Assembly (NCBI GenBank): GCA_044892525.1
Contig: CM097886.1
Span: 9,300,001 to 9,364,000 of the forward strand
Reading direction: 5' to 3'
DNA: 64,000 nt
DNA from: Schmidtea polychroa
Taxonomy: Eukaryota
Part shown: positions 1 to 64,000 of the stretch, in pieces
Position numbering within the stretch: the first letter of the stretch is position 1
How the letters are laid out: every line of letters starts with the position of its first letter
Notes under the pieces: model-generated
What the model was told of the DNA's origin: nothing
Seen by the model: only the letters and a program-made list of their open reading frames with translations
The model's database searches: none
Translations under genes and position numbers: made by a program

Positions 1-550
1 TTGCAAAGTTTGATTACATAATTGGTGCCGTAGACATTTTTTTGCATTTTTGATTACATAATTGTTGCCGCACGCTCCAATGTTTTTTTTTCTGGGATTT
101 TCAATAAAAAAAAAATTTTCAATAGAAAAAGGTGGTCTACACTAAAAAAAGCATGGATTTATTCAGACTATAGTGAAGGGGTCTCATTGTTCCTGGGATA
201 TTCAATACAAAAAAGAGGTTTACACTAAAAAATCATGGTAAATTTTTGAATTAAAGCAAATATGGTCTAAAATTTAAAATTAAAGTTAAATAAGTAAATT
301 AAAGTATTAATTTTTAAACAATTAAAGTATTAAGTAAATTAAAGTAATATTTAAAAATTGTTTAACAAAAAGTTGGAATAATAGTCAATGTTTGAGAAAT
401 AAAATTTGTTAATGAAAATTTTTATGAAATAATTTTCAAAGTCAATTTTTAATAGAATAATAAAAATAATAATAATAAAAATAGTAATAATATTATTATT
501 TCAACCAAACACTATACAACACATAAAAATTCACTAAACACATAACTAAA

Positions 551-3441
551 TAGGGTTGGCAATCCCGTGCTATATTTTCAATCCCGGGATTTCGGGATTG
601 CATTTTCCTAATCCCGGGATCCCGGGATTTTTAAATACATGTTCTTGAAATATATTAACATACTATTTTAACCAAATTAATAGAAAAAGAAAGAGATTAA
701 TTTTGTTAAAATAATATGTTAATATATTTCAAGAACTTGTATTTAAAAATCCCGTTAATATATTTAAAGAACAGGTATTTAAAAAAATGACACATTCAAA
801 AATAAGTTTATAAAAAATAGTTTATTAAATTATAAGAAAATAAATGTTTTTATAATATTATACATCAAATTCATTATGTTTATAATATTCTTAATTAATA
901 AATTATAAAGAGTTCATTGTTAAAGTTACATTTTTAATTATTAAATAATTATAAAAAAATACCTAATTATTCTTTGTTATTTTTAAAATAACTTTTAAGA
1001 AAGCATAGTGCATCCAAAGTTTCATCACCCATACGACTTCTTATTTTCGTTGCAAAAAATCCGGCCGCAGAAAAGGCACGTTCGGACTCTACACTGGTTG
1101 GTTTGATTGTCATTAGAAAATCATACGCTCTTTGCAAAAAATCACCACGTGTTCCTCCATTTTCAAACAATACCATTTCCTTTTGAATTTTCGCTGACAG
1201 CATCTCACATCGAATTGGCATCCTCGGAAAATGTGCTTGTTTTATAGCTTTATTGAGCTCGTCTGCAATAGTTAAAGGTTGTTCAAGAGAAAAGGAAAGA
1301 GATTCAGATGGAGAATCAGAAGAATCTGAAACAATTTCGATAGGTGCCTCATTTGAAACAGAAGATTCAACTTCGGACTCATGAGCTGTTAGTGCTGTAG
1401 CTGGATTTGCAACATCTAATCTTTCGAGTAACTCAACTATTATTTTGCGACATTTTACGGCAGATGGAACTGTTACGAGCGCTATTTCAGATTCGGACTG
1501 AACGTTTGTCCTACCATTATGTAAATACTGAAGTACACCACTGATATCTGTCCGCCTTTGTCGCATGCTAAGAATGAGAGCTGAATGCAATTTTTGACAT
1601 ATAACGTTGTTAGAATCTTTAAGTTTTTTTAACATAAAAGTTATAGCAACATCGGCTGTGAACAGACTAGCATCCCGACGACAAAGGGCCTCGACTGTTG
1701 CTTTTACTGGTACTAGAGCACTAATGATAGAAGATATCATTTTAAGCTCATCATTAGATAAAGCAAATGATTCACCTTCAGGTAGACTTATGTCTATCAA
1801 TGCCTTTTGAATACAATTTTTTAATAAATAGATACGTTCAAGCATTGACAAAAGGCTGTTCCACCTAGTCTTGCAATCTTTTATTAGAGTTATTTGCTTC
1901 CCAAATTCAGCCGCAACATATTTCTGCAAGATATCGTTTTTTGTTGGCGATCGTCTGAACATTACTATCAATTTTCGTACATTTTTGATCACTGGAGCGG
2001 AATTTATCTCAGTAACATCACTTTTGTTTCCTCCATGCCTATGACCAGAATCGAGATCAACCAATTCTTCGTTGTCAGAAAAAATTTCATCGTCGTTACT
2101 CTCCGAAAAATCGTGTTCTACTTCTGATTGTTCGTCTTCGTCGAATTGCTGATCTGTTTCTATATTTTGCTTTTGATATAGTACTTCAATTACGGCCAGT
2201 TGCACACCATGGGCAAAACATAATTGTTGATATACAGGTAATAATCTCCCAACTTTTTTCATTACACTTGCTCCGTCAGTCATAATTCCGACGATATCTT
2301 TTCGCAAATCAAGTCCATATTCTGCGAGCTTTTGTTCTAGGAGCTCAATACATTTATCTGCAGGCATTGATCCTGTTATTCGAATTAAGCCTAAGCTCCA
2401 GAACTGACAATTTTGAGCATGTAAATTAATATTCATGTACCGACGGTTACGTAGTGATGTCCATTCATCAAACGATAAGGAAAATCTCTCACCAACACCG
2501 AATTGTGGGTTTTTTTTGCCATCTATTTCCGTAATTAATGAATTCTTAATTTTTTTGCTGTAATCTACAACTATTTTGCGCACTGTGTTGACTGTTGTAG
2601 GTAAACTTTTGAATCCTGTTGCTATAAGACCTGCACGTAAATCAGAAGAACGGCATATAACGTTAAATGAAATCCCATCAAGTGCGGTTAACCTTGCAAG
2701 TGTAGCAGGAAGTGATTTTTCTTCTCGTTCCAGCATCGGAAAATACTTGGTTAACGTTTTCGATTTTTTTGTTGGTGGTTCATCTGATGTGTTAGCCGAA
2801 GTAGTAGCTGTTGTGATGTTAATTTTATGGACGGAAAGTAGATGCGTATAGAGACCTTTCGTTGACCCACCCCCAATTTTTAGAATTTTTTTGCTGTCGG
2901 TATACTTACACATCGCTGTCTGTCCTTTTTCTTCTCGTAAAAAATGTTTCCAAACAGCAGAATTACTTTTCTTTTCATGGTCTATGTAAGAAGCCATTAT
3001 ATTTTTAAAATTTGTTGTTCAAATAGTGCGAATGATAATTTAATTAAATCTACACTTTAAAATAATCAAAAACAATAACACGTGAAAACAATTATATACT
3101 AATTACGCCTGAGCGCCAACAAAAAATTTTAAGAATATAAATACAAATTGAATATTGAAAAAAAAAAGTTCCAAGAATTTCGATTTTTAAAATTTATATA
3201 TTTTAAGAATTTGAATGCAAAAAAAATTCCAAGTATTTTCTATATGACAAAATTCAAATCTCAACCGAAAAAATTTAAATTTGAAAATGTTCAACCAAAA
3301 ACGATTGTTTTAAAGAATTTTTAAGGAAACTGTAAGGTATTTTTCCTTTTAGGCTTAAAAAGTCAAATCCCGGGATCAAGTGCTCGATCCCGGGATTTCG
3401 GGATTGCTAAAAATTGCGGGATCCCGGGATTCCGAACCCTA
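551..3441 (-). mobile_element. Full-length hAT DNA transposon with 17-bp imperfect TIRs and perfect 8-bp TSD
   Basis: Left end TAGGGTTGGCAATCCCG at 551; right end reverse-complements to TAGGGTTCGGAATCCCG, ending at 3441; TAACTAAA at both 543-550 and 3442-3449; subterminal palindromic ATCCCGGGAT repeats at both ends; encloses one transposase ORF. Confidence 0.95.
967..2997 (-). CDS. hAT transposase, 676 aa, uninterrupted
   Basis: N-terminal BED-like finger (VWKHF...C...THL..VH), FDEWTS, TDGASVM, CFAHGVQL, TRWNS, and C-terminal hATC dimerisation motif PTSVESERAFS. Confidence 0.95.
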   Translation of the reverse strand: MASYIDHEKKSNSAVWKHFLREEKGQTAMCKYTDSKKILKIGGGSTKGLYTHLLSVHKINITTATTSANTSDEPPTKKSKTLTKYFPMLEREEKSLPATLARLTALDGISFNVICRSSDLRAGLIATGFKSLPTTVNTVRKIVVDYSKKIKNSLITEIDGKKNPQFGVGERFSLSFDEWTSLRNRRYMNINLHAQNCQFWSLGLIRITGSMPADKCIELLEQKLAEYGLDLRKDIVGIMTDGASVMKKVGRLLPVYQQLCFAHGVQLAVIEVLYQKQNIETDQQFDEDEQSEVEHDFSESNDDEIFSDNEELVDLDSGHRHGGNKSDVTEINSAPVIKNVRKLIVMFRRSPTKNDILQKYVAAEFGKQITLIKDCKTRWNSLLSMLERIYLLKNCIQKALIDISLPEGESFALSNDELKMISSIISALVPVKATVEALCRRDASLFTADVAITFMLKKLKDSNNVICQKLHSALILSMRQRRTDISGVLQYLHNGRTNVQSESEIALVTVPSAVKCRKIIVELLERLDVANPATALTAHESEVESSVSNEAPIEIVSDSSDSPSESLSFSLEQPLTIADELNKAIKQAHFPRMPIRCEMLSAKIQKEMVLFENGGTRGDFLQRAYDFLMTIKPTSVESERAFSAAGFFATKIRSRMGDETLDALCFLKSYFKNNKE

Positions 3442-3503
3442 TAACTAAACACAAAAAATAACTAGACACAAAAGTAAAGATATTAAATTTTTATTTAATA
3501 CAA

Positions 3504-4430
3504 TTAATCTTCGTCTGATAAAATAACGTCATCAATGTCAACTTCTTCATCAACTTCTCCAACATCTCCATCAATTTCTTCATCAACTTCTCCAACATCT
3601 TCTCCATCAACTTCTTCATCAACTTCTCCAACATCTTCTCCAACATTTAATTGACTTAATCTTACATGGCCATATGCAAAACTAGTATTTTCCACACCTT
3701 TTGTCATCTGCGTTAGTTAGAGCTATTTTAGTATTTTTAATTGTATAAATTTGATGGTTAATTGCTAGTTATTTTTGTTTGAGGAATCGAAAAAATTTGA
3801 TTTGTGTTATAACAATCCAGGTATGACTGATGTTTTATGTCACTACCTTTCAATTTTACACCTTTAGCCTTTTTTGTTTCCTCATTACCCAACAAACCAT
3901 AACACAGGTCTAAGAAAAACCCATTTCTTATATTTAAGACCTTTATTCTCGTCTTTGAACTTTCCAATGACTGAATCAAGGTTCTCACTATATAAGGAAT
4001 GACAAGTATCGTAATTGGACGTGTCTAATAAATTATCGCGGATCATTGCAGGTAAAAGAACCTCAAGTTTGCAGTTAATAATTTCCAGGAAAAAAGAGTC
4101 CGTATTACCTGCAACGATATTAATTTTTCATCTAAACTCATTGCGATATCTTTCTAAATCTTTATATTGTAATTCATACATTCTAAGTTTAGATAGATCA
4201 AGTACAGACTGTCCAATGTAACTTGGTCCATTTAAACATATAGAATCTGGATTTAACAAAGCGGCAATTAAATTATCGTCGATTTTAATGGATTTTTTAA
4301 ACGAAGGTTTTGAAGTATATTTAACTAATTTACCTCGGTAGTACAAAGACGAAGATTCATTCTTCTCTTTAAATTTTCTACAGTTTTACCATATAAACTG
4401 TTATTTAACAATTTGTAATAATATTTGTCT
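3504..4430 (-). pseudogene. polB: Polinton/Maverick-type family B DNA polymerase, C-terminal remnant with acidic repeat tail
   Basis: Fragments read NNSLYGKTVENLKRR, KAKGVKL, KIAL.NADDKR, FAYGH across frameshifts; collinear with the polB at 37.6-38.5 kb. Boundaries approximate. Confidence 0.85.
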
Positions 4431-4548
4431 AAACTATTTGTACTTTTTGCTCTTAATTCGGTATTAAAAAAAAATTACTTATGAAATTAATAAGTTTTTA
4501 AGAAAATAGTAAAAATTGAACAAAGTAGTTTAAAACTATAGTTATCTT

Positions 4549-4551
<3 letters not shown>

Positions 4552-4634
<83 letters not shown>
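4552..4634. repeat. (AAT)n microsatellite
   Basis: Uninterrupted AAT run. Confidence 0.98.
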
Positions 4635-4635
<1 letters not shown>

Positions 4636-5369
4636 GTTTTAATCTATTGTTTCCATTATAGAATGGCAATTATTATTATGATCTTTCGCCGAACAATATT
4701 TCGGGTAAAGTATACCCATAAAATAAATATTATAATTTAATTGAAATATTTTAATAAATGTTTACCCAAAAATTTGCAAATTATTATTTTTTATTACAAG
4801 AAATATTTACAAAATTTATTTTACAAATTTTATTTACTAAAAAATAAAAATTTACTGAATTAAAAATATTAACATTTACTTAAATAAAAAATTATATTAA
4901 ATTTCCTTTAAAGTATAAAAAGTAATCAATACTTACATTATAAATTTTCATTTCGATTTATTGACATATTGACATAATTTTTCTCTTTATTCGTATTACC
5001 TAAATTATTAATTAATTAAATCAATAAATTAAAAATTAGGTTTACTTTTTCTTTTCAAATTTCCTTTAATCTTCGATTTCAAATTGTCTTCATTAATATT
5101 ATCTAAATTAATTAATAAATTAATCAATCAATAAATTAAAATTTACCAAATTTCTGAATTTTTTCTCTGACATTCATAACGTTTTCTATTAAAGAATTCA
5201 TTTTTAAAGGTTAACTATTTATTAAATGTGACTAATGATAGATTATTGTTTATAGACTGAAGATAATAAACAGGAACAAATTCTAACCAATCAAAATCAA
5301 GGAAGGGTAGGAAAACAATAAATATATTACGTTGCGGTATTTTAAAATTTAAATATATTTTAAAAACAA

Positions 5370-5660
5370 ATTTTGACGCTAAAGTCGACTTATGTAACAA
5401 AGACATAATAAACTCATTATTTCCTACAAATATTTCACCCATCAAATACCTAACTAGAGATGATATATATTGATTGATCATAATAATAACGATAAATCAC
5501 AAATTTCAGTATATCTTACAATAATTTTCAAGTAAATTTGAAGTCCTTGATAAAGTATGTTTTTTTAAAGTTCATCAATGTGTAAATGGAAATATTCTTA
5601 GAAAATTATTGAAAAAATTATCTAGTCAAATGCATTACAAAGTCATCAAAAATTAAACCT
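5370..5660. repeat. Dispersed repeat; inverted copy at about 32963-33270
   Basis: gacgctaaagtcgacttatgtaac...gcattacaaagtcatcaaaaatta matches the reverse complement of 32963-33270 with small indels. Confidence 0.85.
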
Positions 5661-6889
5661 ATTACTTGATTATTAACCTAACAGTCATTAAAAAAATTAA
5701 TTTTTATTTAAAATTTAGCAAATTATCAAGAAATTCAATTAAAATCATCATTAAAACTTTAAATTTTTAATCAATCAACATGAAATTCTTAGAAAATATA
5801 TGAAAAAATTATTTAGTCAAATTCAATTACATTACAAAGTCATATCCTATCACTTGATTATTAACCTAACTGTCATTAAAAATAATTTTTATTTAAAATT
5901 AAAAAACCAATCAATAAAAATGCATCCAATTATCAAGAAATTAATTAAATTTATCTTAGAACTAACTTTAAATTTTTAAATATTCATTCAATCCACATGA
6001 AATTCACGAAAATAATAAAAATTCACAAAAACCATCAACTCTAAAAAAAATTACTAATGAATACCTTAGACACGAAAATTTATCTAATAATCTTTCAAAT
6101 TAATTTATTAAAATTAAAGACAACACGCTGGAATTTGTCATTACATTCATTTAAAATTAACTAAATCAAGATATGAACTTTGATAAAAAATATTATTCTA
6201 AAATGGTTAGAATTAACACTAGTGTTAAATGGAAAGGTAATTATTCTTTAAATCTAATTAACTTAGTCATAATTTTCTTTAATTATTACTACTAATTCTC
6301 ATCATCTTTCAAAATTTATTACTTAATTTTAAATTGCATCCTTTAATTTACTTAATTTAAAATTTTAGCATTTAATTTACCAAATATAGCCTTTAATTAC
6401 TTTTTTTTGAAATATATCTCTTATTATTATTTCATAAAAAATCCATTTAAATTTATCATTGAAAATTATTTCAAAAAAATTTGCATCTCATATTGTCGAT
6501 TCTCATTGTTGATAGTTTTTCAAAATATCTGACAATAAATTAATATTGTAATTTTAAAATTTTTACTTTAATTTACTTAATTTAAAAGTATTATTATAAT
6601 TTAAAAATTTTAATTTTAATTTAACCCTTTAACCACTAAAACTGTCTACATACGGTCATCATAAAAACCCCATTCAATTCAAATCAAAACATTTTCGCGT
6701 TCCAAACAGTAAGATCGTTTTTCTTCTGTAAAACTACACACCGCAACTTGCAGGTTTGAACACGATCAAATTTTGTTTTGCTTGTAACGCTGGACAAACA
6801 TGAAGTATTGTGTAAAAGAAATCAGTTAGGAACGACACATTCCTTGAAAATAAATTATTACAGTTTAAATTATTATTACAGTAACTATA

Positions 6890-7325
6890 TCGACGGATCT
6901 AAATTATTAAATAACAGTTTATATGGTAAAACTGTAGAAAATTTAAAGAGAAGAATGTATCTTCGTCTTTGTACTACCGAGGTAAATTAGTTAAATATAC
7001 TTCAAAACCTTCGTTTAAAAAATCCATTAAAATCGATGATAATTTAATTGCCGCTTTGTTAAATCCAGATTCTATATGTTTAGATGGACCAAGTTATTGG
7101 ACAGTCTGTGCTTGATCTATCTAAACTTAGAATGTATGAATTACAATATAAAGATTTAGAAAGATATCGCAATGAGTTTAGATGTAAAATTAATATCGTT
7201 GCAGGTGATACGGACTCTTTTCTTGGAAGTTATTAACTGCAAACTTGAGGTTATTTTACCTGCAATGATCCACGATAATTTATTTGACACGTCCAATTAC
7301 GATACTTGTCATTCCTTATATAGCA
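6890..7325 (+). pseudogene. polB: Polinton-type polB fragment, inverted near-identical copy of about 3985-4420
   Basis: KLLNNSLYGKTVENLKRR...GDTDS; the sequence is the reverse complement of 3985-4420 with few differences. Confidence 0.85.
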
Positions 7326-7899
7326 TTAAATATAGGCTGGATAATTGAGAGTGCAGATTCAGGATTTGATGAAACTGATCAGGAAGTCACTCAAGAAACT
7401 GATGGAGAAAAAACCCAAGAAATTGATGAGGAAATCTATGAACTTATAGAACAATTTACGGGGAATATAATGAATGATAACGAACATGTATGTATCGATT
7501 TTACGGATATTATAGAATCTAAACTATAGATCATGTCGTTGAAAATATTATGAAATGTGGAGATGATGATTGTGAATGTGTTAAATAATAAATTTAAAAA
7601 TTTATTTATTTATTTTTAATTTAATATTTGATTTAAAACATAACAATATAAATTTTTATTTAAAAATCTTCAAATAATGTACAATATGGCAACACTGTTG
7701 CAATTTTAATTTAGTTTTTAAACTTGGTTTTCGGCTGGTCGAATTCCCTAGCATTTCGGGTGAGTTGATTGAGTGCACTCCATCCGCCATTGGCTTCTAT
7801 CTATAGAGTAAACGTGGATTTAATTATCTGAAAATGAATATTATTAATATATAGATTATAAAATAAACTTCTTGAGACCACAGACAATAGTGTTCAGAG

Positions 7900-8600
7900 T
7901 CCCATAGACCTTTTTCTATAATTATCTTCATGTAGGTGAACCCTTCAATTATTTTTGTCCACTTCATTTCTGCGGTTAATCTTTGTAATGTATTTTTGAA
8001 CGCGTCTAGTAATATTTTGCATTTTTTTTCGTGTATGGGTGGTGTTGATTTGTTTACTTTTCCCAGTGTTCGTGATAATTGCTAGTTTTGTTTTTTATGT
8101 GTTCGTTGAGTCCTGTTTGGAACGTTCTATGTGTTTCGCCTATGTACGATGCTTCGCATCTTATGCAAGTGATTTGATATACAATATTTTTTGAGAAACA
8201 AAGACATTTGGTGGAGGATTGGCATATACAATCTCGATGAAATAGGTCTGATGTTAGAGATTTTTAAGACTTACGAAGCTGTGATTTCAAAGGTACGGCG
8301 GTGGTAAATATTGGGCGAATATGTACTGGCAACTCCATATTGTGAATGTAAGCTCTGTACAAAATGGAATTTCGTTTAAAAATGGAAAGTGTAGGTATAT
8401 TACTGGCTTATTGACATGTTCCTTATGCCTATTAGAGTTGTATTCAATCAAAGTATTTTTTACGAACTCCTTTGGGTATCCATTTTGCAAAAACCGTGTT
8501 TTGAGGTTTTCAAGGGTTTCTTGTTTTTTAGTTATGTCCGAAAAATTCAGTTTCGAAATAACGAAACAACGAAAAAACAATCAAAGATTTTATTAATAAA
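7900..8600 (-). mobile_element. Penelope-like retroelement remnant (RT C-terminus and GIY-YIG endonuclease)
   Basis: Minus strand reads FLQNGYPKEFV...YLHFPF, then VYQITCIRCEASYIGETHRTF...NEHKK (GIY-YIG); several stops. Boundaries approximate. Confidence 0.8.
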
Positions 8601-8789
8601 TATCTAAAAATCTTGTGAAAATTAATAATAAATAATTTTAAATAGAAAATGTTGAGAAATAGTCATAATAATAATGTAAAAGTTATATGTATCAAAATCC
8701 AAGCCTTAAAGTTTACTTTCAATTAAAAAAAGGGTTAAATACATTTTTTGTCAGTTTTGACAAAAAATGTATTTAATCCTTATTATTAA

Positions 8790-8820
<31 letters not shown>

Positions 8821-8821
<1 letters not shown>

Positions 8822-8905
8822 GTAAGAGTTTATCCGACAAGATATTTTGTGTCTCTATGGGTATTAGTCGCAAGGGTACTGCTCACACTCAACGTGTGAA
8901 ACGCA
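8821..8905 (+). repeat. Isolated terminus-like unit of the CAAGGGTACTG repeat family associated with Polinton remnants
   Basis: agtaagagtttatccgacaagatattttgtgtctctatgggtatt...caagggtactgctcacac resembles the reverse complement of 59116-59248 and the units at 55325-55990. Confidence 0.55.
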
Positions 8906-9791
8906 TTTCAACTCTAAAATCTTTTTGTTTGATCGGGAAATCCGAACTGGTGTGCCAGAACGTGACTCATTTTCTGTTATGGCTTTTCTATATTTATTTT
9001 TGGCTAACTTTTATTCATCTGTAACTTTTTCAAATGTTTTTAAATTATCGAAATAAAATGACATTTATACATTTAATAAATAATATTGATTTTTATTGGT
9101 AATCTATTTAAATTCTGACATTAAATTCTACTAGAAGTATTAAATTTAAAAGTGACATTTTTAGTAAAAATTCGTAAATAAAATGTCACTTTTGACATTT
9201 TTCGGTTTTGAAAATTTTCATAGTGACATTTCATTAAAAATATATTTTTGTCAAAAATGACAAAATTTGTATTTAAACCTTAAAATAATTACTTGAAAGC
9301 CATTTCCAAAATGACTAAAATAAATAAACTTACAAATTAACTATTTAATCACAAATGATGCGTCATCTATAATTGGTTGTATATACTAACCTGTATTATA
9401 GATGCGTTTATTCATTGTAAACGGGTGTAGCAGGCACCACAACACAAAGATTGACCGAAACATTTGATATAATATTTTTCTTTGCAGCCATAACATTGAA
9501 AATTTCATTTTTTCTGTTTTGTAAAATATTATCCTTATACAAAGGTCTTCATTGGGTGGTAATTATTATGAACCACATAGCTCCTTTATTCATTGCAATT
9601 ACATTTTCAATGAGTTTCGATTCTTCCACCTTTTCCAAAATACATTTAATGTATTTAGTTGGCGCTAAACCTCTTTGTTCTGTTTCTTTGTCAACTTTCC
9701 TTTCTTCTTTGTAGTTTTGCTTTAATTAAGTAATCTGTAATTTCGTAACGCTGAATTTCTTTTCAGTCTTCACAATCCAAACAATATTTTA

Positions 9792-10499
9792 ATACCAATT
9801 CTGTTAATTTACTGCTTGTAATTTTGTGCCTCATTACACTCAACATTTTTCTCATCGACAATCGAATTGACTTGTAAATCTTCCGCTAGATTTGTTTGTA
9901 CTTCAAAGGACTTTCTTAATTTTTATCCCAAATTGTTTTCGAATGTAGTTTCATCATTTTTGGTTGAGAAATAATCTTCATCAATTCAAATATTCCATTT
10001 TAAATAATTCAAAGTCTGGTAAATTCTAAAATATATTGTATCACATAAAAGTTCAAGTATTTATCTCTTTAGGATCATATACTATTATATAATAATGAAC
10101 ATGAAATATGAGAAATGTTTCAGACATACAATAACATACACACACATACCAATTCTGTTAATTTACTGCTTGTAATTTTGTGCCTCATTACACTCAACAT
10201 TTTTCTCATCGACAATCGAATTGACTTGTAAATCTTCCGCTAGATTTGTTTGTACTTCAAAGGACTTTCTTAATTTTTATCCCAAATTGTTTTCGAATGT
10301 AGTTTCAACATTTTTGGTTGAGAAATAATCTTCATCAATTCAAATATTCCATTTTAAATAATTCAAAGTCTGGTAAATTCTAAAATATATTGTATCACAT
10401 AAAAGTTCAAGTATTTATCTCTTTAGGATCATATACTATTATATAATAATGAACATGAAATATGAGAAATGTTTCAGACATACAATAACATACACACAC
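9792..10499. repeat. Tandem duplication, 2 x 354 bp, near-identical
   Basis: Units start at 9792 and 10146 (ataccaattctgttaat); I noticed only one substitution. Confidence 0.95.
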
Positions 10500-10628
10500 G
10501 CATCAAATTATTCACGATAATTATTAATTAGGTAATTTAATTTTTAGATTACTTATAAATAATATTGTATTTTTGATTATTACTTAAGTACTTACTGTGA
10601 CATCTAAATGGTTAATTATTATTTGTTT

Positions 10629-10772
10629 CGCGTCTGTGTGCGCTTTTTTCTTTGTTTTGGTTGTGTGCGCACACAGACGCGTAAAATTGAGAGGGTGGAA
10701 ATTTTAATCTGATCTCGCGTCTGTGTGCGCTTTTCTTTTCTTTGTTTTTGGCTGTGTGCGCACACAGACGCG
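10629..10772 (+). promoter_or_regulatory. Two tandem hairpins with perfect 15-bp stems (CGCGTCTGTGTGCGC / GCGCACACAGACGCG) and T-rich loops
   Basis: Arms at 10629-10643/10667-10681 and 10716-10730/10758-10772; related unit at 20714-20778. The regulatory role is inferred. Confidence 0.55.
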
Positions 10773-10937
10773 AGCAAGAGGTAGTTTTCAAGTTCTTTTG
10801 AATTTAGTTGAGTTGTAATTTTTGAGTTTTTAGGATTTATCGATTTCGAACGGATTTAAGGTTGAATTGAAGTTTGTTGAAGGAGTTCTCTTCGATTTTG
10901 GTTGGAATTTATGGAAAGTAACAAAGTTACAAATTAG

Positions 10938-11507
10938 GAATCTAAATATAACGGGGAATTGATGGATCTCGATGATTTAATGGCAAGGTTGAATAGAACC
11001 CGCAGCAAAATGGAAATAGAAACTATTTGTAAAGACGATGTTATCAGATCTAGCAAATCGCTTAAAGTTCTGGATAATGGATTCTCTCTAATCACATTAT
11101 CTCGAGACCGACAATTAGTTCAATCTGTACCTGGTGAATTGAATATGGATCAAACAAATTTGTTGAAATGTGCTCAAGATCAAAATGGCCGAATCGATAT
11201 TGTTTTGTGTTCAGAAAGGAATAATATGAGATCAAATTTATGTGTAGCTACACAAAGACAGGTTCCAAATAAAATGATTGAGAAGAGTTCAGCTACGAGA
11301 TTGTTTAATATTACTGAAAATACTGGAGGTGTTATGACTGCTATGATCCCTGATTATCGATCTCAAGTATATCGTGCACAAATGGAAGCAGCTCGATGTA
11401 GATATGAACATGTATATGAAAATAAAATGATTATGTGTGATGATGATTATTATGATTATTATGAATTCGCGATTGAACATCTAAAAATTCGAAAACAAAA
11501 TATATGA
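10938..11507 (+). pseudogene. SNF8: Chimeric ORF: internal fragment of ESCRT-II subunit SNF8/Vps22 fused to an unrelated C-terminus
   Basis: NGELMDLDDL...DDVIRSSKSLKVLDNGF...LVQSVPGELNMDQT.LL..AQDQNG aligns with SNF8 GGLITLEEL...DDLIRAIKKLKALGTGF...LIQSVPAELNMDHTVVLQLAEKNG; SNF8 N- and C-termini are absent. Confidence 0.8.
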
Positions 11508-12356
11508 AGCAGCAAAATTGAAAATAATGTAAGAGTTCCAAAAATTTGAGATATTTGAGAAATTTGTTTATTCCCAATTTCAAAATGTCCATTCCTATTT
11601 TTGAAATTTTTTATTCCCAATTTGAAAGTGAAAAATTAATTTTAAAGTAGAAAATCGTATATATTTACATTTATTGATGGTATTGCTATTAATCAATTTA
11701 TTTTGAAATCAAGTAAAAGATAATTTATGTCAGAAGTCAGTAGCTTTTTTAATATGAAAATAGATTTTATTTAAATATTTCGACTTAAAAAATCCGCAAG
11801 AGATAATATTAAAAAAAATTATTTTTCTGAAATTTTGTGGTTTTATTTGAGCATTTATAATTGTGATTATTGTGATTAGTTTAATATTTTTTGACATTTT
11901 GAAGGATTTGACACTCCAAAGTTGGATTAAAATGTTCAAATATTCTTTCAAATATTTTAAACTATTTTTAAAAATATTTTTCTATAAAAGTCAAAATAAA
12001 AATTACGCAATAAAGTTCATAAAGTTCTTTGATAGGGCCAAAAACGCACAAAAACGTTTGGCATTGACTCATCTTACACATCATCACATATAACAATGCT
12101 TACTGACCCATAAAGATTCGAATTAGTCATGCCTTTTTTCAACCAATCAGAAAGCTATGTGTTTGATATCTCAATCTCCCTGTAGTTCTTCTAATTACTT
12201 ATGTGGATAAATAAATACTAAAATAAAACGGAAAAATTCAATTTACTACACTATCAATCATGCAAAATTTATTGTACGTAGTTTACAAAATTTATTTTTA
12301 TAACTTCAATATTTTTCATGGCATAATTAATTATGATTAATTTAATCTTCTATTAG

Positions 12357-12445
12357 ACTTCACGAATACTCCATATTACCAAATGAAAAACTTCTATGCT
12401 TTGGTCAGCTACTTGGAATGTGTGATCATATAAGTTTTACTTTAG
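12357..12445 (+). CDS. PRODH: Proline dehydrogenase, penultimate exon
   Basis: After acceptor tattag, reads LHEYSILPNEKLLCFGQLLGMCDHISFTL; donor gtaag at 12446; phase matches the next exon. Confidence 0.9.
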
Positions 12446-13015
12446 GTAAGCATTCATAAATTGAAAAATGTAAATTTTTATAATTTAAAATTTTATAATT
12501 TTTTTTTCAATTTCAATTTTTGATTTTCTTATGTTTTTAATTTGCAAATCATTTTATTTCCTCTTTATTTTATTCTAATTTTTTTTCCTTGGCTTTTCGT
12601 TGGTTCTCCTCATTTGTTTAAATTTTTTGCCTTTCTCCCGCGTTGTTTTATCAGTTAAGTTAAACAACCAAGTTATTTTCTGGTTATTGCCCAATATTAT
12701 TATTATTATTGAAAGTATTCTCACTGTCGCCAAAATAAAGCGCTTTGTGTTTTTATTTAATAACTTTAGCTCTATAACTTGTTTCATGGTATATAACGGT
12801 TGACAGCACTTTAAATGCGTCAATATATATTTTTTAGAACTATCGAAAAATCATAAAATTATTGTCCTTGCTCCTGGGGACTGTAATTAGATATTAATAT
12901 TTTATTTGGCTTCTTAGGGATGTTAATAAAAACTATTATTTTATTTTTATTTGAGGCAGTAAAATATTTTCACCGTTGTTATTTGTATCCGTACACAATA
13001 AAATCATCAAAAATA

Positions 13016-13340
13016 AAATGAAATCACCATTAATATTGTTTGCCGTAATACACAAAGGCACAAAATAAAACAAGTCCAATTAAAATCAATAAAAACACTT
13101 ATTTTTTAATGAATGGAATCTTAATCCCTTGTTATTCAATTCAGTCATTTGCTGTATCAATAATAATTCCTTATTCCTTCATGCTTTTGAGTCCTATATA
13201 AATATGTGGAAATATATTAGGCATAATGTCATAAACATGACTCGTTAATATAGGTCCAAATGAAATCACCATTAATATTGTTTGCCGTAATACACAAAGG
13301 CACAAAATAAAACAAGTCCAATTAAAATCAATAAAAACAC
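13016..13340. repeat. 83-bp direct duplication flanking a 148-bp copy of the Gypsy protease region at 17841-17988
   Basis: 13016-13098 equals 13258-13340; 13112-13259 matches 17841-17988 with one mismatch seen. Confidence 0.9.
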
Positions 13341-14060
13341 CAAAATAATGAAATCATCCTTCATTTGTTAAAGTTCTTCATTTATTTCAATAGGTTTCGT
13401 GATTTGTTTGAGTCCATATGACACTGCTACTTAGGCTTATGAAGTTTTTATGACTAACATTCTGCGTTCAGTAGTTTTTTAATAGAAAATGTCGAATTTT
13501 CAAAGTAAAAAGTAAGACGAGAAAAGATTTAAGATCTATTGGACAAAACAATTAGAAGAAATCTAAAGGAAATTAGGCGAAATTGTTAACTGATGTTACT
13601 TTTCTGAATTTAATATAAATTAAAGAATTAAAATTGAAAGATAAAAGTTGTTATATAATTAAATCAATTGTCAAAAGATTGAAAACTGAATCGGAAGTCC
13701 GAATTTAATTTTTATGAATTTAATTTTTATTGAATAATTGTATTTCTCTCAAGGTTTCGTAATTATCATTAAATCTAAATTCATTATAATTCTGCGCATT
13801 TGTAATCAGTAAAGCGAAGAAAAAATTGTAACTGCTAATCGATAAAAAATTATTTGTAATTCGTTATTTCTATTAGTCAAAGCACGCTTGGTATCAGATT
13901 AATAGATCTTAAATAGTGTAATTTATTTACAACTATGTACACTTAATAGATTTTTTTTGAACACCATTGTAACGGATAATTAAATTTACTAAATTAATTT
14001 TAATAATAGATTATTTATAATGGTATTTAACAGTAATGATTAATAATTTCCATATTTTAG

Positions 14061-14260
14061 GTAGTTTAGGATTTTCCGTTTATAAATATATGCCTTATGG
14101 GCCAGTCGAAGAAGTGTTGCCTTACCTTTCAAGGCGCGCATTAGAAAATAGAGCTGTTCTTGCAAAATCTAAAGAAGAACAAAATCTATTGTGGCATGAG
14201 TTAATTAGAAGAATAATGACTAATTCATTAATGAAATATCCAAAATTACATCAAGAATAA
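14061..14260 (+). CDS. PRODH: Proline dehydrogenase, last coding exon
   Basis: After acceptor ttttag, reads [30 protein letters not shown], the conserved PRODH C-terminal motif. Confidence 0.93.
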
Positions 14261-14598
14261 GAAAGTAGTAAATTAAAGACCTTTGCTGTTATTTCTCTTC
14301 TGGTAATAATATAAGTTCATTGTTATTGGTTTATTTTAAAAAAGTTTTAAAAATACATTATTTTCATATATCAATATTTTTATTATATTAAAAATGTGAA
14401 AATTCGTTAATGGATTTGACATTTTTCACTTAACTCTTTAGATGCGAGATGCGGTTAAATCCGAATACTATTGAATAAACCTATATTTCTACTTTTCACC
14501 ACCCTTTGGGAAAAGGATTTTTTTAATATATACTAAATGTATTATGTTAACTTGGTTCATGGCAAGGCGGACAAGGCAACCGCTTTGGGCCACGCGCT

Positions 14599-15775
14599 TT
14601 GAGCATTTTTACCCCTTGTACCTGTCACAGATACAACTTTCTGCTATGTGATATGGCAAAAACTTGTCCTGATGCAATGACGTTTTTTGGTATAATTCAA
14701 CAAATCAATGTTTTACTTTCTGCTTTAACAAAACGATGGGCTATCTTTTCCAAGTATGTTCGAAATATTTCAGTAAAACCAGTTTGTGAAGAGATTGGAA
14801 AGCCCTGTAAAAAGTGTAAAGGCAGTGTGAAAATCTAGCAGGCGAAATCTATGATGCATTTTTCGAAGTTGCAGAGCAAAGTTGTGATCCAAAAGATCGA
14901 AGTGATGCAGAGTTATTGTGCAAACAACTTAAGAACTTCAATTTCATGGTTTCAATTGTTTTTTCGGTATGACATATTGTTCCAGTTTAATTACATCAGC
15001 CAAGAATTACAAAAGATTTCTGTCGATCTACCAACTGCAATTGACACCATGGGACATAGTGGCAAATGGTTGAAATATTACAGAGATAGCGGTTTTGAAA
15101 CAGCAATAGCAATTGCAAAAGAAATTGCCAAGGACTTAGAATTTGAACCCATTTTTAAAGAGACGAGAGTGCAAAAAAGAAAAAAACAATTTACATATGA
15201 AGGATAGAAGATGAAGGATTTGGAAATTCACAAGAAAAGTTTCGCACTGATTTTTTTTAGCCAGATTGTTGATGTCGAAGAACAGTCGATTTGAACAACT
15301 ACGAATGCATCATAACTCTTTATAAATTTCTTTATAAATTTCATCAATTACAAAATAATGATCTACTGAATTGCAGTATGAATCTGGAGAAAAGGCTCAC
15401 AGCATGCAAAAGTAAAGATCTTGATGGTTTCATGCTTGCTAAAAGAGTTGCAATCATTGAGTTCCATAATTCCTGAAGCCACCTACAACAAAGATTTTGC
15501 AGTTTCTGTTAGTAAGCAAGCGTTATAGTGACTTTCCTAACACACACATTGCACTTCGAATACTTCTAACTACTACTGTCACTGTTGGTTCTGGAGAAAG
15601 AAGCTTTTCGAAACTTAAACTTATTAAAACCTATATGCGATCAACAATGATTCGAAATCGGCTCAGTAATTTAGCTATTTTGTCAATTGAGAATGATGTT
15701 GCTAAGAATCTTGACAATAATGAACTTATTACAGATTTTGCAGCCGCCAAAGCTCGCAAGATTTGCTTTTTGTAA
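14599..15775 (+). pseudogene. Decayed hAT (Tip100/ZMYM1-like) transposase
   Basis: CTCHRYNF, TKRW, ALRILLT..VTVGSGERSFSKLKLIKTYMRSTM...RLSNLAILSIE; frameshifted. Probable right-end sequence gggcccc...ctagggccggtcatg near 18900-18961. Confidence 0.85.
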
Positions 15776-15794
15776 GCAAGATTTACTTGTAAGA

Positions 15795-18604
15795 TAAGTA
15801 ATATTGAAACAATTTAAAATTACCTTAATTTTAAATTATTTACAATAAAAACTTTTAAATTACAATATATGAATTAAATATTAATTTAATCCTTATAACA
15901 TCCCCCTCACCGACAATCGAAACGGTATCGTGGGTTTGGATTTCTTGTCTCTTTGGATAAATCTTTTTCTCTTTTGTTTTTACGCTCGATTTTCTTGATC
16001 AGATATTGGTTTTCTTTGTAATACTCTCTATCTCGATTTTTTTTCCTATGTCCTTGATTACTTTATTTTATTGAAGTTTCTTCTTATTGTCTTCCTTAAT
16101 TTATCACTATATAGTATAAATGTCCATTTGTTTATTATTTCCTGAATAACAAATGGGCCTAAGAATTATCTTTCAAAACCTTTTCTGTCTTCGTTTCTAA
16201 CTAGGTCTCCAATCCGTGCTTCCTTATTCCATCGATTTAAATTATACCTTTCTGCAGTTTCCTTCATACTTTTTTCAGTAATACGTCTAAGTTTCTCTTG
16301 AATTGTCTGTATACCTGTCTGTAGTTGTTCTACATAGTCATCATAATTTGTAACATTCTCTCCTAGTACTCGTGTCGGTGCGATTGGAAGTCTTGATTTC
16401 TTTCCGAATACAATCTCGTATGGGGAATGCTTTGTAGTTTTCTGTTTAGTGGTTCTTAGCTTAAATTCTATGGTTAGTAGAATCATGATCCAATCCCTCA
16501 TCTTCCCTTTTTGCAACACCGCTAATCATACTTTTAGCCGTTCCAAACAATCTATCCACCAGACCATCATTTTGAGGATAATATGGTGAAGTGAAGGTTT
16601 TTTGAATACCCAAAACTTGACAGTATTTGAGTAAAAATTGTGATTGAAAGTTACTTCCACAATCCGAGTGTATTCTATCTGGGACACCGAATTTTGATAT
16701 CCAGTTTCTTTATAGTTCTTGCGCAATCTTCAGTGCTTCAGTCGTTGCCATTTGTATTAAACTTATATACTTCGAGAAATAATCGATAATTCCAAGTATA
16801 TATCTATAACCCCCCGTTGTTGCTTTAAAGGATCCTGTTATGTCGATTCCAATAATTTGGAAAGGTCTTGCACCCCCAATGTTTTGTAAAGGTGCTTTAA
16901 CTCGTACATTTAAGTTCTTATTATGCAAGCATTCCTTACAGGTTATAATAACTTCCCGTATCTCTTTATCCATGGTTGGCCAATAAAATTCATTTTTAAT
17001 GGATCCAATTGTCTTTTCAATACCTGTATGCCCTAAACAGGAATGAAACTGCCTAATAATGGAATCTCTTTCCGTTCTTGGTACTACCAATACATATTTA
17101 TCATCCTGATATTTATATTGTACATTTTGTATATTTATTGTATATTTATCATCCTGATATACTCCAATGCTATTGTGCGATGAATCAGTGTCTAAAATAT
17201 ATTGCCCTTTCTAGCTTGGTAATGCCAACAATGGCGGAGAGGACAATAACCTATTTAGCTCATTGAACGCTGCTTTCCTGTCATTCCACTGGAAACTGCT
17301 TTCATTTTTTAGCATCGCACTCAATTTCTCTGAAGTCTCTATAATTTTTAATAAAACGCCTGTAGTAATTGCAAAATCCCAAGAACGACTGCAATTCTTT
17401 TTTTTTGTCTAAATTGCTTCTATTGACTTCTTGTCATTTATTTTTTCATCCTTCGTGAGTTTATTCACTGTGACATTTGATTCATTAATAAAATCGTTCC
17501 ATTTTTCTACATATCCCAAGCCGGTTCCTGCATGAAGAGTTTTCGAACCTCCCTCTAACATGCACATATATACTAATATATACCCATTACCAATACCCAT
17601 TACTAATATATACCCATATGCGATCTTTCTCCAAATCTCATTAAAATCATCAATTTTCTCTCTACGATCATTAACTACCATATCTTTGATGAAATATTCA
17701 CCAACATTGCTAATTTCTATGTTATTCGATAAAATAACTCTATAATAATAATAATCTTGCTGAGCCTCCTCTCTCCTCACAACCGCACTCAGTACGGTTG
17801 TCATTCGTTTAAAGATGAAGCAGGAATTGTCTTAGATAAAAATGGAATCTTAATCCCTTGTTATTCAATTCAGTCATTTGCTGTATCAATAATAATTCCT
17901 TATTCCTTCATGCTTTTGAGTCCTATATAAATATGTGGAAATATATTAGGCATAATGTCATAAACATGACTCGTTTATATAGGTCCAATTAAAAATAAAT
18001 TATGCCGTAACCCTTCGATAAAAGCTTGAGTCATCATTCTTTCCTTGTCACCGTCGTACGCCATACATCATAATCGTATTCTTTTGACAAAATCAACGGT
18101 ACTTTCGTTTCTTTCTTGTATTGTATCATTTAATATGTCGACTATAACCGAAGTTTTCGACTTTTTTTCACTCATTAATTTCGTAATCTTATCGGTGTAC
18201 CACTTTTCTGCATCTTTCTCTGCCATGCAATCTACTTCCTTTATTACATCTTCTTCGAAGTATTTTAGGAAAACCTCCTTTTCTTCGTCTGCTGTTACTA
18301 AATTATGTTCCCGGAACTGCTTTACAAAATCTTGTACTTTCTTCAAATGTTTTCTTCAATCTTTTCGTTACTTCCAACTTTGAGAGTCTTTCATTAAATA
18401 GAAATTCTTGTAAGTATTCCTTTTTTGCTCATGACACCATGTTATATATCTATAAAATTATAAGATAAGAAATAGTTCAAAATATATATTCCAATAAATA
18501 AGTATTATTGAAACAATTTAAGATTATGTTAATTTTAAATTCTTTACAATAAAAACTTTTAAATTACAATATATGAATTAAATATTAATTTAATCCATAT
18601 AACA
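15795..18604 (-). mobile_element. Decayed, internally deleted Ty3/Gypsy element with short LTRs
   Basis: LTR 18440-18604 (TGTTATA...TATAACA) and partial LTR about 15795-15900; PBS TGGTGTCATGAGC (18427-18439); PPT at 15901-15908; gag, protease, RNase H and integrase (HSCLGH, CKEC, GIDITG) fragments. Confidence 0.88.
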
Positions 18605-19249
18605 GTAAGTTGTAAAACAGGGTGGAAGTAGAAGATACAACCAAACCAACGCTAGTGTATATAGTTTATAATGTAGAGTTATATATGAACTGTCAATTTG
18701 CATGCCAAAACAAAACATTTTAATTATTAATTTTTTTTTTGAGTTTTATGATCTTCAGTTAAATGTATAAAGCTGTAATTATTGATGTGTCAACGCTGTT
18801 ATAGAATAAAAATTTAAGTAATTTAATTTTCTATTTCCCATTATTTAAATATATGTAGAAATGCAATTTTTTGCATGGGTTTCCTTCTCGTCTGATGCCT
18901 CGGGAATGGGCCCCACTCACCGTTTGCTGCCTTGGGCCCCTCATACCTAGGGCCGGTCATGATTTGGTTGTTCTGCACGTGTTCTAAATTTTCAAATCAC
19001 AAATATATATTTAACTTTTTTTTGACAGATAATTGACACATTTCCTGACTTTTTATGAAATTTAATTCTGCACTTAAAGGGTTAAATAACAAACTTTAAG
19101 TAGCATACTGTGAGGAAAACGTCATTCGCTAATTTGAATTTATTAGTAACCCATACCAGTACCGGGTTACCAAATAGGTAGTGTTAGGTTGGTGAATTAT
19201 TTTAAAATAACACAGTTTATTTGTTCTGACTCCAATTAAAATATACGCG

Positions 19250-19900
19250 TGTACGTAATATAAAATAAATAACGAATGTTTTTAAATATTTATTTCAAAA
19301 CAGATGTTTTACAAAACTTATTTACTTTTTACAAATAAACACTGGTTGCTTGCTAAAGAATAGATAACGGTTATTCAAGGCTGGCCCTAAATGCACCAAC
19401 AACCAGATATAGGTGACAAAAAAAGACGAGGGTGTTACCAAAATTTAACCGCGATATTATCAACCCAGAAAATTGGTTAATACTTTTGTTGTAAATGAAG
19501 CGAGACAGCTACAAAAACGTATGCTGACGCCGTGACCCTTTTGAATTTAATTAATTTAACTAAAATCTAAATATTTACCAAATGGATTTCTGAATCTGCT
19601 AAGGGCCACAAATATCAACACTATTTTCTATGAAAACTTCCTCGATTCCAAATTTTAAATTGGTTTAAACCCGAAATGTTCCTAATAGGTAATTGAAATT
19701 ACCAATATCAAAATTCCAAATGAATATAATCAATAAGATCTCTGTTGTACGAATATTTTCAAAATATAGTGATTGTGAGTTCTGCTCAATTTTGTTTCTA
19801 ATTGATTTTCACCAACACTTCTAATTTAATTTTTGAGACTAAATTTGCTTGAGTCAGAGTTTGTGTATCTCTCTCTACTGATTAATTTTGCTCGTCTTAG
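19250..19900 (-). mobile_element. Diverged LTR relic related to the LTR at 54257-55260
   Basis: caaggctggccctaaatgcaccaacaaccagatataggtga...aacccag...cagctacaaaaa resembles 33430-33604 and the reverse complement of 54930-55110. Boundaries approximate. Confidence 0.7.
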
Positions 19901-19945
19901 TTTTTCTATCTAATTGATCTTTTCAATTGAAATTTCTAGATGTAT

Positions 19946-20563
19946 TTACAAGGTTTCCCAGGCCAATTTGGCATTTTTTCGTCGTGTTTGACATCGTTGT
20001 TTAATCATCCACGATTCTCGACACTGAACAGGGTATCTATGCTGACAGGGCAATTCAGACACTTCATCGGCCACCTCATAATCTGACAGACAAATGGAAC
20101 CTGTATCATTAGCTGCGGTGATTTTCTTGACTTGTATTTTCATTTGCCCGGACCACTTCATCAGGACCACTCTGTTCAAATTGATTCATAATACTTTTTA
20201 CAAAATTGTCGAAACATTGATCTGAAAATATGTAATCTGACGAATCGGATCTAAATTCCAGTGGCACCAAATAAATCCACCAAATAAATTTGATATTAGT
20301 TGGTCACAAACACTATTTCTGTTATCAGGATCTCTCGGAGTAATAAAAAAGGAACCATCAGTTTCGTTTGTAGTTCTTCCACCAGGAATATGACGAATAA
20401 GATGAAAAACATTCAAGGCATCATCATCACTTTCCATTGAGTTATCAGATTCAAATCTTTCAATAAATCCATCATTGTACGTCACACATTTACCATCCTG
20501 AGATGTGTGAACGTCCCTGTTGCATTTATGATCATAGTAATTATCTGTATTAATTGAAGCCAT
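19946..20563 (-). pseudogene. Decayed RNF115/RNF126-type E3 ligase copy (N-terminal zinc ribbon plus RING-H2), apparently intronless
   Basis: YYDHKCNRDV...CVTYNDGFIERF resembles the RNF115/126 zinc ribbon; SICLSDYEVADEVSELPCQHRY..QC..SW...RCQT.R is a RING-H2 with several ligands lost; frameshifted. Confidence 0.75.
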
Positions 20564-20713
20564 TAAATTCCCAAAACATCAGAATATCAATTTTATTAAA
20601 ACGAATCACAAATTCAAACTTCACCACCACTCTTTAAAATTTTAACAAAATCAAAACCTTTCCATAAATTCCAGCAAAATCCGAAAAAACTCAAATAATA
20701 ATTCGACAGTTGG

Positions 20714-20778
20714 TCGCGTCTGTGTGCGCACAGAAATCAAAAACCAAAAAAAAACGCTGACAACGCACACAAACGCGA
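20714..20778 (-). promoter_or_regulatory. Third CGCGTCTGTGTGCGC hairpin unit, upstream of the RNF-like copy
   Basis: Arms at 20715-20729 and about 20764-20777; loop A-rich on + (T-rich on -). Confidence 0.55.
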
Positions 20779-20829
20779 GAAAACTCAACCGATAATTAAC
20801 CAATCGTTTCATCCATGTTTGACATTTAC

Positions 20830-23175
20830 AAATACAAAATTTGTTGATATATCACAACATATTCCTCGTGTATCCTACGCAATCCTTTATTGTAATCAAA
20901 GCACTTCCATTTTTAATTATTCGTGTTATCCGCAACAACATCAAATTCATTTTCAATATCCATAAAATCAATTAATAAAATTACCAAATAAAATTACTTC
21001 ACTAAAATTAATTTTATTCACAAACTGCGCTTTTTTCGTAATATTCAAACAAATATCTTCGAGGCTTTTATTTTAATTTTGATGCTGATTTCAAATGCTG
21101 GTTTAATTTATTTTAATCTTTAATATATTTTCATTTATTTTCATATTTTAAACTTATTTTAATTTATTAATTTTAATATTTATATAAAAATTTATGTAAT
21201 CTGATAAATACAATTTAAATGTTTATTGGCAATGTTCCGTTTTAACTTAAACGTGAATTCTACTCTTTCATCCCCCTTCTTTAAATTCTGTAATCTTTTC
21301 AATATTCCTGGTTAAAGACTTCTCACTTTTATCTCTCAGCATGTAACTACGATCGTGTATTCGTTTTGTTACCGTGTATGGTCCTTCATATCTATCTTGA
21401 TCCTTTTTTCGTATTTATCGTTTTATTACCACTTTGTCTCCAACAGTAAAAAATGGTATTGGAAATATTGCAGTTGTTGTTTCGTATTTTACTTTCAATT
21501 TTCAATGCGATATCGTTCCTGTTGATTCTACTATCATTATTCCATTTTGATCTATCAATTTTCCTACCAAAAATAATTTCAGCTGGGCTTACTTACCTCA
21601 ATTTGAACTTTTCCTATAGTCTCCAATTTACTGTCATTTGCACACCTTAGCATTTCATCTGTTTTTATTATCTCGACTTTGCCAAATTTATCCAGTACTG
21701 CTTTAGACATTACATTAATTCGTGCTCCTGTATCTAACAGACACTCTATTCCACGAACCTGAATTTCAATTGTTATACTTGGTCTACCTTGCATTTTATG
21801 ATAAGTAATACGAGGTCCTTTCCATTCGTCTTTTGTAAATATATTTTGTTCCACTTTGTTCTATATACTATCGGAAATTTATTAATATACATTTCAAATG
21901 AATTTTTTAGGAAACTATATATTTTTTTCTCCTGTTCTTTCATCGCTACACATAATTTTGCTGTTTTTATTTCTATGATCTATACTGCTACTTTTATAAA
22001 CATTAAAATTAGTTTTAAACATATTAAAAAAATTAAAATTTTCTACACTATTCAAATTATTTACATTATAAAAATTATTTACATTATTTTAAAACCAGCA
22101 TTTTCATCAAAATCAAAATTACTTAATAAATGGCTCCTGTTATCGCCTCCTGTCATGGAACTTCCTCGTTTGGGTATTGCGTTTCGTCGTATTTCTCTTC
22201 GGCTTCACTTGAATAATTCAGTTTATAGTTTGCATCTTGATTTTCAATTGCTGGTACCTCTTTTCTGTTATACTGATTGTTCTGTTGAAATCGGCCCCTT
22301 TATTTAGATGTGCTGCATTATTTCTTCGGCTTAAATCTTTCTAGATTTGTATAGCATTCAGTTCATCGTATAATGGTTTATCCAACAGTGTTGTAACAAG
22401 AATCATCTGCATCTTGATAGATGCTTTTGTAATATTAAAATATTTTTGGCATTCATTGATGAATTCTTCCAGGTCGTCGTCTCCGTGGAATGTTTCTGGT
22501 AGCAACCTGCTAATCAATAGATTTGTTGGCGTGGTCGCCATGTTAGCGCAACAACATCAAATTCATTTTCAATAGCCATAAAATCAATTAATAAAATTAC
22601 CAAATAAAATTGCTTCACTAAAATTAATTTTATTCACAAACTGCACTTTTTTTGTAATATTCAAACAAATATCTTCGAGGCTTTTATTTTAATTTTGATG
22701 CTGATTTCAAATGCTGGTTTAATTTATTTTAATATTTAATACATTTTCATTTATTTTCATATTTTAAACTTATTTTAATTTATTAATTTAAATATATAAA
22801 AATTTATGTAATTTGATAAATAAAATTTAAATGTTTATTAGCAATGTTCCGTTTTAACTTAAATGTGAATTCTACCCTTTCAATTCGCATTAGATCGACT
22901 TCATTTGTAAGATCGCGCCTTTTTACATACTCTTTCCATTTGCTAAAAACATTCTCAATGAGATTAAGAAATAATGAATATGGTGGCAGGAATTCAAACT
23001 CAAACCCGCTACTCCGAATCTCGTCTCTTATACTGGCATGCTTGTGGAATGAAACATTGTTCATGATCAGAATTGCACTTGTTATTCCACTTCCATGTAA
23101 GGTTATCAATGTACGAATAAAATGTCCGAAGCTTAAAGTGTTGAATACCACAGACCGTTGATGATATACTCGCAT
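20830..23175 (-). pseudogene. IS630/Tc1-like transposase remnant split by the LTR element
   Basis: MNNVSFHK...FLPPYSLFLNLIENVFSKWK...DLMR at 22883-23175 continues as IIKNGSALITIKDCVGYTRNML on the other side of the insertion (about 20830-20923). Confidence 0.8.
20924..22882 (-). mobile_element. Complete non-autonomous Gypsy-derived LTR element (1959 bp) with 5-bp TSD
   Basis: LTRs 20924-21270 and 22541-22882; TSD ATTCG on both sides; PBS TGGCGACCACGCC; PPT AGAAGGGGGA; gag start (LPETFHGDDDLEEF), protease (LLDTGA) and integrase tail, but no RT or RNase H. Confidence 0.93.
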
Positions 23176-23482
23176 ATTGATATGTTTCGTGTTCTAATAT
23201 TGGGGACGTTCCAGTATTAATTTTATAACAGCTGCGATTCCATGTTTAATTCACAATAAGAAAAGCTTTCAAAATAAATTTCAATTTGTAAAATCAAAAA
23301 CGCACTCCAATTTAAATTGAAAAATAACTGGCAATATTTTTCCAATTGCAAACTGATTCACTAATCAAATAAAATTCAAATTCTCCATATTTGAAATTTG
23401 CTTTGAAAACGTTTGACTAAATTATATTACTTTCAACTGCAAAGAGCAGGCATATAATAAATTATTATTTATATGGTAAATT

Positions 23483-23670
23483 GTTGACCGGACAGACAAA
23501 AAACCGACTAAAGGTACCCTAGGGGTGGTCACATGGGTGTGAAACATAGCCTATAACTTGTCCCAAGTCAAATGAGGGTCACATGCAAAATTTCAGAACC
23601 CTAGGGCCAACGGTGGTGAATTCTATAGAAAACAAACAAACAAACAAACTTTCATCTTTATATATTAGAT
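23483..23670 (-). mobile_element. Truncated non-autonomous Helitron-like (DINE/Lep1-type) element
   Basis: Minus strand starts ATCTAATATATAAAGATGAAAGT(TTGT)n followed by CTGAAATTTTGCATG, typical of this class; no 3' CTAG hairpin seen. Confidence 0.5.
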
Positions 23671-24157
23671 TTTAATTAATGCTGTTTTAATGTTTGTATT
23701 CGTATAATGTATGAAAAATGTTGATTTGAATTTTTCTTTTTTCTTTTTAGATTCTTTTAGAAGGGCTTATTTTATATTGCCTTAAGTAATGGTCTTGGCC
23801 GTGACGGCTAGTTGCTGATTCCCGGTTTTTCAGTGTGGGTTCTCAACTCGTCCTCACTAGTCAAGACCAGTTGAGATGAATTAATCCTCAGTTGTTGTTC
23901 CATGCCTCAGTATGTTTTATATGTTATCATGATTCGATTTATTAAGTTATCTATTATATAAACAGAATTGTCACTCTCTAAAATCTAAGTTACCTATTAT
24001 AATGATTTCGATACTGTCAGTTCCTCATTATCTAAGCAGAGTCACCATTTGATAGAATTTAAATGGATAGTTCTTATGTAATAAGTATCGCATGCCTTAA
24101 TAATAAGTTAATAAATATCGCAATTTCTAATACTTTCAGCAAACCCAACAGTTAATA

Positions 24158-25025
24158 TTAGGTTGATGCATAATTATCATTTTGTTGAAAAAGGTGTATT
24201 TGTTTATTATTTTTTCATGAAAACGATTTTCTATTTTAGGAAAAGAAATGCGTATCGAAAATCATCTTAATATTTGCCACATTATGCTCTACTACTTCGA
24301 GAAATATTGGAAGCCGTCAGTCATTTCGCAATCTCAACGAAGCTTTCGGCGAGGGAACAATCAACAAAAGCCATGTTGAAAGATGGTTCAAAACGGGCGA
24401 CACAAACCTTGCAGGTGAAGAAGGAAGAGGACGACCATCGGAGTTCAACGACCAGGCTTTATCTAGAGGCATTGGAAGAAGATGAAAGTATGACAACACG
24501 AATGCTAGCTGATCACTTTGATATAAACCAGTCGACGATCGTCTGTGGTCTCAAAAATCTAGGAAAAGTGTGGAAATTGCAAATTGCCTGGATGGGTCCT
24601 CCACGAACTCACCGACAACAGCAAAGCTGAACGTCTACGCATTTTTACTGATTAACTGCAACGAAAAAAGCAAGCTCCGTTTCTGAAGAATCTTGTTATA
24701 GGTGATGAATCATGGCTACTCTTCAAAAACCTCAAAAGAAAGGTTTGCCTGTCGCTGTTTGTTTATCCAGAAGTAATCGACAAAAGTTGTCCACTGTTAG
24801 AAGGCTATTTGGTGTGTATGGTGGGGCAGAAGCGGAATCATTCATGGGGAAATCATTTAAAACGACATTTTCTATTGGTGGAATGACAATGATCAAGGTT
24901 AACGTGGCGTATTCCGGACAAAAATGGCAAGCGGCAGTTCAACATTAACAGCGACGTCTATCTGGCTCAACTGGAGCGCCTTCACGCTGCAATCGAAGCA
25001 AAACGATCACGAAAAAGAACCACCT
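24158..25025 (+). mobile_element. Mariner remnant (left TIR and 5' two-thirds of transposase)
   Basis: TIR TTAGGTTGATGCA; GRPSEF, TTRMLADHFDINQSTI, IGDESW, CVWW, YLAQLERL; many stops and frameshifts. Confidence 0.85.
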
Positions 25026-26071
25026 CATCCGCCATTAACCAAGTGAGAAAATACATTAATAGATTGAGAATAAGATGGCCAAAGTTAATAAAATAATTCT
25101 GAATTCTATGGGACACCGAAATCATGAGATTCGAAAAAATACGAGCAACCGAGTTGATATCGCGACATGGAGAATGCGATAGAGCGGGATGCAAGAAAGA
25201 GTTAATAGAAATAAAGTTACTAAATGAAAAAAGCAAATATTAGAAGTTGATCCTGTTTGTCCAATAGACAAACTAGTGCGAATAATAAAGCAGGAGATCA
25301 TCTAAAATGTTCAAGGCAATAGCGACGAAGGCACGCTAGAAGATATGATAATAATGTACAACCGGCATATGTTAGAAAAAGAAAATCGAACTATAAATCT
25401 GGAAAGATGGAGCAACAATCAATATAATTGCAATGGATGAACCATCCGGTAGAATCAAAAATATGATCAAAACCGATCAAAAGGTTAAGAGATTTCAATG
25501 GAAAATGAGAGCAAAATGGATTGGATACTAGAAATCTATAATCACTGGCTAATGGATGACAAACTACATATCGAAGCATTACATGATAAAGATTGTAAAC
25601 TAACATCATGGAAAAACTGTAAAAATTTCTGTAAAAACAATTAGATAAACAACACTCGACGTATATTCGGTGCAAAGAAACCGGACAAATCGGTGTAAAA
25701 ATTTTTAATTTATTTTTCTAAATCGCATGTATTATATTTGTTGTCTAATCTATCTTTATAAAATTTAGAGAGACACGGTCAGCTGTGACTGAATATTATT
25801 ACTTTATCACTAAGTATATTATTTTATTTAACGATCAAGCTGATAAACTTTCTTTTCTACGAAATCAACACCAACGATGAACCAAATTCAGCTTTTCAAC
25901 GAATTATTTTCTTACATCTCAATACTATCCCAGTAAATCAGTGTCAAAAGTCAAAAAACCATGTTTTTCCAAACAACTTAATAAAAGGAAATTGAATTGT
26001 GGATATTTTAACAGTTCTTTCAAATTTAAATGTTAATCAGTCAATTAAGTGCGAAATTTATTTGTTTACAA

Positions 26072-26297
26072 CAGTGTTGTCCAAACTGTGTGCCGTCTGT
26101 CATTCACTAATTTTTCTAAATTTAAAATTTTTTACATTAAATTTATTTCAAGTAAATAAGTTTTTCATTTCTTATTAAAAGATTAGTAAAAGTGCAATAA
26201 AAAATTGCAAATAAAGCAAAAAAAAAATTTAGGTGTGCCGCGAAAATTTTTAATTCAGCCAAGTGTGCCGTGGCTCAAAAAAGTTTGGAAAGCACTG
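26072..26297. mobile_element. hAT-Charlie-like MITE
   Basis: Ends CAGTGTTGTCCAAACT and CAGTGCTTTCCAAACT (reverse complement) with internal GTGTGCCG motifs; TSD not conserved. Confidence 0.55.
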
Positions 26298-26462
26298 CAG
26301 TAAATAATAAATCTAGATAATACAATTGAGACAAAGAAAATATTTAGTTCAGTATATTATAGTATTCTATTTAGTTAAATATATTGTTTATTAAAATGTT
26401 TGACTATGAATCAGTTAATATGTTTTTGATATTTAAAGAATATAGTATATATTGGCATAGAT

Positions 26463-27390
26463 ATGACTATAGAATTTTTGGAATCTGAGAAAAGAAAAAC
26501 AACGCTGGCTTACGATGGTTATCTTTAAAACATAGAAAGAAAAACTGAAGAGAATGAAATATGGAGATGCTGTGATCGTTCCTGCAAAGGTTGTTGCCAT
26601 ATTTCAAACGGAGTGATGATCCAACCGCCATGTCAACATTCACACCCAATATGCTGGTCAATTGGAAAAGGCTGGAGTTCGAGCAACCATCAAACTGCTT
26701 GCGGAAGAGACGGAAAAATCAGGAAAGTGGTCATGTGCGATGAACATCCGGATGCTAGTCGCTCTAACCTACATTCCAAACGATTCGTTTCCAGAAGTAT
26801 ATCAACTTCTCAACTACTTCGAGGATACATTCCTTGGAAGACGATGACAACAATGAAGAGCTGGCGGTCTTTTTCATTCGGATATCTGGGATTGCTACTA
26901 AGCTGTTCGTGACAACACTCATTGTACTAACAACGCAGCAGAAGGATGGCACAGTGCATTTGCACGCTTAGTTCAAATTGCACATCCAACTGTGATGATG
27001 TTAGTAGTGAAACTTCAGAAAGAACAGAACAACAACTAACTAATCGTCGAGTGTCTGCTTGCTGGTGAAGATCCTCCTCCTCTTAAGAAGAAATATATAG
27101 ATCTCGATCCTCGGCTGCTCACTGTTGTGTTAGATTATAAAAATCGAGCATCAATCGAGTATTTGAGATGATGCAGCCACAATATCAATTTGATGGATTA
27201 AAATTATAATAGGACATTTTCTTTTATTAAAATATTAATTTTTATTTAAATTATTAAGTCGTTCAAAATGTGATATAAAGTTATTATTTTAAATTATAAT
27301 TGCCCTTCTCCCTTGCACCACATTGCTCCCATGTTATCCTCGCCCAATTGTCCGGCTCCGAATTGTCTTGGCAACAAAACAATCGCCTTG
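26463..27390 (+). mobile_element. MULE (FLYWCH-type) transposase remnant with terminal tandem motifs
   Basis: LAYDGY...CKG...HSHP, then YFEDTFLGR...TNNAAEGWHSAF...HPT...KLQKEQ; CCCAATTGTCC-type motifs at about 27340-27370. Confidence 0.8.
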
Positions 27391-29637
27391 ATTAATAGTA
27401 TTTCAACTAGATCGTCTCTTTTTGAAAAGATTTGCCTCGCAATATTTTTATTTATTCTTATTCGAGAAATAATAAATTGCGGTAATCTTTCCCCGTTTTC
27501 CCATTAATTCATGTTGTCTTGGGTTTTCTTTAATTAATTAATTAACGATTTTCTGTTTTTGCACTTTTTCTTGTATTTCGACACTTTTTGGACACATTCT
27601 GATGAATCCGTTCTCGTTATGATCTTTCCCATCATCTCATTTGCATCTGACCCGTTTTTCAAATTTTAATTCGATAATTTGTTGATATTTTGAATAACTC
27701 CAACAAAGGTATGGATCGAAAACGAAGCTCGATGGGGTTGGGAGCAACAGAAAATAGAGCCAAAATGGACAGATAGTGTACTAGATAAAATACCAGCAGT
27801 GTGAGTAGACAAGGAACCAAAAGATTTTTATCAAGATATATTATCAAAGAAGTTCCAAGATGTATTACAGCCTGGACAAGGCGAGGAATCAGAAAGGTTA
27901 GCCTCATTCACTTTGAAAATCGAAAATTGTGCGGAAAGGATGAAATCAGTGAATTAGGGCAAAATCACACGAATAACGAGCCCAGGAATAGGTGAGTATA
28001 AAATGAAGCTGAGTATATCCGAACGGAGACGGAATATGAAAAGGAAATCATATATTAGTGTAATTCATTATCTGTAAAAAGGACTATGACGACGAAAACC
28101 AGTGCCCATTAACAGAAAAGTGATTGCAACAAAGGAATCACGAAAATGTAGTTTAGGGCAACTTAAAGAAACTATGCGACCCGATCCAAGTATATGTTAA
28201 AAAAAACTGAAAACATTAGACAATATTGCATCCGGATCATTTAAGATTATATGCAAACGATATATCGGAAAGGAGCAATCAATATTTGTAAACGATAATA
28301 CCATCCAGATCAATGTAGAAGTAAAGACAGAAAAAAATGAATCAAGATTAAACGTACCAGAAAATCAACCAAGAATATGTATGTTGAGGAAACGAGTACC
28401 AGATTCGAGACATATACTCACAGATCCCGACAATGAGAGCGATGACGAAGCAGCGTTATTATTAGAAGCACAAAAATAACTAATAACTAATAGAAATATT
28501 AGAGTCAGGTGCTAAAAACAAACGACGAACCGCAATAGAATTATTAAAGTGGATAGTCGAATCGTACCAAAGAATTTTAAACTTGTGAAAATTAGTAAAA
28601 GCAATCGAGAAATATAGTCGATTATACGTATGGTATTCAGAACAAATTGGCGAAATTATTAGAAAATAATTCAGATTACAAAACGACGGAAACCATTTTA
28701 TGTAACAGCCAAAATAAAACAGGTAAAAAAAGAGAATACCGTATGAACTAACCTTTCACTTACAACATGAAAGGAGATTGATAGACGATGATATTGAAAT
28801 TGGAGTAACGCCACTCCAAGGAGGTATACTAAACAGGTTAACTGTGAGAAAAATTACAGGATGAGAATTAATTAAAAAACCGCAATAGCAACAAGTGGAA
28901 ACTCTAGCCACGCCAAAAGTCCCAAATGCGATCAGGAGATAACAATTGAAACAACGAAATATTAAATGAACTAAAATAAATAGTAGACAGAAGAGAAAAT
29001 CATGGACACTTCAATGGAACAAAAAGATCAATAGAAGCCTAAGAAAATAAAAAAACAGAATTTGGAAATAAATTAAATATTTTCAAATATCGAGAAAATT
29101 ATTTAAAATGTTCAACTTATGCAACAAAGTTCCAAAGCTCGGCGCAAGTCTCTATAACGATACAAAGTATTGCTCTCGTCATAACGCTCATCTTAAGTAT
29201 GTTCACGACAATAATCATCAGAAACTTTCAAAAGACAAGAATCTTAAAACCCACATACCAAGCTCCAGGCACAAACCAACAAATTGATTGCAAATCCCAA
29301 AAATAGCATTCGCTATGTTTAAATAATATTCATTCAGCAAAGTTATTGAACAGTTTTATGAAATCTTATTTATACTTCTTTATTATATAAGCACTCACAA
29401 CTTTAGATTATTTGAAGACTTTCATTTCTCGGAATTTTCCATTTCTAATTACATTTCAAATAACTTTCCTAATTTCAGTTTTGGTTCCAGCCGAATTATA
29501 AAAATAAAATGTTTATGAATATCAGTAGCATGCCACTGATAGAAAATTTTATTTTAAAGATAAATATTGACTTTATAATTTAAGACATTAATTGAAATAT
29601 ATTTGAAGTTTTCTACACTACATTAAATCCATCACAT

Positions 29638-30147
29638 TTATTTGAAAAACGATCTTAAAATATTAACAGCGTCAACTTGATTATTTTCAATTGCCTGAAA
29701 TTTAACATGATATAGAATGATATTATTTTGAATTTACTTTGTCTAAACTAGTTTTTCCATCTGCATCTTTCTGCATAAAATTGGCACCCTTCTCAATAAG
29801 CAACTTGATTATATCTATATTTCCTTTATATGAAGCTCTATGCAAAGGAGTTGATAGATTTGACTTGGTAACAGCATTTACATTCGCAAAATTGTCCACC
29901 AAATATTTGCATATATCTAGATGACCATTATGAGATGCATAATGCTAAATAAAAAATTTAAAGAATGAATAACAAAAACTACCAAAGCTGTAAATCCATA
30001 TTTATCAGGTTGATTTAGTTTCATTTTAGAGAATTGTTTTATTTTCTCAAAATCCCCATTAACTGCTGCTGACCATACGCTTTTCTCAAATTCCATTTCT
30101 TCTAAAGTTTGTATTAAACTATTATCTTTATTATTTTGACAGCACAT
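29638..30147 (-). CDS. ANKRD39: Ankyrin repeat domain protein 39, 3 exons (30147-29983, 29944-29738, 29694-29638), 142 aa
   Basis: QTLEEMEFEKSVWSAAVNGD...PDKYGFTAL/HYASHNGH...LHRASYKG...DADGKTSLDK matches ANKRD39; GT-AG introns of 38 and 43 bp give an open frame. Confidence 0.92.
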
Positions 30148-31194
30148 TAAAATAAAAAATGTGTATCACTGATAATCAAAACTAAGTAACTTAATTATTT
30201 AATTGATATTTATAATTTTTTAATTTATAATAAAAAAACAAATGATTATTAAAACAATCAAAATGGCATCTGAGACAAAAATTTGAAAATTGCCATTTAA
30301 TAAGTAATTTATGAGTTAGAATAAAATTTGTAGAAAAAAAAAGTTAGTTTAAACAAATATGAGACAAGTTAAATCAATGACTGGCAATAAAAAACTGCAT
30401 AAAGTGAATTTTGTTATTAAGTGATGGTAAAAAGGTTAAACAAAATTAAGATATGGGCCAAAACCGAAATTGGAATTTTATTATTTAATCAGTGGTAGGG
30501 ACCAGACATGCTGGGTTAGTGGGTGACTGTTCATATTTGTGGGATTGGAGTTGTTGACTTGTGTTGAGTTTTACTCTTCCGATTTCTGCTTCCTATAGAG
30601 ATAACTAACGAAAGTCTTTGTCAAAATTATTTATTATACAAACCAAAAGATAAATATATCAAAATTAAATCAAATTAATTTTATATTAAATTTTGAGTTT
30701 TCTTTTTTGTTTGTGTTTTGTTCCCCCTTAATATATCAATGTTGCTGTGTAGTGAATACAATCCAATTTGATCCTCTATTGTAGGGCAGGTATATATTTA
30801 CTTTTAACCTGTCTGGTCTATCAGATCAATAACATGTGCTTCCACTTATTTTTTACGGGCACAATTATGAATTTTTCGAATAGTTTATATACTTGAAATC
30901 AATTAATCAGAGCTTCGGATTTTGGCTTTCCAAATTTAATATTTGTATTTACATTTGTTATATTATTACTACTTTGTACATGCTTATTTATTGGAATTCA
31001 AAATATGTTTACAACCACATTGAAAAAATATGGTAATCAAATTAAATAGTTTAAACATTAAAATTTGTAATAAAATAGTCACATAATTATAATAAAAGTA
31101 AAATCATTTAAATCAAATATTGTCAAAGGATGGATTACTGGATAAAATTGCACTGAGAGAAATATAGAGAATGATAAGTAGAATCGTCTATTAA

Positions 31195-32866
31195 CACTAG
31201 GACGGCCAGAGCGGTCATTTTGACCGTTAAGCAATTTCATTTTTATTTTGTGAGAAAACGAAAAGGAATTAACGTCTCATATTTTGTGACAATTATTCAT
31301 TTTTAGTGAACTTGTTGTGCATATCAAAGCTTCAATTATAGCATTTGTCACGACTGAGATAATGAGGCCATCCCCATGGAAGGCCGAACCGGTCAATTTG
31401 ACCGGTATCTTGAAACACACAAGAAAGTCACACATAATCATCTTACATACTAGAAAATATAAAACCAAATATAATTTACACACAACCGAAGCATTTAACA
31501 GTCATTTGGGAATGTTTTCCACAGTAAACTTTACTACATACATGGCATATAGCTCCGGATTTGTTATGACAATGAGGAGCAGAACAAGTTTTTCGCTTCT
31601 TTAATTTTGGTTGTTCAGAACAGAGTTCACCAGAGATGGGACTTGCTGTTCGACGGCTTTTGAACTCCTCACAAAGAGATGTAGCTAATTCAAAAATAAA
31701 ATCCCTTCTTTTTATAGTTGATCCCATAGCATCTTTGAAAATAACATGAGCGTTGAGAGCTGCTTTATCAAGCAAATCATAGAAAGTAGCGACTGGCCAT
31801 CTTGCTGTTGCGGCTTTACTGCTGTATAAACGCAACATGCTATCCATGGTATCTACAGCTGTCTTATTTTTGTTATAAAAGTGTATCATTTCAGGCTTTC
31901 TCTTTTCGTCAGATCTCACACTAGCAGTAGAATGGAATGTTGACATGACAATGACTTTCTTGTCCGATTTGCCTTGATAGGAAACAGTGACAGTGTTTTG
32001 ACACGATAAATGAGTCGATTCAAAAAGAGGCTTTTTCTCCAAGTGAGCTGATGATAAAAAGCGTGAATTTAATCTTACAGTACCAACCAATGTTGTTCGA
32101 TTTACAAGGAGATGTTCAGCTAGTGAGAGACTTGTAAAGAAATTGTCAGTGCAGACATTGTATCCTTTATTGAAAAATGGCTCCATTAGTTTCCTGACTA
32201 CAAAATCACCCAGCCGTAATCCACAGCGTTCGTTTCTATCGTGAGCCCCCTAAAGCACGTTGAGCAGCAATTCTTTTAGTTGGCATATTTGATTCTAAAA
32301 TAATGATAAAAACTCCGTCAGTAAAATAAGAAACGTCAAATTTATTATTGGATTCTAATGAAAACACGGTTTTATAATGTTTGTTATCCCAAGAAGTTCA
32401 AAGATTTTCTATAACAATTATTAGATATTGTCTTATGACATTTCGTTAAGTTTTTCGTTTGATTCTTTTAATTTACCAAATTTCAAAACTTAGAACTCTT
32501 AATGCTTGCTTAATTACACTTTTAATAAGCACTATCTTTGAATAAAAGCAAGAGAATATTTATAAACAAGAAATGAAGTATACATACATACCAGTCTGAA
32601 TAAACGCGAAGAAAATGTTAAAAATAGTGTAGCTTTGTGTCAGCTAAACAAATATTTTTATTTCATTGTTGTAAGTAGTTTAATAAATTAACTACTGTTA
32701 GAATAAAAATAGTTAAATTTTGAAAGCGTGTTAGTAGCACAAAGAAAGTATTGCTAAATGAGTTGCATCATAGAAATCTCAGCATGAAAATAAGGAGCAT
32801 ATGTGCACCGGTCAAATTGACCGGTTTGGCCTTCCAAGGTATAAAATATTTCCGGCCGTCCTAGTG
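31195..32866 (-). mobile_element. piggyBac internal-deletion derivative with TTAA TSDs
   Basis: 13-bp TIR CACTAGGACGGCC at both ends; TTAA at 31191-31194 and 32867-32870; subterminal palindromes CCGGTCAA(A/T)TTGACCGG. Confidence 0.95.
31476..32186 (-). pseudogene. C-terminal half of a piggyBac transposase
   Basis: TDNFFTS, GTVR, YNKNKTAVDTMD, RWP, and a Cys-rich C-terminal finger; N-terminal half missing. Confidence 0.9.
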
Positions 32867-33272
32867 TTAAATCAAAAATCAAATAAATAGAGAAACGTTG
32901 AGAATGATAGGTTTGGGCCAAACTGGTTTTCAACATTTTCTTCAAGTAATCAAGTAATAGGTTTAATTTTTGATGACTTTGTAATGCATTTGACTAAATA
33001 ATTTTTTCAATAATTTTCTAAGAATATTTCCATTTACACATTGATGAACTTTAAAAAAACATAAGCTAAGAAACCAGTTAACTTTATCAAGGACTTCAAA
33101 TTTATTTGAAAATAATTGTAAGATATACTGAAATTTGTGATTTAGTTTGCTATTATGATCAATCAATATATATCATCTCTAGTTAGGTGAAATATTTGTA
33201 GGACATAATAAGTTTATTATGTCGTTGTTACATAAGTCGACTTTAGCGTCAAAATGTGTTTTTAAAATTATA

Positions 33273-35598
33273 TGTAAGGTTGCCCGTGAATATTAAACAA
33301 ATAAATAACAATATGAATTAAAGATTTAGTTAAACGAAATATATATTAAATACAAAACGATAACCAAATAATAACTAGCTGCACGCTAAAGTACAGATAT
33401 CGGTTATACAAACCGCCCTAAAGATTATTTCAAAGAATCAAGGCTGGCCTTAAATGTGCCAATAGCCCGATATAGGTGAACGGATAAAGAAGAAGGATTC
33501 CCGAGGTTTTACCGCTATACTATTAACCCAGATAAATGGTTAATAGTTGAAATTAAAACAGTCAAAACAGCTACAAAAAGTCTTGGCTGGTGACTGTGCC
33601 CTTTNNNNNNNNNNNNNNNNNNNNNNNNNNNNNNNNNNNNNNNNNNNNNNNNNNNNNNNNNNNNNNNNNNNNNNNNNNNNNNNNNNNNNNNNNNNNNNNN
33701 NNNNNNNNNNNNNNNNNNNNNNNNNNNNNNNNNNNNNNNNNNNNNNNNNNNNNNNNNNNNNNNNNNNNNNNNNNNNNNNNNTTAATAATTCTGCACTGAG
33801 TAAAAGCGAACCCGAAAATTGGTTATTAAGCTTAATTTCAATTGAGGCTAATAGATATTGGATTCAAATTCCAACCAAATAATTATTGAGACTAAATTTC
33901 TAATCGATGCTAAATATTGGATCTAAATTTCCAATCGAAGCTAAATATTGAATCTAAATTTCTAATCGACACTAGTATTCTAAATTTCTGATCGACACTA
34001 GTATTCAGTGAATCTAAATTTCTGATCGACACTAGTAGTTAGTGATTCTATAAATATCCTGGATTGTGCTTGATCGATAACTAAGTTAATAATGGTGAGC
34101 CTTAAATATTTGTTCTTCTTCTTATTTTCGCAATAATTTTTTGTCGCCCCTAAAACTAAATTTTTAATTATATTTATACTATTTTTTACTTACCTACATC
34201 TATTTTTAGTAATTATTTAATTACTAAATTTGTGTGTATAATATATAATAAAATACTATAATTATTTAAAATCTAAATATAGTAATTGTTTATTACTATT
34301 TATAATTAAGTTCTAAACTTAGTAATTTTAATTCTATTTTTGGTATTTATTTAATACTATTAATAATCAATCTTTATTTAATTCTAAAGCTTTCCTAATA
34401 CTTTTAGTTCCGGTTCCTACTGAACCCCAACATGTCTTCCCTCTAACAAGATTTTCGTCCCGAAAATTAAAGCGGTAAAGACAGGGNNNNNNNNNNNNNN
34501 NNNNNNNNNNNNNNNNNNNNNNNNNNNNNNNNNNNNNNNNNNNNNNNNNNNNNNNNNNNNNNNNNNNNNNNNNNNNNNNNNNNNNNNNNNNNNNNNNNNN
34601 NNNNNNNNNNNNNNNCAACTAGATCAAAGTTTCAAATCACAAAATCAGAATAATCAATTATTGTTCTTATAGGATAGATCAAATGTTATTGTTTGGTAAA
34701 TGTTTATCAATTTGAATAATTGGATTGGATTGGATTGTCGAAGGTGTTGGGATTGAGGACGTATAGCAAATAGCTAGGTTTGTTGAATACATAGCAGAAT
34801 TGCTGATATTTTCTCTTTTTCATGACTTTGGCACTGTCATTACGGATTCTTTGTTCTACTATGTCCGGTCTGTAACTGACCACCAATGTCTCCCGTGTAC
34901 TTACTTCTTTGTACACGATTGATGAGATGATATAAGAACCCTCATTAGCCGCCTCCAATACTCCGTAATCGGGGAAATTGGACACGGCTACTTCATGAAT
35001 TGGGCCTCCGTCGTATTCCTTGATACGCGGTTTCCATTTACTATCGGGTCTCTGCCACCAACTAGGATCTTCTCTGTCGGCATCTTCCCGTATTTTAGTT
35101 GAGTTACCTCTTCCAATGAATTCGCCTTCTTTCACTATGATTGGCTCTCCTGCAACCATGGATTCGACCTTTGTTGTCAATATCTTGGTCAATGCTGGAT
35201 CTGGTGGCTGATAGTGAGTTTCTAGCAGATCGTCATCCTAATCCTGGATGGATATCCTAGGCATTTTCTTTTTTGTACTCATTAGGATCTCCTTTTTTCT
35301 TTTTGTAGAGGTAGGGACATTTTTCTCCCTTGCCTCTTTCTGGGTCGGTTCGACCGTTGTCTTCATTTTGAATTTCAAGTCTTGTAGTTTGAGTAGTGGT
35401 ACTACAGCTTGTGGTAATGCTCCTCCTTCTGCTCCTCCCTTGGATTCGATCAACGGGGCCAATGCTTTCAAGATCTTGGTGACCCGTTCAACCAGTTTTT
35501 CTGCTGGTGGTGATTTTTCCGTTTCCATTTTAGCAGAATTCACCACTCTACCATCATTGGTAAGCGTGACTTGGAGGCAATTATCATCTGTGCTCTCT
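33273..35598 (-). mobile_element. Inverted 3'-end copy of the large Gypsy element (accessory ORFs, PPT, LTR 33273-34432)
   Basis: Reverse complement of about 53103-55260; ORFs 34707-35192 and 35238-35546 nearly identical to 53509-53994 and part of 52771-53463; PPT AGAGGGAAGA; contains two N gaps. Confidence 0.92.
33605..33781. other. Assembly gap (further gaps at 34487-34615 and 38745-38885)
   Basis: Runs of N. Confidence 1.
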
Positions 35599-38533
35599 CA
35601 TAAGTGCTTCTTATATAGCATTCTAGCACTTTTAAAAGAGAAGAAATAGGTCGTAATCATCAAAGAGCCGCCAAATATTACGAATTTTTAAATCTATTAA
35701 ATTATGATGAAGTCACAGATTGTCCAATGAGACTGTGTAACATTCCCAAATTTGAGAGGAAAAATCCTGAGTTAAACTTGTCCATAAACGTTCTGTCTTA
35801 TAATCCAGCCAGTTCCTATTCTGATATTTCTGAGGATTATGTAGCTCACCACCCTCATCTTAATATTATTCATCGTTCTAAGGTTATCGATGGTAGGCCG
35901 ATTTATTTATTACTTTTGAGTAATAAAGATAAATATCACTATACGGCCGTTACAGATTTGGAAAAGTTAATGAATTGTCATTTAAATGAAAATGTAAATG
36001 TTCAAATAAGGTGTAACTGGTGCCCACATTGTCTTAATGGGTTTAGATATAAGAATGCTTTTGATCAGCATGTAGCTCTATGCTGTAAGAATCAGACTGG
36101 CACAACACTCTACACACTTCCTAAAAGTAAAGATTTATTATTTACAGATTACGCAAAAACCGTTACACCTCCCTTTGTAATTTATGCCGATTTTGAATCG
36201 GTTTTACCAGAACATGAAACACATCATCAAATACATATACCTATCTCAGCAGGTCTTTTACTTATAAATAATTATACTAATACTAAATTTTATTTTTATT
36301 TTTTTGGACCGAATTGTGTTTTGGATTTTTTAAGGAAAGTGGAGGAAATTTCTGTCACAATTGTCCTGCCATATTATGAACTCAAAGGTCATAAAGGCAT
36401 GTCTACTTTGTCTTTTGCTCAGGAGCGTGCCTTTCGATCTAGCACAATTTGTTATTTATGTAAGAAAGATATTATTAGTCCTGTAAGAGATCATTGCCAT
36501 TTTACTGGCAGATATGTCGGAGCGGCATGTAGGAGATGCAATGTCTCTCGCAGGATTAATAAGTTATTAGCCGTTGTATTTCATAATTTAAGAGGTTATA
36601 ATTTACATCATATTTCCCTTTGGGAATTAAATATTATACCTATCTCTACAGAGAAATTTATTTCTTTAATTGCTTATATTAACAAATTGCCTGTTCGTTT
36701 AATTGACAGCGTGCAATTTATTAATTGTTCTTTAGCTAAAGCTGTGAAAACTCTAACTACTTTTCCTTTAACTTCGTCTGTCTTTCAAGGGTCGATGATT
36801 CATTCTAAAGGTGTCTTTCCGTATGATTTTGCTACTTCTTTAGATGTTCTTGAATCGACGTTTGAATTACTTTCTATTTGGTCTGATATTACGGAAGATC
36901 AGTACGCTGAGGCTCAACTAATTTGGAGTCAGCATAACTGTAATAATTTGTTAGATTATATGCTAATCTACCTAAAATTGGACGTATACCTCCTCGCAGA
37001 CTATTTTCAGCAATTCCGCGGTAAGGCAATTGCTTACAATGGTCTGGATCCACTTAATTTCTATGGGATTCCCGGTATGTCATGGGCCTCAGCGCTTATG
37101 ACATTAACGGAACCCATAGAACTTTTGCAGGACATGGAAATGTACAATTTCTATGAGGGAGGTATCCGGGGTGGGTTAACATTTGTTAACAAACATTACA
37201 CGGCTACTTCAGATGACACAGAATTATTGTACATAGATATAAATAATCTGTATGGTTGGGCTCTTAGCCAAAATCTTCCGTATGGTGATTTTTCTTGAGT
37301 GAATGATAATTTGAATGATGTTTTGCTTGAATGTATGAACACGGATATTGATAACCTTCCATATGGGTACACTATGGAGGTAGATATCGATATTCCGGAA
37401 TGTGTGCATGATTTTTTGAATGATTTTCCGCTTGCGCCGGAAAAGTTGTGCCCACCTAATTCAAAGGTTGAGAAGCTTATGCTCACGCATTGGCCAAAGA
37501 GGAACTATGTTCTTCATTGGAGGCTTCTCAAATTGTATATAGAATTAGGTGCGGTGGTTGTAAATATTCATAGATGTATAAAATTTAAACAAGGACCTAT
37601 ATTTAAATCGTATATAGACACTAATACGACTTTAAGATCACAGTCTACAAGTGAAATATATAGGGACTTGTTTAAATTGTATAATAATAGCCTGTACGGT
37701 AAATCCGTTGAGAATCTCAAAAAACGTATGAATTTGAGGTTGTGTAATTCATCCGAACAGATGATATTATACTCCTCAAAGCCGACTTTCAGAAAGTCTA
37801 TAAGAATCGATGGGGATAGCCGCACATTTGGAGAAGAACTCAATTTGTTTAGATAGACCTAGCTACATTTGTCAAACAGTACTAGATCTATCTGAACTGC
37901 GGATGTACCAGCTCTAATATATTGATTTGGAGAAGTACAGGCAACAATTCAATTGCATAATAAATATTATAGCCGGTGATACAGATAGTTTCTTTCTTGA
38001 GATTAAAAATTTAAAATTATCAACTTTATTACCTCAGATGATCTCAGATAATTTATTGAATACATCTAATTAATTATGATCCAACACACCCCTTGTATAA
38101 TAGGAACCTTGAGTCTGTTATCGGGAAGTTTAAAGATGAGAGCAAGGGATTAGGTTACTCAGAATGGGTTTTCTTACGTCCTAAATGTTATATTCTTTTA
38201 GGTAGTAAGGAAACAGTGAAAGCAAAGGGGGTTAAATTACCTGGGACATCAATAAATCATGAATCTTATTTAAATTGCTTTAATAATAATCAGGTGATTT
38301 CTGTACCGCAGACTAGAATAGGTACTAGAAATCACCAACTTTTCACATTTAAAAACTCGAAAATTGCCCTAAGTAATAACGATGATAAGCGCACATGGCT
38401 AGTAAAAAACATAAGTTATGTATTTGGGCATTATTTAGGAGTTGATGACCTTAGCGATTATGATGAGGAGGAATTCGGTCCAGCTCCAAGTCCCAGTTTC
38501 GATGACAGTTCGTGGGACGAAGATGAAATGTGA
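35598..38533 (+). pseudogene. polB: Polinton/Maverick-type family B DNA polymerase, near full-length but disrupted
   Basis: CFLYSILA, VIYADFES, endonuclease-VII-like VRDHCHFTG...C, FHNL.GY, KGVFPY, GIRGG, YIDINNLYG, KLYNNSLYGK, GDTDS, GKFKDE, KAKGV, DDKR; in-frame TGA at 37296-37298 and frameshifts after 37850. Confidence 0.93.
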
Positions 38534-38575
38534 AATGATCAATTTGTATAAAAACTTTTATTTTGAATTATAAAA

Positions 38576-38614
<39 letters not shown>

Positions 38615-38989
38615 AATTTATAAAAAGCTGTAAATATATTGAATAAAAATTTGTAAAAATTTAATATTGTTTTCTTTTTTTTATATAGTTTAAAGTTTTT
38701 TAGTTGAATAGTGTTTTTATATAGTCTGCAGTCAGCATGCAGCTNNNNNNNNNNNNNNNNNNNNNNNNNNNNNNNNNNNNNNNNNNNNNNNNNNNNNNNN
38801 NNNNNNNNNNNNNNNNNNNNNNNNNNNNNNNNNNNNNNNNNNNNNNNNNNNNNNNNNNNNNNNNNNNNNNNNNNNNNNNNNNNNNTAATAATAGGATATA
38901 TGACTCATTTGAAAGGTCTTGGATTGGGCTTTAAAATGGGCTATCGTTGAATAATTTTCGTTGGCGGGAACTCTGTAAATTTAAATATT

Positions 38990-39620
38990 AAAATATGACC
39001 TTGAAAAAAAATTAACCTTGAAAAAAAATTGACCTTGAAAAAATTTGACCTTGAAAAAAAATGACCTTGAAATAATTTGACCTTGAAAAAATAATATTTT
39101 TAAAAATAATAATAATAAAATAGTCAAATGACCTTGAATAAATTTAATATTGTTTTCTCGGGAAAATGATAATAACTTTGCCAATATTAATGATGACCAC
39201 TATAGCTCATTCGAAAGGTCTTGCACTAAGCTTCAAAATAAGATATCGATCGATGAAATACACTGATGGGAATGATCTCTTTTGGCATGCCAAATAGTAG
39301 GGCACCGCTAGCACACTTAATAATATTTTTGAAAAATAATAATAAAAATAATAATATTTTTAAAAAATAATAATAAGACCTTGATGAGTCATCGCGATGA
39401 GTCATATGACCTTGGATGAGTCATGCGACCTTGAAACGACCTCGAGGAGTCATTGTCTTTGTTTAAAGGACCTTGGAAAAAATTTCTCCAAATTGATGAG
39501 AATGACCTTAAGAATGACCTTGAGAATGACCTTGATGAGTCATCGGATGAGTCATGGTCTTTGTTTCAATGACATTGGTGAGTCATATGTCTTTGTTTAA
39601 AATTTGACCTTGAAAAAAAT
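38990..39620 (+). repeat. Array of TGACCTTGAAAAA units and GATGAGTCAT units downstream of polB
   Basis: Directly visible repeats; the same TGACCTTGAAAA core occurs inverted at 55325-55990. Confidence 0.85.
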
Positions 39621-39661
39621 TTAAAAAAAATTTCTACCGAGGTAGGTGCTATCGGTGCCCT

Positions 39662-41190
39662 GTGCCAGCGGTACCTAATCCATCTACTGACCTTCAGGAG
39701 ACGGAATCAGAGGAGAGTTCCGATGATGAACCTAGTATGGCCACCATACTAAGCGAGTACCATGTAACCTTGCCAGGGAAAGCAAAGGTAAAAGAAGGGT
39801 CAGATTCCCTAACAAAATGTTTAAAACTGGTGGATTCCAGATATGAGTACCAGCAGAAGCTGGATAGACAATTGGAAAAATTTGGAGAAACAAAGATTAA
39901 AATTCACGAAATCGATACAGTAGTAAAACTGATATCGCAGGTTGAAGATGACCCAAAGTATCATAACGACACGTACAAAATCCTAAGGAAATTAGGAAAA
40001 CTCATGGAACATGAGTGGGATCTCCAAGATGCTCAACTCAATATAAAACTCCCCAGGATAAAGAGTATAATCTCGATATAAATGTAAGAAGCCGAGCCGA
40101 TAAATTAACAGAAACATTGACAAGTATTAAGCATCAAGGATATGACTTATACTTATGTGGAATAAAATTAGAAACAAACCAAACACTTTTACAGAACGGG
40201 ATACTCCCAGGTAGAGTGACGAAGCTCACAGCAAAGAGAGCACCGAAGCCAGTGGCAGTAATGGATCAAGATAGTGTATTCTTGATTACTCAGATGGAAA
40301 TCGAGAGATTGAAGGAAACTCAACAATTAACCCAGCGACTAGGGTTGGAATTGCAAAAATCTTCACGAGATGGAGAAACCATAAAGCAAATACTAGATTG
40401 GATGTTAGTATTACGAATACCCGTATATTTGTTGGAAGCAATAATTCCACTTATACTACCAGTGGTAAAGGAAACAAGCCCATTCCAGACGCAAATCGAA
40501 GCACTGATGAGGAGAAATGGGAAAGCTATCCGAAGTCAGCCTGATCGACAAGGCAACATTAATCTAGACGTGCGAATGATTGGAAAAGAACCATCAACAA
40601 TGATTTATAATTGTTATATCAAGGTCAAAATATTAAGGAGAAATGTGATTGCCACCGATCAAACTACAGGTATATTCGTGATATTCCATGGTAGGCAAGT
40701 GGATGATGATGAATATCTAGTGGATGTGGGTTGTCTACCGTTGGCAAGAACCACAGTAATGATCATCCCAGTAACTCCACCCGAATCACAGTGGTCATTA
40801 ATGAGACTGTCAGATATAGCAAACGAAATTGTGGAAGAGATCGAGGAAATAAGACTAGAGGAAATAAATCCCTGTCAAATGGTGGACATTGACGAGGAAG
40901 ATTACTTCTCAGAGTACGTCAGATTAAATCCAGGAGAAACAAACGTAGGAGCTACTACGTCACAAGCTGTAACAAATCCGGAGACTGAAAAACCCCCGGA
41001 GAAAGTGAAAAAAGATGGACGAGGACGTCCTAGAAAGGATCAAATGAAACCTCCACCCAAGGAGCAGTTAAATCCGGAAACGATTCGAAAAATTCAACTA
41101 AAAACATTAGCAGGGATAGCTCAAGAAGTGGACGACCAGGCGGAAGAAGAGACAACGCCAGAGAGGTCGTTATTGTGGCAACGTGTATAA
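39662..41190 (+). pseudogene. Accessory ORF with two ubiquitin-like domains and an AT-hook (one frameshift near 40053)
   Basis: QLNIKLP/QDKEYNLDIN...LYLCGIKLETNQTL and INLDVRMIGK...VIFHGRQVDDDEYLVD resemble ubiquitin QIFVKTLTGKTITLEV...LIFAGKQLEDGRTLSD; GRGRPRK at about 41017-41037. Confidence 0.7.
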
Positions 41191-41193
41191 CAA

Positions 41194-43380
41194 ATGATCG
41201 GGATTATTAGGCCCGAATGGAGAATTCCAAAGATCAAGGGAATCGAAGTGAAGAAAATAACGAAAGAGGTCAAGAAGACAATGGATAAAGTATCCAAAGA
41301 TGTATCAACAGGAAATATTCAGGATGCCATAGAAGCATTTGTACAGCAAGGATTAACAAGAGGGAAAGTGGTAACATCGCTATCATTGTTAATTCAAAAT
41401 GCCTTAGCGCGAGCAGGGAACGATAAAAGGCTTATAGAACGAGAAATCGACCAAATAGTAGAAATAGTAGATTATTACCTTGAGGTGTGGATGACAGTAA
41501 ACAAATTTTGGGAAAAGGAAATAATCCCAAAACCACGATATGAAGTCGTGGAAGAAGCCATAAATAATGGTAGTTCAGGCACAGGGAACATAAGAAGCAT
41601 GATCTTGATGTTTCTGGTAATGATGGGCATATTAAAACAAACTAATTCACTGACAGTATTTGACTGTAGTAATCCTAAACTATCTCAGATATATTTGCTG
41701 GTAGATGCAATTGAATGCAAAGAGGCGTATCCGGAGAAGGTTCATCAAGGGAAAAAGGTAGAATATTACGTCTACCAAGAGAGTGAATTTTATAGAACTA
41801 CGATAAAGGAATGTAGAATTCAGAGAGCTACATTTGAATATTATTGCGGTAGTAATAGATATTCTGCTTTCCTATCCGCAACACTAATACCAAGGCCGGT
41901 AAACATAATGCCCGAAGATTGCCTAGATGCATTTTGAAACGGAAGTGTGAGGATAGACAACGAGGTATCAATCTCGGCAGAAATTAGGAAAACATTGAGA
42001 ATAACAATCACTCGAGGGGGAACAATTGCCTCAGATGGAACCTGCGAAGGCAGAAAGGAAATTCGCGGTAGCAATTTAGTTTCCTATGTGGTAGATATAG
42101 AAGATTACTCAGTGGAATTACGAGAATACGAGGGAACATTCGATGTGGCCACAGGAAAATTGATGGCACATCCGCAATGCAATGCCAAGTTCAGTAGTTG
42201 TAGAACGGGAACCACCACATTAATTTACGAAAAAATGAGAGATCATTGTTAGTTGGCATTCCTCAAGAAAATTCCTTTTTGAAAATTAAATGGAACTAAA
42301 TATCGGGACTCCCAGAATCCAGAAAAGGTTTGGGATAAAGCAAAAACGTTGAAGAAAATCAACAAACAAGAGAAGGAAGATATCGGAGAGGAAAACACAC
42401 CTCTAGTGTTGATATCGGAAGACAAAACAAAAGCAATTCAATTCGTCCGAAAAGATAAAAAGACTAAATGTGGAAAAAGAATATACGAGACGAACTACAA
42501 AGGAATTTTCCTGTCAAGAGAATATATTCGAAATGCCAAGGCCTTACATATAAAGGATATCAAAATCACGAATTATATAAATAATAAAGTAGATTATTTA
42601 TATCATGACCTGCAAGGACAAATGCAAGATATGTATCAAGTGAAATAGTCGTGAAATAATCGTGAAATAGTCGAAATAGATTAGCAATATCTATCGTTAA
42701 CCCAGAGTTGGTTACTCCAATGTTATTGGAAGATGGAATGTTTGGCTGAATCATGGGAGAAGCTATATATAGCTATGAGTGTAAACCAGTAGAAGTACAA
42801 TTAGCCAGATTTAATCAATGCACGCTAGAACTACCAGTGTCATATCAACCAGCAATATGCAACCCGGCAATATCACCATTATACAAAATAAATGACATGT
42901 GGATATCTTTGCCGGAAAGAAAACCATCTACACAACGTGTAGAGACCTTGGAGGTGACTAAATTAAAGGATACTATGGAATTCAAGTCATTAGATGAATT
43001 AGCTAAAGGAGGGATTTACACTCAGGACGATATTGAGGAAGCAAGAAGGACATTGCTATTCCCACAAATCAGAGGTATCACGGAAATTATAAGAACAATT
43101 TATCATGATACCTTAATACGGCCAGATTACAATTTATTATTTGGACCGGAACACTATAAAGAAGCAGCAAAGAACGTAATGATGAAAATATGGGGACGAT
43201 TTACTAATTTTGGTATTTTCGTCGCCGGATGCTCAGGAATTTACGCAATATTTGTAATTTTAAAGCTGATAATTACACAATTGATGTCAACATATAGAAT
43301 ATTCAAATTTGGCGGATGGTCATGAAAACTCTTATTAGGACTATGTCCTACGTGTGCAGAATTTGCATTATTCAAACATC
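41194..43380 (+). pseudogene. env: Chuvirus-G-like (gB-like class III) envelope glycoprotein with N-terminal leader, internal signal peptide and C-terminal TM
   Basis: MILMFLVMMGILKQTNS/LTVFDCS; C.I...YYCG; GTCEG; CG...YETNY; YINNKVDY; GEAIYSYECKPVEV...C..ELPV; LAKGGIY.QDD...LLFP; hydrophobic FGIFVAGCSGIYAIFVIL; several stops and one frameshifted zone. Confidence 0.82.
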
Positions 43381-44020
43381 ACAGAAAAGAAATCAAAGAA
43401 ATTAGACAGAAACATTTGGTTAAACATGAAGTAATTGGAACAGAAATGGATGAATATTCCAGTTATCGGGACGATAACAATTCAAAGGGAGGAGGTAATG
43501 GAGGCTCTTGTGAAACATCTTCAAGACCAAATCAATCACGAAAACAGAACTACAACAAAAAACCAAATCAGCAACAAAGAAAATCGAGATTTAAGGAATA
43601 TCTTCCTCCATATGACCAATCAAAGTAAATCTAGGTGAGAAGACAGTCCTCAGAAGGAGAATATGATAGTTCCGAGCAAAAATTCGACATAAGGTCACCC
43701 AGATTCAAGAGAAGCCCAAGATATGTACAATTGCCAACCCTGAGGAGTTTACCAACCGCACCAAACGATGGGCTGGAACATTCAAGGGAAACGACACTCA
43801 GAACAGGACGCCACCATTGGAAAATTGGTGAAGATACCATATTTAATAATCTGACATGTTCAACATTGCCAGAATTACCCGAAGTGCACTATCCAAAGGA
43901 AGCGTTAGAGTCACTTAAAGCTAAATTTAAAGAATATAATCCTCAACTGAGTGATCCAAAATTACTGAAGCAGAACAAACAAGAGCCAATACAATCGGTA
44001 TCTCGCACGATACAATCCTG

Positions 44021-47000
44021 ATGGTCAATAATCCAGTGAACTTGGATAAAAAGCCAATGATAAAAATAAGAGTGAACCGACATACAGTCAATGCGGTGAT
44101 AGAGTCAGGAGCAGATGGTACCATAATTGAAGCTAAATTGTTGAACCATCACGAATTACATTCGTTAAAACCGACAGGAGTAAAATTAACAGGAACAAAC
44201 GGATCCTCATTAAACGTAATAGGATCATTATCTTGTCAGATTAAGCTATGTGACCAAGAGCTCCATCACGACATCATAGTGATGAGAAGTCTCCTGGCCG
44301 AATGTCTATTGGGAATGGACATCCTAAAAAGACTACGAGGAGTAGTATTCGATTGCACATCTGGATTGTTAATCCGAGCACGAGGTAAAAAGAGAAATAT
44401 TTACAACGATAATACAGCTTATATAGATCATACAACCATCATACCACCCAGAACGGAAACAGTATGCTTTGTAGCTACAAGCAATAATTGGGAAGGTGAA
44501 GTTGTATTCGAACCAGACGAAAGGTTTTCGGAGAAATACAACATACCAGTTATTCATAGCGTAGGCTTAATAGTCAATGGCAGAATACCAATCAGGGTAG
44601 CCAATCTGGACGTTAAACCACTATACTTATACCCAGATACCAGAGTGGGCAGAATCTGGAAACAAAACGAACAACAAGCCACGGAAGAAGGGTCGATACT
44701 CACCATAAAGGCTAAAGAAAGAGAGCCAGACATTGATTACTACGACGCACCTACGGCCAATAGCAAAGTGCTAACCAGAAAGGAAAATATTCAAGCAAAT
44801 ATGCTATTGAGGAAATACGACCAGGTATTCGCGAAACATGAATACGATCTGGGAAAAACAAACTTGTTAGAACATGAGATTGTTCTCACCAATACAAAAC
44901 CTATAAAGTTGAGACCATACCGTATTCCATTCAGTCTGGAGGAATCAGTAGACAAACAGGTGAAATTGATGTTAAAACATGGCATAATCAGGCACAGTAA
45001 ATCACCATATCAATCGCCAATGATGGATCAGTACGATTGTGTAACGACTATCGCATGGTTAACGAGGCAACATGCAAAGATAGCCATCCATTGCCATTAC
45101 TAGATTATATTTATGGACGCATGAGAAACGCTAGGTTTTTCTCAGTAATGGACGCTCAAAAGGGATTTTATCAAATTAAGTTAAAAGATGAGACTATACC
45201 AATAACAGCGTTTTCTACGAGTATGGGTCATTACGAATATAACGTAATGCCATTTGGACTCACGGGAGCTCCAGCCACATTTCAAAGAGCAATGAATTTG
45301 ATGCTCATGGATGTACATCATGCGATGGTATACATTGACGACGTCATAGTATTCTCGCCAAATTTGGAAAAACACTTGGAGCATTTGGAAGATGTATTCA
45401 AGAGGTTGATCAATGCAAACATGAAAGTGAAACCGACCAAATGTAAATGGGCTGAACCAGAAGTGGTATATATTGGCCACATCATCTCACGAGATGGGGT
45501 CAAACCGGATCCAACTAATGTCGAAAAGGTAAAGAATTTCCCGGAGTCTAAAACCGTTAAACATATCAAATGGTTTTTAGGCCTAGTTGGATACTACAGA
45601 AAATTCATTAGAAACTTCTCGGTTATTGCTTTTCCATTCACGCAGTTAGAAGGCAAAAACGTCAAATTTGTGTGGGGAACAGAACAGCAGGAAGCATTTG
45701 ATATGCTCAAGGAAAAACTCGTCAAGCCACCTATATTACGATTTCCAGACTTTGAGAGACAATTTTTGGTTATGAAAGATGCCAGGCACTCGGGCATAGG
45801 TGCTGTGCTAGGTCAGAGAGATGACCTAGGAGATGAGTATGCAATTGTATACGCTAACAGAGGATTAAAACCACACGAGAGAAACTACGCAGTGATAGAA
45901 CTAGAGGCTTTAGCAATTGTGTATGCTATAACCCAGTTTAGGACATATCTATGGGGTTGGAAGATCATAGTGTACACCGATAATAGACCATTACAGTGGC
46001 TGACGAAACACACAATGGATACCTCAAAACTAGTCCGATGGGCATTAATTTTACAGCCATATGACATAGAAATCCATTATAGAAAAGGAGATCATAATGG
46101 TAATGCAGATGCTTTATCGAGAATGGACCAGGAGGAAGAAGCAGAAGATGTGAAGGAAGGGCGTCTCGAAGGGACTATCTTCACATTGACCAGAGAAGCC
46201 AACAAACTAGCCGATTTGATGGAGGCACAAAAATCTGACGAAGAGATCAATGTTATTCGTCAATCCTTGGAAGCAAAATACGTGCCCACAGAATTCACCA
46301 AATACTGGGAAAAGAATAAAGACAAGTTTGTGCTGGAGGAAGGATTAGTTAAATATTCAGATGTAAGAGATAATGTTATAATGGTCTCTTAGAAATTTTG
46401 TGAAGCACTCATGTTGCAGTATCACGATGGAGCCTTAGGAGGACACCTGTCATCCAGAAAAACATTGTCGAGATTAAAACAAAAATATTTTTGGCCAGGC
46501 ATGAAACAAGACGTTAAAACCTGGTGTCAGACATGTAAGATCTGTATCACCAGGCGAAATACCGGAACGAAACCCCACGTACCAATGAAGCCGATGCCTG
46601 TACCATCTACACCCATGGAAATGACGGCAATGGACGTGTTGGGGCCATTCAAAGAATCTAATAGTGGAAACAAGTACATATTAGTGTTCTGCGACTACTT
46701 GACTAAGTGGCCGGAAGCCTACCCGACGCCTAATCACAAAGCTGATACGATAGCTAGAATTTTCGTTGAACAAATTGTCTTTAAGTATGGAGTACCCACG
46801 AAGTTATTAACGGATTGGGGAACAGATTTCATGAGTAATTTGCTCAAAGGAATAAATGATTATTTCGGAGTTCTAAAGTTGAATACTTCCCCATATCACC
46901 CACAGGCGGATGGGTTAGTAGAACGATTTAATGGAACATTAGCTAACATGTTAGCATCATATGTAAATTCAGGGCAAACGGACTGGGACATCCACATTCC

Positions 47001-47430
47001 ATCCTGTTTATTTGCATACAGAAATGCAGTGCACGAAGGAACAGGTGAAACACCATTTTACCTAATGTATCTGAGGTAAAGTAAAAAATCTGTTGTTTTT
47101 CCCTAAAGCAACACAGTATTTAGATCAAGAAAATTATCTAATAGAGATGAGGGAAAGGATGCAGGAAGCATGGACTAGAGCAGGTCTCAGTATAAAATAT
47201 AATCAGGAAGCATCAAAAGATTATCATGACCGAAAAGCCAAGGAACGTGGCATAATGTTTGGAGACCAGGTGATGTTGGAAAGTCATTATAACAAGAAAG
47301 CTTATCACCAAAACTCATGCGGAATTTCAAAGGGTCATATGAGGTATTGAGAAATTCAGATACAAATCTCATACTACAACTTGTAGCCAACCGAAAAGCA
47401 GAACCAATAATGCTAATCGGTGTAAAAAGT
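44021..47430 (+). pseudogene. pol: Gypsy-type pol: protease, RT, RNase H, integrase (disrupted)
   Basis: IESGAD (catalytic D to E), RPYRIP, DAQKGFYQI, MPFGLTGAPATFQ, YIDD, ELEALAIV, YTDNRPL, HHCC finger, DVLGP/TDWG/VERFN; frameshift at about 45020 and several stops. Confidence 0.95.
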
Positions 47431-47489
47431 GTGAAATCCCAACAAAAGGGATCTCCGGAAATTCAAAAGTAAAAGCACTAGAGAAACAG

Positions 47490-48465
47490 GTGAAACCAAA
47501 CTCCAATGAAGAAGCACAAAAACACCGATACCCATTGAGATCACGGGGTGTTCCAAAATCAGTAACTTTTATGTTGATAATAAGTTGTATGATGACCTTT
47601 GCTATGGAAAAAAGGGATAAAAAGGCCTATTTTCAGCCTATGGCGATGCGTGGAAAATTTACATTTTATAAGAACCTATCACGGAATTCGTATACTTAAA
47701 ACGTGTGATAATGCCACAAAATTCAATCTGCATTTCTACAATAAGTACTTACGGGTCCGCCAATTTAACTCAGTAGAAAGAGAATGGGATTTGTATGATT
47801 TAAAAGCCGAGACGGATTACAAACTGCACATCGCAGCATCAAGGTTATATCAGAGTGGTTGGTATACCTATCATGTATCAAATTGGATTCTAAGGACGGC
47901 GGATTTCACAAATCGCATATCGATATCTTACGAAAAAGATAAAGTTAAATTTAGTCAGCTACTTATCGGGGAGGAAAAGGTAAAAGTCAATATTCTAGAT
48001 GGACTAATCACGAGAGAAACAATATGGTTAGTATCGAACTCTCCTTCCAAAGAATATTCGGTTCTAGTTATATACTATAGTCCGAGGAAACGGCAGGACG
48101 ATAGGTGGTTCGAGGTATTCGAGGAGATATTACCTCTTAAACATCCAGTTACAACGAAAATACCACCAAAAGTAGTTAGGGAGAATATGGTGATACATCC
48201 CGCGATGTGGCAACATCTCAGACAATTGCCACCTATCAAACAAATTTCTTGCCAAACGACTCCAAACCTGACAAACTGTTGTGATTGCAATGTCATCACA
48301 AACTTCAACGCGAGATACATTCTGAAAATACCCACAGTGGTATGGATCACGGTATCGGCCGTACTATCACTAATAACCACAGTGATAGCTATGGGTATTT
48401 GGACCAAGCTATATTTTAGACAAGCCATAAGGGCTTACGACGGAGTGCTGATGTCGAAATTATGA
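47490..48465 (+). pseudogene. Second type I membrane protein after integrase, with an FN3-like motif
   Basis: Hydrophobic SVTFMLIISCMMTFAM (signal-like), WDLYDLKAETDYKLHIAA (FN3 tyrosine-corner-like), C-terminal TM IPTVVWITVSAVLSLITTVIAMGIW, short tail; one frameshift near 47655. Confidence 0.55.
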
Positions 48466-48494
48466 CAATTACAGCCTCCCCAGAGGTAAAAATC

Positions 48495-48567
<73 letters not shown>

Positions 48568-48571
<4 letters not shown>

Positions 48572-51500
48572 GGTGGGTCGAATGTTAATAAATTTTGAGT
48601 TCAAGAAAGGAAACATGGTTAAAAAGTTGTATTTTGGTATAGAAAAATCGAATCAAACCATTTTACTTAGATTTATGGACATTTACTGCTCCCAACTTTT
48701 CTCCGAAAATGCAGTTCAACATAAGTGTGAAAACAATGTAATTTGGCTAGTGTCGGAATGTGTTTTGCGCCTTTGTCCATATTTAGATGTAGCTTTCTTA
48801 AGAGCTTATAAGTATATTATTTACTCTCTTGGGCTGAGATAGTATATTCTGTGTCCTCATCCCGCATTGAAATATATCCTGACAACGTCAGTGATTAGGA
48901 AGGGCCAAATTTGAATTATCCTTTTCAAAGACAAAAATCAACTTTCGAAATTATTTTTTATTAAAAACATCCAGCCAAAAGTTTAGAAATGTATTAGCGA
49001 GGGCATAAAAAGAAGTCACATGAAATCAGCTTTGCTTTGCACCTTGGGCAATTCCTTCCTTGATTTTTTACACAGTAGTACCATACCATGTCTGGACTTG
49101 TGACCAAACACTTTGCAACTGGCAGAAGAAACATCTTTGATGGCTCTTTCAACGGCTTGAGAATGACAGGGAAATTGTTCTAATGTAATTTTCTTATTCA
49201 TCTTCAATTCATGATCCAATATATGAGATAAAAGAGGGGGAGGCGTCAAATTACATTTTGTCCAGTCAATCATGTCAGCATATGATGTAGCAGACGACTG
49301 AAGAAAGACAGTATTCTTGTCCATAGTGCGAATCACTTCGGAAGGGAGAAAATTTTGTCTTGCAGTTATGATTTTTTCTGTTGCAAACTTTCTGATTTCT
49401 TCATCATCATCACCAACAGCAGCTAGGAGTATATTTTCTGGATGTGAGAAGTAATTGTTGTTCTGAATGACAGGAAAGATGATTTCTTGGTCTGATGGAT
49501 CCAAATCCTGCAGAAGTTGGAGCATATAAAAAATATTTCTTGCACCATCTTGGCATGACGAGTGAATCTTTATATAAAACCATGACGGTCCATAGAAATT
49601 GACAATAAATTTCACTATTCGCATGAGAGGTTCAGATGGAGCAGTTTCGGACATATATAGTCGCAGAATTCTATTAGCTTTCGTTAGCCAGCGACTGTGA
49701 TTCAAATTTCCTGGTTGTGCCATTTGTAGAAAAGGGACATCCTTGTTGTTGTGGTACCCTTTCTGGACTGCCAAGCATACTCTGAGGAAATACAATTGAT
49801 CAGTGTTCAATTCTTTCTTGACATTTTCACTAATATCTACGACCTTTCCAGGAAGGGACATAAAGGCTACTACGGGCTTGTCTTTTGGATCAAAATCAAG
49901 AACGCTTCCTATTTCACCACATGACGTTTTTGGACCTTTTGTTTCTCCACCATCGACGACTGAAAAATACTTCCTGAATGGCAATTCATTTGCATGCAAC
50001 AAGCATATCAGCCATTGTAGAGGTCGCCCTAGGCTTTTTTCGAGTCTTCTGATTATTCCATTATTTTTTCCGGTGTTTGTATTGGTTCCATCGCACACAA
50101 TTGCTTGAAGGGTCAGTGAGGACTGCGTGCTAACGATGATTGACATGATTTCTTTGCCAATATCCACAGCTTTACTACTTTGAGGTACAACATGATCGAT
50201 ATATGTATCCCCTGGAAAGGCGACAATCACATAATGCTCCTCTTTTAGGATCCTTCTATGAAGTAAGGTGGAATCTTGTTTCCCGTCGAAACCGAGGCAA
50301 ATCAAGTTTTTCGCTTCTGCTGAATGCTGTTCAATTTCTCTCTCCCTCCAGTACTTTCTCTGACGTCGTAATTTTGCGGGATCGATGATTGTTTGAGAGG
50401 ATAACAGTTCCATATCTTTCAGAAAAGCGTTTACTAGCAAACACGTGTCTCTGTTGCTCACACCACATCTGTCAACAGCTTTACTTAATTCAGGATAATG
50501 TCTTCTATTTTGAAATTCATCACATTCTTCTACGCTTGACTCTGAGCTTTCTGTTGAATTGTCTAACTTATCTTTACTTTCATCACTAGCGGCTTCACTC
50601 TCCGTGTCACTTCTTGAGGTCGGATGTAGATCGTTAACTTCAGTGTCCATTATTTCATTTTTCATTTGTTTTCCTTTTCCTGTAGGGCTGCTTTTCGTTT
50701 GTTTTCTCTTCAATTTTGAGGTTTCCTGTCTGTCCGTATTTCCGATTTTCATGTTTCTGGTAGTTTGTTGGTCAATCCAGAACTCCCACTCTAAGGTAGG
50801 AATTTTCAAGGCCAATCGGCATGTACACTGACTTCTTCCACGAGCACCATCATTAAAACATTTGCAGCAACATATGTCAAACAATTTGGAAAACGAGCTT
50901 AACTTATCTTGAAATTTGGCAGATGACCTCTTGCATACTGGATACTTCTCTAATTCACGCACTTTTGATATTAGTCGCTTGACACGAACCACAATACTAC
51001 TGAACTCAACAGTTGGGATACTTGCCTTCATATAAATTTCCTTCACCTTATTTGCGAGAAGAGTTGCTTGTTCGTTAAAGCCAGTATGAAATTGCGTACA
51101 TTTCTCATTGTAACAGTAATCACGAAACACATCTTCACAAGTAGGTAATTGGTTTCTGGGTAGTTCACAAGTTTGACCAAACAGACAATGACGTGATTTA
51201 CTTCTTGTTTTGCGAAATTGCTTATTTCTCTGTCCCTTCATAACTGCTCTTCTGTACTCAGCTCCTGCAAAATAAAAGTGAATCATCAAGTTAACTTTTT
51301 TAATTATGTCCAGCAAACACTTGACATCCAATCGAAACAAATTAAATTATCTGAGTTTAGACTGACTAGTAGTATCCATGTGGATTATGTGTTGACTGTA
51401 GTGTGTGTGTTAGTATTGTTCAGAAGAAATTGTCTTTGTGAGTGCTTGTGTGAAGGTGCTTCCGTGAATTAACCTCTCTATACATGCACGCGTTAGCTTG

Positions 51501-51724
51501 GACTTGTGAATAGAGCATGTCAAAAATGGTCTTTCTGCAAGCGTGTGACTGCTTGCAGGATGAATTTACAATTTTTACTGGGATAGTACTAATACATACA
51601 AACAAAAGTTGGGACCTGTAAACCCTTTTAAACAGCAGTCTTTTGCAGGGATATTTCATTTTCTAGCATAAGCACAACTTTTTAGGCATGTTTGGAGAAA
51701 AAAAAAATTTTCGACCCACCCTAA
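48568..51724 (-). mobile_element. hATm-like DNA transposon inserted in a (TA)n microsatellite
   Basis: 14-bp TIR TTAGGGTGGGTCGA at both ends; both flanks are (TA)n. The subfamily call rests on recalled TIR and motif pattern. Confidence 0.85.
49016..51340 (-). CDS. Intact DDE transposase (hATm-like), up to 774 aa
   Basis: GFDGKQD, CDGTNTNTG, QWLICLLHANELPFR, HSRWLT, PCHSQAVERAIK; no stops; true start may be the downstream Met near 51240. Confidence 0.88.
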   Translation of the reverse strand: MFRLDVKCLLDIIKKVNLMIHFYFAGAEYRRAVMKGQRNKQFRKTRSKSRHCLFGQTCELPRNQLPTCEDVFRDYCYNEKCTQFHTGFNEQATLLANKVKEIYMKASIPTVEFSSIVVRVKRLISKVRELEKYPVCKRSSAKFQDKLSSFSKLFDICCCKCFNDGARGRSQCTCRLALKIPTLEWEFWIDQQTTRNMKIGNTDRQETSKLKRKQTKSSPTGKGKQMKNEIMDTEVNDLHPTSRSDTESEAASDESKDKLDNSTESSESSVEECDEFQNRRHYPELSKAVDRCGVSNRDTCLLVNAFLKDMELLSSQTIIDPAKLRRQRKYWREREIEQHSAEAKNLICLGFDGKQDSTLLHRRILKEEHYVIVAFPGDTYIDHVVPQSSKAVDIGKEIMSIIVSTQSSLTLQAIVCDGTNTNTGKNNGIIRRLEKSLGRPLQWLICLLHANELPFRKYFSVVDGGETKGPKTSCGEIGSVLDFDPKDKPVVAFMSLPGKVVDISENVKKELNTDQLYFLRVCLAVQKGYHNNKDVPFLQMAQPGNLNHSRWLTKANRILRLYMSETAPSEPLMRIVKFIVNFYGPSWFYIKIHSSCQDGARNIFYMLQLLQDLDPSDQEIIFPVIQNNNYFSHPENILLAAVGDDDEEIRKFATEKIITARQNFLPSEVIRTMDKNTVFLQSSATSYADMIDWTKCNLTPPPLLSHILDHELKMNKKITLEQFPCHSQAVERAIKDVSSASCKVFGHKSRHGMVLLCKKSRKELPKVQSKADFM

Positions 51725-52228
51725 TATATATATATATATATATATATATACGTAGAGCTCCAGGTAGCATTAAAATTCGGCATATGTAGATCTTTTATAA
51801 CAAGACTCATGCATATCTTTTTAGCTTATTATGGCATATCAGTATATCTGATATTTTGGTTAATAATTTTTATTTCTAGAATGCAGAGCCATCAGATATC
51901 TCAATATCAAGGAAGACAAGGAAGACATAGCACTACTGAAGGAGAAACTCATATATAAAAACCTGGAGAAGCAGGTAACTGAACAAAGTCGAAAAGGGCA
52001 ACGGCACTGGTTCTACGGTCATTGCTCAGGCATACCCAACAATTTCAAATTCGACGAGGCCCCAAAACGTCAAATGATAATTTCAAGAATCCCGGGCAAG
52101 CATAACGCCAGCATTAGGCTTACCGATGTCATGCATGAGTTTGGCAGACATATCTGACCAACCACCTGTGGATACACGCCATTAACAAACCATTTACGGT
52201 TTATGTTCCTGGTGCCACAAATTCTATT

Positions 52229-52890
52229 TTGCAGCAAAAGCATACAACCCTCGAAATATCTCACTATTATGTGAGGGAATGGACACCATCGTCGCAATGG
52301 AAATCTTGGAACCCCACAAGGAGACACAAACGAGATGGGTCAGCGAACCAAACTGGAGATACAATGTCAATGACAATGATATCAAAACGTTTGGACCCCA
52401 GACAAGAGGATAACCTCACCATTTTCCTAGCAGCTCATTACGCCACACTACGACAATTCCTCAAACCAGCCATTGTGGCAATTTCAATTTCGCATTTTAA
52501 CGGCGATTTAATCCTCAACACTAGAGTTACCCCCAGATCACAGGTCAAACATTACCAATCACATGCGCATGTTATGACCGAAAGGGAAATAACCGGACAG
52601 TTTGATGGAGAAGACTGTGCCGAAAGAATTAGGAAATTCTGCAATGGGAAAATCATCGTGGGATTATTGGTAAAGGATCTATTGGAAGTAATTAGATTTC
52701 CAATGCAACGCGCCCTCGGAATCCGTGAGTTAAGCGCAGCTAAATGCCTCGAAAATAGGGACTTAAAGAAATGCAACGGGTATTACCGTTTGGCATATTT
52801 GGCATATTTTGGCGCATCGTTTCTCGGACCTTCAAACAGGGAATGATGTTACGACTATTAAGGAAATATATGACAATCTGCGAGATATCT
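52229..52890 (+). pseudogene. ISG20/REX4-like DEDDh exonuclease domain with degenerate catalytic motifs
   Basis: AIVAISISHFNGDLILNTRVTPRSQV...GKIIVG aligns with REX4 [26 protein letters not shown]...GRILVG; NDVTTIKEIY in a shifted frame matches EDARATMELY; Exo I DxE replaced by AAH. Confidence 0.68.
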
Positions 52891-53994
52891 GAATTGATGA
52901 TATTTCACCCGATACCCGAAAATGTGGTGACATCACAAATAAAACAAACGGAACCAGAAACCTCAAGCATGCATAAACCCTTAGCTATGGAGAACTATGT
53001 AAAAGAAGACATGCCCAGGTCCAAGTTAATGAAAATAGTGGAAGAAGATTCCTTGTCGCCGCCAGCCATCTCAATTGCTGACGAAGACGATTATGCCACT
53101 TGCGAGAGCGCAGATGATAATTGCCTCCAAGTCACGCTTACCAATGATGGTAGAGTGGTGAATTCTGCTAAAATGGAAACGGAAAAATCACCACCAGCAG
53201 AAAAACTGGTTGAAAACGTCACCAAGATCTTGAAAGCATTGGCCCCGTTGATCGAATCCAAGGGAGGAGCAGAAGGAGGAGCATTACCACAAGCTGTAGT
53301 ACCACTACTCAAACTACAATACTTGAAATTCAAAATGAAGACAACGGTCGAACCCACCCAGAAAGAGGCAAGGGAGAAAAATGTCCCTACCTCTACAAAA
53401 AGAAAAAAGGAGATCCTAATGAGTACAAAAAAGAAAATGCCTAGGATATCCATCCAGGATTAGGATGACGATCTGCTAGAAACTCACTATCAGCCACCAG
53501 ATCCAGCATTGACCAAGATATTGACAACAAAGGTCGAATCCATGGTTGCAGGAGAGCCAATCATAGTGAAAGAAGGCGAATTCATTGGAAGAGGTAACTC
53601 AACTAAAATACGGGAAGATGCCGACAGAGAAGATCCTAGTTGGTGGCAGAGACCCGATAGTAAATGGAAACCGCGTATCAAGGAATACGACGGAGGCCCA
53701 ATTCATGAAGTAGCCGTGTCCAATTTCCCCGATTACGGAGTATTGGAGGCGGCTAATGAGGGTTCTTATATCATCTCATCAATCGTGTACAAAGAAGTAA
53801 GTACACGGGAGACATTGGTGGTCAGTTACAGACCGGACATAGTAGAACAAAGAATCCGTAATGACAGTGCCAAAGTCATGAAAAAGAGAAAATATCAGCA
53901 ATTCTGCTATGTATTCAACAAACCTAGCTATTTGCTATACGTCCTCAATCCCAACACCTTCGACAATCCAATCCAATCCAATTATTCAAATTGA
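52771..53994 (+). CDS. Accessory ORF pair of unknown function separated by one in-frame TAG (53461-53463)
   Basis: Both ORFs in the same frame; near-identical copy on the minus strand at 34707-35546. Confidence 0.55.
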
Positions 53995-54102
53995 TAAACA
54001 TTTACCAAACAATAACATTTGATCTATCCTATAAGAACAATAATTGATTATTCTGATTTTGTGATTTGAAACTTTGATCTAGTTGTTATTTATTATTGCT
54101 TG

Positions 54103-54154
<52 letters not shown>

Positions 54155-54256
54155 ATCAGTTTATTTAATTTTAATTTTAATTTTTGTTATCAGCTGCAAC
54201 GGCCCTGTCTTTACCGCTTTAATTTTCGGGACGAAAATCTTGTTAGAAGGAAGACA

Positions 54257-55260
54257 TGTTGGGGTTCAGTAGGAACCGGAACTAAAAGTATTAGGAAAGC
54301 TTTAGAATTAAATAAAGATTAATTATTAATAGTATTAAATAAATACCAAAAATAGAATTAAAATTACTAAGTTTAGAACTTAATTATAAATAGTAATAAA
54401 CAATTACTATATTTAGATTTTAAATAATTATAGTATTTTATTATATATTATATACACAAATTTAGTAATTAAATAATTACTAAAAATAGATGTAGTAAAA
54501 AATAGTATAAATATAATTAAAAATTTAGTTTTAGGGACGACAAAAAATTATTACGAAAATAAGAAGAAGAACAAATATTTAAGGCTCACCATTATTAACT
54601 TAGTTATCGATCAAGCACAATCCAGGATATTTATAGAATCACTAACTACTAGTGTCGATCAGAAATTTAGATTCACTGAATACTAGTGTCGATCAGAAAT
54701 TTAGAATACTAGTGTCGATTAGAAATTTAGATTCAATATTTAGCATCGATTGAAAATTTAGTCTCAATAATTATTTGGTTGGAATTTGAATCCAATATCT
54801 ATTAGCCTCAATTGAAATTAAGCTTAATAACCAATTTTCGGGTTCGCTTTTACTCAGTGCAGAATTATTAATCAGTTAGTTAATATTTATATATATATAT
54901 TAATACCTATCTCATTTTTCTCACAAATAAAGGGCACAGTCACCAGCCAACACTTTTTGTAGCTGTTTTGACTGTTTTAATTACAACTATTAACCATTTA
55001 TCTGGGTTAATTGTATAGCGGTAAAACCTTGGGAATCCCTCCTCTTTATCCGTTCACCTATATCGGGCTGTTGGCGCATTTAGGGCCAGCCTTGATTCTT
55101 TGAAATAATCTTTAGGGCGGTTTGTATAACCGATATCTGTACTTTAGCGTGCAGCTAGTTATTATTTGGTTATCGTTTTGTATTTAATATATATTTCGTT
55201 TAACTAAATCTTTAATTCATATTGTTATTTATTTGTTTAATATTCACGCGCAACCTTACA
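54257..55260 (+). repeat. 3' LTR, 1004 bp (TGTTGGGG...CCTTACA)
   Basis: Preceded by purine tract AGAAGGAAGA; the same boundaries in the inverted copy at 33273-34432. Confidence 0.88.
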
Positions 55261-55324
55261 TGTAATTTGTGGAGTCAAATCTTTTTGAGTTAGATTGAAC
55301 TACCCATCGAACCTAACAGATACG

Positions 55325-55990
55325 TATTTGAGTATTGCTCACAAGGGTACTGGTCACACTTAACAAGTCGCAAGGACATATTATTATTATTTTTCCAAGG
55401 TCATATGATTTTCAAAGTCATATTATTTTATAGTTCATATTATTTTTCAAGGTCATATTATTTTTTTTATTATTTTATTAATAGGTATTTGGGAATTGCT
55501 CACACAGGTACTGGTCACACTTAACATGTCGCAAGGGTAAATTATTATTATTTTTTCAAGGTCATATTATTATTTTTATTATTTTATTGATAGGTATTTG
55601 GGTATTGCTCACAAGGGTACTGGTCACATTTTACAAGTCGCAAGGGTATATTGTTATTTTTTTCAAGGTCATATATTTTTTTTATTATTTTAATGATAGG
55701 TATTTGAGTATTGCTCACAAGGGTACTGGTCACAGTTAACAAGTCGCAAACGTATATTATTATTATTTTTTAAGGTCATATTATTTTTTTATTATTTTAA
55801 TTATTTTCACGGTCATGTTAATTTTTTTTATTATTTTAATGATTACTACTTGGGTTTATCTCACAAGGGTAGTGGTCATACTGAACAAGTCCCGAGGATA
55901 TATTTTTATTATTTTTCAAGGTCATATTATTTTTTTATTATTTTTATTATTTTCAAGGTTATTATTTTCCAAGGTCATATTATTTTTTTT
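55325..55990 (-). repeat. Array of about five TATTGCTCACAAGGGTACTGGTCACA units interspersed with TTTTCAAGGTCATATT
   Basis: Directly visible units near 55335, 55495, 55603, 55710 and 55858; variable AT-rich spacers. Confidence 0.9.
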
Positions 55991-56290
55991 ATTATCGCCT
56001 TATTGCCACCTTCAATCTTGATATAATTAAATCCAAGAATAGCATCTTTAAAAAGCGTATGAAAGAAACAATTATTAGGTATCGTAGCATCTGCATCACC
56101 CAAAGCCTTTTTATCTTTATCTACAACCTTGATCTTAACAGTTAGCAATGTTTCATTCAAATCTAAATATTCAGTTTAAGAACCATTGATCCAATAGAAT
56201 TCATTAGAAAACCTTCTTCGAAAGCTCCATATTCAATAACCGCTTGAGACGATGGTGGATCAAATATACACAATTTATATTTACCTCAAA
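55975..56290 (-). pseudogene. Polinton major capsid protein, N-terminal remnant
   Basis: IFDPPSSQAVIEYG...EYLDLNETLLTVKIKV...PNNCFFHTLF resembles Polinton MCP N-termini. Confidence 0.7.
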
Positions 56291-56332
56291 TCAATTTACA
56301 AATATAGTTCCAATGTCCTCCTATTTGTTTGT

Positions 56333-56608
56333 TTATATATGATGACCCGTGTTTTTTACATTTTGGAACATTTGTTGGGGTGGTTCTGTTTTTTCTTCTT
56401 TTTGAAACATACCCGCAACACTCGGTAAAGCTTTTCCTAGTTCGGATAAAGCATTAGTTTTTAGAGATGGTAATATCATTTGATCATTCATTGTGACATC
56501 TTTAGCAGTTTTCATACCAAAAATACTTATACGTTTAAGAATCGGGATTGCAAATCTACCAATTGTCCGCAACCAATATATACAAATTTCTAAGTCTAAA
56601 CTTTCCAA
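56333..56608 (-). pseudogene. Small basic/amphipathic Polinton protein normally adjacent to MCP
   Basis: GRFAIPILKR...GMKTAKDV...SLKTNALSELG pattern, immediately upstream of the MCP remnant. Confidence 0.5.
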
Positions 56609-57126
56609 AATTTATCCAGGCATATTTTATTTCAAAATTTTTCTAAGTCAAGTGTTGTGACCTTCACTTTAAAGTATTTTCATATTTTTAAAAAAATATT
56701 TCTAAGTATATTATTAAAACTTTTGTTCATTGTTCTCCCGTGTGTTGAAGAAATATGATTTTATTTCTATAATATAAGATTTTCTATGATTTATAATATA
56801 TGAATGATGTTATATTATGGCATTTGATGCTGATGTTATTCACTGTCTCGTTGTGAAGTATACCATTTTAATTCTATAATATAAGACTGGCGTGATCATC
56901 ATAATATATAGAAGTTGTTAAATTATGGCGTAAATTTAGAGACTTTGGAGCTCACTTCCATGGAAACTATGCATTTTTCTAAATAAAGACTATATATTTG
57001 AGTCTCCTATAAAATTCCGAGTTGGCCTGGATAATCTCCAGGGGTTTAGTGATGTGGATGGGACATGATGTGGATGGGACATGGTGTGGAATGGACATAT
57101 CCATATACTAGTAGAAATGAATTAAA

Positions 57127-57790
57127 AATGGAAAATATAGTTAGTGGTGATGAAATTAGCATGAGTAGTTGTGAAAAAATAGAAAAAAGGAATTCAAGAG
57201 AGAGATATTAGAGGAAATAAATGACGCGTTATATATTGGAGATGAAGACGAAATCAATGAAAAGTTACAGATGATTGAGAAATTAGAAATCGGAGAAAAC
57301 GATAAACTAGAAATAGCAAATTCAATACGACCATATTTATATGTGAAAACCATATATGCCAAATTATTAAGAAGTTTATTGCTCAGAAAGGCAAGAGTAG
57401 TGTTAAAGCCATTTTTGATAGCATTAGACTATGAAGAATATGGAAAAACGGAATATGTAGATGAGTATTGGTGTGCAAATGTCCGAAAATTGCGGCAGAG
57501 AGGGGCTGAAACAATGGGGAAAGATGCAATTATTATGCTAATTTACAAAGGTGACGAATATGAATACTTATATGATTGTGGATGTATACCACAAGAGCTG
57601 GATGAAAATGGATATTTGATCTGAGATGGACGAGCTGAATATTTAGTGAACCATATAGTCGTAGTAAAAGGAGTGAGTTTAGAAGTAAATATTGAGTCCA
57701 ACGAGACTGACACAGAGGGACAAGGTGAAGAAATAAATAAAAATAAAGAAATTGAGGAAATCATTAGTGGTGATGACACTGATAACTAAT
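57127..57790 (+). pseudogene. Decayed orphan ORF upstream of an LTR, probably a retroelement 3' accessory ORF
   Basis: About 220 codons in one frame with internal stops; followed by PPT and LTR at 58282. Confidence 0.4.
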
Positions 57791-58281
57791 GATAACATCT
57801 AATAAACCACTAAATTCATTTAAATGACAATATTTGGTATATCGAATTCTCTAAAATCATATAGAAAGCGACAAATTTCCCTGAAATATCTCTGTCTTTA
57901 TTATTACGTAATCACAACACCCCCCTTTTGTATCTGATGGGCTCACATCCTACTACTGCAAATTCAGAAAGCTTTAATTGTTTGAAAATATAGAAAATCA
58001 GTATTAAATTTTCATAGGAAATAATGTATAATATTATAAATTTTAATAAATAAATATATATATATATCTATATATCTTGTATGATCCCCTATTTCATAGT
58101 TGTCAGATTATTTTTACGGCAGATTTTGATTTAATATTTGCATTTACCTGTATTTTATTCGTATTTAGAAAAGGAAAATTACTGTCGGATGTTGATTATT
58201 ATTATTTATTATTATTATGATAAATGGAAATTATTATATACATGCAGATTCGAGAACGAATCTAAATTAAAGGGGAAGATA

Positions 58282-59115
58282 TGTTGGGGTTCAACAAGAG
58301 AGTTACAAAAATGAGGTGTAAATCAATAAAAATACCAAATTCACAATAATAATTTAAAGTACAAAATATTAAATAAAAAATCAAAAAAATTAAAAATGAA
58401 TATTTTCCAGGGAAAACTGGTATGGTCGTATGCTGAATAATGAAACAAGTTCAACTATAATAAAATAAAATTGATGGGGGTCCCTAGAAGGAATAAATTA
58501 CAAAAAACAAAAAATTTAATTAACTAATGGAGAACCCTAGTAAATGGGAAACCGGAGCTAATGGAAAACCCCATTGATGTGAGAGAACCTGAATTATCAA
58601 TTAAATTAGGAAAGGCAATTAGATTAGCTGACTCAAAATCAAATTGGGGAAAGCCGTCAAAGAAGATGGGGAAATTCCTCAAAGCAACAAAACGAAACCA
58701 CGGAGAAATTGGACCCGAATTAATTTAACAAAGCGAAATCAAATTAGAAGATGAATATAAAAGCGACTGGCAAGAAAACAGAATTGCTAGTTGGTCGAAG
58801 AAAAGTAAAAGAGAGATTTAGCGAGAGTAACAAAGAAAACTTTGAACTTAGTGTCAAATGAATATTTTAAATCGAGCGTACCAGAAAGGGACATCTCCCG
58901 TTGGAAGATTTATCCTTACGTAAAATTTACAGCTGTATTGAAAAGTGCAGACCAAAAAAGGGTTGTATCAAGTGTTGTTGAATCAATAAAAAGTGTAACC
59001 AAAGTGTAACTGTACTAGTCTCAAATAAAGATTTTTGTGTTGGATTGTTTACTTAATTTCAAAAAGAACACAAAGGAGTCAGACAGTGATACCGACTTGC
59101 ACAAAATACCCAACA
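58282..59115 (+). repeat. LTR-like sequence, 834 bp (TGTTGGG...CCCAACA) preceded by PPT AAAGGGGAAGA
   Basis: Start TGTTGGGGTTCA shared with the LTR at 54257; inverted terminal heptamer; AATAAA signals inside. Confidence 0.72.
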
Positions 59116-59248
59116 ATATAACCTTGAAAAAATAGTAATAATATTAATTATAATAATAATATACCCTTGTGACATGTTGAGCGTGACCAGTACCCTTGTG
59201 AGCAATACCCATAAGGGGACAAAATATTTTGTGGGATAAACTTTGACT
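59116..59248 (-). repeat. Terminus-like unit of the CAAGGGTACTG repeat family
   Basis: Reverse complement starts AGTCAAAGTTTATCCCAC and contains GGGTATTGCTCACAAGGGTACTGGTCAC. Confidence 0.6.
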
Positions 59249-61704
59249 ATGTTGGGCTGAGTCGAAAACATAATCGCCAAAAATTAAGATAGATAGGATG
59301 TGAATAAAATAAAATAGAACAACAAATTTTAAAATAAACAAATCCAGATATAAAAGAAACAATAAAGTAAGATATAAAGATTAAAACAAAAAAATAAAAA
59401 ATGAGAAAATTAAAATAAGGAAATAAGATAATGAATAAAATGACGAAAAATGCAACAAATAATAAGGAATTTAAGAAACAAATAAAAAATATAATAAAAA
59501 TAAAGGAAAATAAGGAAAACAACCAAAGAAATGGGAAAAAACAAATTAATTTAAAAATTAAAGCGGTACTCGATTTTGATTGGTCCGCATAAACGAAAAA
59601 TGCATATATAAGTAAACAGCAAACTCACTATAGTTAATGTTAAACCAAACCAATTACTGGTAAGAAAATAGTGTTAAGTTAGAATGTTAAACCAAACCAA
59701 TTACAGGTACTCGACTATCCAGACAATCACCGGACACTCAGACGACTATTAGAAACAATTCTATCGACGATCTATTCCTATAACCGATTTGATTAGCTTT
59801 TTCGGCTCAGCCTTTTGGAATCACCGATTCACGAACGATAAGTAAGGATGTGTTGTTATTGTACAATTTGGTAAATGTTTTTCAAAGATTAAATATTTTA
59901 TTACATTAACTTAACATGTTTAATAAAACTTCTTCATTCGATCTCACCTTTTAATGTTAATACCGTTTCATGATTTAATTTAAAAACTAATGGTATATGA
60001 ATATTTATGATATGTTTTTATCTTCGAGCTTTATTGATTATGATAAAATTATATTTGAGAAACGTGGAGTTGAGGAGACCCACGCCATGGTGTGAGGAGC
60101 CTTCGGGAGCTCAGCCGGTGGGTGTGGATCTCTTCAATCACGCAGCTGACGTGGGCCGGAATGTGGGGGTTTCCTCACGGGTCCGTCGCTGAAGGTAATA
60201 AAATTCTGCAAGAAATAGTTTAAAGTAGAGTGGAGTACATTTCAATGTTGAAAAGGGAGAGTAATCCTAACTGACAATGACTGAGGTGGCTACAAATTCT
60301 TATTTCTTAGACATCACACTCTGAAATTTCATCCGACATCAGTAATCGTCTATTTGCATCAACCGACACTCCATCTTCTGGTGATAAAACACTCTTCTGT
60401 CAAAATTCACGTCAATAGAGAAACTGAGTACTAATATGTTCGTTAAATGTTAAATAATAGTATAGGGAGTATAAATGAAAATTTATTGAACATATTTTTA
60501 ATACGAAGACATTTTTCGATAAACACTTTAATTTTCACCAAACGGTTTTCATTTCTCCTGAAATTTACAATAGCGGTAACATGAAGTCCTTTCAGTAAAA
60601 GACACCTTCGACCAATATTGTCCAGGTGAAGATCTTTCGAATAAGTCGCCGAAAATATCCACGAAATGATAATATCCAGGTAGAAAGCGAAGGAGACTGC
60701 ACATCATGAGAATAAAATCCAATGTCTACGTTCGATGAGAAATAATTATAGGCAGCATATTGACTTAACGAATTAGATCCAACTAGCGGTGTAGTATGAG
60801 CGGCTGTAAAACTTTAACGTTAGATAACGAGAGAACATACGAGACAAGTCACACGCACTAATACACACCAATACATACTTACATATGCCACATACAGTAT
60901 TTTCCCAGTCAGCTAATGACGCTGAGAATAGAAATTTAAATACACACACACGACGGGGTTGACTCAGATCGATATCTGACTACCTATTTCATGTTTCAAT
61001 TATCTATTTTAGAAAGCTATTTTTATGAGATTGATTTTATTGCAGGTGTTTTCTACGTGTGACTAATTATATCTTATATTAAATTTTAATTTGTGGAATG
61101 CTAATTTTGAACACCAGTATAACAATGGATGACAGCAAGGCGGGCTTGCATATACTTATAATAATTTAGTGTTAACCAGGGAACCTGCAGCTACTGATTA
61201 ATATTTTTTTTATGCGTGTCCGCGCGTCAGGGTGGGATTCTCGAATTATGTCGTTGGAAAACAATACTCTATTTAGTCGAGGAATCAGAATGCATTGGCA
61301 ATAAAATTTTTGTAGTTCATTTTAAAAGATATTATTTGATGAAGGTATTAGTTATCCAATCAATTACGTCGCCTATTTTTATGAAAGGAAGTTGAATATC
61401 ACCACGTCTAATTAATTATGAATTTTTGTCGACGGCAATTTGTTCTATTACACTAAAGGTAAGGGGGTCATGGCTTGTAAACCAACATGTAGGTAGATAA
61501 TATTCGGATTTAGCATCAATTAATCGAAGACTTTCTTCACCTCGTCATTATGATCCCTTTTACGTCGATTTAATTTGAACTACATTAAAGGTAATGTATA
61601 GCGTGTATGAAAATTAATAAATGATTATGCCCCCATGCTGGTTTAATTGAAATAGCTGGTTTTATTTTTATCTTTATTGTTTTTCTTCGTTATAGTCATC
61701 GAAA

Positions 61705-62404
61705 ATGTTGCCAAGCTCGAAGTCGTCTCTCAAACCCTGCTTCTCCTGCGCCGACAAAAACACCGTAATCAGAGAATTACAGGCCCAGATCGGTCGATAT
61801 AAAAAGAAAATCGACGATCTGGAAGGTACATGGTTTAGCCCAGTACAAATGAAGGAGGTGCAAAAGAAATTGTACCGCAGCGAGCATTGTCGCGATGCTT
61901 TGATAAACGAAAGTAGATCTCAGCGTAGCCTGATCAAAGAGCAGTCCGAAGCTCTACATAGAGTCTACGTCCAAGCAGCCACAACTTCCCCGTCCACCAT
62001 GACCCTTCATTCAACTCACCACCTTTATCTAAAAAGTCTTGTCGTGGGTGCGTAGAGGCCGACCTCTCCCCAGGCCAACGGACGTACTTATTCTCGGTAC
62101 CAGCAAGGCGTTGCCATCAACTACGACATCCTCAGTAACATCGTCTATCAACCCTTCGAAACCTAAGCGTCGTCAATTATCCAGAGCGGAGCGTAAAAAG
62201 CGTCAACGTGAGCGAGCGATCGTCAAACAACGTGAACCATCTTCCGACCACCCAAGTACTTCGAATGATCCCCCCGTAACGATCGATTTAACCGCAGGGA
62301 TCCCAGGGCGAATCATCTCTGCCGCTGGTGTGACTTGGGAGGAGAATGCCTCCGAGTTTTTCGATCTGGATGAATTATTGGCGGACGCAGAATGGGAGAA
62401 GTGA
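61705..62404 (+). CDS. Orphan ORF pair (coiled coil, basic stretch, acidic end) behind a strong splice acceptor
   Basis: Polypyrimidine tract plus AG just before 61696; higher GC than flanks; AATAAA at about 62542; no family recognised. Confidence 0.3.
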
Positions 62405-63963
62405 GAATCGCCACACAATACAACCATGCAGAGTGTTAATTGGCAACTAAACTATCATGACTCCTCTTCCTCTTAACCCGTTTTCCACTAATTTGTACCT
62501 GTCATGTAGTGCTTAATCGTAGAGTGTATTATCATAATAGAATAAAGCAATTTTGGTTATCTCTTATTGTTGTTTTGATTTAACTGGTCGTTGTAAAGGT
62601 TCAGAGTAGTAAATTTTTGAGTTCGAGAGGCAATAGTCAATTTTGTATCTCATTTTGGGTCAGGGTAGAGAGAGAATCTGATGAGGTGATCAGACGTAAG
62701 TCCTTCCATCGGCAGTCAGAAAAGGGAAGTCGAGGCCTCAGTAAGGAGTAGTCCTAAGGCAGGGGCTCACCTGCTTACTGGCGTCTCGCCGGCATAGCAC
62801 ATTTCCAACGTGAAGCAATTCACGGGTGCTATGTTGGAGGATAGGTTGTGCGAGGTCCTGCTCCGGGTTGACATAGGCATATGTAGCATAACGAAATGGA
62901 CACGCATCCCCTAGACAAGGGCGTAGATTGGTTAGGGTCAACCGAGCACTACCCCAGCAACTATATAATAAAACTTTATATAATAATAATGTCTTTGTTA
63001 ATTGCAATGTCATTGTTTAAATTGGGGTAGGAAAACACCTGCTCAATTAGTTTGATATATAGTTTTAAAAATTTGAAAATTTTTTGACTATCATACTCAT
63101 CTATAAATTACCTTTTGTTTGATATACATATTATAAGGTTTGAAAAAATTCGAAGATTTCTTTATCCTTTGAAGATTCACCATAAGCCTTTGAGGGTATG
63201 ACCATCATAATCCCTTCTCAAATACCTTTCAAATGAGCTATCAAATAATAAAATCCATTGGCGGGAACTTTTAAAATTCAAATTTAAATATTTGACCTTG
63301 ACTTTGAAATATTTTTTTTGGGGGGTGGGGGTACTTGTCTGAGCGGACTCATACCTTTCTACTAACCTGGATAGTAATAATATAGGAGAGTAGACTTAAT
63401 GCAGGAGCTCATCTGTACCTTGACACATCACCAACATGGCACAAGTCATGGGTGCCTTTTCGTGAAATAAATAGTCATTTAGGGTTTTCGAAATCTTTGC
63501 AAGTTGGAATAGGCATCTTTAGAATCAGCACGATACACACCTCATGAGTAGAACATTCACCCCTATATTCTTTCTTTTGAGCTTTGCCAATTTAACGGGA
63601 ATCCCAAAAGAACTTACAAAAAATTAAATTTAAAAATATTACCTTGAAAAAAAGAATATGATGGCAGTACCACATCCATCTAGTTGTCGGAAATAGTTAG
63701 TTAAAAAAATTTATTTAATTTGAGGAAGTTTCACAGTTTCCAGGGGTTTTAAAAGATTTCTATAGATTTTTATATGCGGGTATCAACTCCAATATAAACG
63801 ACAACTTAATTGCAATATAATATAATAGTCAGCGACACTGACAGTTTTTTTCTTAGAAATAAAAAAATTAAAATTAGATACATTACTACCGACAATCATT
63901 TTAGATAACTTATAAGACACCTCAAATTACGATCCCTGTCACCCATTATATTCTAGGAGCCTG

Positions 63964-64000
63964 TCATCGGAAATTTCAAAGATGAAGAGCAAGGGATTGG
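63964..64000 (+). pseudogene. polB: Start of another Polinton polB fragment at the window edge
   Basis: atcggaaatttcaaagatgaagagcaagggatt resembles atcgggaagtttaaagatgagagcaagggatt at about 38120. Confidence 0.55.

Follow-up and report, generated by a model that had tools for sequence, protein, structure and literature searches.

The stretch of DNA analysed here (64,000 nucleotides of Schmidtea polychroa, hereafter the window) carries, at 41.6-43.3 kb, a fusion glycoprotein of the Monjiviricetes type (PF24664), with protease, RT, RNase H and integrase behind it. It raises the question of whether a retroelement may be built as one giant polyprotein that places its envelope before Pol and, as was originally predicted for this locus, has no recognisable capsid Gag. 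Very probably, the window holds a dead and 5'-truncated copy of a Ty3/gypsy element of about 14.8 kb, whose other copies carry a frame of about 3,350 codons that runs from Gag through two ubiquitin-like domains (UBLs), a Bcl-2-like domain, Env, protease (PR), RT, RNase H (RH) and integrase (IN) to a membrane tail, and that is likely a single membrane-threaded polyprotein.

All features below are on the forward (+) strand of the window unless stated otherwise. The remnant of ORF1 spans 39689..48465, from codon ~381 to the end of a Gag-Env-Pol frame of ~3,352 codons, and it is interrupted by 11 premature stops and 8 frameshift sites. As had been claimed, the open reading frames 40015-41190 and 41191-41937 share one frame with a single stop, at 41188, between them, and the frames 42750-43325, 43326-43628 and 43635-44021 share a second one that is broken by stops. 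A frameshift private to the window copy is located near 43967, and others near 40054 and 42640; its Env contains a 63-base deletion near 42846 and several of the stops.

The genome searched (781 Mb, with four large contigs among those matched) harbours many copies that match the window at 90-94%. Its Env-like DNA candidates number about 250, with 251 in the first search, of which 40 were scored. I examined 30 copies taken from the top of two search lists; as these are the ones ranked highest by the search tools, the counts given here are not genome-wide. The window stops 41188, 41935, 42250 and 43323 are open in 30/30 aligned copies, 43626 and 43632 in 29/29, and 46390 in 23/23. The stops at 41188, 43626 and 43632, which might have persisted across copies, are in fact private to the window. 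Among 30 aligned rows (29 copies and the window), mapped on the frame of one copy, no internal stop is common to more than two, and no 10-codon frameshift bin to more than four, while the terminal stop is present in 23/23. Natural open frames of 3,366-3,369 codons hold 4 of the 121 scored Env matches, and these uninterrupted copies bear out the single giant polyprotein with Env before Pol, albeit with a product of 3,350-3,353 aa counted from the first Met instead of the roughly 2,500 aa first suggested. The order within the open frame is Gag-UBL-UBL-AT-hook-Bcl-2-like-gB-type Env-linker-PR-RT-RH-IN-signal/FN3-like/TM, followed by a separate ORF for an ISG20-like exonuclease, and in one pair of open copies pN/pS is 0.00-0.31 across every domain. 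The one-frame layout is also observed in three other families (3,319-3,346, 3,492-3,495 and 3,027-3,034 aa); of a fifth family a single copy was fetched, which is broken. Two copies located 220 kb apart on opposite strands have six stops and several frameshifts in common, which points to a genomic duplication and not to independent insertions.

At 44019..44023 the window reads TGATG, which had been proposed as a junction where Pol is translated by termination and reinitiation, parting Env and linker from Pol. The TGA triplet is present in 28/28 aligned copies, as such a mechanism would have it. However, in 4/4 fully open copies this TGA is offset by one base from the frame, the ATG being read there as an internal codon, and it is the private frameshift near 43967 that exposes the TGA in the window. 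Because the TGA is out of frame in the open copies I reject reinitiation, which retains practically no probability, and regard the motif as an out-of-frame TGA over an internal Met codon (~1853) and not as a regulatory junction.

Between env and protease the window contains neither a capsid nor a CCHC knuckle, as was correctly noted, and a tblastn search of the window for the Gag of its family yields no match (best E 0.79). Together with the 4/30 copies in which a Gag match is absent from the fetched stretch, this could suggest an element without capsid, whose polyprotein opens with the UBLs. Yet 26/30 other copies carry Gag in frame ahead of the UBLs, and alignment to other copies shows that the window copy begins at position 2340 of the element, near codon 381, which is why its 5' LTR and primer site are gone as well as its Gag. 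I consider a capsid-less element hardly conceivable for these reasons; judged from the sequences, a canonical Gag opens ORF1 and has been lost from the window by 5' truncation, so that the original caveat of a lost 5' end with a gag upstream was to the point. Pfam Retrotrans_gag is matched in 3/4 families (best E 3.5e-10), with the capsid of the window's family alone at E 0.002, under the Pfam cut-off. The zf-CCHC profile is matched at E 4.1e-09, with four CCHC knuckles in Gag, and PDB capsid matches, to dArc1 and PNMA2, are weak (E 0.4-0.6).

The examined copies measure 14.5-14.9 kb and have LTRs of ~1.1 kb with TG...CA ends; the paired LTRs are 95.6-100% identical in 20/30 copies, and a 4-bp target site duplication (TSD) is found in 9/9 copies in which both end motifs are matched. 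The 17 nt of the primer site are complementary to the 3' terminus of a host tRNA-Trp plus CCA, and tRNA-Trp is the likely primer of reverse transcription. A tandem tRNA-Trp array with a 284-base period is found from 55022433 on contig C4 of the same genome, with 821 exact pattern matches genome-wide. Sister copies show the end features of a Ty3/gypsy (Metaviridae) element, i.e. paired TG...CA LTRs, a primer-binding site, a polypurine tract and a short TSD, of which the window keeps a 3' LTR remnant only (54257..55144, degenerate and patchy, 70-82% to open copies). The Gag of the element has the capsid, over the cut-off in sister families only, and the CCHC knuckles, both missing from the truncated window copy. 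Its Pol, at 44042..47432, has the expected order PR-RT-RH-IN, with the aspartic protease at 44042-44347, RT at ~44975-45513, RNase H at ~45691-46083 and, at ~46426-47432, an integrase with an H2C2 finger and a GPY/F motif. The spacer between PR and RT occupies the position of the dUTPase-like domain of the planarian element Burro, and a Pfam match to such a domain was found there in 0/3.

Ahead of Env, the frame carries ubiquitin-like and Bcl-2-like cargo. A predicted helical bundle and the first UBL lie at 39746..40257 (UBL ~40031-40242, with the frameshift near 40054), the second UBL lies at 40555..40773 (ISG15 matches at E~0.02), and each UBL comes after predicted helices. The two UBLs of the original prediction are corroborated by profile matches to ubiquitin/NEDD8 and ISG15 and by a predicted fold that matches di-ubiquitin/ISG15. 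The AT-hook is likewise present as a GRPRK motif at 41014..41037, found in 3/4 long-frame families checked. After it, at 41173..41529 and with the window stop 41188 inside, lies a Bcl-2-like domain with BH1/BH2-like motifs. A five-family profile matches both Bcl-2A1 (E 2e-05) and Bcl-xL (E 1.5e-04); the BH2-like W-x(3-4)-GGW is kept in 3/5 families and is degenerate in the window's family, and the model of this region has a pLDDT of ~50, with Bcl-2 absent from the highest-ranking Foldseek rows. A homologue search with the UBL-Bcl-2 region scored 7,986 candidates of 1,207-3,842 aa, none of which matched at E<=0.001. As suggested for Burro (PMC6431247), the UBL and Bcl-2-like cargo would probably act against the ubiquitin and cell-death pathways of the host. 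In addition to the retroelement matches in long frames, and separate from them, dozens of multi-copy short frames (~150-180 codons) in the genome match Bcl-2 near the Pfam cut-off, many of them with TAG inside the match.

Directly behind the Bcl-2-like domain, a hydrophobic stretch at 41587..41643 (best 11-mer hydropathy 2.97) is a putative Env signal peptide, and the PF24664 profile begins immediately past it. The gB-type (class III, Monjiviricetes-like) Env ectodomain with its TM anchor (~43215-43271) extends over 41644..43271, and in the window it is matched in four PF24664 pieces (E 7.8e-11, 0.015, 6.3e-08 and 2.2e-32). A cytosolic tail or low-complexity linker follows at 43383..44014, in which the stops 43626 and 43632 and the frameshift ~43967 are all private to the window. 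From hydropathy, which is the basis for topology and cleavage here, I infer the following course. Synthesis of Gag and cargo would take place in the cytosol. Behind the Bcl-2-like domain, the hydrophobic stretch would then work as an internal signal and direct the gB-type Env to the lumen of the ER, and the Env anchor would bring the chain back to the cytosol for the synthesis of linker and Pol. Another signal, behind the integrase, would send out a small FN3-like ectodomain that stays anchored at its C-terminus. The polyprotein would be cleaved by signal peptidase and by the protease of the element, so that Gag, Env and Pol would arise at ~1:1 with neither frameshift nor splice. Reverse transcription is likely primed by tRNA-Trp, and integration yields the 4-bp target duplications observed. 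Spread from cell to cell would be a further part of this course.

Alternatively, the frame may be continuous while the abundance of Env or Pol depends on splicing, on internal initiation or on an internal signal that is used in part only, with Env serving intracellular budding or being vestigial instead of mediating entry from cell to cell. The Env ectodomain has few N-glycosylation sites and no furin-type motif, and retroelements usually make less Pol than Gag, all of which speaks for this possibility. However, strong purifying selection acts on Env (pN/pS 0.06 within the family and 0.30, uncorrected, between families, one pair each), which is kept in all five families examined, and according to the accessible part of a survey (PMC13524379) not every gB-type env conserves the furin site. 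I therefore regard this alternative as improbable, and prefer the threaded polyprotein with equimolar products.

The frame continues after the integrase with a predicted type I membrane protein at 47544..48465 (signal 47544-47612, TM 48334-48411). The pattern of a hydrophobic stretch, ~240 residues and a C-terminal TM recurs in four families, and the ectodomain has a pN/pS of 0.17 in one pair of open copies. Its FN3-like nature is a lead only, from Atlas feature matches of a sister family's piece to FN3 proteins (0.87); Pfam fn3 gave no match in 6/6 post-integrase pieces, no PDB match reached E <0.1, and a single-sequence model has a pLDDT of 39. This protein occupies the canonical env position. 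It is possible, though on the unlikely side, that one polyprotein supplies a two-glycoprotein envelope, with the gB-type fusogen accompanied by an FN3-like attachment protein in the manner of herpesvirus gD or paramyxovirus H/G; if true, this would be a retroelement with split binding and fusion proteins. I found no description of a second membrane protein behind the integrase in the literature searched, though the figures and supplements of Grohme 2018 may contain one. Beyond ORF1, the remnant of ORF2 lies at 51809..53895 (720 aa in open copies) and contains an ISG20/ISG20L2-like DEDDh exonuclease fold at ~52421-52933 (E 1.1e-08), whose catalytic acidic residues look degenerate. ORF2 is present in three families, and none was seen in the 3,319-aa family. 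Three parts had not been recognised in the original prediction: the Bcl-2-like domain, the membrane protein that follows the integrase, and ORF2.

That an element can place its envelope within one Gag-Pol polyprotein and add ubiquitin-like and Bcl-2-like cargo was already published in 2019, when Arkhipova and Yushenova described Burro/GYPSM1, giant gypsy-like LTR elements of Schmidtea mediterranea (PMC6431247). According to the available text of that account, Burro has Gag, Ubi2/SUMO-like and BCL2-like domains and an in-frame env before the protease in one ORF, and the window's family resembles it in its ubiquitin-like cargo and in the env located in frame between the BCL2-like domain and the protease of one ORF. 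However, Burro is given there as >30 kb and 4,873 aa, in contrast to 14.5-14.9 kb with ~1.1-kb LTRs and 3,350 aa; its MATH, BIR and ankyrin cargo has no Pfam match in the window's family, and neither a post-integrase membrane protein nor an exonuclease ORF is mentioned in the part available (PMC6431247). Since it lacks these size and cargo features of Burro, the family is not filed as Burro, although it works like it; the separation is drawn from Burro's description only.

Related elements are found among the GAG-ENV-POL HSV/gB-type errantiviruses of Platyhelminthes, Nematoda and Bryozoa (Chary & Hayashi, eLife, PMC13524379), whose supplement, in its accessible part, lists six multi-copy Schmidtea families (Smed_errantivirus_1-6) with spans of ~14.5-18 kb. 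These share with the window's family the Gag-Env-Pol order, the gB-type env between gag and pol and the multi-copy state. Its Env agrees with that of Smed_errantivirus_4 at 65 of the first 100 positions, counted by eye, which would suit a Schmidtea-type host, and the three other families fetched resemble Smed_errantivirus_1, _2 and _3, also by eye (PMC13524379). As the Env is identical to none of the six listed Env rows, the window's family is probably an uncatalogued sister of Smed_errantivirus_4. In the available main text the words ubiquitin, Bcl, fibronectin, exonuclease, polyprotein and Burro do not occur, and the supplement gives the tRNA type as 'none', in contrast to the tRNA-Trp site found here (PMC13524379). 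A separate exonuclease-like ORF3 after pol is also known from bdelloid Juno/Vesta, as far as the accessible account goes (PMC5408684), but that exonuclease is of the DEDDy type with intact catalytic residues, whereas the ORF2 of the window's family resembles the DEDDh enzymes ISG20/REX4 and looks degenerate. Troyka elements were considered and ruled out by their CG ends, 3-bp TSD and lack of env, as stated in the part of their description available (PMC12440569). The present analysis contributes one more family and its primer site for tRNA-Trp, and it supports the retention, in at least four divergent families, of a second membrane protein behind the integrase.

In a host phylum other than that of the flatworm element, the nematode NERV (Sacco et al. 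2022) reportedly has a continuous gag-env-pro-pol ORF. Its env ahead of pol is cited as such in the accessible text of the errantivirus survey (PMC13524379).

A nested DNA transposon at 48562..51728 on the reverse (-) strand, with terminal inverted repeats and a 776-codon frame, sits in a TA microsatellite and splits the element between ORF1 and ORF2. The same transposon, 99% identical and with TAGGGTGGGTCG termini, is present in a second element copy (joined locus, reverse, 13713-16896). Both sites lie in the TA-rich ORF1-ORF2 spacer, ~190 bases apart in two different copies, and therefore represent two independent insertions. The 776-codon frame has no Pfam match, and I take the transposon to be hATm-like. 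Upstream, window 35599-38583 contains a decayed frame for DNA polymerase B (PF03175) and endonuclease VII, after which GACCTTG-rich repeats (38990-39620) abut the truncation point. As a polB stretch of 90% similarity adjoins a second truncated element copy, the polB element may have caused these 5' truncations. Finally, an inverted duplication of 96-99% (window 33265-35600 versus 53101-55268), which comprises the end of ORF2 and the region of the 3' LTR of the element, brackets the polB element and the truncated copy.

Follow-up and report, generated by a model that had tools for sequence, protein, structure and literature searches.

Duplicated helix-bundle and ubiquitin-like modules with an AT-hook in the cargo region of a decayed Burro-like errantivirus of Schmidtea polychroa

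Burro and GYPSM1 are giant Gypsy elements of planarians encoding Gag and CCHC knuckles within one polyprotein and, in the case of Burro, Ubi2/SUMO-like, BCL2-like and Env segments have been described in frame before PR-RT-RH-IN (Arkhipova & Yushenova 2019, PMC6431247, available text). Furthermore, six planarian GAG-ENV-POL elements have been listed, among them Smed_errantivirus_4, which has a length of 14,923 bp and is of the HSV/gB type (eLife 2026, PMC13524379, available text). The main text of the latter article makes no mention of ubiquitin.

The window analyzed in this study, i.e., the whole stretch of 64,000 nucleotides (C2:9300001-9364000), originates from the AT-rich, 781 Mb genome of Schmidtea polychroa. 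Its interval 39662-41190 corresponds to the cargo that, in a compact Burro-like errantivirus with a single Gag-Env-Pol polyprotein, separates nucleocapsid and envelope; the identity of the element is practically certain, and the copy residing in the window is broken. Within this broken polyprotein, two modules, each composed of a helical bundle and a ubiquitin-like domain (Ubl), likely form, together with an AT-hook, a non-conjugatable protein- and DNA-binding adaptor (probability approximately 0.55). The following features were distinguished (window positions):

39072..39688, no strand assigned: unrelated dispersed repeat, rich in GACCTTGA, abutting the truncated element (blastn 71-79% to loci unrelated to the 5' end of the element)
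39689..48533, plus strand: decayed ORF1 region of the family-A Gag-Env-Pol Gypsy element (90-93% nucleotide identity to a natural copy)
39797..40018, plus strand: helical bundle H1 of the first module (alignment and model)
40034..40245, plus strand: Ubl1, frameshifted at 40054 in the window copy only (profile search, AlphaFold2 model and copy comparison)
40297..40536, plus strand: four-helix bundle H2 of the second module, predicted HEAT-pair/TND-like fold, homologous to H1 (model pLDDT 86.4; fold searches)
40558..40773, plus strand: Ubl2, with a conserved acidic DDDE and without Gly-Gly (ISG15 structural match, Z 12.3)
41020..41037, plus strand: AT-hook core RGRPRK in an acidic/basic linker (conserved in family copies)
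41158..41514, plus strand: Bcl-2-like domain, with a copy-specific stop at 41188-41190 (profile against the PDB)
41596..41652, plus strand: hydrophobic stretch, directly ahead of the Env match
41653..43325, plus strand: Env, class III fusion glycoprotein, broken (four separate matches to Pfam PF24664, best E 2.2e-32)
43955..47079, plus strand: protease, reverse transcriptase, RNase H and integrase, broken (Pfam)
48568..51725, minus strand: DNA transposon with short inverted ends, inserted in the element (repeat ends; gap in the match to a natural copy)
51723..55144, plus strand: rest of the element, comprising ORF2 pieces and a diverged 3' LTR from about 54257 (match to a natural copy)

Family A, to which this copy belongs, represents a Gypsy errantivirus of ~14.9 kb (~14,930 bp) featuring one Gag-Env-Pol frame of ~3,370 aa, in which the domains are arranged in the order Gag, six CCHC knuckles, two four-helix and Ubl modules, acidic linker, RGRP, Bcl-2-like domain, hydrophobic stretch, Env and PR-RT-RH-IN. 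In a natural copy, Gag is located ahead of the Ubl/AT-hook region and Env behind it; moreover, this copy encodes a second ORF of 761 aa and possesses LTRs of 1.1 kb being 99.6% identical, as well as a 4-bp target duplication. The assignment to Gypsy retroelements, as given in the initial annotation, is supported by the PR-RT-RH-IN domains (Pfam) in their Ty3/Gypsy order and by the TG...CA LTR ends, PBS and target duplication read from natural copies. The downstream frames of the window copy encode the class III fusion glycoprotein, protease, reverse transcriptase, RNase H and integrase (Pfam), and its 5' LTR, capsid and zinc knuckles are missing, since it is 5'-truncated and decayed. Its match to the element begins at 39689; the sequence upstream, including the first ~27 bases of the interval 39662-41190, belongs to the unrelated repeat rich in GACCTTGA.

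A genome search with the Ubl/AT-hook region resulted in 1,558 candidates, of which 150 were scored; at least 138 of these matches were assigned to family A and at least 12 to the sister family B (44% identity). The region is therefore present in other copies, as had been presumed, and a host insertion restricted to the window copy was rejected. Several family-A copies are uninterrupted, with open frames of 3,366-3,369 aa, and four other compact families feature frames of 3,334-3,516 aa with two modules each, families C, D and E being ~20% identical to family A. The one-base frameshift assumed near position 40053 is real (40054) but confined to the window copy, the reading frame being intact at this point in 19 of 19 others. 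Similarly, the stop at 41188-41190 corresponds to a sense codon in 18 of the 19 other copies, the remaining one (1/19) being gapped. Since frameshift and stop are private to the window copy among 20 copies, the ORF 39662-41190 is a fragment produced by decay. Its previous interpretation as a separate ORF encoding an accessory protein had to be abandoned, because the region is internal to the Gag-Env-Pol frames of other copies, i.e., to a polyprotein of ~3,370 aa.

In agreement with the GAG-ENV-POL or Burro-like organization, a class III Env lies in frame between Gag and protease, and Ubl and BCL2-like motifs are located between Gag and Env. Family A and Burro have in common a single polyprotein with Gag, CCHC, Ubl, BCL2-like segment and in-frame Env, but differ in size, with ~14.9 kb and 3,370 aa for family A compared to over 30 kb and 4,873 aa for Burro (PMC6431247, available text). 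Moreover, the pre-Env region of family A is devoid of a MATH domain and contains two Ubls, each with a bundle, whereas the available text of PMC6431247 names one motif and neither bundle nor AT-hook. MATH, BIR and ankyrin cargo, which in combination with giant size characterizes Burro sensu stricto, obtained no Pfam matches in the scanned parts of family A. Such cargo is present in the giant family of the genome, a type of 4,791 aa that also possesses the module, RGRP and a Bcl-2-like domain. The combination had been considered unfamiliar for Gypsy elements, which does not hold for the Ubl cargo, as it is in print for Burro (PMC6431247, available text). Smed_errantivirus_4 features the same GAG-ENV-POL order and a similar length (14,923 bp vs. 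~14,930 bp), and its Env segment resembles those of families A and B, as compared by eye; since its sequence differs from that of family A, it presumably represents a sister lineage (PMC13524379, available text). In the literature covered, no report of the bundle or the AT-hook in these elements was found, although Grohme 2018, its supplements and Repbase could mention them; the membership of each Ubl in a duplicated four-helix and Ubl module was likewise not found in print.

The surroundings of the element contain further mobile sequences. The segments 33265-35600 and 53101-55268 represent an inverted duplicate of the 3' end of the element (96-99% identical, ~17.5 kb apart); Polinton terminal repeats around the region were rejected, because this inverted repeat matches the element's own 3' end. 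The interval 35619-38533 is Polinton-like, featuring a protein-primed B-family DNA polymerase in broken form together with an endonuclease VII-like match; similar pieces occur inside a giant element locus (L047). The intervals 970-3018 and 31476-32249 hold a hAT transposase and a piggyBac-type DDE transposase fragment. The DNA transposon at 48568-51725 sits in TA repeats, and its 776-aa ORF is without a Pfam match. ORF2 (L023:3186-5468; window 52139-53991) obtained no Pfam match and a weak ISG20L2 exonuclease match (E 0.087).

The two ubiquitin-like domains proposed in the initial annotation were confirmed, with all of its quoted motifs found in place. The window ORF by itself received no Pfam match, and word-index protein searches with the family-A region returned 0 matches, near or longer. 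Alignment depth for a Ubl profile was provided by the addition of families C, D and E, which are ~20% identical to A, and the four-family profile matched NEDD8 over Ubl1 (E 7.9e-6) and ISG15 over Ubl2 (E 3e-4) in the PDB. Likewise, the AlphaFold2 model of a natural family-A copy (10 rows, pLDDT 82.8, pTM 0.55), as suggested for checking both units, contains two beta-grasp domains, which were confirmed by Foldseek; ATG5 and PI3K rows with TM ~0.2 were set aside, as they are accounted for by the two Ubl folds. The VIA match list mostly spans Ubl2, for which ISG15 was aligned with Z 12.3 and an rmsd of 1.7 A over 74 residues. In the ESM Atlas, the best score was 0.85, and Ubl clusters scoring 0.81-0.82 are leads only. 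C-terminal Gly-Gly is absent from all Ubl units inspected, including both units for which this had been noted before, so that they are non-conjugatable and do not belong to type I. Integral (type II) Ubls such as RAD23, SF3A1 and OASL also represent beta-grasp domains without a conjugation tail, but the Ubls of the element differ in being part of a retroelement polyprotein, in their acidic surface motif and in the absence of a UBA partner.

Each Ubl is preceded by a helical bundle, which had been overlooked previously. Comparison of module 1 with module 2 by means of hhalign yielded 97.7% over 109 columns, and the helix-bundle and Ubl module is, at the sequence level, a duplicated unit. A resemblance to the LUBAC-tethering motif was rejected because HOIL-1L matched through its UBL only. 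The giant Burro-type family (4,791 aa) contains three candidate modules around its MATH domain, the third with an iE of 0.001 and the other two aligning weakly, and the module number per element ranges from one to three. A metagenomic search covering 1.84 billion representatives provided 150 listed matches, mostly polyubiquitin-like repeats, among which at least seven proteins cover the module in full, after removal of an eighth, long match of low complexity; three of these seven carry Gag or zinc-knuckle domains, and three have RGRP downstream. Judged from these alignments, the module is common to five compact families, the giant Burro type and metagenomic relatives.

The LEDGF/p75 integrase-binding domain (IBD) and other TFIIS N-terminal domains (TNDs) are right-handed, HEAT-pair-like bundles making use of two hydrophobic pockets and a basic patch (PMC9987994, available text). 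The helical unit is of the same size and may have a similar fold, but differs from the IBD by featuring four predicted helices instead of five and by its fusion to a Ubl. The 80-residue model of the unit consists of four helices (pLDDT 86.4). Its best five Foldseek rows were LEDGF IBD, yet with E values of 0.6-1.7 and TM of 0.43-0.49. Among the best 50 VIA rows, 10 were titled TND, IBD, LW or Iws1 (Z 7.6-8.9), and HEAT/ARM solenoids achieved equal or higher values (best Z 9.8), where Z under about 13 may reflect a common arrangement for bundles. In the same search, the LEDGF IBD was aligned with Z 8.9 and an rmsd of 2.5 A over 79 residues, and the MED26 TND showed 22% identity; the latter also appeared in the sequence profile search as a weak, full-length natural match (E 0.64). 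For 9 of 12 flatworm TNDs, at most one of 200 shuffles reached the score obtained with the unit profile, one TND scoring as high when reversed, and in the reverse search, this applied to 1 of 13 units. Values obtained by hhalign for bundle versus TND amounted to 0.6% and 17%, and with deeper profiles to 78% or 53% compared to 5% or 2% for reversed sequences. An 18-sequence bundle profile recovered no TND among its 44 PDB matches. The modelled bundle may resemble TFIIS-N-terminal/LEDGF integrase-binding domains, although the results of the tests are at variance and HEAT repeats provide an equally good fit; true homology to the TND appears doubtful. A cluster of many near-identical TND-bearing ORFs, which are presumably Iws1-like by motif, is located at about 164-172.5 Mb of C2 (L057-L067).

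Selection was evaluated for 20 family-A copies by distinguishing variants common to at least two copies from singletons. As the numbers of substitutions are low and variants common to several copies did not arise independently of each other, the shared-variant dN/dS values are to be read with care: 0.10 for Ubl1 (8 synonymous/3 nonsynonymous), 0.04 for Ubl2 (13/2), 0.03 for spacer and H2 (20/2) and 0.07 for the AT-hook zone (8/2). Across the region they ranged between 0.03 and 0.27, similar to Gag (0.10) and Env (0.05), and higher values were obtained for singletons (0.14-1.04). This comparison across copies, which had been recommended, indicates that both Ubl units are under purifying selection.

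The AT-hook recognized initially is well preserved, RGRPRK being retained at 20 of 20 inspected loci of family A and at 6 of 7 of family B, with the seventh B locus lacking a pattern match. The RGRP core with basic flanks is conserved, the Pfam AT_hook match being sub-threshold (E 0.027, one relative). RGRP was also found in the giant type, but families C, D and E lack it, and the motif is therefore dispensable. For the analysis of insertion flanks, 30 LTR loci each of families A, C and E were considered, leaving 15 (A), 16 (C) and 18 (E) host flanks after de-duplication, with one near-duplicate pair per group possibly remaining. The AT fraction over 100 nt was 0.66 for family A (n=15) compared to 0.77 for the AT-hook-less families (n=34; p 0.04), and the lower AT content of family-A flanks was observed at 20, 100 and 300 nt (p 0.02-0.04), the difference not being significant at 1,000 nt (p 0.085). 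Flanks in AT triplet repeats numbered 0/15 (A), 4/16 (C) and 2/18 (E), insertions of family C (L128-L157) often residing in such microsatellites. Steering of insertion to AT-rich DNA by the AT-hook was rejected, as the opposite was found. Chromatin tethering, as envisaged earlier, is still conceivable as such, but the AT-richer insertion sites it predicted were not observed.

The AT-hook is followed by a Bcl-2-like domain, which had likewise escaped notice. A six-sequence profile matched Bcl-xL in the PDB (E 5.4e-6), and Pfam Bcl-2 was found in 4 of 6 members, none above the cut-off. This profile points to a BH1/BH2 helical domain, family A itself featuring a degenerate BH2. The hydrophobic stretch at 41596-41652 lies below the 19-residue hydropathy cut-off of 1.6; it may serve as Env signal peptide and Bcl-2 tail anchor, in which case all upstream parts would be cytosolic.

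With respect to the adaptor favored here, the helical bundles paired with Ubls may act on chromatin, although a nuclear role is to be regarded as tentative. The protease of the element would release the adaptor from the polyprotein and, by analogy, it could travel with the core and aid docking on chromatin or transcription complexes. Retroviruses obtain such docking from MLV p12 or from host LEDGF. The dispensability of RGRP, the less AT-rich flanks of family A and the weakness of the TND match count against this explanation, and the adjacent Bcl-2-like domain, together with MATH, TRAF and BIR-RING of the giant type, points to apoptosis/ubiquitin signalling instead of a nuclear adaptor.

The strongest alternative, unlikely but deserving attention, follows this direction: the Ubl modules would act as decoys or adaptors engaging the ubiquitin and cell-death machinery of the host (proteasome receptors, E3s, DUBs) and, with the Bcl-2-like domain, would keep host cells alive, as hinted at for Burro (PMC6431247, available text). 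The Bcl-2-like domain adjoining the modules and the MATH, TRAF and BIR-RING additions of giant relatives are consistent with this explanation, as is the Ile44-equivalent hydrophobic residue in 4 of 5 compact-family Ubl2 and 5 of 6 metagenomic units. However, when the 19 Ubl units were compared with a near-canonical ubiquitin taken from the same genome, just 7-15 of 76 positions were identical, Leu8 being kept in 1/19 and Arg42 in none. In addition, the conserved acidic DDDE of Ubl2 occupies ubiquitin positions 51-54, and the best structural matches (VIA) span ISG15, SUMO, SF3A1 and FAT10 without preference. A Leu8-Ile44-Val70 patch with a basic rim was not found, position 44 being partly kept in Ubl2 and the register at 68-72 being uncertain. 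Close ubiquitin mimicry, as suggested in the initial annotation, is unlikely given these residues.

Less probable still is that the element carries its own LEDGF-like tether in Gag, namely a captured TFIIS-N-terminal/IBD bundle plus Ubl, duplicated and accompanied by an AT-hook, which would make a host cofactor unnecessary for docking of the integration complex on chromatin or elongating polymerase. LEDGF combines its IBD with AT-hooks; the disagreement among the bundle comparisons described above bears on this proposal. The modules may also be structural spacers or folding aids in a very long polyprotein without any host partner, which we consider improbable: the variable module number and the divergence of families down to ~20% identity, with integrases being 70-88% identical, would fit, but the shared-variant dN/dS is as low as for Gag and Env, and an acidic motif at the surface does not vary among families. 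Very improbable, finally, is a function of the Ubls as a late domain recruiting ESCRT for budding, since, despite their position after the nucleocapsid, where retroviral late domains sit, the absence of PTAP/PSAP or PPxY from the pre-Env region (0/5 families) and the ability of Gag-fused ubiquitin to substitute for a late domain, rescue by ubiquitin requires Leu8 and Ile44 (PMC2958808, available text), a requirement at odds with the loss of Leu8 and with the Tyr, Lys or Arg found at position 44 in 5/5 compact-family Ubl1 units.

Ubiquitin units of another kind were observed in BEL/Pao-type families (DUF1759 Gag; L042-L046), in which Gag is preceded by one or two near-canonical ubiquitins. Some of these families possess a dual-specificity phosphatase, and one features EAP30/Vps36 (ESCRT-II) and proteasome-subunit fragments; a piece of the latter type is located at 10938-11504 in the window. 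The first ubiquitin unit of one locus (L042) ends in Gly-Gly, and ESCRT recruitment or DUB processing would be more plausible for this unit than for the Gypsy Ubls.

The domains of the family-A cargo are real and their context is ordinary, as ubiquitin-like cargo has already been published for this kind of retrotransposon. The annotation of a published planarian retroelement group is refined from one Ubl motif to a repeated helix-bundle and Ubl module that extends over compact families, the giant Burro and metagenomic relatives. Should the bundle prove to be a true TND, a mobile element would encode a domain of the type recruited from the host by lentiviruses to target their integration, which would offer a testable handle on site choice by abundant elements in stem cells.

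Follow-up and report, generated by a model that had tools for sequence, protein, structure and literature searches.

A chuvirus-like glycoprotein lies directly 5' of a Gypsy-type pol in the 64,000-nucleotide stretch of Schmidtea polychroa DNA analyzed here (the window), which raises the question of whether the two belong to one element and, if so, whether that element is new. The window holds a decayed, 5'-truncated, and interrupted member of a 14.9-kb Ty3/Gypsy LTR family (family A; 14,872 nt from LTR to LTR). Its match to other copies begins at the truncation point, 39689, so that it is without 5' LTR, primer binding site (PBS), and gag and retains only the 3' LTR and polypurine tract (PPT) of the terminal features; it reaches 55318, far past the 47430 at which the initial annotation ended. 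Its features are as follows:

39689..41193, +: part of the polyprotein that links Gag to the Bcl-2-like domain and contains two ubiquitin-like motifs (homology to other copies from 39689)
41194..41598, +: putative degenerate Bcl-2-like helical domain (weak profile matches)
41599..41649, +: internal signal-peptide-like segment of Env, MILMFLVMMGILKQTNS, adjoining LTVFDC
41650..43208, +: glycoprotein ectodomain, putatively class III-type (chuvirus/gB-like), not intact in the window copy (PF24664)
43209..43400, +: Env transmembrane anchor and tail (hydropathy, motif positions)
44060..44332, +: aspartic protease (PF13975, E 2.2e-11)
45001..46062, +: reverse transcriptase and RNase H, Ty3/Gypsy type (PF00078, PF17917, PF17919)
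46402..47400, +: integrase with HHCC, DDE, and GPY/F-type motif (PF17921, PF00665)
47562..48462, +: second membrane protein at the polyprotein end (signal peptide, FN3-like ectodomain, transmembrane segment)
48460..48474, +: TTA TGA CAA TTA CAG, the sole shared stop of the coding region and a candidate readthrough signal
48571..51721, -: later insertion, a DNA transposon-like element
51722..53897, +: ORF2, broken in this copy (linker, hydrophobic segment, domain without assignment, ISG20-like exonuclease domain, C-terminal region)
54243..54256, +: PPT
54257..55318, +: 3' LTR (TG...CA)

The insertion is missing from other copies and is no part of the retroelement; it has inverted ends (GGGTGGGTCGAA...TTCGACCCACCC) and a TA run as its target, and its 776-aa ORF had no significant Pfam match. 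No tRNA was found in the window, and Rfam gave no match in 30000-58000.

Glycoprotein and pol might be separate elements fused only at this locus, and a window full of nested insertions and rearrangements gives that reading some room. A genome-wide copy search, however, found the junction from the Env transmembrane segment to the protease collinear, at 93-94% identity, in at least 39 other places (40 scored of 279 candidates). LTR pairs (about 1.1 kb per LTR, 95.9-100% identical) were found in 7 of 10 fetched copies, 4 of which also showed readable 4-bp target duplications, so the env-before-pol order inside one LTR pair, as annotated, is conserved. Because of these junction copies, the LTR pairs, and natural unbroken frames that run from Gag to the FN3 protein, the separate-elements reading is refuted and we give it practically no credence.

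The Gypsy-type pol of the initial annotation was borne out: protease, reverse transcriptase (RT; MPFGL at 45247, YIDD at 45331), RNase H (RH), and integrase follow env in Gypsy order. The best PDB match of RT-RH was Ty3 RT (E 1.7e-72; next entry, 3.9e-46), and the protease motif reads IESGA in the window copy and IDSGA in other copies. Between protease and RT, the region 44393-44851, which we take to be dUTPase-like, returned nothing in a Pfam scan. Other family A copies supply Gag (zf-CCHC, E 1.2e-7; Retrotrans_gag, E 0.05), for which the same two families gave E 2e-11 and 1.2e-9 in a related family, B. The terminal hallmarks of Ty3/Gypsy elements are present in family A, namely, TG...CA LTRs, a 4-bp target duplication, a PPT, and a PBS that presumably matches tRNA-Trp. 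Assignment to BEL/Pao, the group of Anakin, whose env reportedly lies at the 3' end, was rejected: no BEL/Pao-type Pfam family was among the matches, and the RT is Ty3-like. Troyka was likewise set aside, being described in the available part of PMC12440569 with CG...CG termini, a 3-bp duplication, and no env, in contrast to the TG...CA termini, 4-bp duplication, and env of family A.

The chuvirus-type identity of the upstream glycoprotein also held. Both env halves of the window match PF24664 (Monjiviricetes_fusion; E 3.1e-26 and 6.7e-39, stops read as X), as does a natural copy whose env stretch is unbroken (E 1.1e-86). The ectodomain starts at LTVFDC (41650), not at 41194 as annotated, the segment 41194-41598 being rather an upstream, weakly Bcl-2-like helical domain in the same frame; the reported V/GYDC start motif reads VFDC. 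Further motifs lie at 42756 (GEAIYSYECKPVEV), 42819 (CTLELPV), and 42999 (LAKGGIY), followed by the transmembrane segment at 43209-43286. In the window copy, env has lost about 60 nt near 42845 and also carries a frameshift near 42650 and several stops. The signal-peptide-like segment of the window falls below the hydropathy threshold; in sister families, the matching segment is clearly hydrophobic. From these matches, Env is a class III-type (chuvirus/gB-like) glycoprotein of putative fold. Its Atlas neighbors were Monjiviricetes, rhabdovirus G, gp64, and gB clusters, with scores below 0.9 that serve as a lead only, and searches of the PDB with the Env sequence found no class III fusogen and only chance EF-hand matches. 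A protein-collection search with Env gave 1 match among 7,995 candidates (P0004, 34% identical), in which a GGW helix precedes the signal peptide, as in the Env region of these elements.

Env had been annotated as a protein in its own right, yet it is a segment of a single polyprotein. One family A frame of about 3,366 aa encodes, in order, Gag, a ubiquitin (Ubl)-like region, a Bcl-2-like domain, signal peptide, Env, transmembrane segment, protease, RT, RH, integrase, signal peptide, FN3-like ectodomain, and transmembrane segment. Open frames of 3,366-3,369 aa were found at five family A places, one of them flagged with a TGA inside the match, and the open frame of family B is 3,334 aa. The same order of parts recurs in families B, C, D, and E, and env and RT group alike across the five families of this genome, so the element is not a lone lineage. 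The regions preceding Env are less distinct. The 39689..41193 piece had no Pfam match in the window but is homologous to its family B counterpart (tblastn E about 1e-11), which matches Pfam ubiquitin below the cut-off (E 3.6e-5). Family B also has a below-cut-off PF00452 match (E 0.002) in its Bcl-2-like domain, which carries WI..NGGW; the family A region matches a profile of families B, C, and D (E 4e-4, probability 34%), and that profile retrieves Bcl-2 proteins from the PDB (E about 0.01-0.03). The Ubl and Bcl-2-like assignments in family A are correspondingly weak.

The membrane protein that follows integrase appears FN3-like from a family B model and profiles. The structural model, built from family B rather than family A (mean pLDDT 56), matched FN3 arrays in Foldseek (E 1.6e-5); the family A protein matched the B/C/D profile (E 1.7e-5) and Pfam fn3 at E 0.21. 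Two protein-collection searches gave one match each (P0005 and P0006), and in P0006 the FN3-type protein is fused behind integrase.

Every coding part is under purifying selection. Shared-variant pN/pS among family A copies was 0.01 for env (55 synonymous, 2 non-synonymous), 0.02 for RT-RH, 0.10 for the FN3 and transmembrane region, and 0.06 for the exonuclease-like domain of ORF2. These values bear on whether Env still serves a particle. Elements of this kind might form no infectious particles now, moving as ordinary retrotransposons, while Env, FN3, and Bcl-2-like parts would be kept to act inside the cell or to modulate the host; encoded in one frame with Gag and Pol, Env would be produced in about equal amounts, unlike the spliced env of retroviruses. 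Against this, constraint on Env among replicating lineages is as strong as that on RT, and its signal peptide, cysteines, and transmembrane segment are retained in five families; we consider a purely intracellular role improbable, though by no means negligible.

All covering copies (9/9) have just one stop in common from the gag region through ORF2. It lies in TTA-TGA-CAA-TTA, a readthrough context of tobamovirus type that is present in 30/30 family A loci; TGA-CAR-YYA occurs in 9 of 12 diverged sister loci, and the remaining three are each one base off. Beyond it, an open 42-codon linker is in frame with ORF2, and linker length and frame are kept across families. Families with FN3 proteins only 41-43% identical share an identical 15-nt block and a linker in which 15-17 of 39 residues are identical, with 5 synonymous changes; within family A, the linker has 2 synonymous versus 7 non-synonymous shared changes and no coding signature. 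Stop suppression is the route by which the env-like ORF of SIRE1 is made. A UGA followed by CAA-UUA gave 10.1% readthrough from a viral reporter in cultured cells (PMC3159437, as reported in its available part).

On this sequence evidence, the conserved UGA is probably read through, joining ORF1 to ORF2. Alternatively, ORF2 might be expressed from a subgenomic RNA that arises by splicing or internal initiation, with the 15-mer acting as a promoter element or as a branch point and splice acceptor (…TGAC AATTACAG, with the junction at its end). The block does end in CAG and resembles the consensus of such a site, ORF2 is an ORF of its own in sister families, there is little nucleotide variation around the stop junction, and 151 nt past the stop lies a conserved 23-nt run with a hairpin. 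(In the bin-wise analysis of variation, 4 near-duplicate loci of 29 were dropped and the last two bins, where the frame is probably lost in the reference copy, were excluded; one locus, L190, is truncated before the stop.) However, the AG itself is not constant, its A being replaced in 5/14 rows (CAG to CTG), an argument no more than suggestive, since the CTG copies are old and form no supported clade; just 3/78 cells deviate in the six bases that follow the stop; and the linker retains its length and frame between families. A subgenomic origin thus seems to us doubtful, and readthrough remains the preferred reading. The RNA fold after the stop derives from a shallow alignment of four sequences. 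Contigs of one run, presumed to be RNA, cover 30/30 bins of a copy and were not counted as evidence.

The ORF2 product is predicted to be a disabled ISG20-like DEDDh exonuclease. Homology to ISG20/ISG20L2 was found for family C (E 6.2e-10) and family A (E 0.002), and A matches C at E 7e-16. In the window, the domain lies at about 52400-52900 and is without the catalytic D/E residues; loss of the D-E...D...H-D residues is seen in family A and, in part, in family E, and motif Exo I reads FVAAHY or FVATHY in 9/9 covering family A copies versus FMDAEY in family C. In-frame ATGs occur at linker codons 43 and 67, the second aligning with the start used in families C and D. The readthrough motif is absent from families C, D, and E, in which ORF2 is either a separate or an overlapping frame, and the single family B copy that was examined yielded no ORF2. 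The N-terminal domain of ORF2 had no PDB or Pfam match; Atlas points to retroviral protease with few shared features, a weak lead, and folding ORF2 from its single sequence gave no usable model (pLDDT 36).

The explanation that best joins these results, and that we hold with considerable confidence, is that a 14.9-kb Ty3/Gypsy LTR family of the published GAG-ENV-POL, gB-type errantivirus (Burro-like) group left a decayed copy in the window, cut short at its 5' end. The one long frame of the family is predicted to be threaded through the ER and cut into Gag, Env, enzymes, and FN3 protein, and its conserved UGA is likely read through into a disabled exonuclease. Through the internal signal peptides, Env and the FN3 protein would enter the ER lumen, with Gag and Pol remaining cytosolic, and signal peptidase and the element protease would release the parts in roughly equal amounts. 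Env may serve cell-to-cell entry, and the FN3 protein attachment or decoy; the minority of ribosomes expected to pass the UGA would yield a longer product, about 4,120 aa, whose final part is an ISG20-like domain that is tethered to the membrane and catalytically dead. A more far-reaching version is tentative, and we would not expect it to hold in full: an infectious, complex retrovirus-like element with a flavivirus-style polyprotein and two surface proteins (the gB-type fusogen before Pol, the FN3 attachment or decoy protein after it), in which UGA-CAA-UUA readthrough meters a membrane-tethered pseudo-ISG20 that binds or shields RNA, the free active exonuclease ORF of families C and D being replaced by a readthrough-coupled dead one in families A and F. 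An FN3 membrane protein beside a class III fusogen would be a candidate means of picking target cells, of interest in this animal, where such elements have invaded the stem cells heavily. If readthrough is true, this is a clear CAR-YYA case in an animal LTR element, with one accessory gene wired three ways in a single clade (separate, overlapping, and in frame behind a leaky stop) and catalysis lost in the readthrough-linked family examined.

The layout itself is not new, because PMC13524379 and PMC6431247 already describe GAG-ENV-POL order and in-frame env. The available text of the former (Chary & Hayashi, eLife) gives errantiviruses of Nematoda, Bryozoa, and Platyhelminthes HSV/gB-type ENV only, in the order GAG-ENV-POL, and includes six Schmidtea elements of 14.5-18 kb; the latter (Arkhipova & Yushenova, 2019) placed env in frame between gag and pol in the planarian Burro and related it to mononegavirus fusion proteins. 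The premise that env lies 3' of pol and that chuvirus-G capture is mainly a BEL/Pao matter is out of date for such elements. Of the initial interpretation, the Gypsy pol, the upstream chuvirus/class III-type glycoprotein, and their order within an LTR pair stand; its novelty does not, and the env-before-pol order adds nothing beyond what is in print. What is new here is the conserved stop context, likely a readthrough signal that joins ORF1 to the predicted pseudo-exonuclease ORF2 beyond it. In the available main text of PMC13524379, the terms polyprotein, readthrough, accessory, exonuclease, fibronectin, Bcl, and Burro are all absent.

Family A very likely belongs to this published group, with which it shares an env between gag and pol, one LTR pair, and a chuvirus/gB-family ectodomain between signal peptide and transmembrane segment. 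The closest listed element is Smed_errantivirus_4, similar in size, with a gB/chuvirus-type env between gag and pol and a Ty3/Gypsy pol; over the first 101 columns of Env domain I, a count by eye gave 66 identities (about 65%). In the part of the source available, no env of Smed_errantivirus_1-6 is nearly identical to that of family A, which, judged by eye, appears to be a sister of Smed_errantivirus_4 and none of the six, whereas for family B, inspection by eye showed 4 differences from Smed_2 over about 155 residues. By its published description, Burro/GYPSM1 shares one polyprotein of Gag, in-frame env, protease, RT, RH, and integrase (PMC6431247); for its Ubi/SUMO-like and BCL2-like parts, the candidate counterparts here are the below-cut-off matches of sister families, weaker in family A. 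It differs in exceeding 30 kb, with a 4,873-aa ORF and MATH, BIR, and ankyrin domains, none of which had a Pfam match in the family A pieces scanned; conversely, neither the FN3-like membrane protein nor the ISG20-like ORF2 is named in its Burro section. Nematode non-canonical endogenous retroviruses have a flipped env-pol in a metavirus of a different host (Sacco et al. 2022, as cited in the available text of PMC13524379), and Anakin combines this glycoprotein type with a BEL/Pao rather than Gypsy pol (Dezordi et al., PMC7642597, available part). Cer1 was not used as an env precedent because PMC10309623, in the part available, casts doubt on its env. The rotifer elements Juno and Vesta, as far as the available text of PMC5408684 goes, carry a DEDDy ORF3, a DEDD exonuclease as 3' accessory ORF of a Gypsy-like element, whereas the planarian ORF2 is DEDDh and ISG20/ISG20L2-like and has lost its catalytic residues in family A and some of them in family E. 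Finally, tobamovirus-type CAR-YYA readthrough (PMC3159437, available part) shares with family A the stop, CAA-UUA, and an in-frame downstream ORF, but the stop here is UGA rather than UAG, the host element is an animal Gypsy, and the downstream ORF is a predicted pseudo-exonuclease rather than a polymerase or env.

The initial annotation placed a chuvirus-like glycoprotein 5' of a Gypsy-type pol, and this order was correct: both env halves of the window copy matched PF24664 (Monjiviricetes_fusion) in a Pfam scan (E 3.1e-26 and 6.7e-39), the same scan identified PR, RT, RH, and IN downstream, and Ty3 RT was the nearest relative of the RT-RH part in a PDB sequence search (E 1.7e-72). Env does not begin at Met 41194; a signal-peptide-like segment lies at 41599, and the ectodomain runs from 41650. 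This env carries stops, a short deletion, and a frameshift near 42650, and the element's first 2,289 nt (5' LTR, PBS, and gag) are missing from the copy.

Features of the window copy (window coordinates)
41194-42651 and 42660-43628: env-bearing pieces, translated with X at stops (reading of the sequence)
From 41599: signal-peptide-like segment
From 41650: cysteine-rich Env ectodomain
43209-43286: Env TM
48571-51721: DNA transposon-like insertion inside the copy
54257-55318: 3' LTR closing the copy

The insertion at 48571-51721 is flanked by TA and has short inverted termini; its intact 776-aa ORF (minus strand), apparently that of a DNA transposase, had no significant match in the Pfam scan. 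A second copy of the element's 3' end, with most of the 3' LTR, lies inverted ~18-20 kb upstream (33265-35600 versus 53101-55268, 94-99% identity), a recent local rearrangement. A broken, Polinton-like protein-primed DNA polymerase B (PF03175, E 1.2e-15) lies at 35619-38533 and also has a zinc finger like that of endonuclease VII; GACCTTGAAAAA repeats then extend to the truncation point at 39689, and similar repeats lie inverted at 55320-56014. By their motifs, 967-3018 and 31476-32249 (minus strand) appear to carry a hAT-like transposase ORF of 683 aa and part of a piggyBac-like transposase.

The window element is real and multi-copy. Querying the genome with the env-TM-to-protease junction gave 279 candidates, 40 of which were scored, and all 39 besides the window were collinear at 93-94%, protease site included. 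The env-before-pol order of the initial annotation thus extends beyond this locus and lies within one LTR pair: among ten family A copies (the window's own Ty3/Gypsy family) retrieved together with flanks, seven had paired LTRs (TG...CA, 95.9-100% identical), all seven with a PPT, six with the PBS TG(G/A)TGAGCCCGACGTGAT, and four with a readable 4-bp target duplication. One family A copy measured 14,872 nt in full. Across the ten copies, a single coding-region stop was common to all those covering it (9/9); apart from a few coincidences where the copies could not be aligned, the remaining stops were private to one copy. Five family A places had open frames of 3,366-3,369 aa, although a TGA was flagged within the match at one of them. 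A copy other than the window's contained a natural 1,804-aa stretch running from Gag with CCHC knuckles through ~700 more residues into an in-frame env (PF24664, E 1.1e-86). From variants common to at least 2 copies, env had a pN/pS of 0.01 (55 synonymous against 2 non-synonymous changes), RT-RH 0.02, the exonuclease-like part 0.06, and the FN3-TM part 0.10; all four were therefore under selection during family A replication.

PF24664 had 2,580 candidate places genome-wide, of which 68 were scored. Sister families B, C, D, and E share the domain order of family A at 35-45% identity in env and 49-56% in RT; env and RT alike gave the grouping (B,(C,D)), with A and E outside. The pre-env region of family B matched ubiquitin (E 3.6e-5) and Bcl-2 (E 0.002) below the Pfam threshold, and the corresponding family A matches were weaker still. 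Many Bcl-2-like matches of ~175 aa, each with one TAG inside the match, are dispersed over the genome. Family E (fetched stretches L177-L179, L180-L182, and L183-L185) is 13.6 kb long with a frame of 3,053 aa, a PBS unlike that of family A, a second membrane protein comprising a single FN3-like domain and a stalk rich in Thr and Lys, and an ORF2 in another frame that overlaps the ORF1 end and encodes a partly degenerate exonuclease. In an internally deleted family C copy (L163-L164), the exonuclease ORF continues in frame from the env TM region, giving an 820-aa fusion flanked by LTRs. Three public-collection proteins (P0004, P0005, and P0006; the first and last from JGI) between them show Bcl-2-like-SP-env and integrase-SP-FN3-TM junctions as in family A, so the layout exists beyond the S. 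polychroa genome.

After IN, every family encodes a signal peptide, a beta-rich ectodomain, and a TM. The family B protein was modeled from a 6-row alignment (pLDDT 56 on average, mostly 66-78 over domains one and two), and a structure search matched this model to FN3 arrays in neogenin, DCC, and fibronectin (E 1.6e-5); the family A protein matched a B/C/D profile (E 1.7e-5). The family C ORF2 is ISG20L2/ISG20-like (E 6.2e-10) with intact-looking motifs; its family A homologue (E 0.002) is missing the Exo I acidic residues in 9/9 covering copies.

The shared stop separating ORF1 from this ORF2 reads TTA TGA CAA TTA in 30/30 family A loci, the window among them, where CAR-YYA is expected by chance at ~0.003 per site. 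Conservation inside family A is mostly shared ancestry; the diverged group F (FN3 protein 41-43% and ORF2 ~51% identical to family A) is a better test. Group F retains an identical 15-nt block, the same frame, and an open 42-codon linker, in which 15-17 of 39 residues are identical to family A and 5 changes are synonymous. TGA-CAR-YYA occurs in 9 of 12 group F loci (two of the 12 being near duplicates), and the other three are one base off. In an alignment of 14 rows, 3 of 78 cells vary in the six bases 3' of the stop, against five rows with a changed A in the CAG that follows, a pattern that disfavors a splice acceptor. CAA-UUA is the tobamovirus readthrough stimulator, for which PMC3159437 gives 10.1% UGA readthrough in cultured cells. 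Counting against readthrough, the motif is absent from families C, D, and E, whose ORF2 stands apart from ORF1; the shared changes of the linker inside family A are 2 synonymous and 7 non-synonymous; 5/24 anchored copies have lost its frame, seemingly through independent changes in or close to the TA run; and in-frame ATGs occur past the stop. On balance, the UGA of family A is probably read through into ORF2. Families A and F also share an identical 23-nt run 151 nt past the stop (L046:4834-4857 and L186:3383-3406), which contains a perfect hairpin (ATATCAG-TATAT-CTGATA) and may be a readthrough enhancer or promoter site.

As a novelty, env before pol was not borne out: PMC13524379 describes gB-type env in GAG-ENV-POL order in errantiviruses of flatworms, nematodes, and bryozoans, names six elements from Schmidtea, and points out that these env resemble the glycoproteins of Chuviridae. 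Burro, as presented in PMC6431247, has Ubl, BCL2-like, and in-frame env parts, all ahead of PR. By eye, in env domain I, family B is ~97% identical to Smed_errantivirus_2 and family A ~65% identical to Smed_errantivirus_4. DEDDy exonuclease ORFs were already known from rotifer LTR elements (PMC5408684). Literature searches and word checks of the PMC13524379 main text found none of three features described: FN3 protein, ISG20-like ORF, and readthrough site. Family A is thus a new family within a known group, its accessory wiring undescribed in the literature searched, and the fresh part of that wiring is the candidate readthrough signal.

Follow-up and report, generated by a model that had tools for sequence, protein, structure and literature searches.

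A conserved pseudo-exonuclease with a predicted oxygenase-like domain in a Burro-like Ty3/gypsy element of Schmidtea polychroa

Within a 64,000-nucleotide stretch of Schmidtea polychroa DNA (hereafter the window; assembly GCA_044892525.1, contig CM097886.1, positions 9,300,001 to 9,364,000), a decayed LTR element of the Ty3/gypsy type (39689-55318) encodes in its last ORF a DEDDh exonuclease fold whose catalytic residues are replaced, preceded by a predicted oxygenase-like domain. The copy in the window is a damaged, decayed member of its family, but comparison among copies indicates that the catalytic loss itself is not decay. Taken together, we read the product as a conserved pseudo-exonuclease with a metal-free oxygenase-like domain, likely expressed by splicing and likely serving as a non-cutting, RNA-binding scaffold for the element RNA, an overall reading to which we give about even weight.

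The initial annotation had proposed that a retroelement carries the nuclease, and the surrounding features (Table 1) bear this out. The element is Burro-like and has lost its 5' end and 5' LTR, the match to a sister copy beginning at 39689. We refer to the window's family as A and to three diverged sister families with a dead nuclease as B, C and D. A PF24664 glycoprotein precedes the protease in the window, and family B has it within one 3221-aa frame. By domain order, a mononegavirus-like glycoprotein predicted between gag and the protease, reverse transcriptase (RT), RNase H and integrase gives the Burro-like GAG-ENV-POL layout. Neither in the window nor in family B did Pfam find ubiquitin-like, Bcl-2, BIR, MATH or ankyrin cargo. 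Within the genome, the RT of family B was 73% identical to that of family A and 53% identical to that of an intact-enzyme family described below. The region that follows the integrase (and positions 3-884 of locus L064) is a second membrane-type region, and in open copies it seems to extend the pol frame. The DNA transposon downstream of it is not part of the retroelement and its ORF had no Pfam match; the same family, with ATTAGGGTGGGTCGAA ends, was also seen in another copy of the retroelement (L021), again near the start of the accessory ORF. On either side of the element lies a tandem repeat containing GACCTTGA, in opposite orientations (38905-39620 and 55299-56000). An inverted copy of 53101-55268, a segment spanning the accessory ORF's 3' portion and the greater part of the LTR, lies 17.5 kb upstream at 33265-35600 (94-99% identity by segment). 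Elsewhere in the window are ORFs whose motifs resemble those of a hAT transposase (967-3018), a piggyBac-type transposase fragment (31476-32249) and a broken family-B DNA polymerase (35619-38533).

Table 1. Features of the retroelement and its accessory ORF, in window coordinates
Feature	Position	Strand	Basis or remark
Gag-side region, truncated at its 5' end, and env (fusion glycoprotein of Monjiviricetes type) ahead of pol, several stops	39689..43628	+	Pfam
Protease, RT, RNase H and integrase in Ty3/gypsy order, broken	43955..47079	+	Pfam
Region after the integrase with a hydrophobic segment at its end, no Pfam family	47343..48465	+	
Later DNA-transposon insertion with ATTAGGGTGGGTCGAA ends and a 776-aa ORF (49016-51346)	48565..51725	-	In a (TA)n run
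Pyrimidine tract and AG directly before the first ATG, splice-acceptor-like (predicted)	51865..51880	+	
Whole accessory ORF: double-stranded beta-helix (DSBH) domain, DEDDh domain, charged low-complexity linker, conserved C-terminal part	51881..53994	+	
DSBH domain (2OG-Fe(II) oxygenase/cupin-like) without HxD..H triad	51987..52320	+	Frameshift-broken here
DEDDh (ISG20L2/REXO4-type) pseudo-exonuclease domain	52415..52889	+	Family profile, fold search, copy comparison
3' LTR (TG...CA) with a purine-rich tract before it	54257..55318	+	Inferred ends, based on partial matching with both sister-copy LTRs

All REX4/ISG20-type motifs named in the initial annotation were found at their place in the window. 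The Exo I position reads IFLAAHY, with Ala at codon 52430 and His at codon 52436, followed by ISISHFNGDLILNTRVTP and by GKIIVGLLVKDL, within which the Exo II acid position (52679) is Leu. The Exo III motif D-V-T-T-I-K-E-I-Y has Leu at the His position (52830) and retains Asp at 52845; it lies in a different reading frame from the other motifs because of a deletion near 52805. Compared with a sister copy, similar frameshifting deletions are present near 51936, 52153, 52258 and 52388. The five catalytic positions of the window copy are thus A, H, L, L and D in place of D, E, D, H and D. At codon level, this agrees with the earlier description of an Exo I DxE replaced by AAH and an altered Exo II, which had overlooked the loss of the Exo III His as well as the N-terminal domain; its start at 52229 falls within that upstream domain, the nuclease domain itself occupying 52415-52889.

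The proposed ISG20/REX4-like fold was upheld by a family profile, whereas the window sequence by itself fell below standard thresholds. Queried alone, neither the window ORF nor three sister copies matched RNase_T in Pfam, and a single-sequence search of PDB sequences gave ISG20L2 only at E 0.015. A profile of 71 family members, 32 of which matched RNase_T individually, retrieved ISG20L2 (E 1.3e-31), ISG20 (3.3e-20) and SDN1 (2.4e-18). When a sister copy was modelled with AlphaFold (pLDDT 93, pTM 0.90), its leading Foldseek matches were ISG20L2 (E 2e-9, TM by target 0.80) and ISG20 (E 8e-8, TM by target 0.82), with TM values of 0.80-0.82 for ranks 1-3, and RNase_T/REX4-like clusters came out on top of an Atlas feature search (0.93-0.94). 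The domain has a DEDDh fold of the ISG20/ISG20L2/REXO4 group. A homodimer prediction, run without an alignment, gave no answer (score 0.00).

A DNA search in which 40 of 166 candidates were scored yielded 30 loci of the window's family. Across these copies, the five catalytic positions read Ala (28, with one Val and one Ser), His (29, one Gln), Leu (30), Leu (29, one His) and Asp (29, one gap). The first Asp, the Glu and the second Asp are therefore missing in 30/30 copies and the catalytic His in 29/30, the same replacement being found at each lost position in 28-30 of the 30. Sister families at 43-61% identity read SGLLE (B), SRLLE (C) and AHFLD (D), so that an acidic Exo III residue (Asp/Glu) is retained in families A-D. 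An Asp also lies one residue ahead of the Exo II position, and the alignment offers no indel by which it could be brought into register. By its predicted residues, the protein lacks the set of an active DEDDh enzyme (Exo I Asp and Glu, Exo II Asp, Exo III His and Asp). In human ISG20L2, one change at any of these five residues abolishes activity (PMC10899777), and the protein of the dead family is very probably devoid of nuclease activity.

Families B and C share 90% amino-acid identity in the dead nuclease domain, compared with 78% in the DSBH domain and 67% in the tail. Their nuclease domains gave a pN/pS of 0.08 (bootstrap 0.05-0.13) and a dN/dS of about 0.03, the latter being rough since dS is near saturation (about 2); the values were 0.06-0.10 for the DSBH domain and 0.08-0.15 for the tail. 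Two copies of the window's family gave 0.14, the A-D and A-B pairs were saturated, and intact-enzyme pairs of similar depth had a pN/pS of 0.14-0.23. LTR pairs were 99.3% identical in family A, 100% in B over the 261 nt compared and 99.9% in the intact family. By our own count, about 30 copies of the window's family among the matches listed have an open frame of at least 750 codons. The young LTRs together with the low pN/pS indicate that elements active until recently carry the dead gene, which is under as tight a constraint as its intact counterpart.

In open copies, the accessory ORF is about 700 aa long; in the window, frameshifts and a stop at 53461 interrupt it. Its N-terminal 180 aa were modelled as a double-stranded beta-helix (pLDDT 89), with ABH8, PHD2, AlkB and cupins as the nearest fold matches; these were weak (E about 4e-4, TM 0.3-0.5), so the assignment stops above the subfamily level. 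Judged by title, every listed match was a DSBH fold or a relative of it, and the predicted structure places the domain in this fold. A dUTPase reading of the domain, made by eye, was dropped when the structure model and the fold search gave DSBH. With strands assigned by analogy, the full HxD/E...H metal triad was found in 0/50 rows, intact-nuclease rows included, and HxD/E alone was present in two of the 27 intact rows and in none of the 23 dead ones. A profile of the domain matched 57 rows, none of them from a host at E < 1e-3. The DSBH and nuclease domains are predicted to pack as a single unit (pTM 0.90). The conserved C-terminal part (53464-53994) showed a weak match to a GCN5 acetyltransferase over 31 residues (E 0.17), which may be due to chance.

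The pyrimidine tract and AG ahead of the first ATG recur at family A, C and D loci, and the accessory ORF is probably expressed by splicing, as far as these predicted acceptors indicate. At the one ATG checked in an intact-enzyme locus, no such tract and AG were seen. Contigs from four runs, a data type blind to strand and splicing, showed no informative joint when compared with a sister copy.

Searching the genome for RNase_T revealed a repeat family with an intact DEEHD site, located in an ORF after pol of a Burro-like element that also has ubiquitin-like and weak Bcl-2 motifs. Ten further loci sampled from 150 genome matches read DEEHD in nine cases and EEEHD in one. By loci L067-L076, several multi-copy families besides this one have an intact DEEHD (49-76% identity to L039). 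The PF00929 genome search gave an ERI1-like single-frame gene and element copies, and host REXO4 was not found in it. With a natural open copy as query, an exhaustive search recovered 73 relatives, whereas a word-seeded homologue search gave no match with a single protein and two with a profile. The place of these homologues in elements is assumed; the 30 that were looked up had no useful name or genomic context.

We built a nuclease tree of 94 rows, from which the catalytic columns had been removed and six short rows and the ERI1-like host gene dropped. It separated the 73 non-host rows from 21 host REXO4/AEN-like rows with a support of 100, in a data set without rows for planarian host REXO4, ISG20 or ISG20L2. 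All five columns were filled in 60 of the non-host rows; of these, 34 were intact and 26 dead, with the dead nested among the intact. All 21 host rows retained DEDHD. The nuclease-only tree called for one inactivation (support 55) and a quick two-domain tree for five, long branches affecting both; a single dead clade was not rejected (p-AU 0.084). In the two-domain tree, the window's family fell within a 12-row all-dead clade (support 95). As intact and dead rows together make up one non-host clade, the gene would have been captured long ago and have lost its activity afterwards, in one event or in several. On this tree, the family does not group in the host clade as an ortholog of REXO4, AEN or ISG20L2. 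The earlier proposal of a captured host nuclease that was directly repurposed therefore survives as an old capture, its direct step being contradicted by the separate clade (support 100) and the intact majority. The link it drew to the antiviral ISG20 found no support beyond the fold.

We then considered what a nuclease fold without catalysis might do. Outside the five catalytic columns, the median net charge of the domain was +5 in dead and +6 in intact rows (p 0.84); dead rows being no more basic than intact ones, charge cannot single out RNA binding. The counts that follow do not represent independent events, as the rows share ancestry. In the 12-row dead clade, nine of 26 near-invariant columns hold residues that are rare in intact rows. 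Four of these newly fixed residues are basic (R67, R136, R272, K330), and six of the nine positions fall in the DSBH domain, where the non-basic ones are F61, G115, P119 and L128. The Exo I Glu has become Arg, His or Lys in 14 of 26 dead rows. Residues framing the pocket are kept (P239, R240, D263, G301, R303), while positions equivalent to RNA contacts of ISG20L2 have degenerated. Where ISG20L2 has W229, at least 31 of the 33 intact rows have I, Y, F, C or L, and the six residues commonest in dead rows (16/26) are all polar or small. A His matches H262 in 20 of 33 intact versus 5 of 26 dead rows, and the equivalents of S221, D284 and Q338 are lost in dead rows too; the R226 equivalent is uninformative, being conserved in neither group. 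The basicity that is kept, the frequent basic replacement of the Exo I Glu and the newly fixed residues, four of them basic, favour an RNA-binding scaffold. The accessory protein would be made from a spliced RNA of the element and would bind the element's own RNA without cutting it, either protecting or handling it. Contact with nucleic acid may be through a remodelled basic surface instead of the old pocket, a point on which the residue comparison leaves us evenly divided. Planarian gypsy/BURRO elements are silenced by SMEDWI-2 (PMC8532177), and by analogy the protein could act against host RNA decay or piRNA silencing, a tentative suggestion that we regard as more doubtful than RNA binding itself.

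The most serious competing explanation, although a fairly improbable one, is a non-catalytic protein-binding module, in which the dead nuclease would serve as a folding platform and the DSBH side would bind a host or element protein. The concentration of newly fixed positions in the DSBH domain, several of them non-basic, suits protein binding no less than RNA binding, and the predicted packing of both domains as one unit agrees with it. So does a fold match of the DSBH domain to the N-terminal domains of vaccinia C16 (rank 27, E 1.3e-3), the oxygenase-like domain of C16 being one that binds a protein. However, the dead nuclease is the best-conserved part of the ORF between families B and C, which is more than a passive platform needs, four of the newly fixed residues are basic, and the module has no known partner. 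We consider it unlikely that the protein is a decoy, as the initial annotation had also suggested, with the dead pocket gripping and capping RNA 3' ends or competing with exonucleases of the host or of sister elements. The retained fold and pocket-framing residues would suit such a decoy, as would basic replacements of the Exo I Glu that could contact phosphate without metal and the intact relatives in the same genome, but the degenerate equivalents of W229, H262, S221, D284 and Q338 weaken it. Because several RNA contacts of the pocket are lost, we prefer a scaffold with a new basic surface over a product-trapping decoy, RNA binding being in either case our inference.

That the protein remains an enzyme with a rewired active site is very improbable. 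The Exo III acid kept in families A-D, the Asp adjoining the Exo II position and the strong constraint would be expected of one, but neither Exo I acid nor the general-base His remains, the DSBH domain has its full metal triad in none of the 50 rows, and the replacements vary among dead rows (AHLLD, SGLLE, SSILM, GVIYI), unlike a new catalytic site. Neutral decay of a once-active captured nuclease, close to the decay after insertion considered in the initial annotation, is less probable still. The several frameshifts and stops of the window copy and its lack of a 5' LTR are what decay would leave, yet for the active site it is ruled out by a loss common to all 30 copies and three sister families, followed by purifying selection. 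The identical replacements at each lost position, the roughly 30 listed copies with long open frames and the dN/dS of 0.03-0.14 between dead copies all speak against it. As judged from these copies, neutral decay is refuted for the family and would apply only to the later damage of the window copy.

Exonuclease-fold accessory ORFs downstream of pol have been described in gypsy-like LTR elements, namely the DEDDy-type ORF3 of the bdelloid rotifer retrotransposons Juno and Vesta (PMC5408684). As in our intact forms, these have D-E-E-D in place of DEDD, and the function of the ORF is putative in both cases. According to that description, the Juno and Vesta proteins are RNase D-like DEDDy enzymes whose catalytic residues are intact and whose tested ORFs vary near-neutrally from copy to copy, whereas the window's family is ISG20L2/REXO4-like DEDDh, fused to a DSBH domain, with dead lineages under purifying selection. 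In its GAG-ENV-POL arrangement, where gag and pol enclose an in-frame mononegavirus-like glycoprotein, the element resembles the planarian giant gypsy Burro/GYPSM1 (PMC6431247) and the errantiviruses of Platyhelminthes (PMC13524379). The intact-enzyme sister element further resembles Burro in its ubiquitin-like and Bcl-2-like motifs; unlike the giant Burro, the elements of the window's family are compact, a sister copy measuring about 14-15 kb. Section 7 of PMC6431247 names no exonuclease or cupin ORF for Burro, and the word exonuclease occurs 0 times in the main text and seven supplementary files of PMC13524379.

Among host proteins, the fold and profile matches link the domain to human ISG20L2, ISG20 and REXO4 and to plant SDN1, but this host group keeps DEDHD (21/21), has no DSBH domain and forms a separate clade (support 100). 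Inactive nuclease folds that bind RNA also exist in hosts. Maelstrom and EXD1 are stated in PMC5408684 to be inactive DEDD derivatives binding RNA, and the PXL pseudo-exonuclease of PML binds G-rich RNA (PMC13659232). As nuclease folds without catalytic residues, they offer a model for how the element protein may act. They differ in being host proteins on the defence side and members of other DEDD subfamilies, whereas the protein studied here is element-encoded and its binding putative. Our literature searches found no DSBH-DEDDh fusion and no selected dead versions in elements; Grohme et al. (2018) and Repbase may annotate the ORF. Exonuclease accessory ORFs and host DEDD pseudo-nucleases have thus been published, and we did not find an element-borne, selected, dead DSBH-DEDDh protein described.

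It is conceivable, though speculative and rather unlikely in our view, that the enveloped gypsy elements of flatworms carry a two-state counter-silencing family, made up of an active exonuclease and of double pseudo-enzymes that evolved repeatedly. The active form would, like SDN1 or ISG20L2, destroy host small RNAs or their targets, and in the other form the dead oxygenase and dead nuclease would bind and shield the element RNA. If true, this would be a transposon-side mirror of the host proteins Maelstrom and EXD1. To our knowledge, most accessory genes in animal LTR elements have no known function, and we know of few element-encoded counters to piRNA silencing. Here, one gene family exists in one genome in intact and dead forms, both of which are carried by young multi-copy elements and show purifying selection. 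It provides a natural paired comparison of what the gene does without catalysis, in a group where PIWI knock-down and RNAi are routine.
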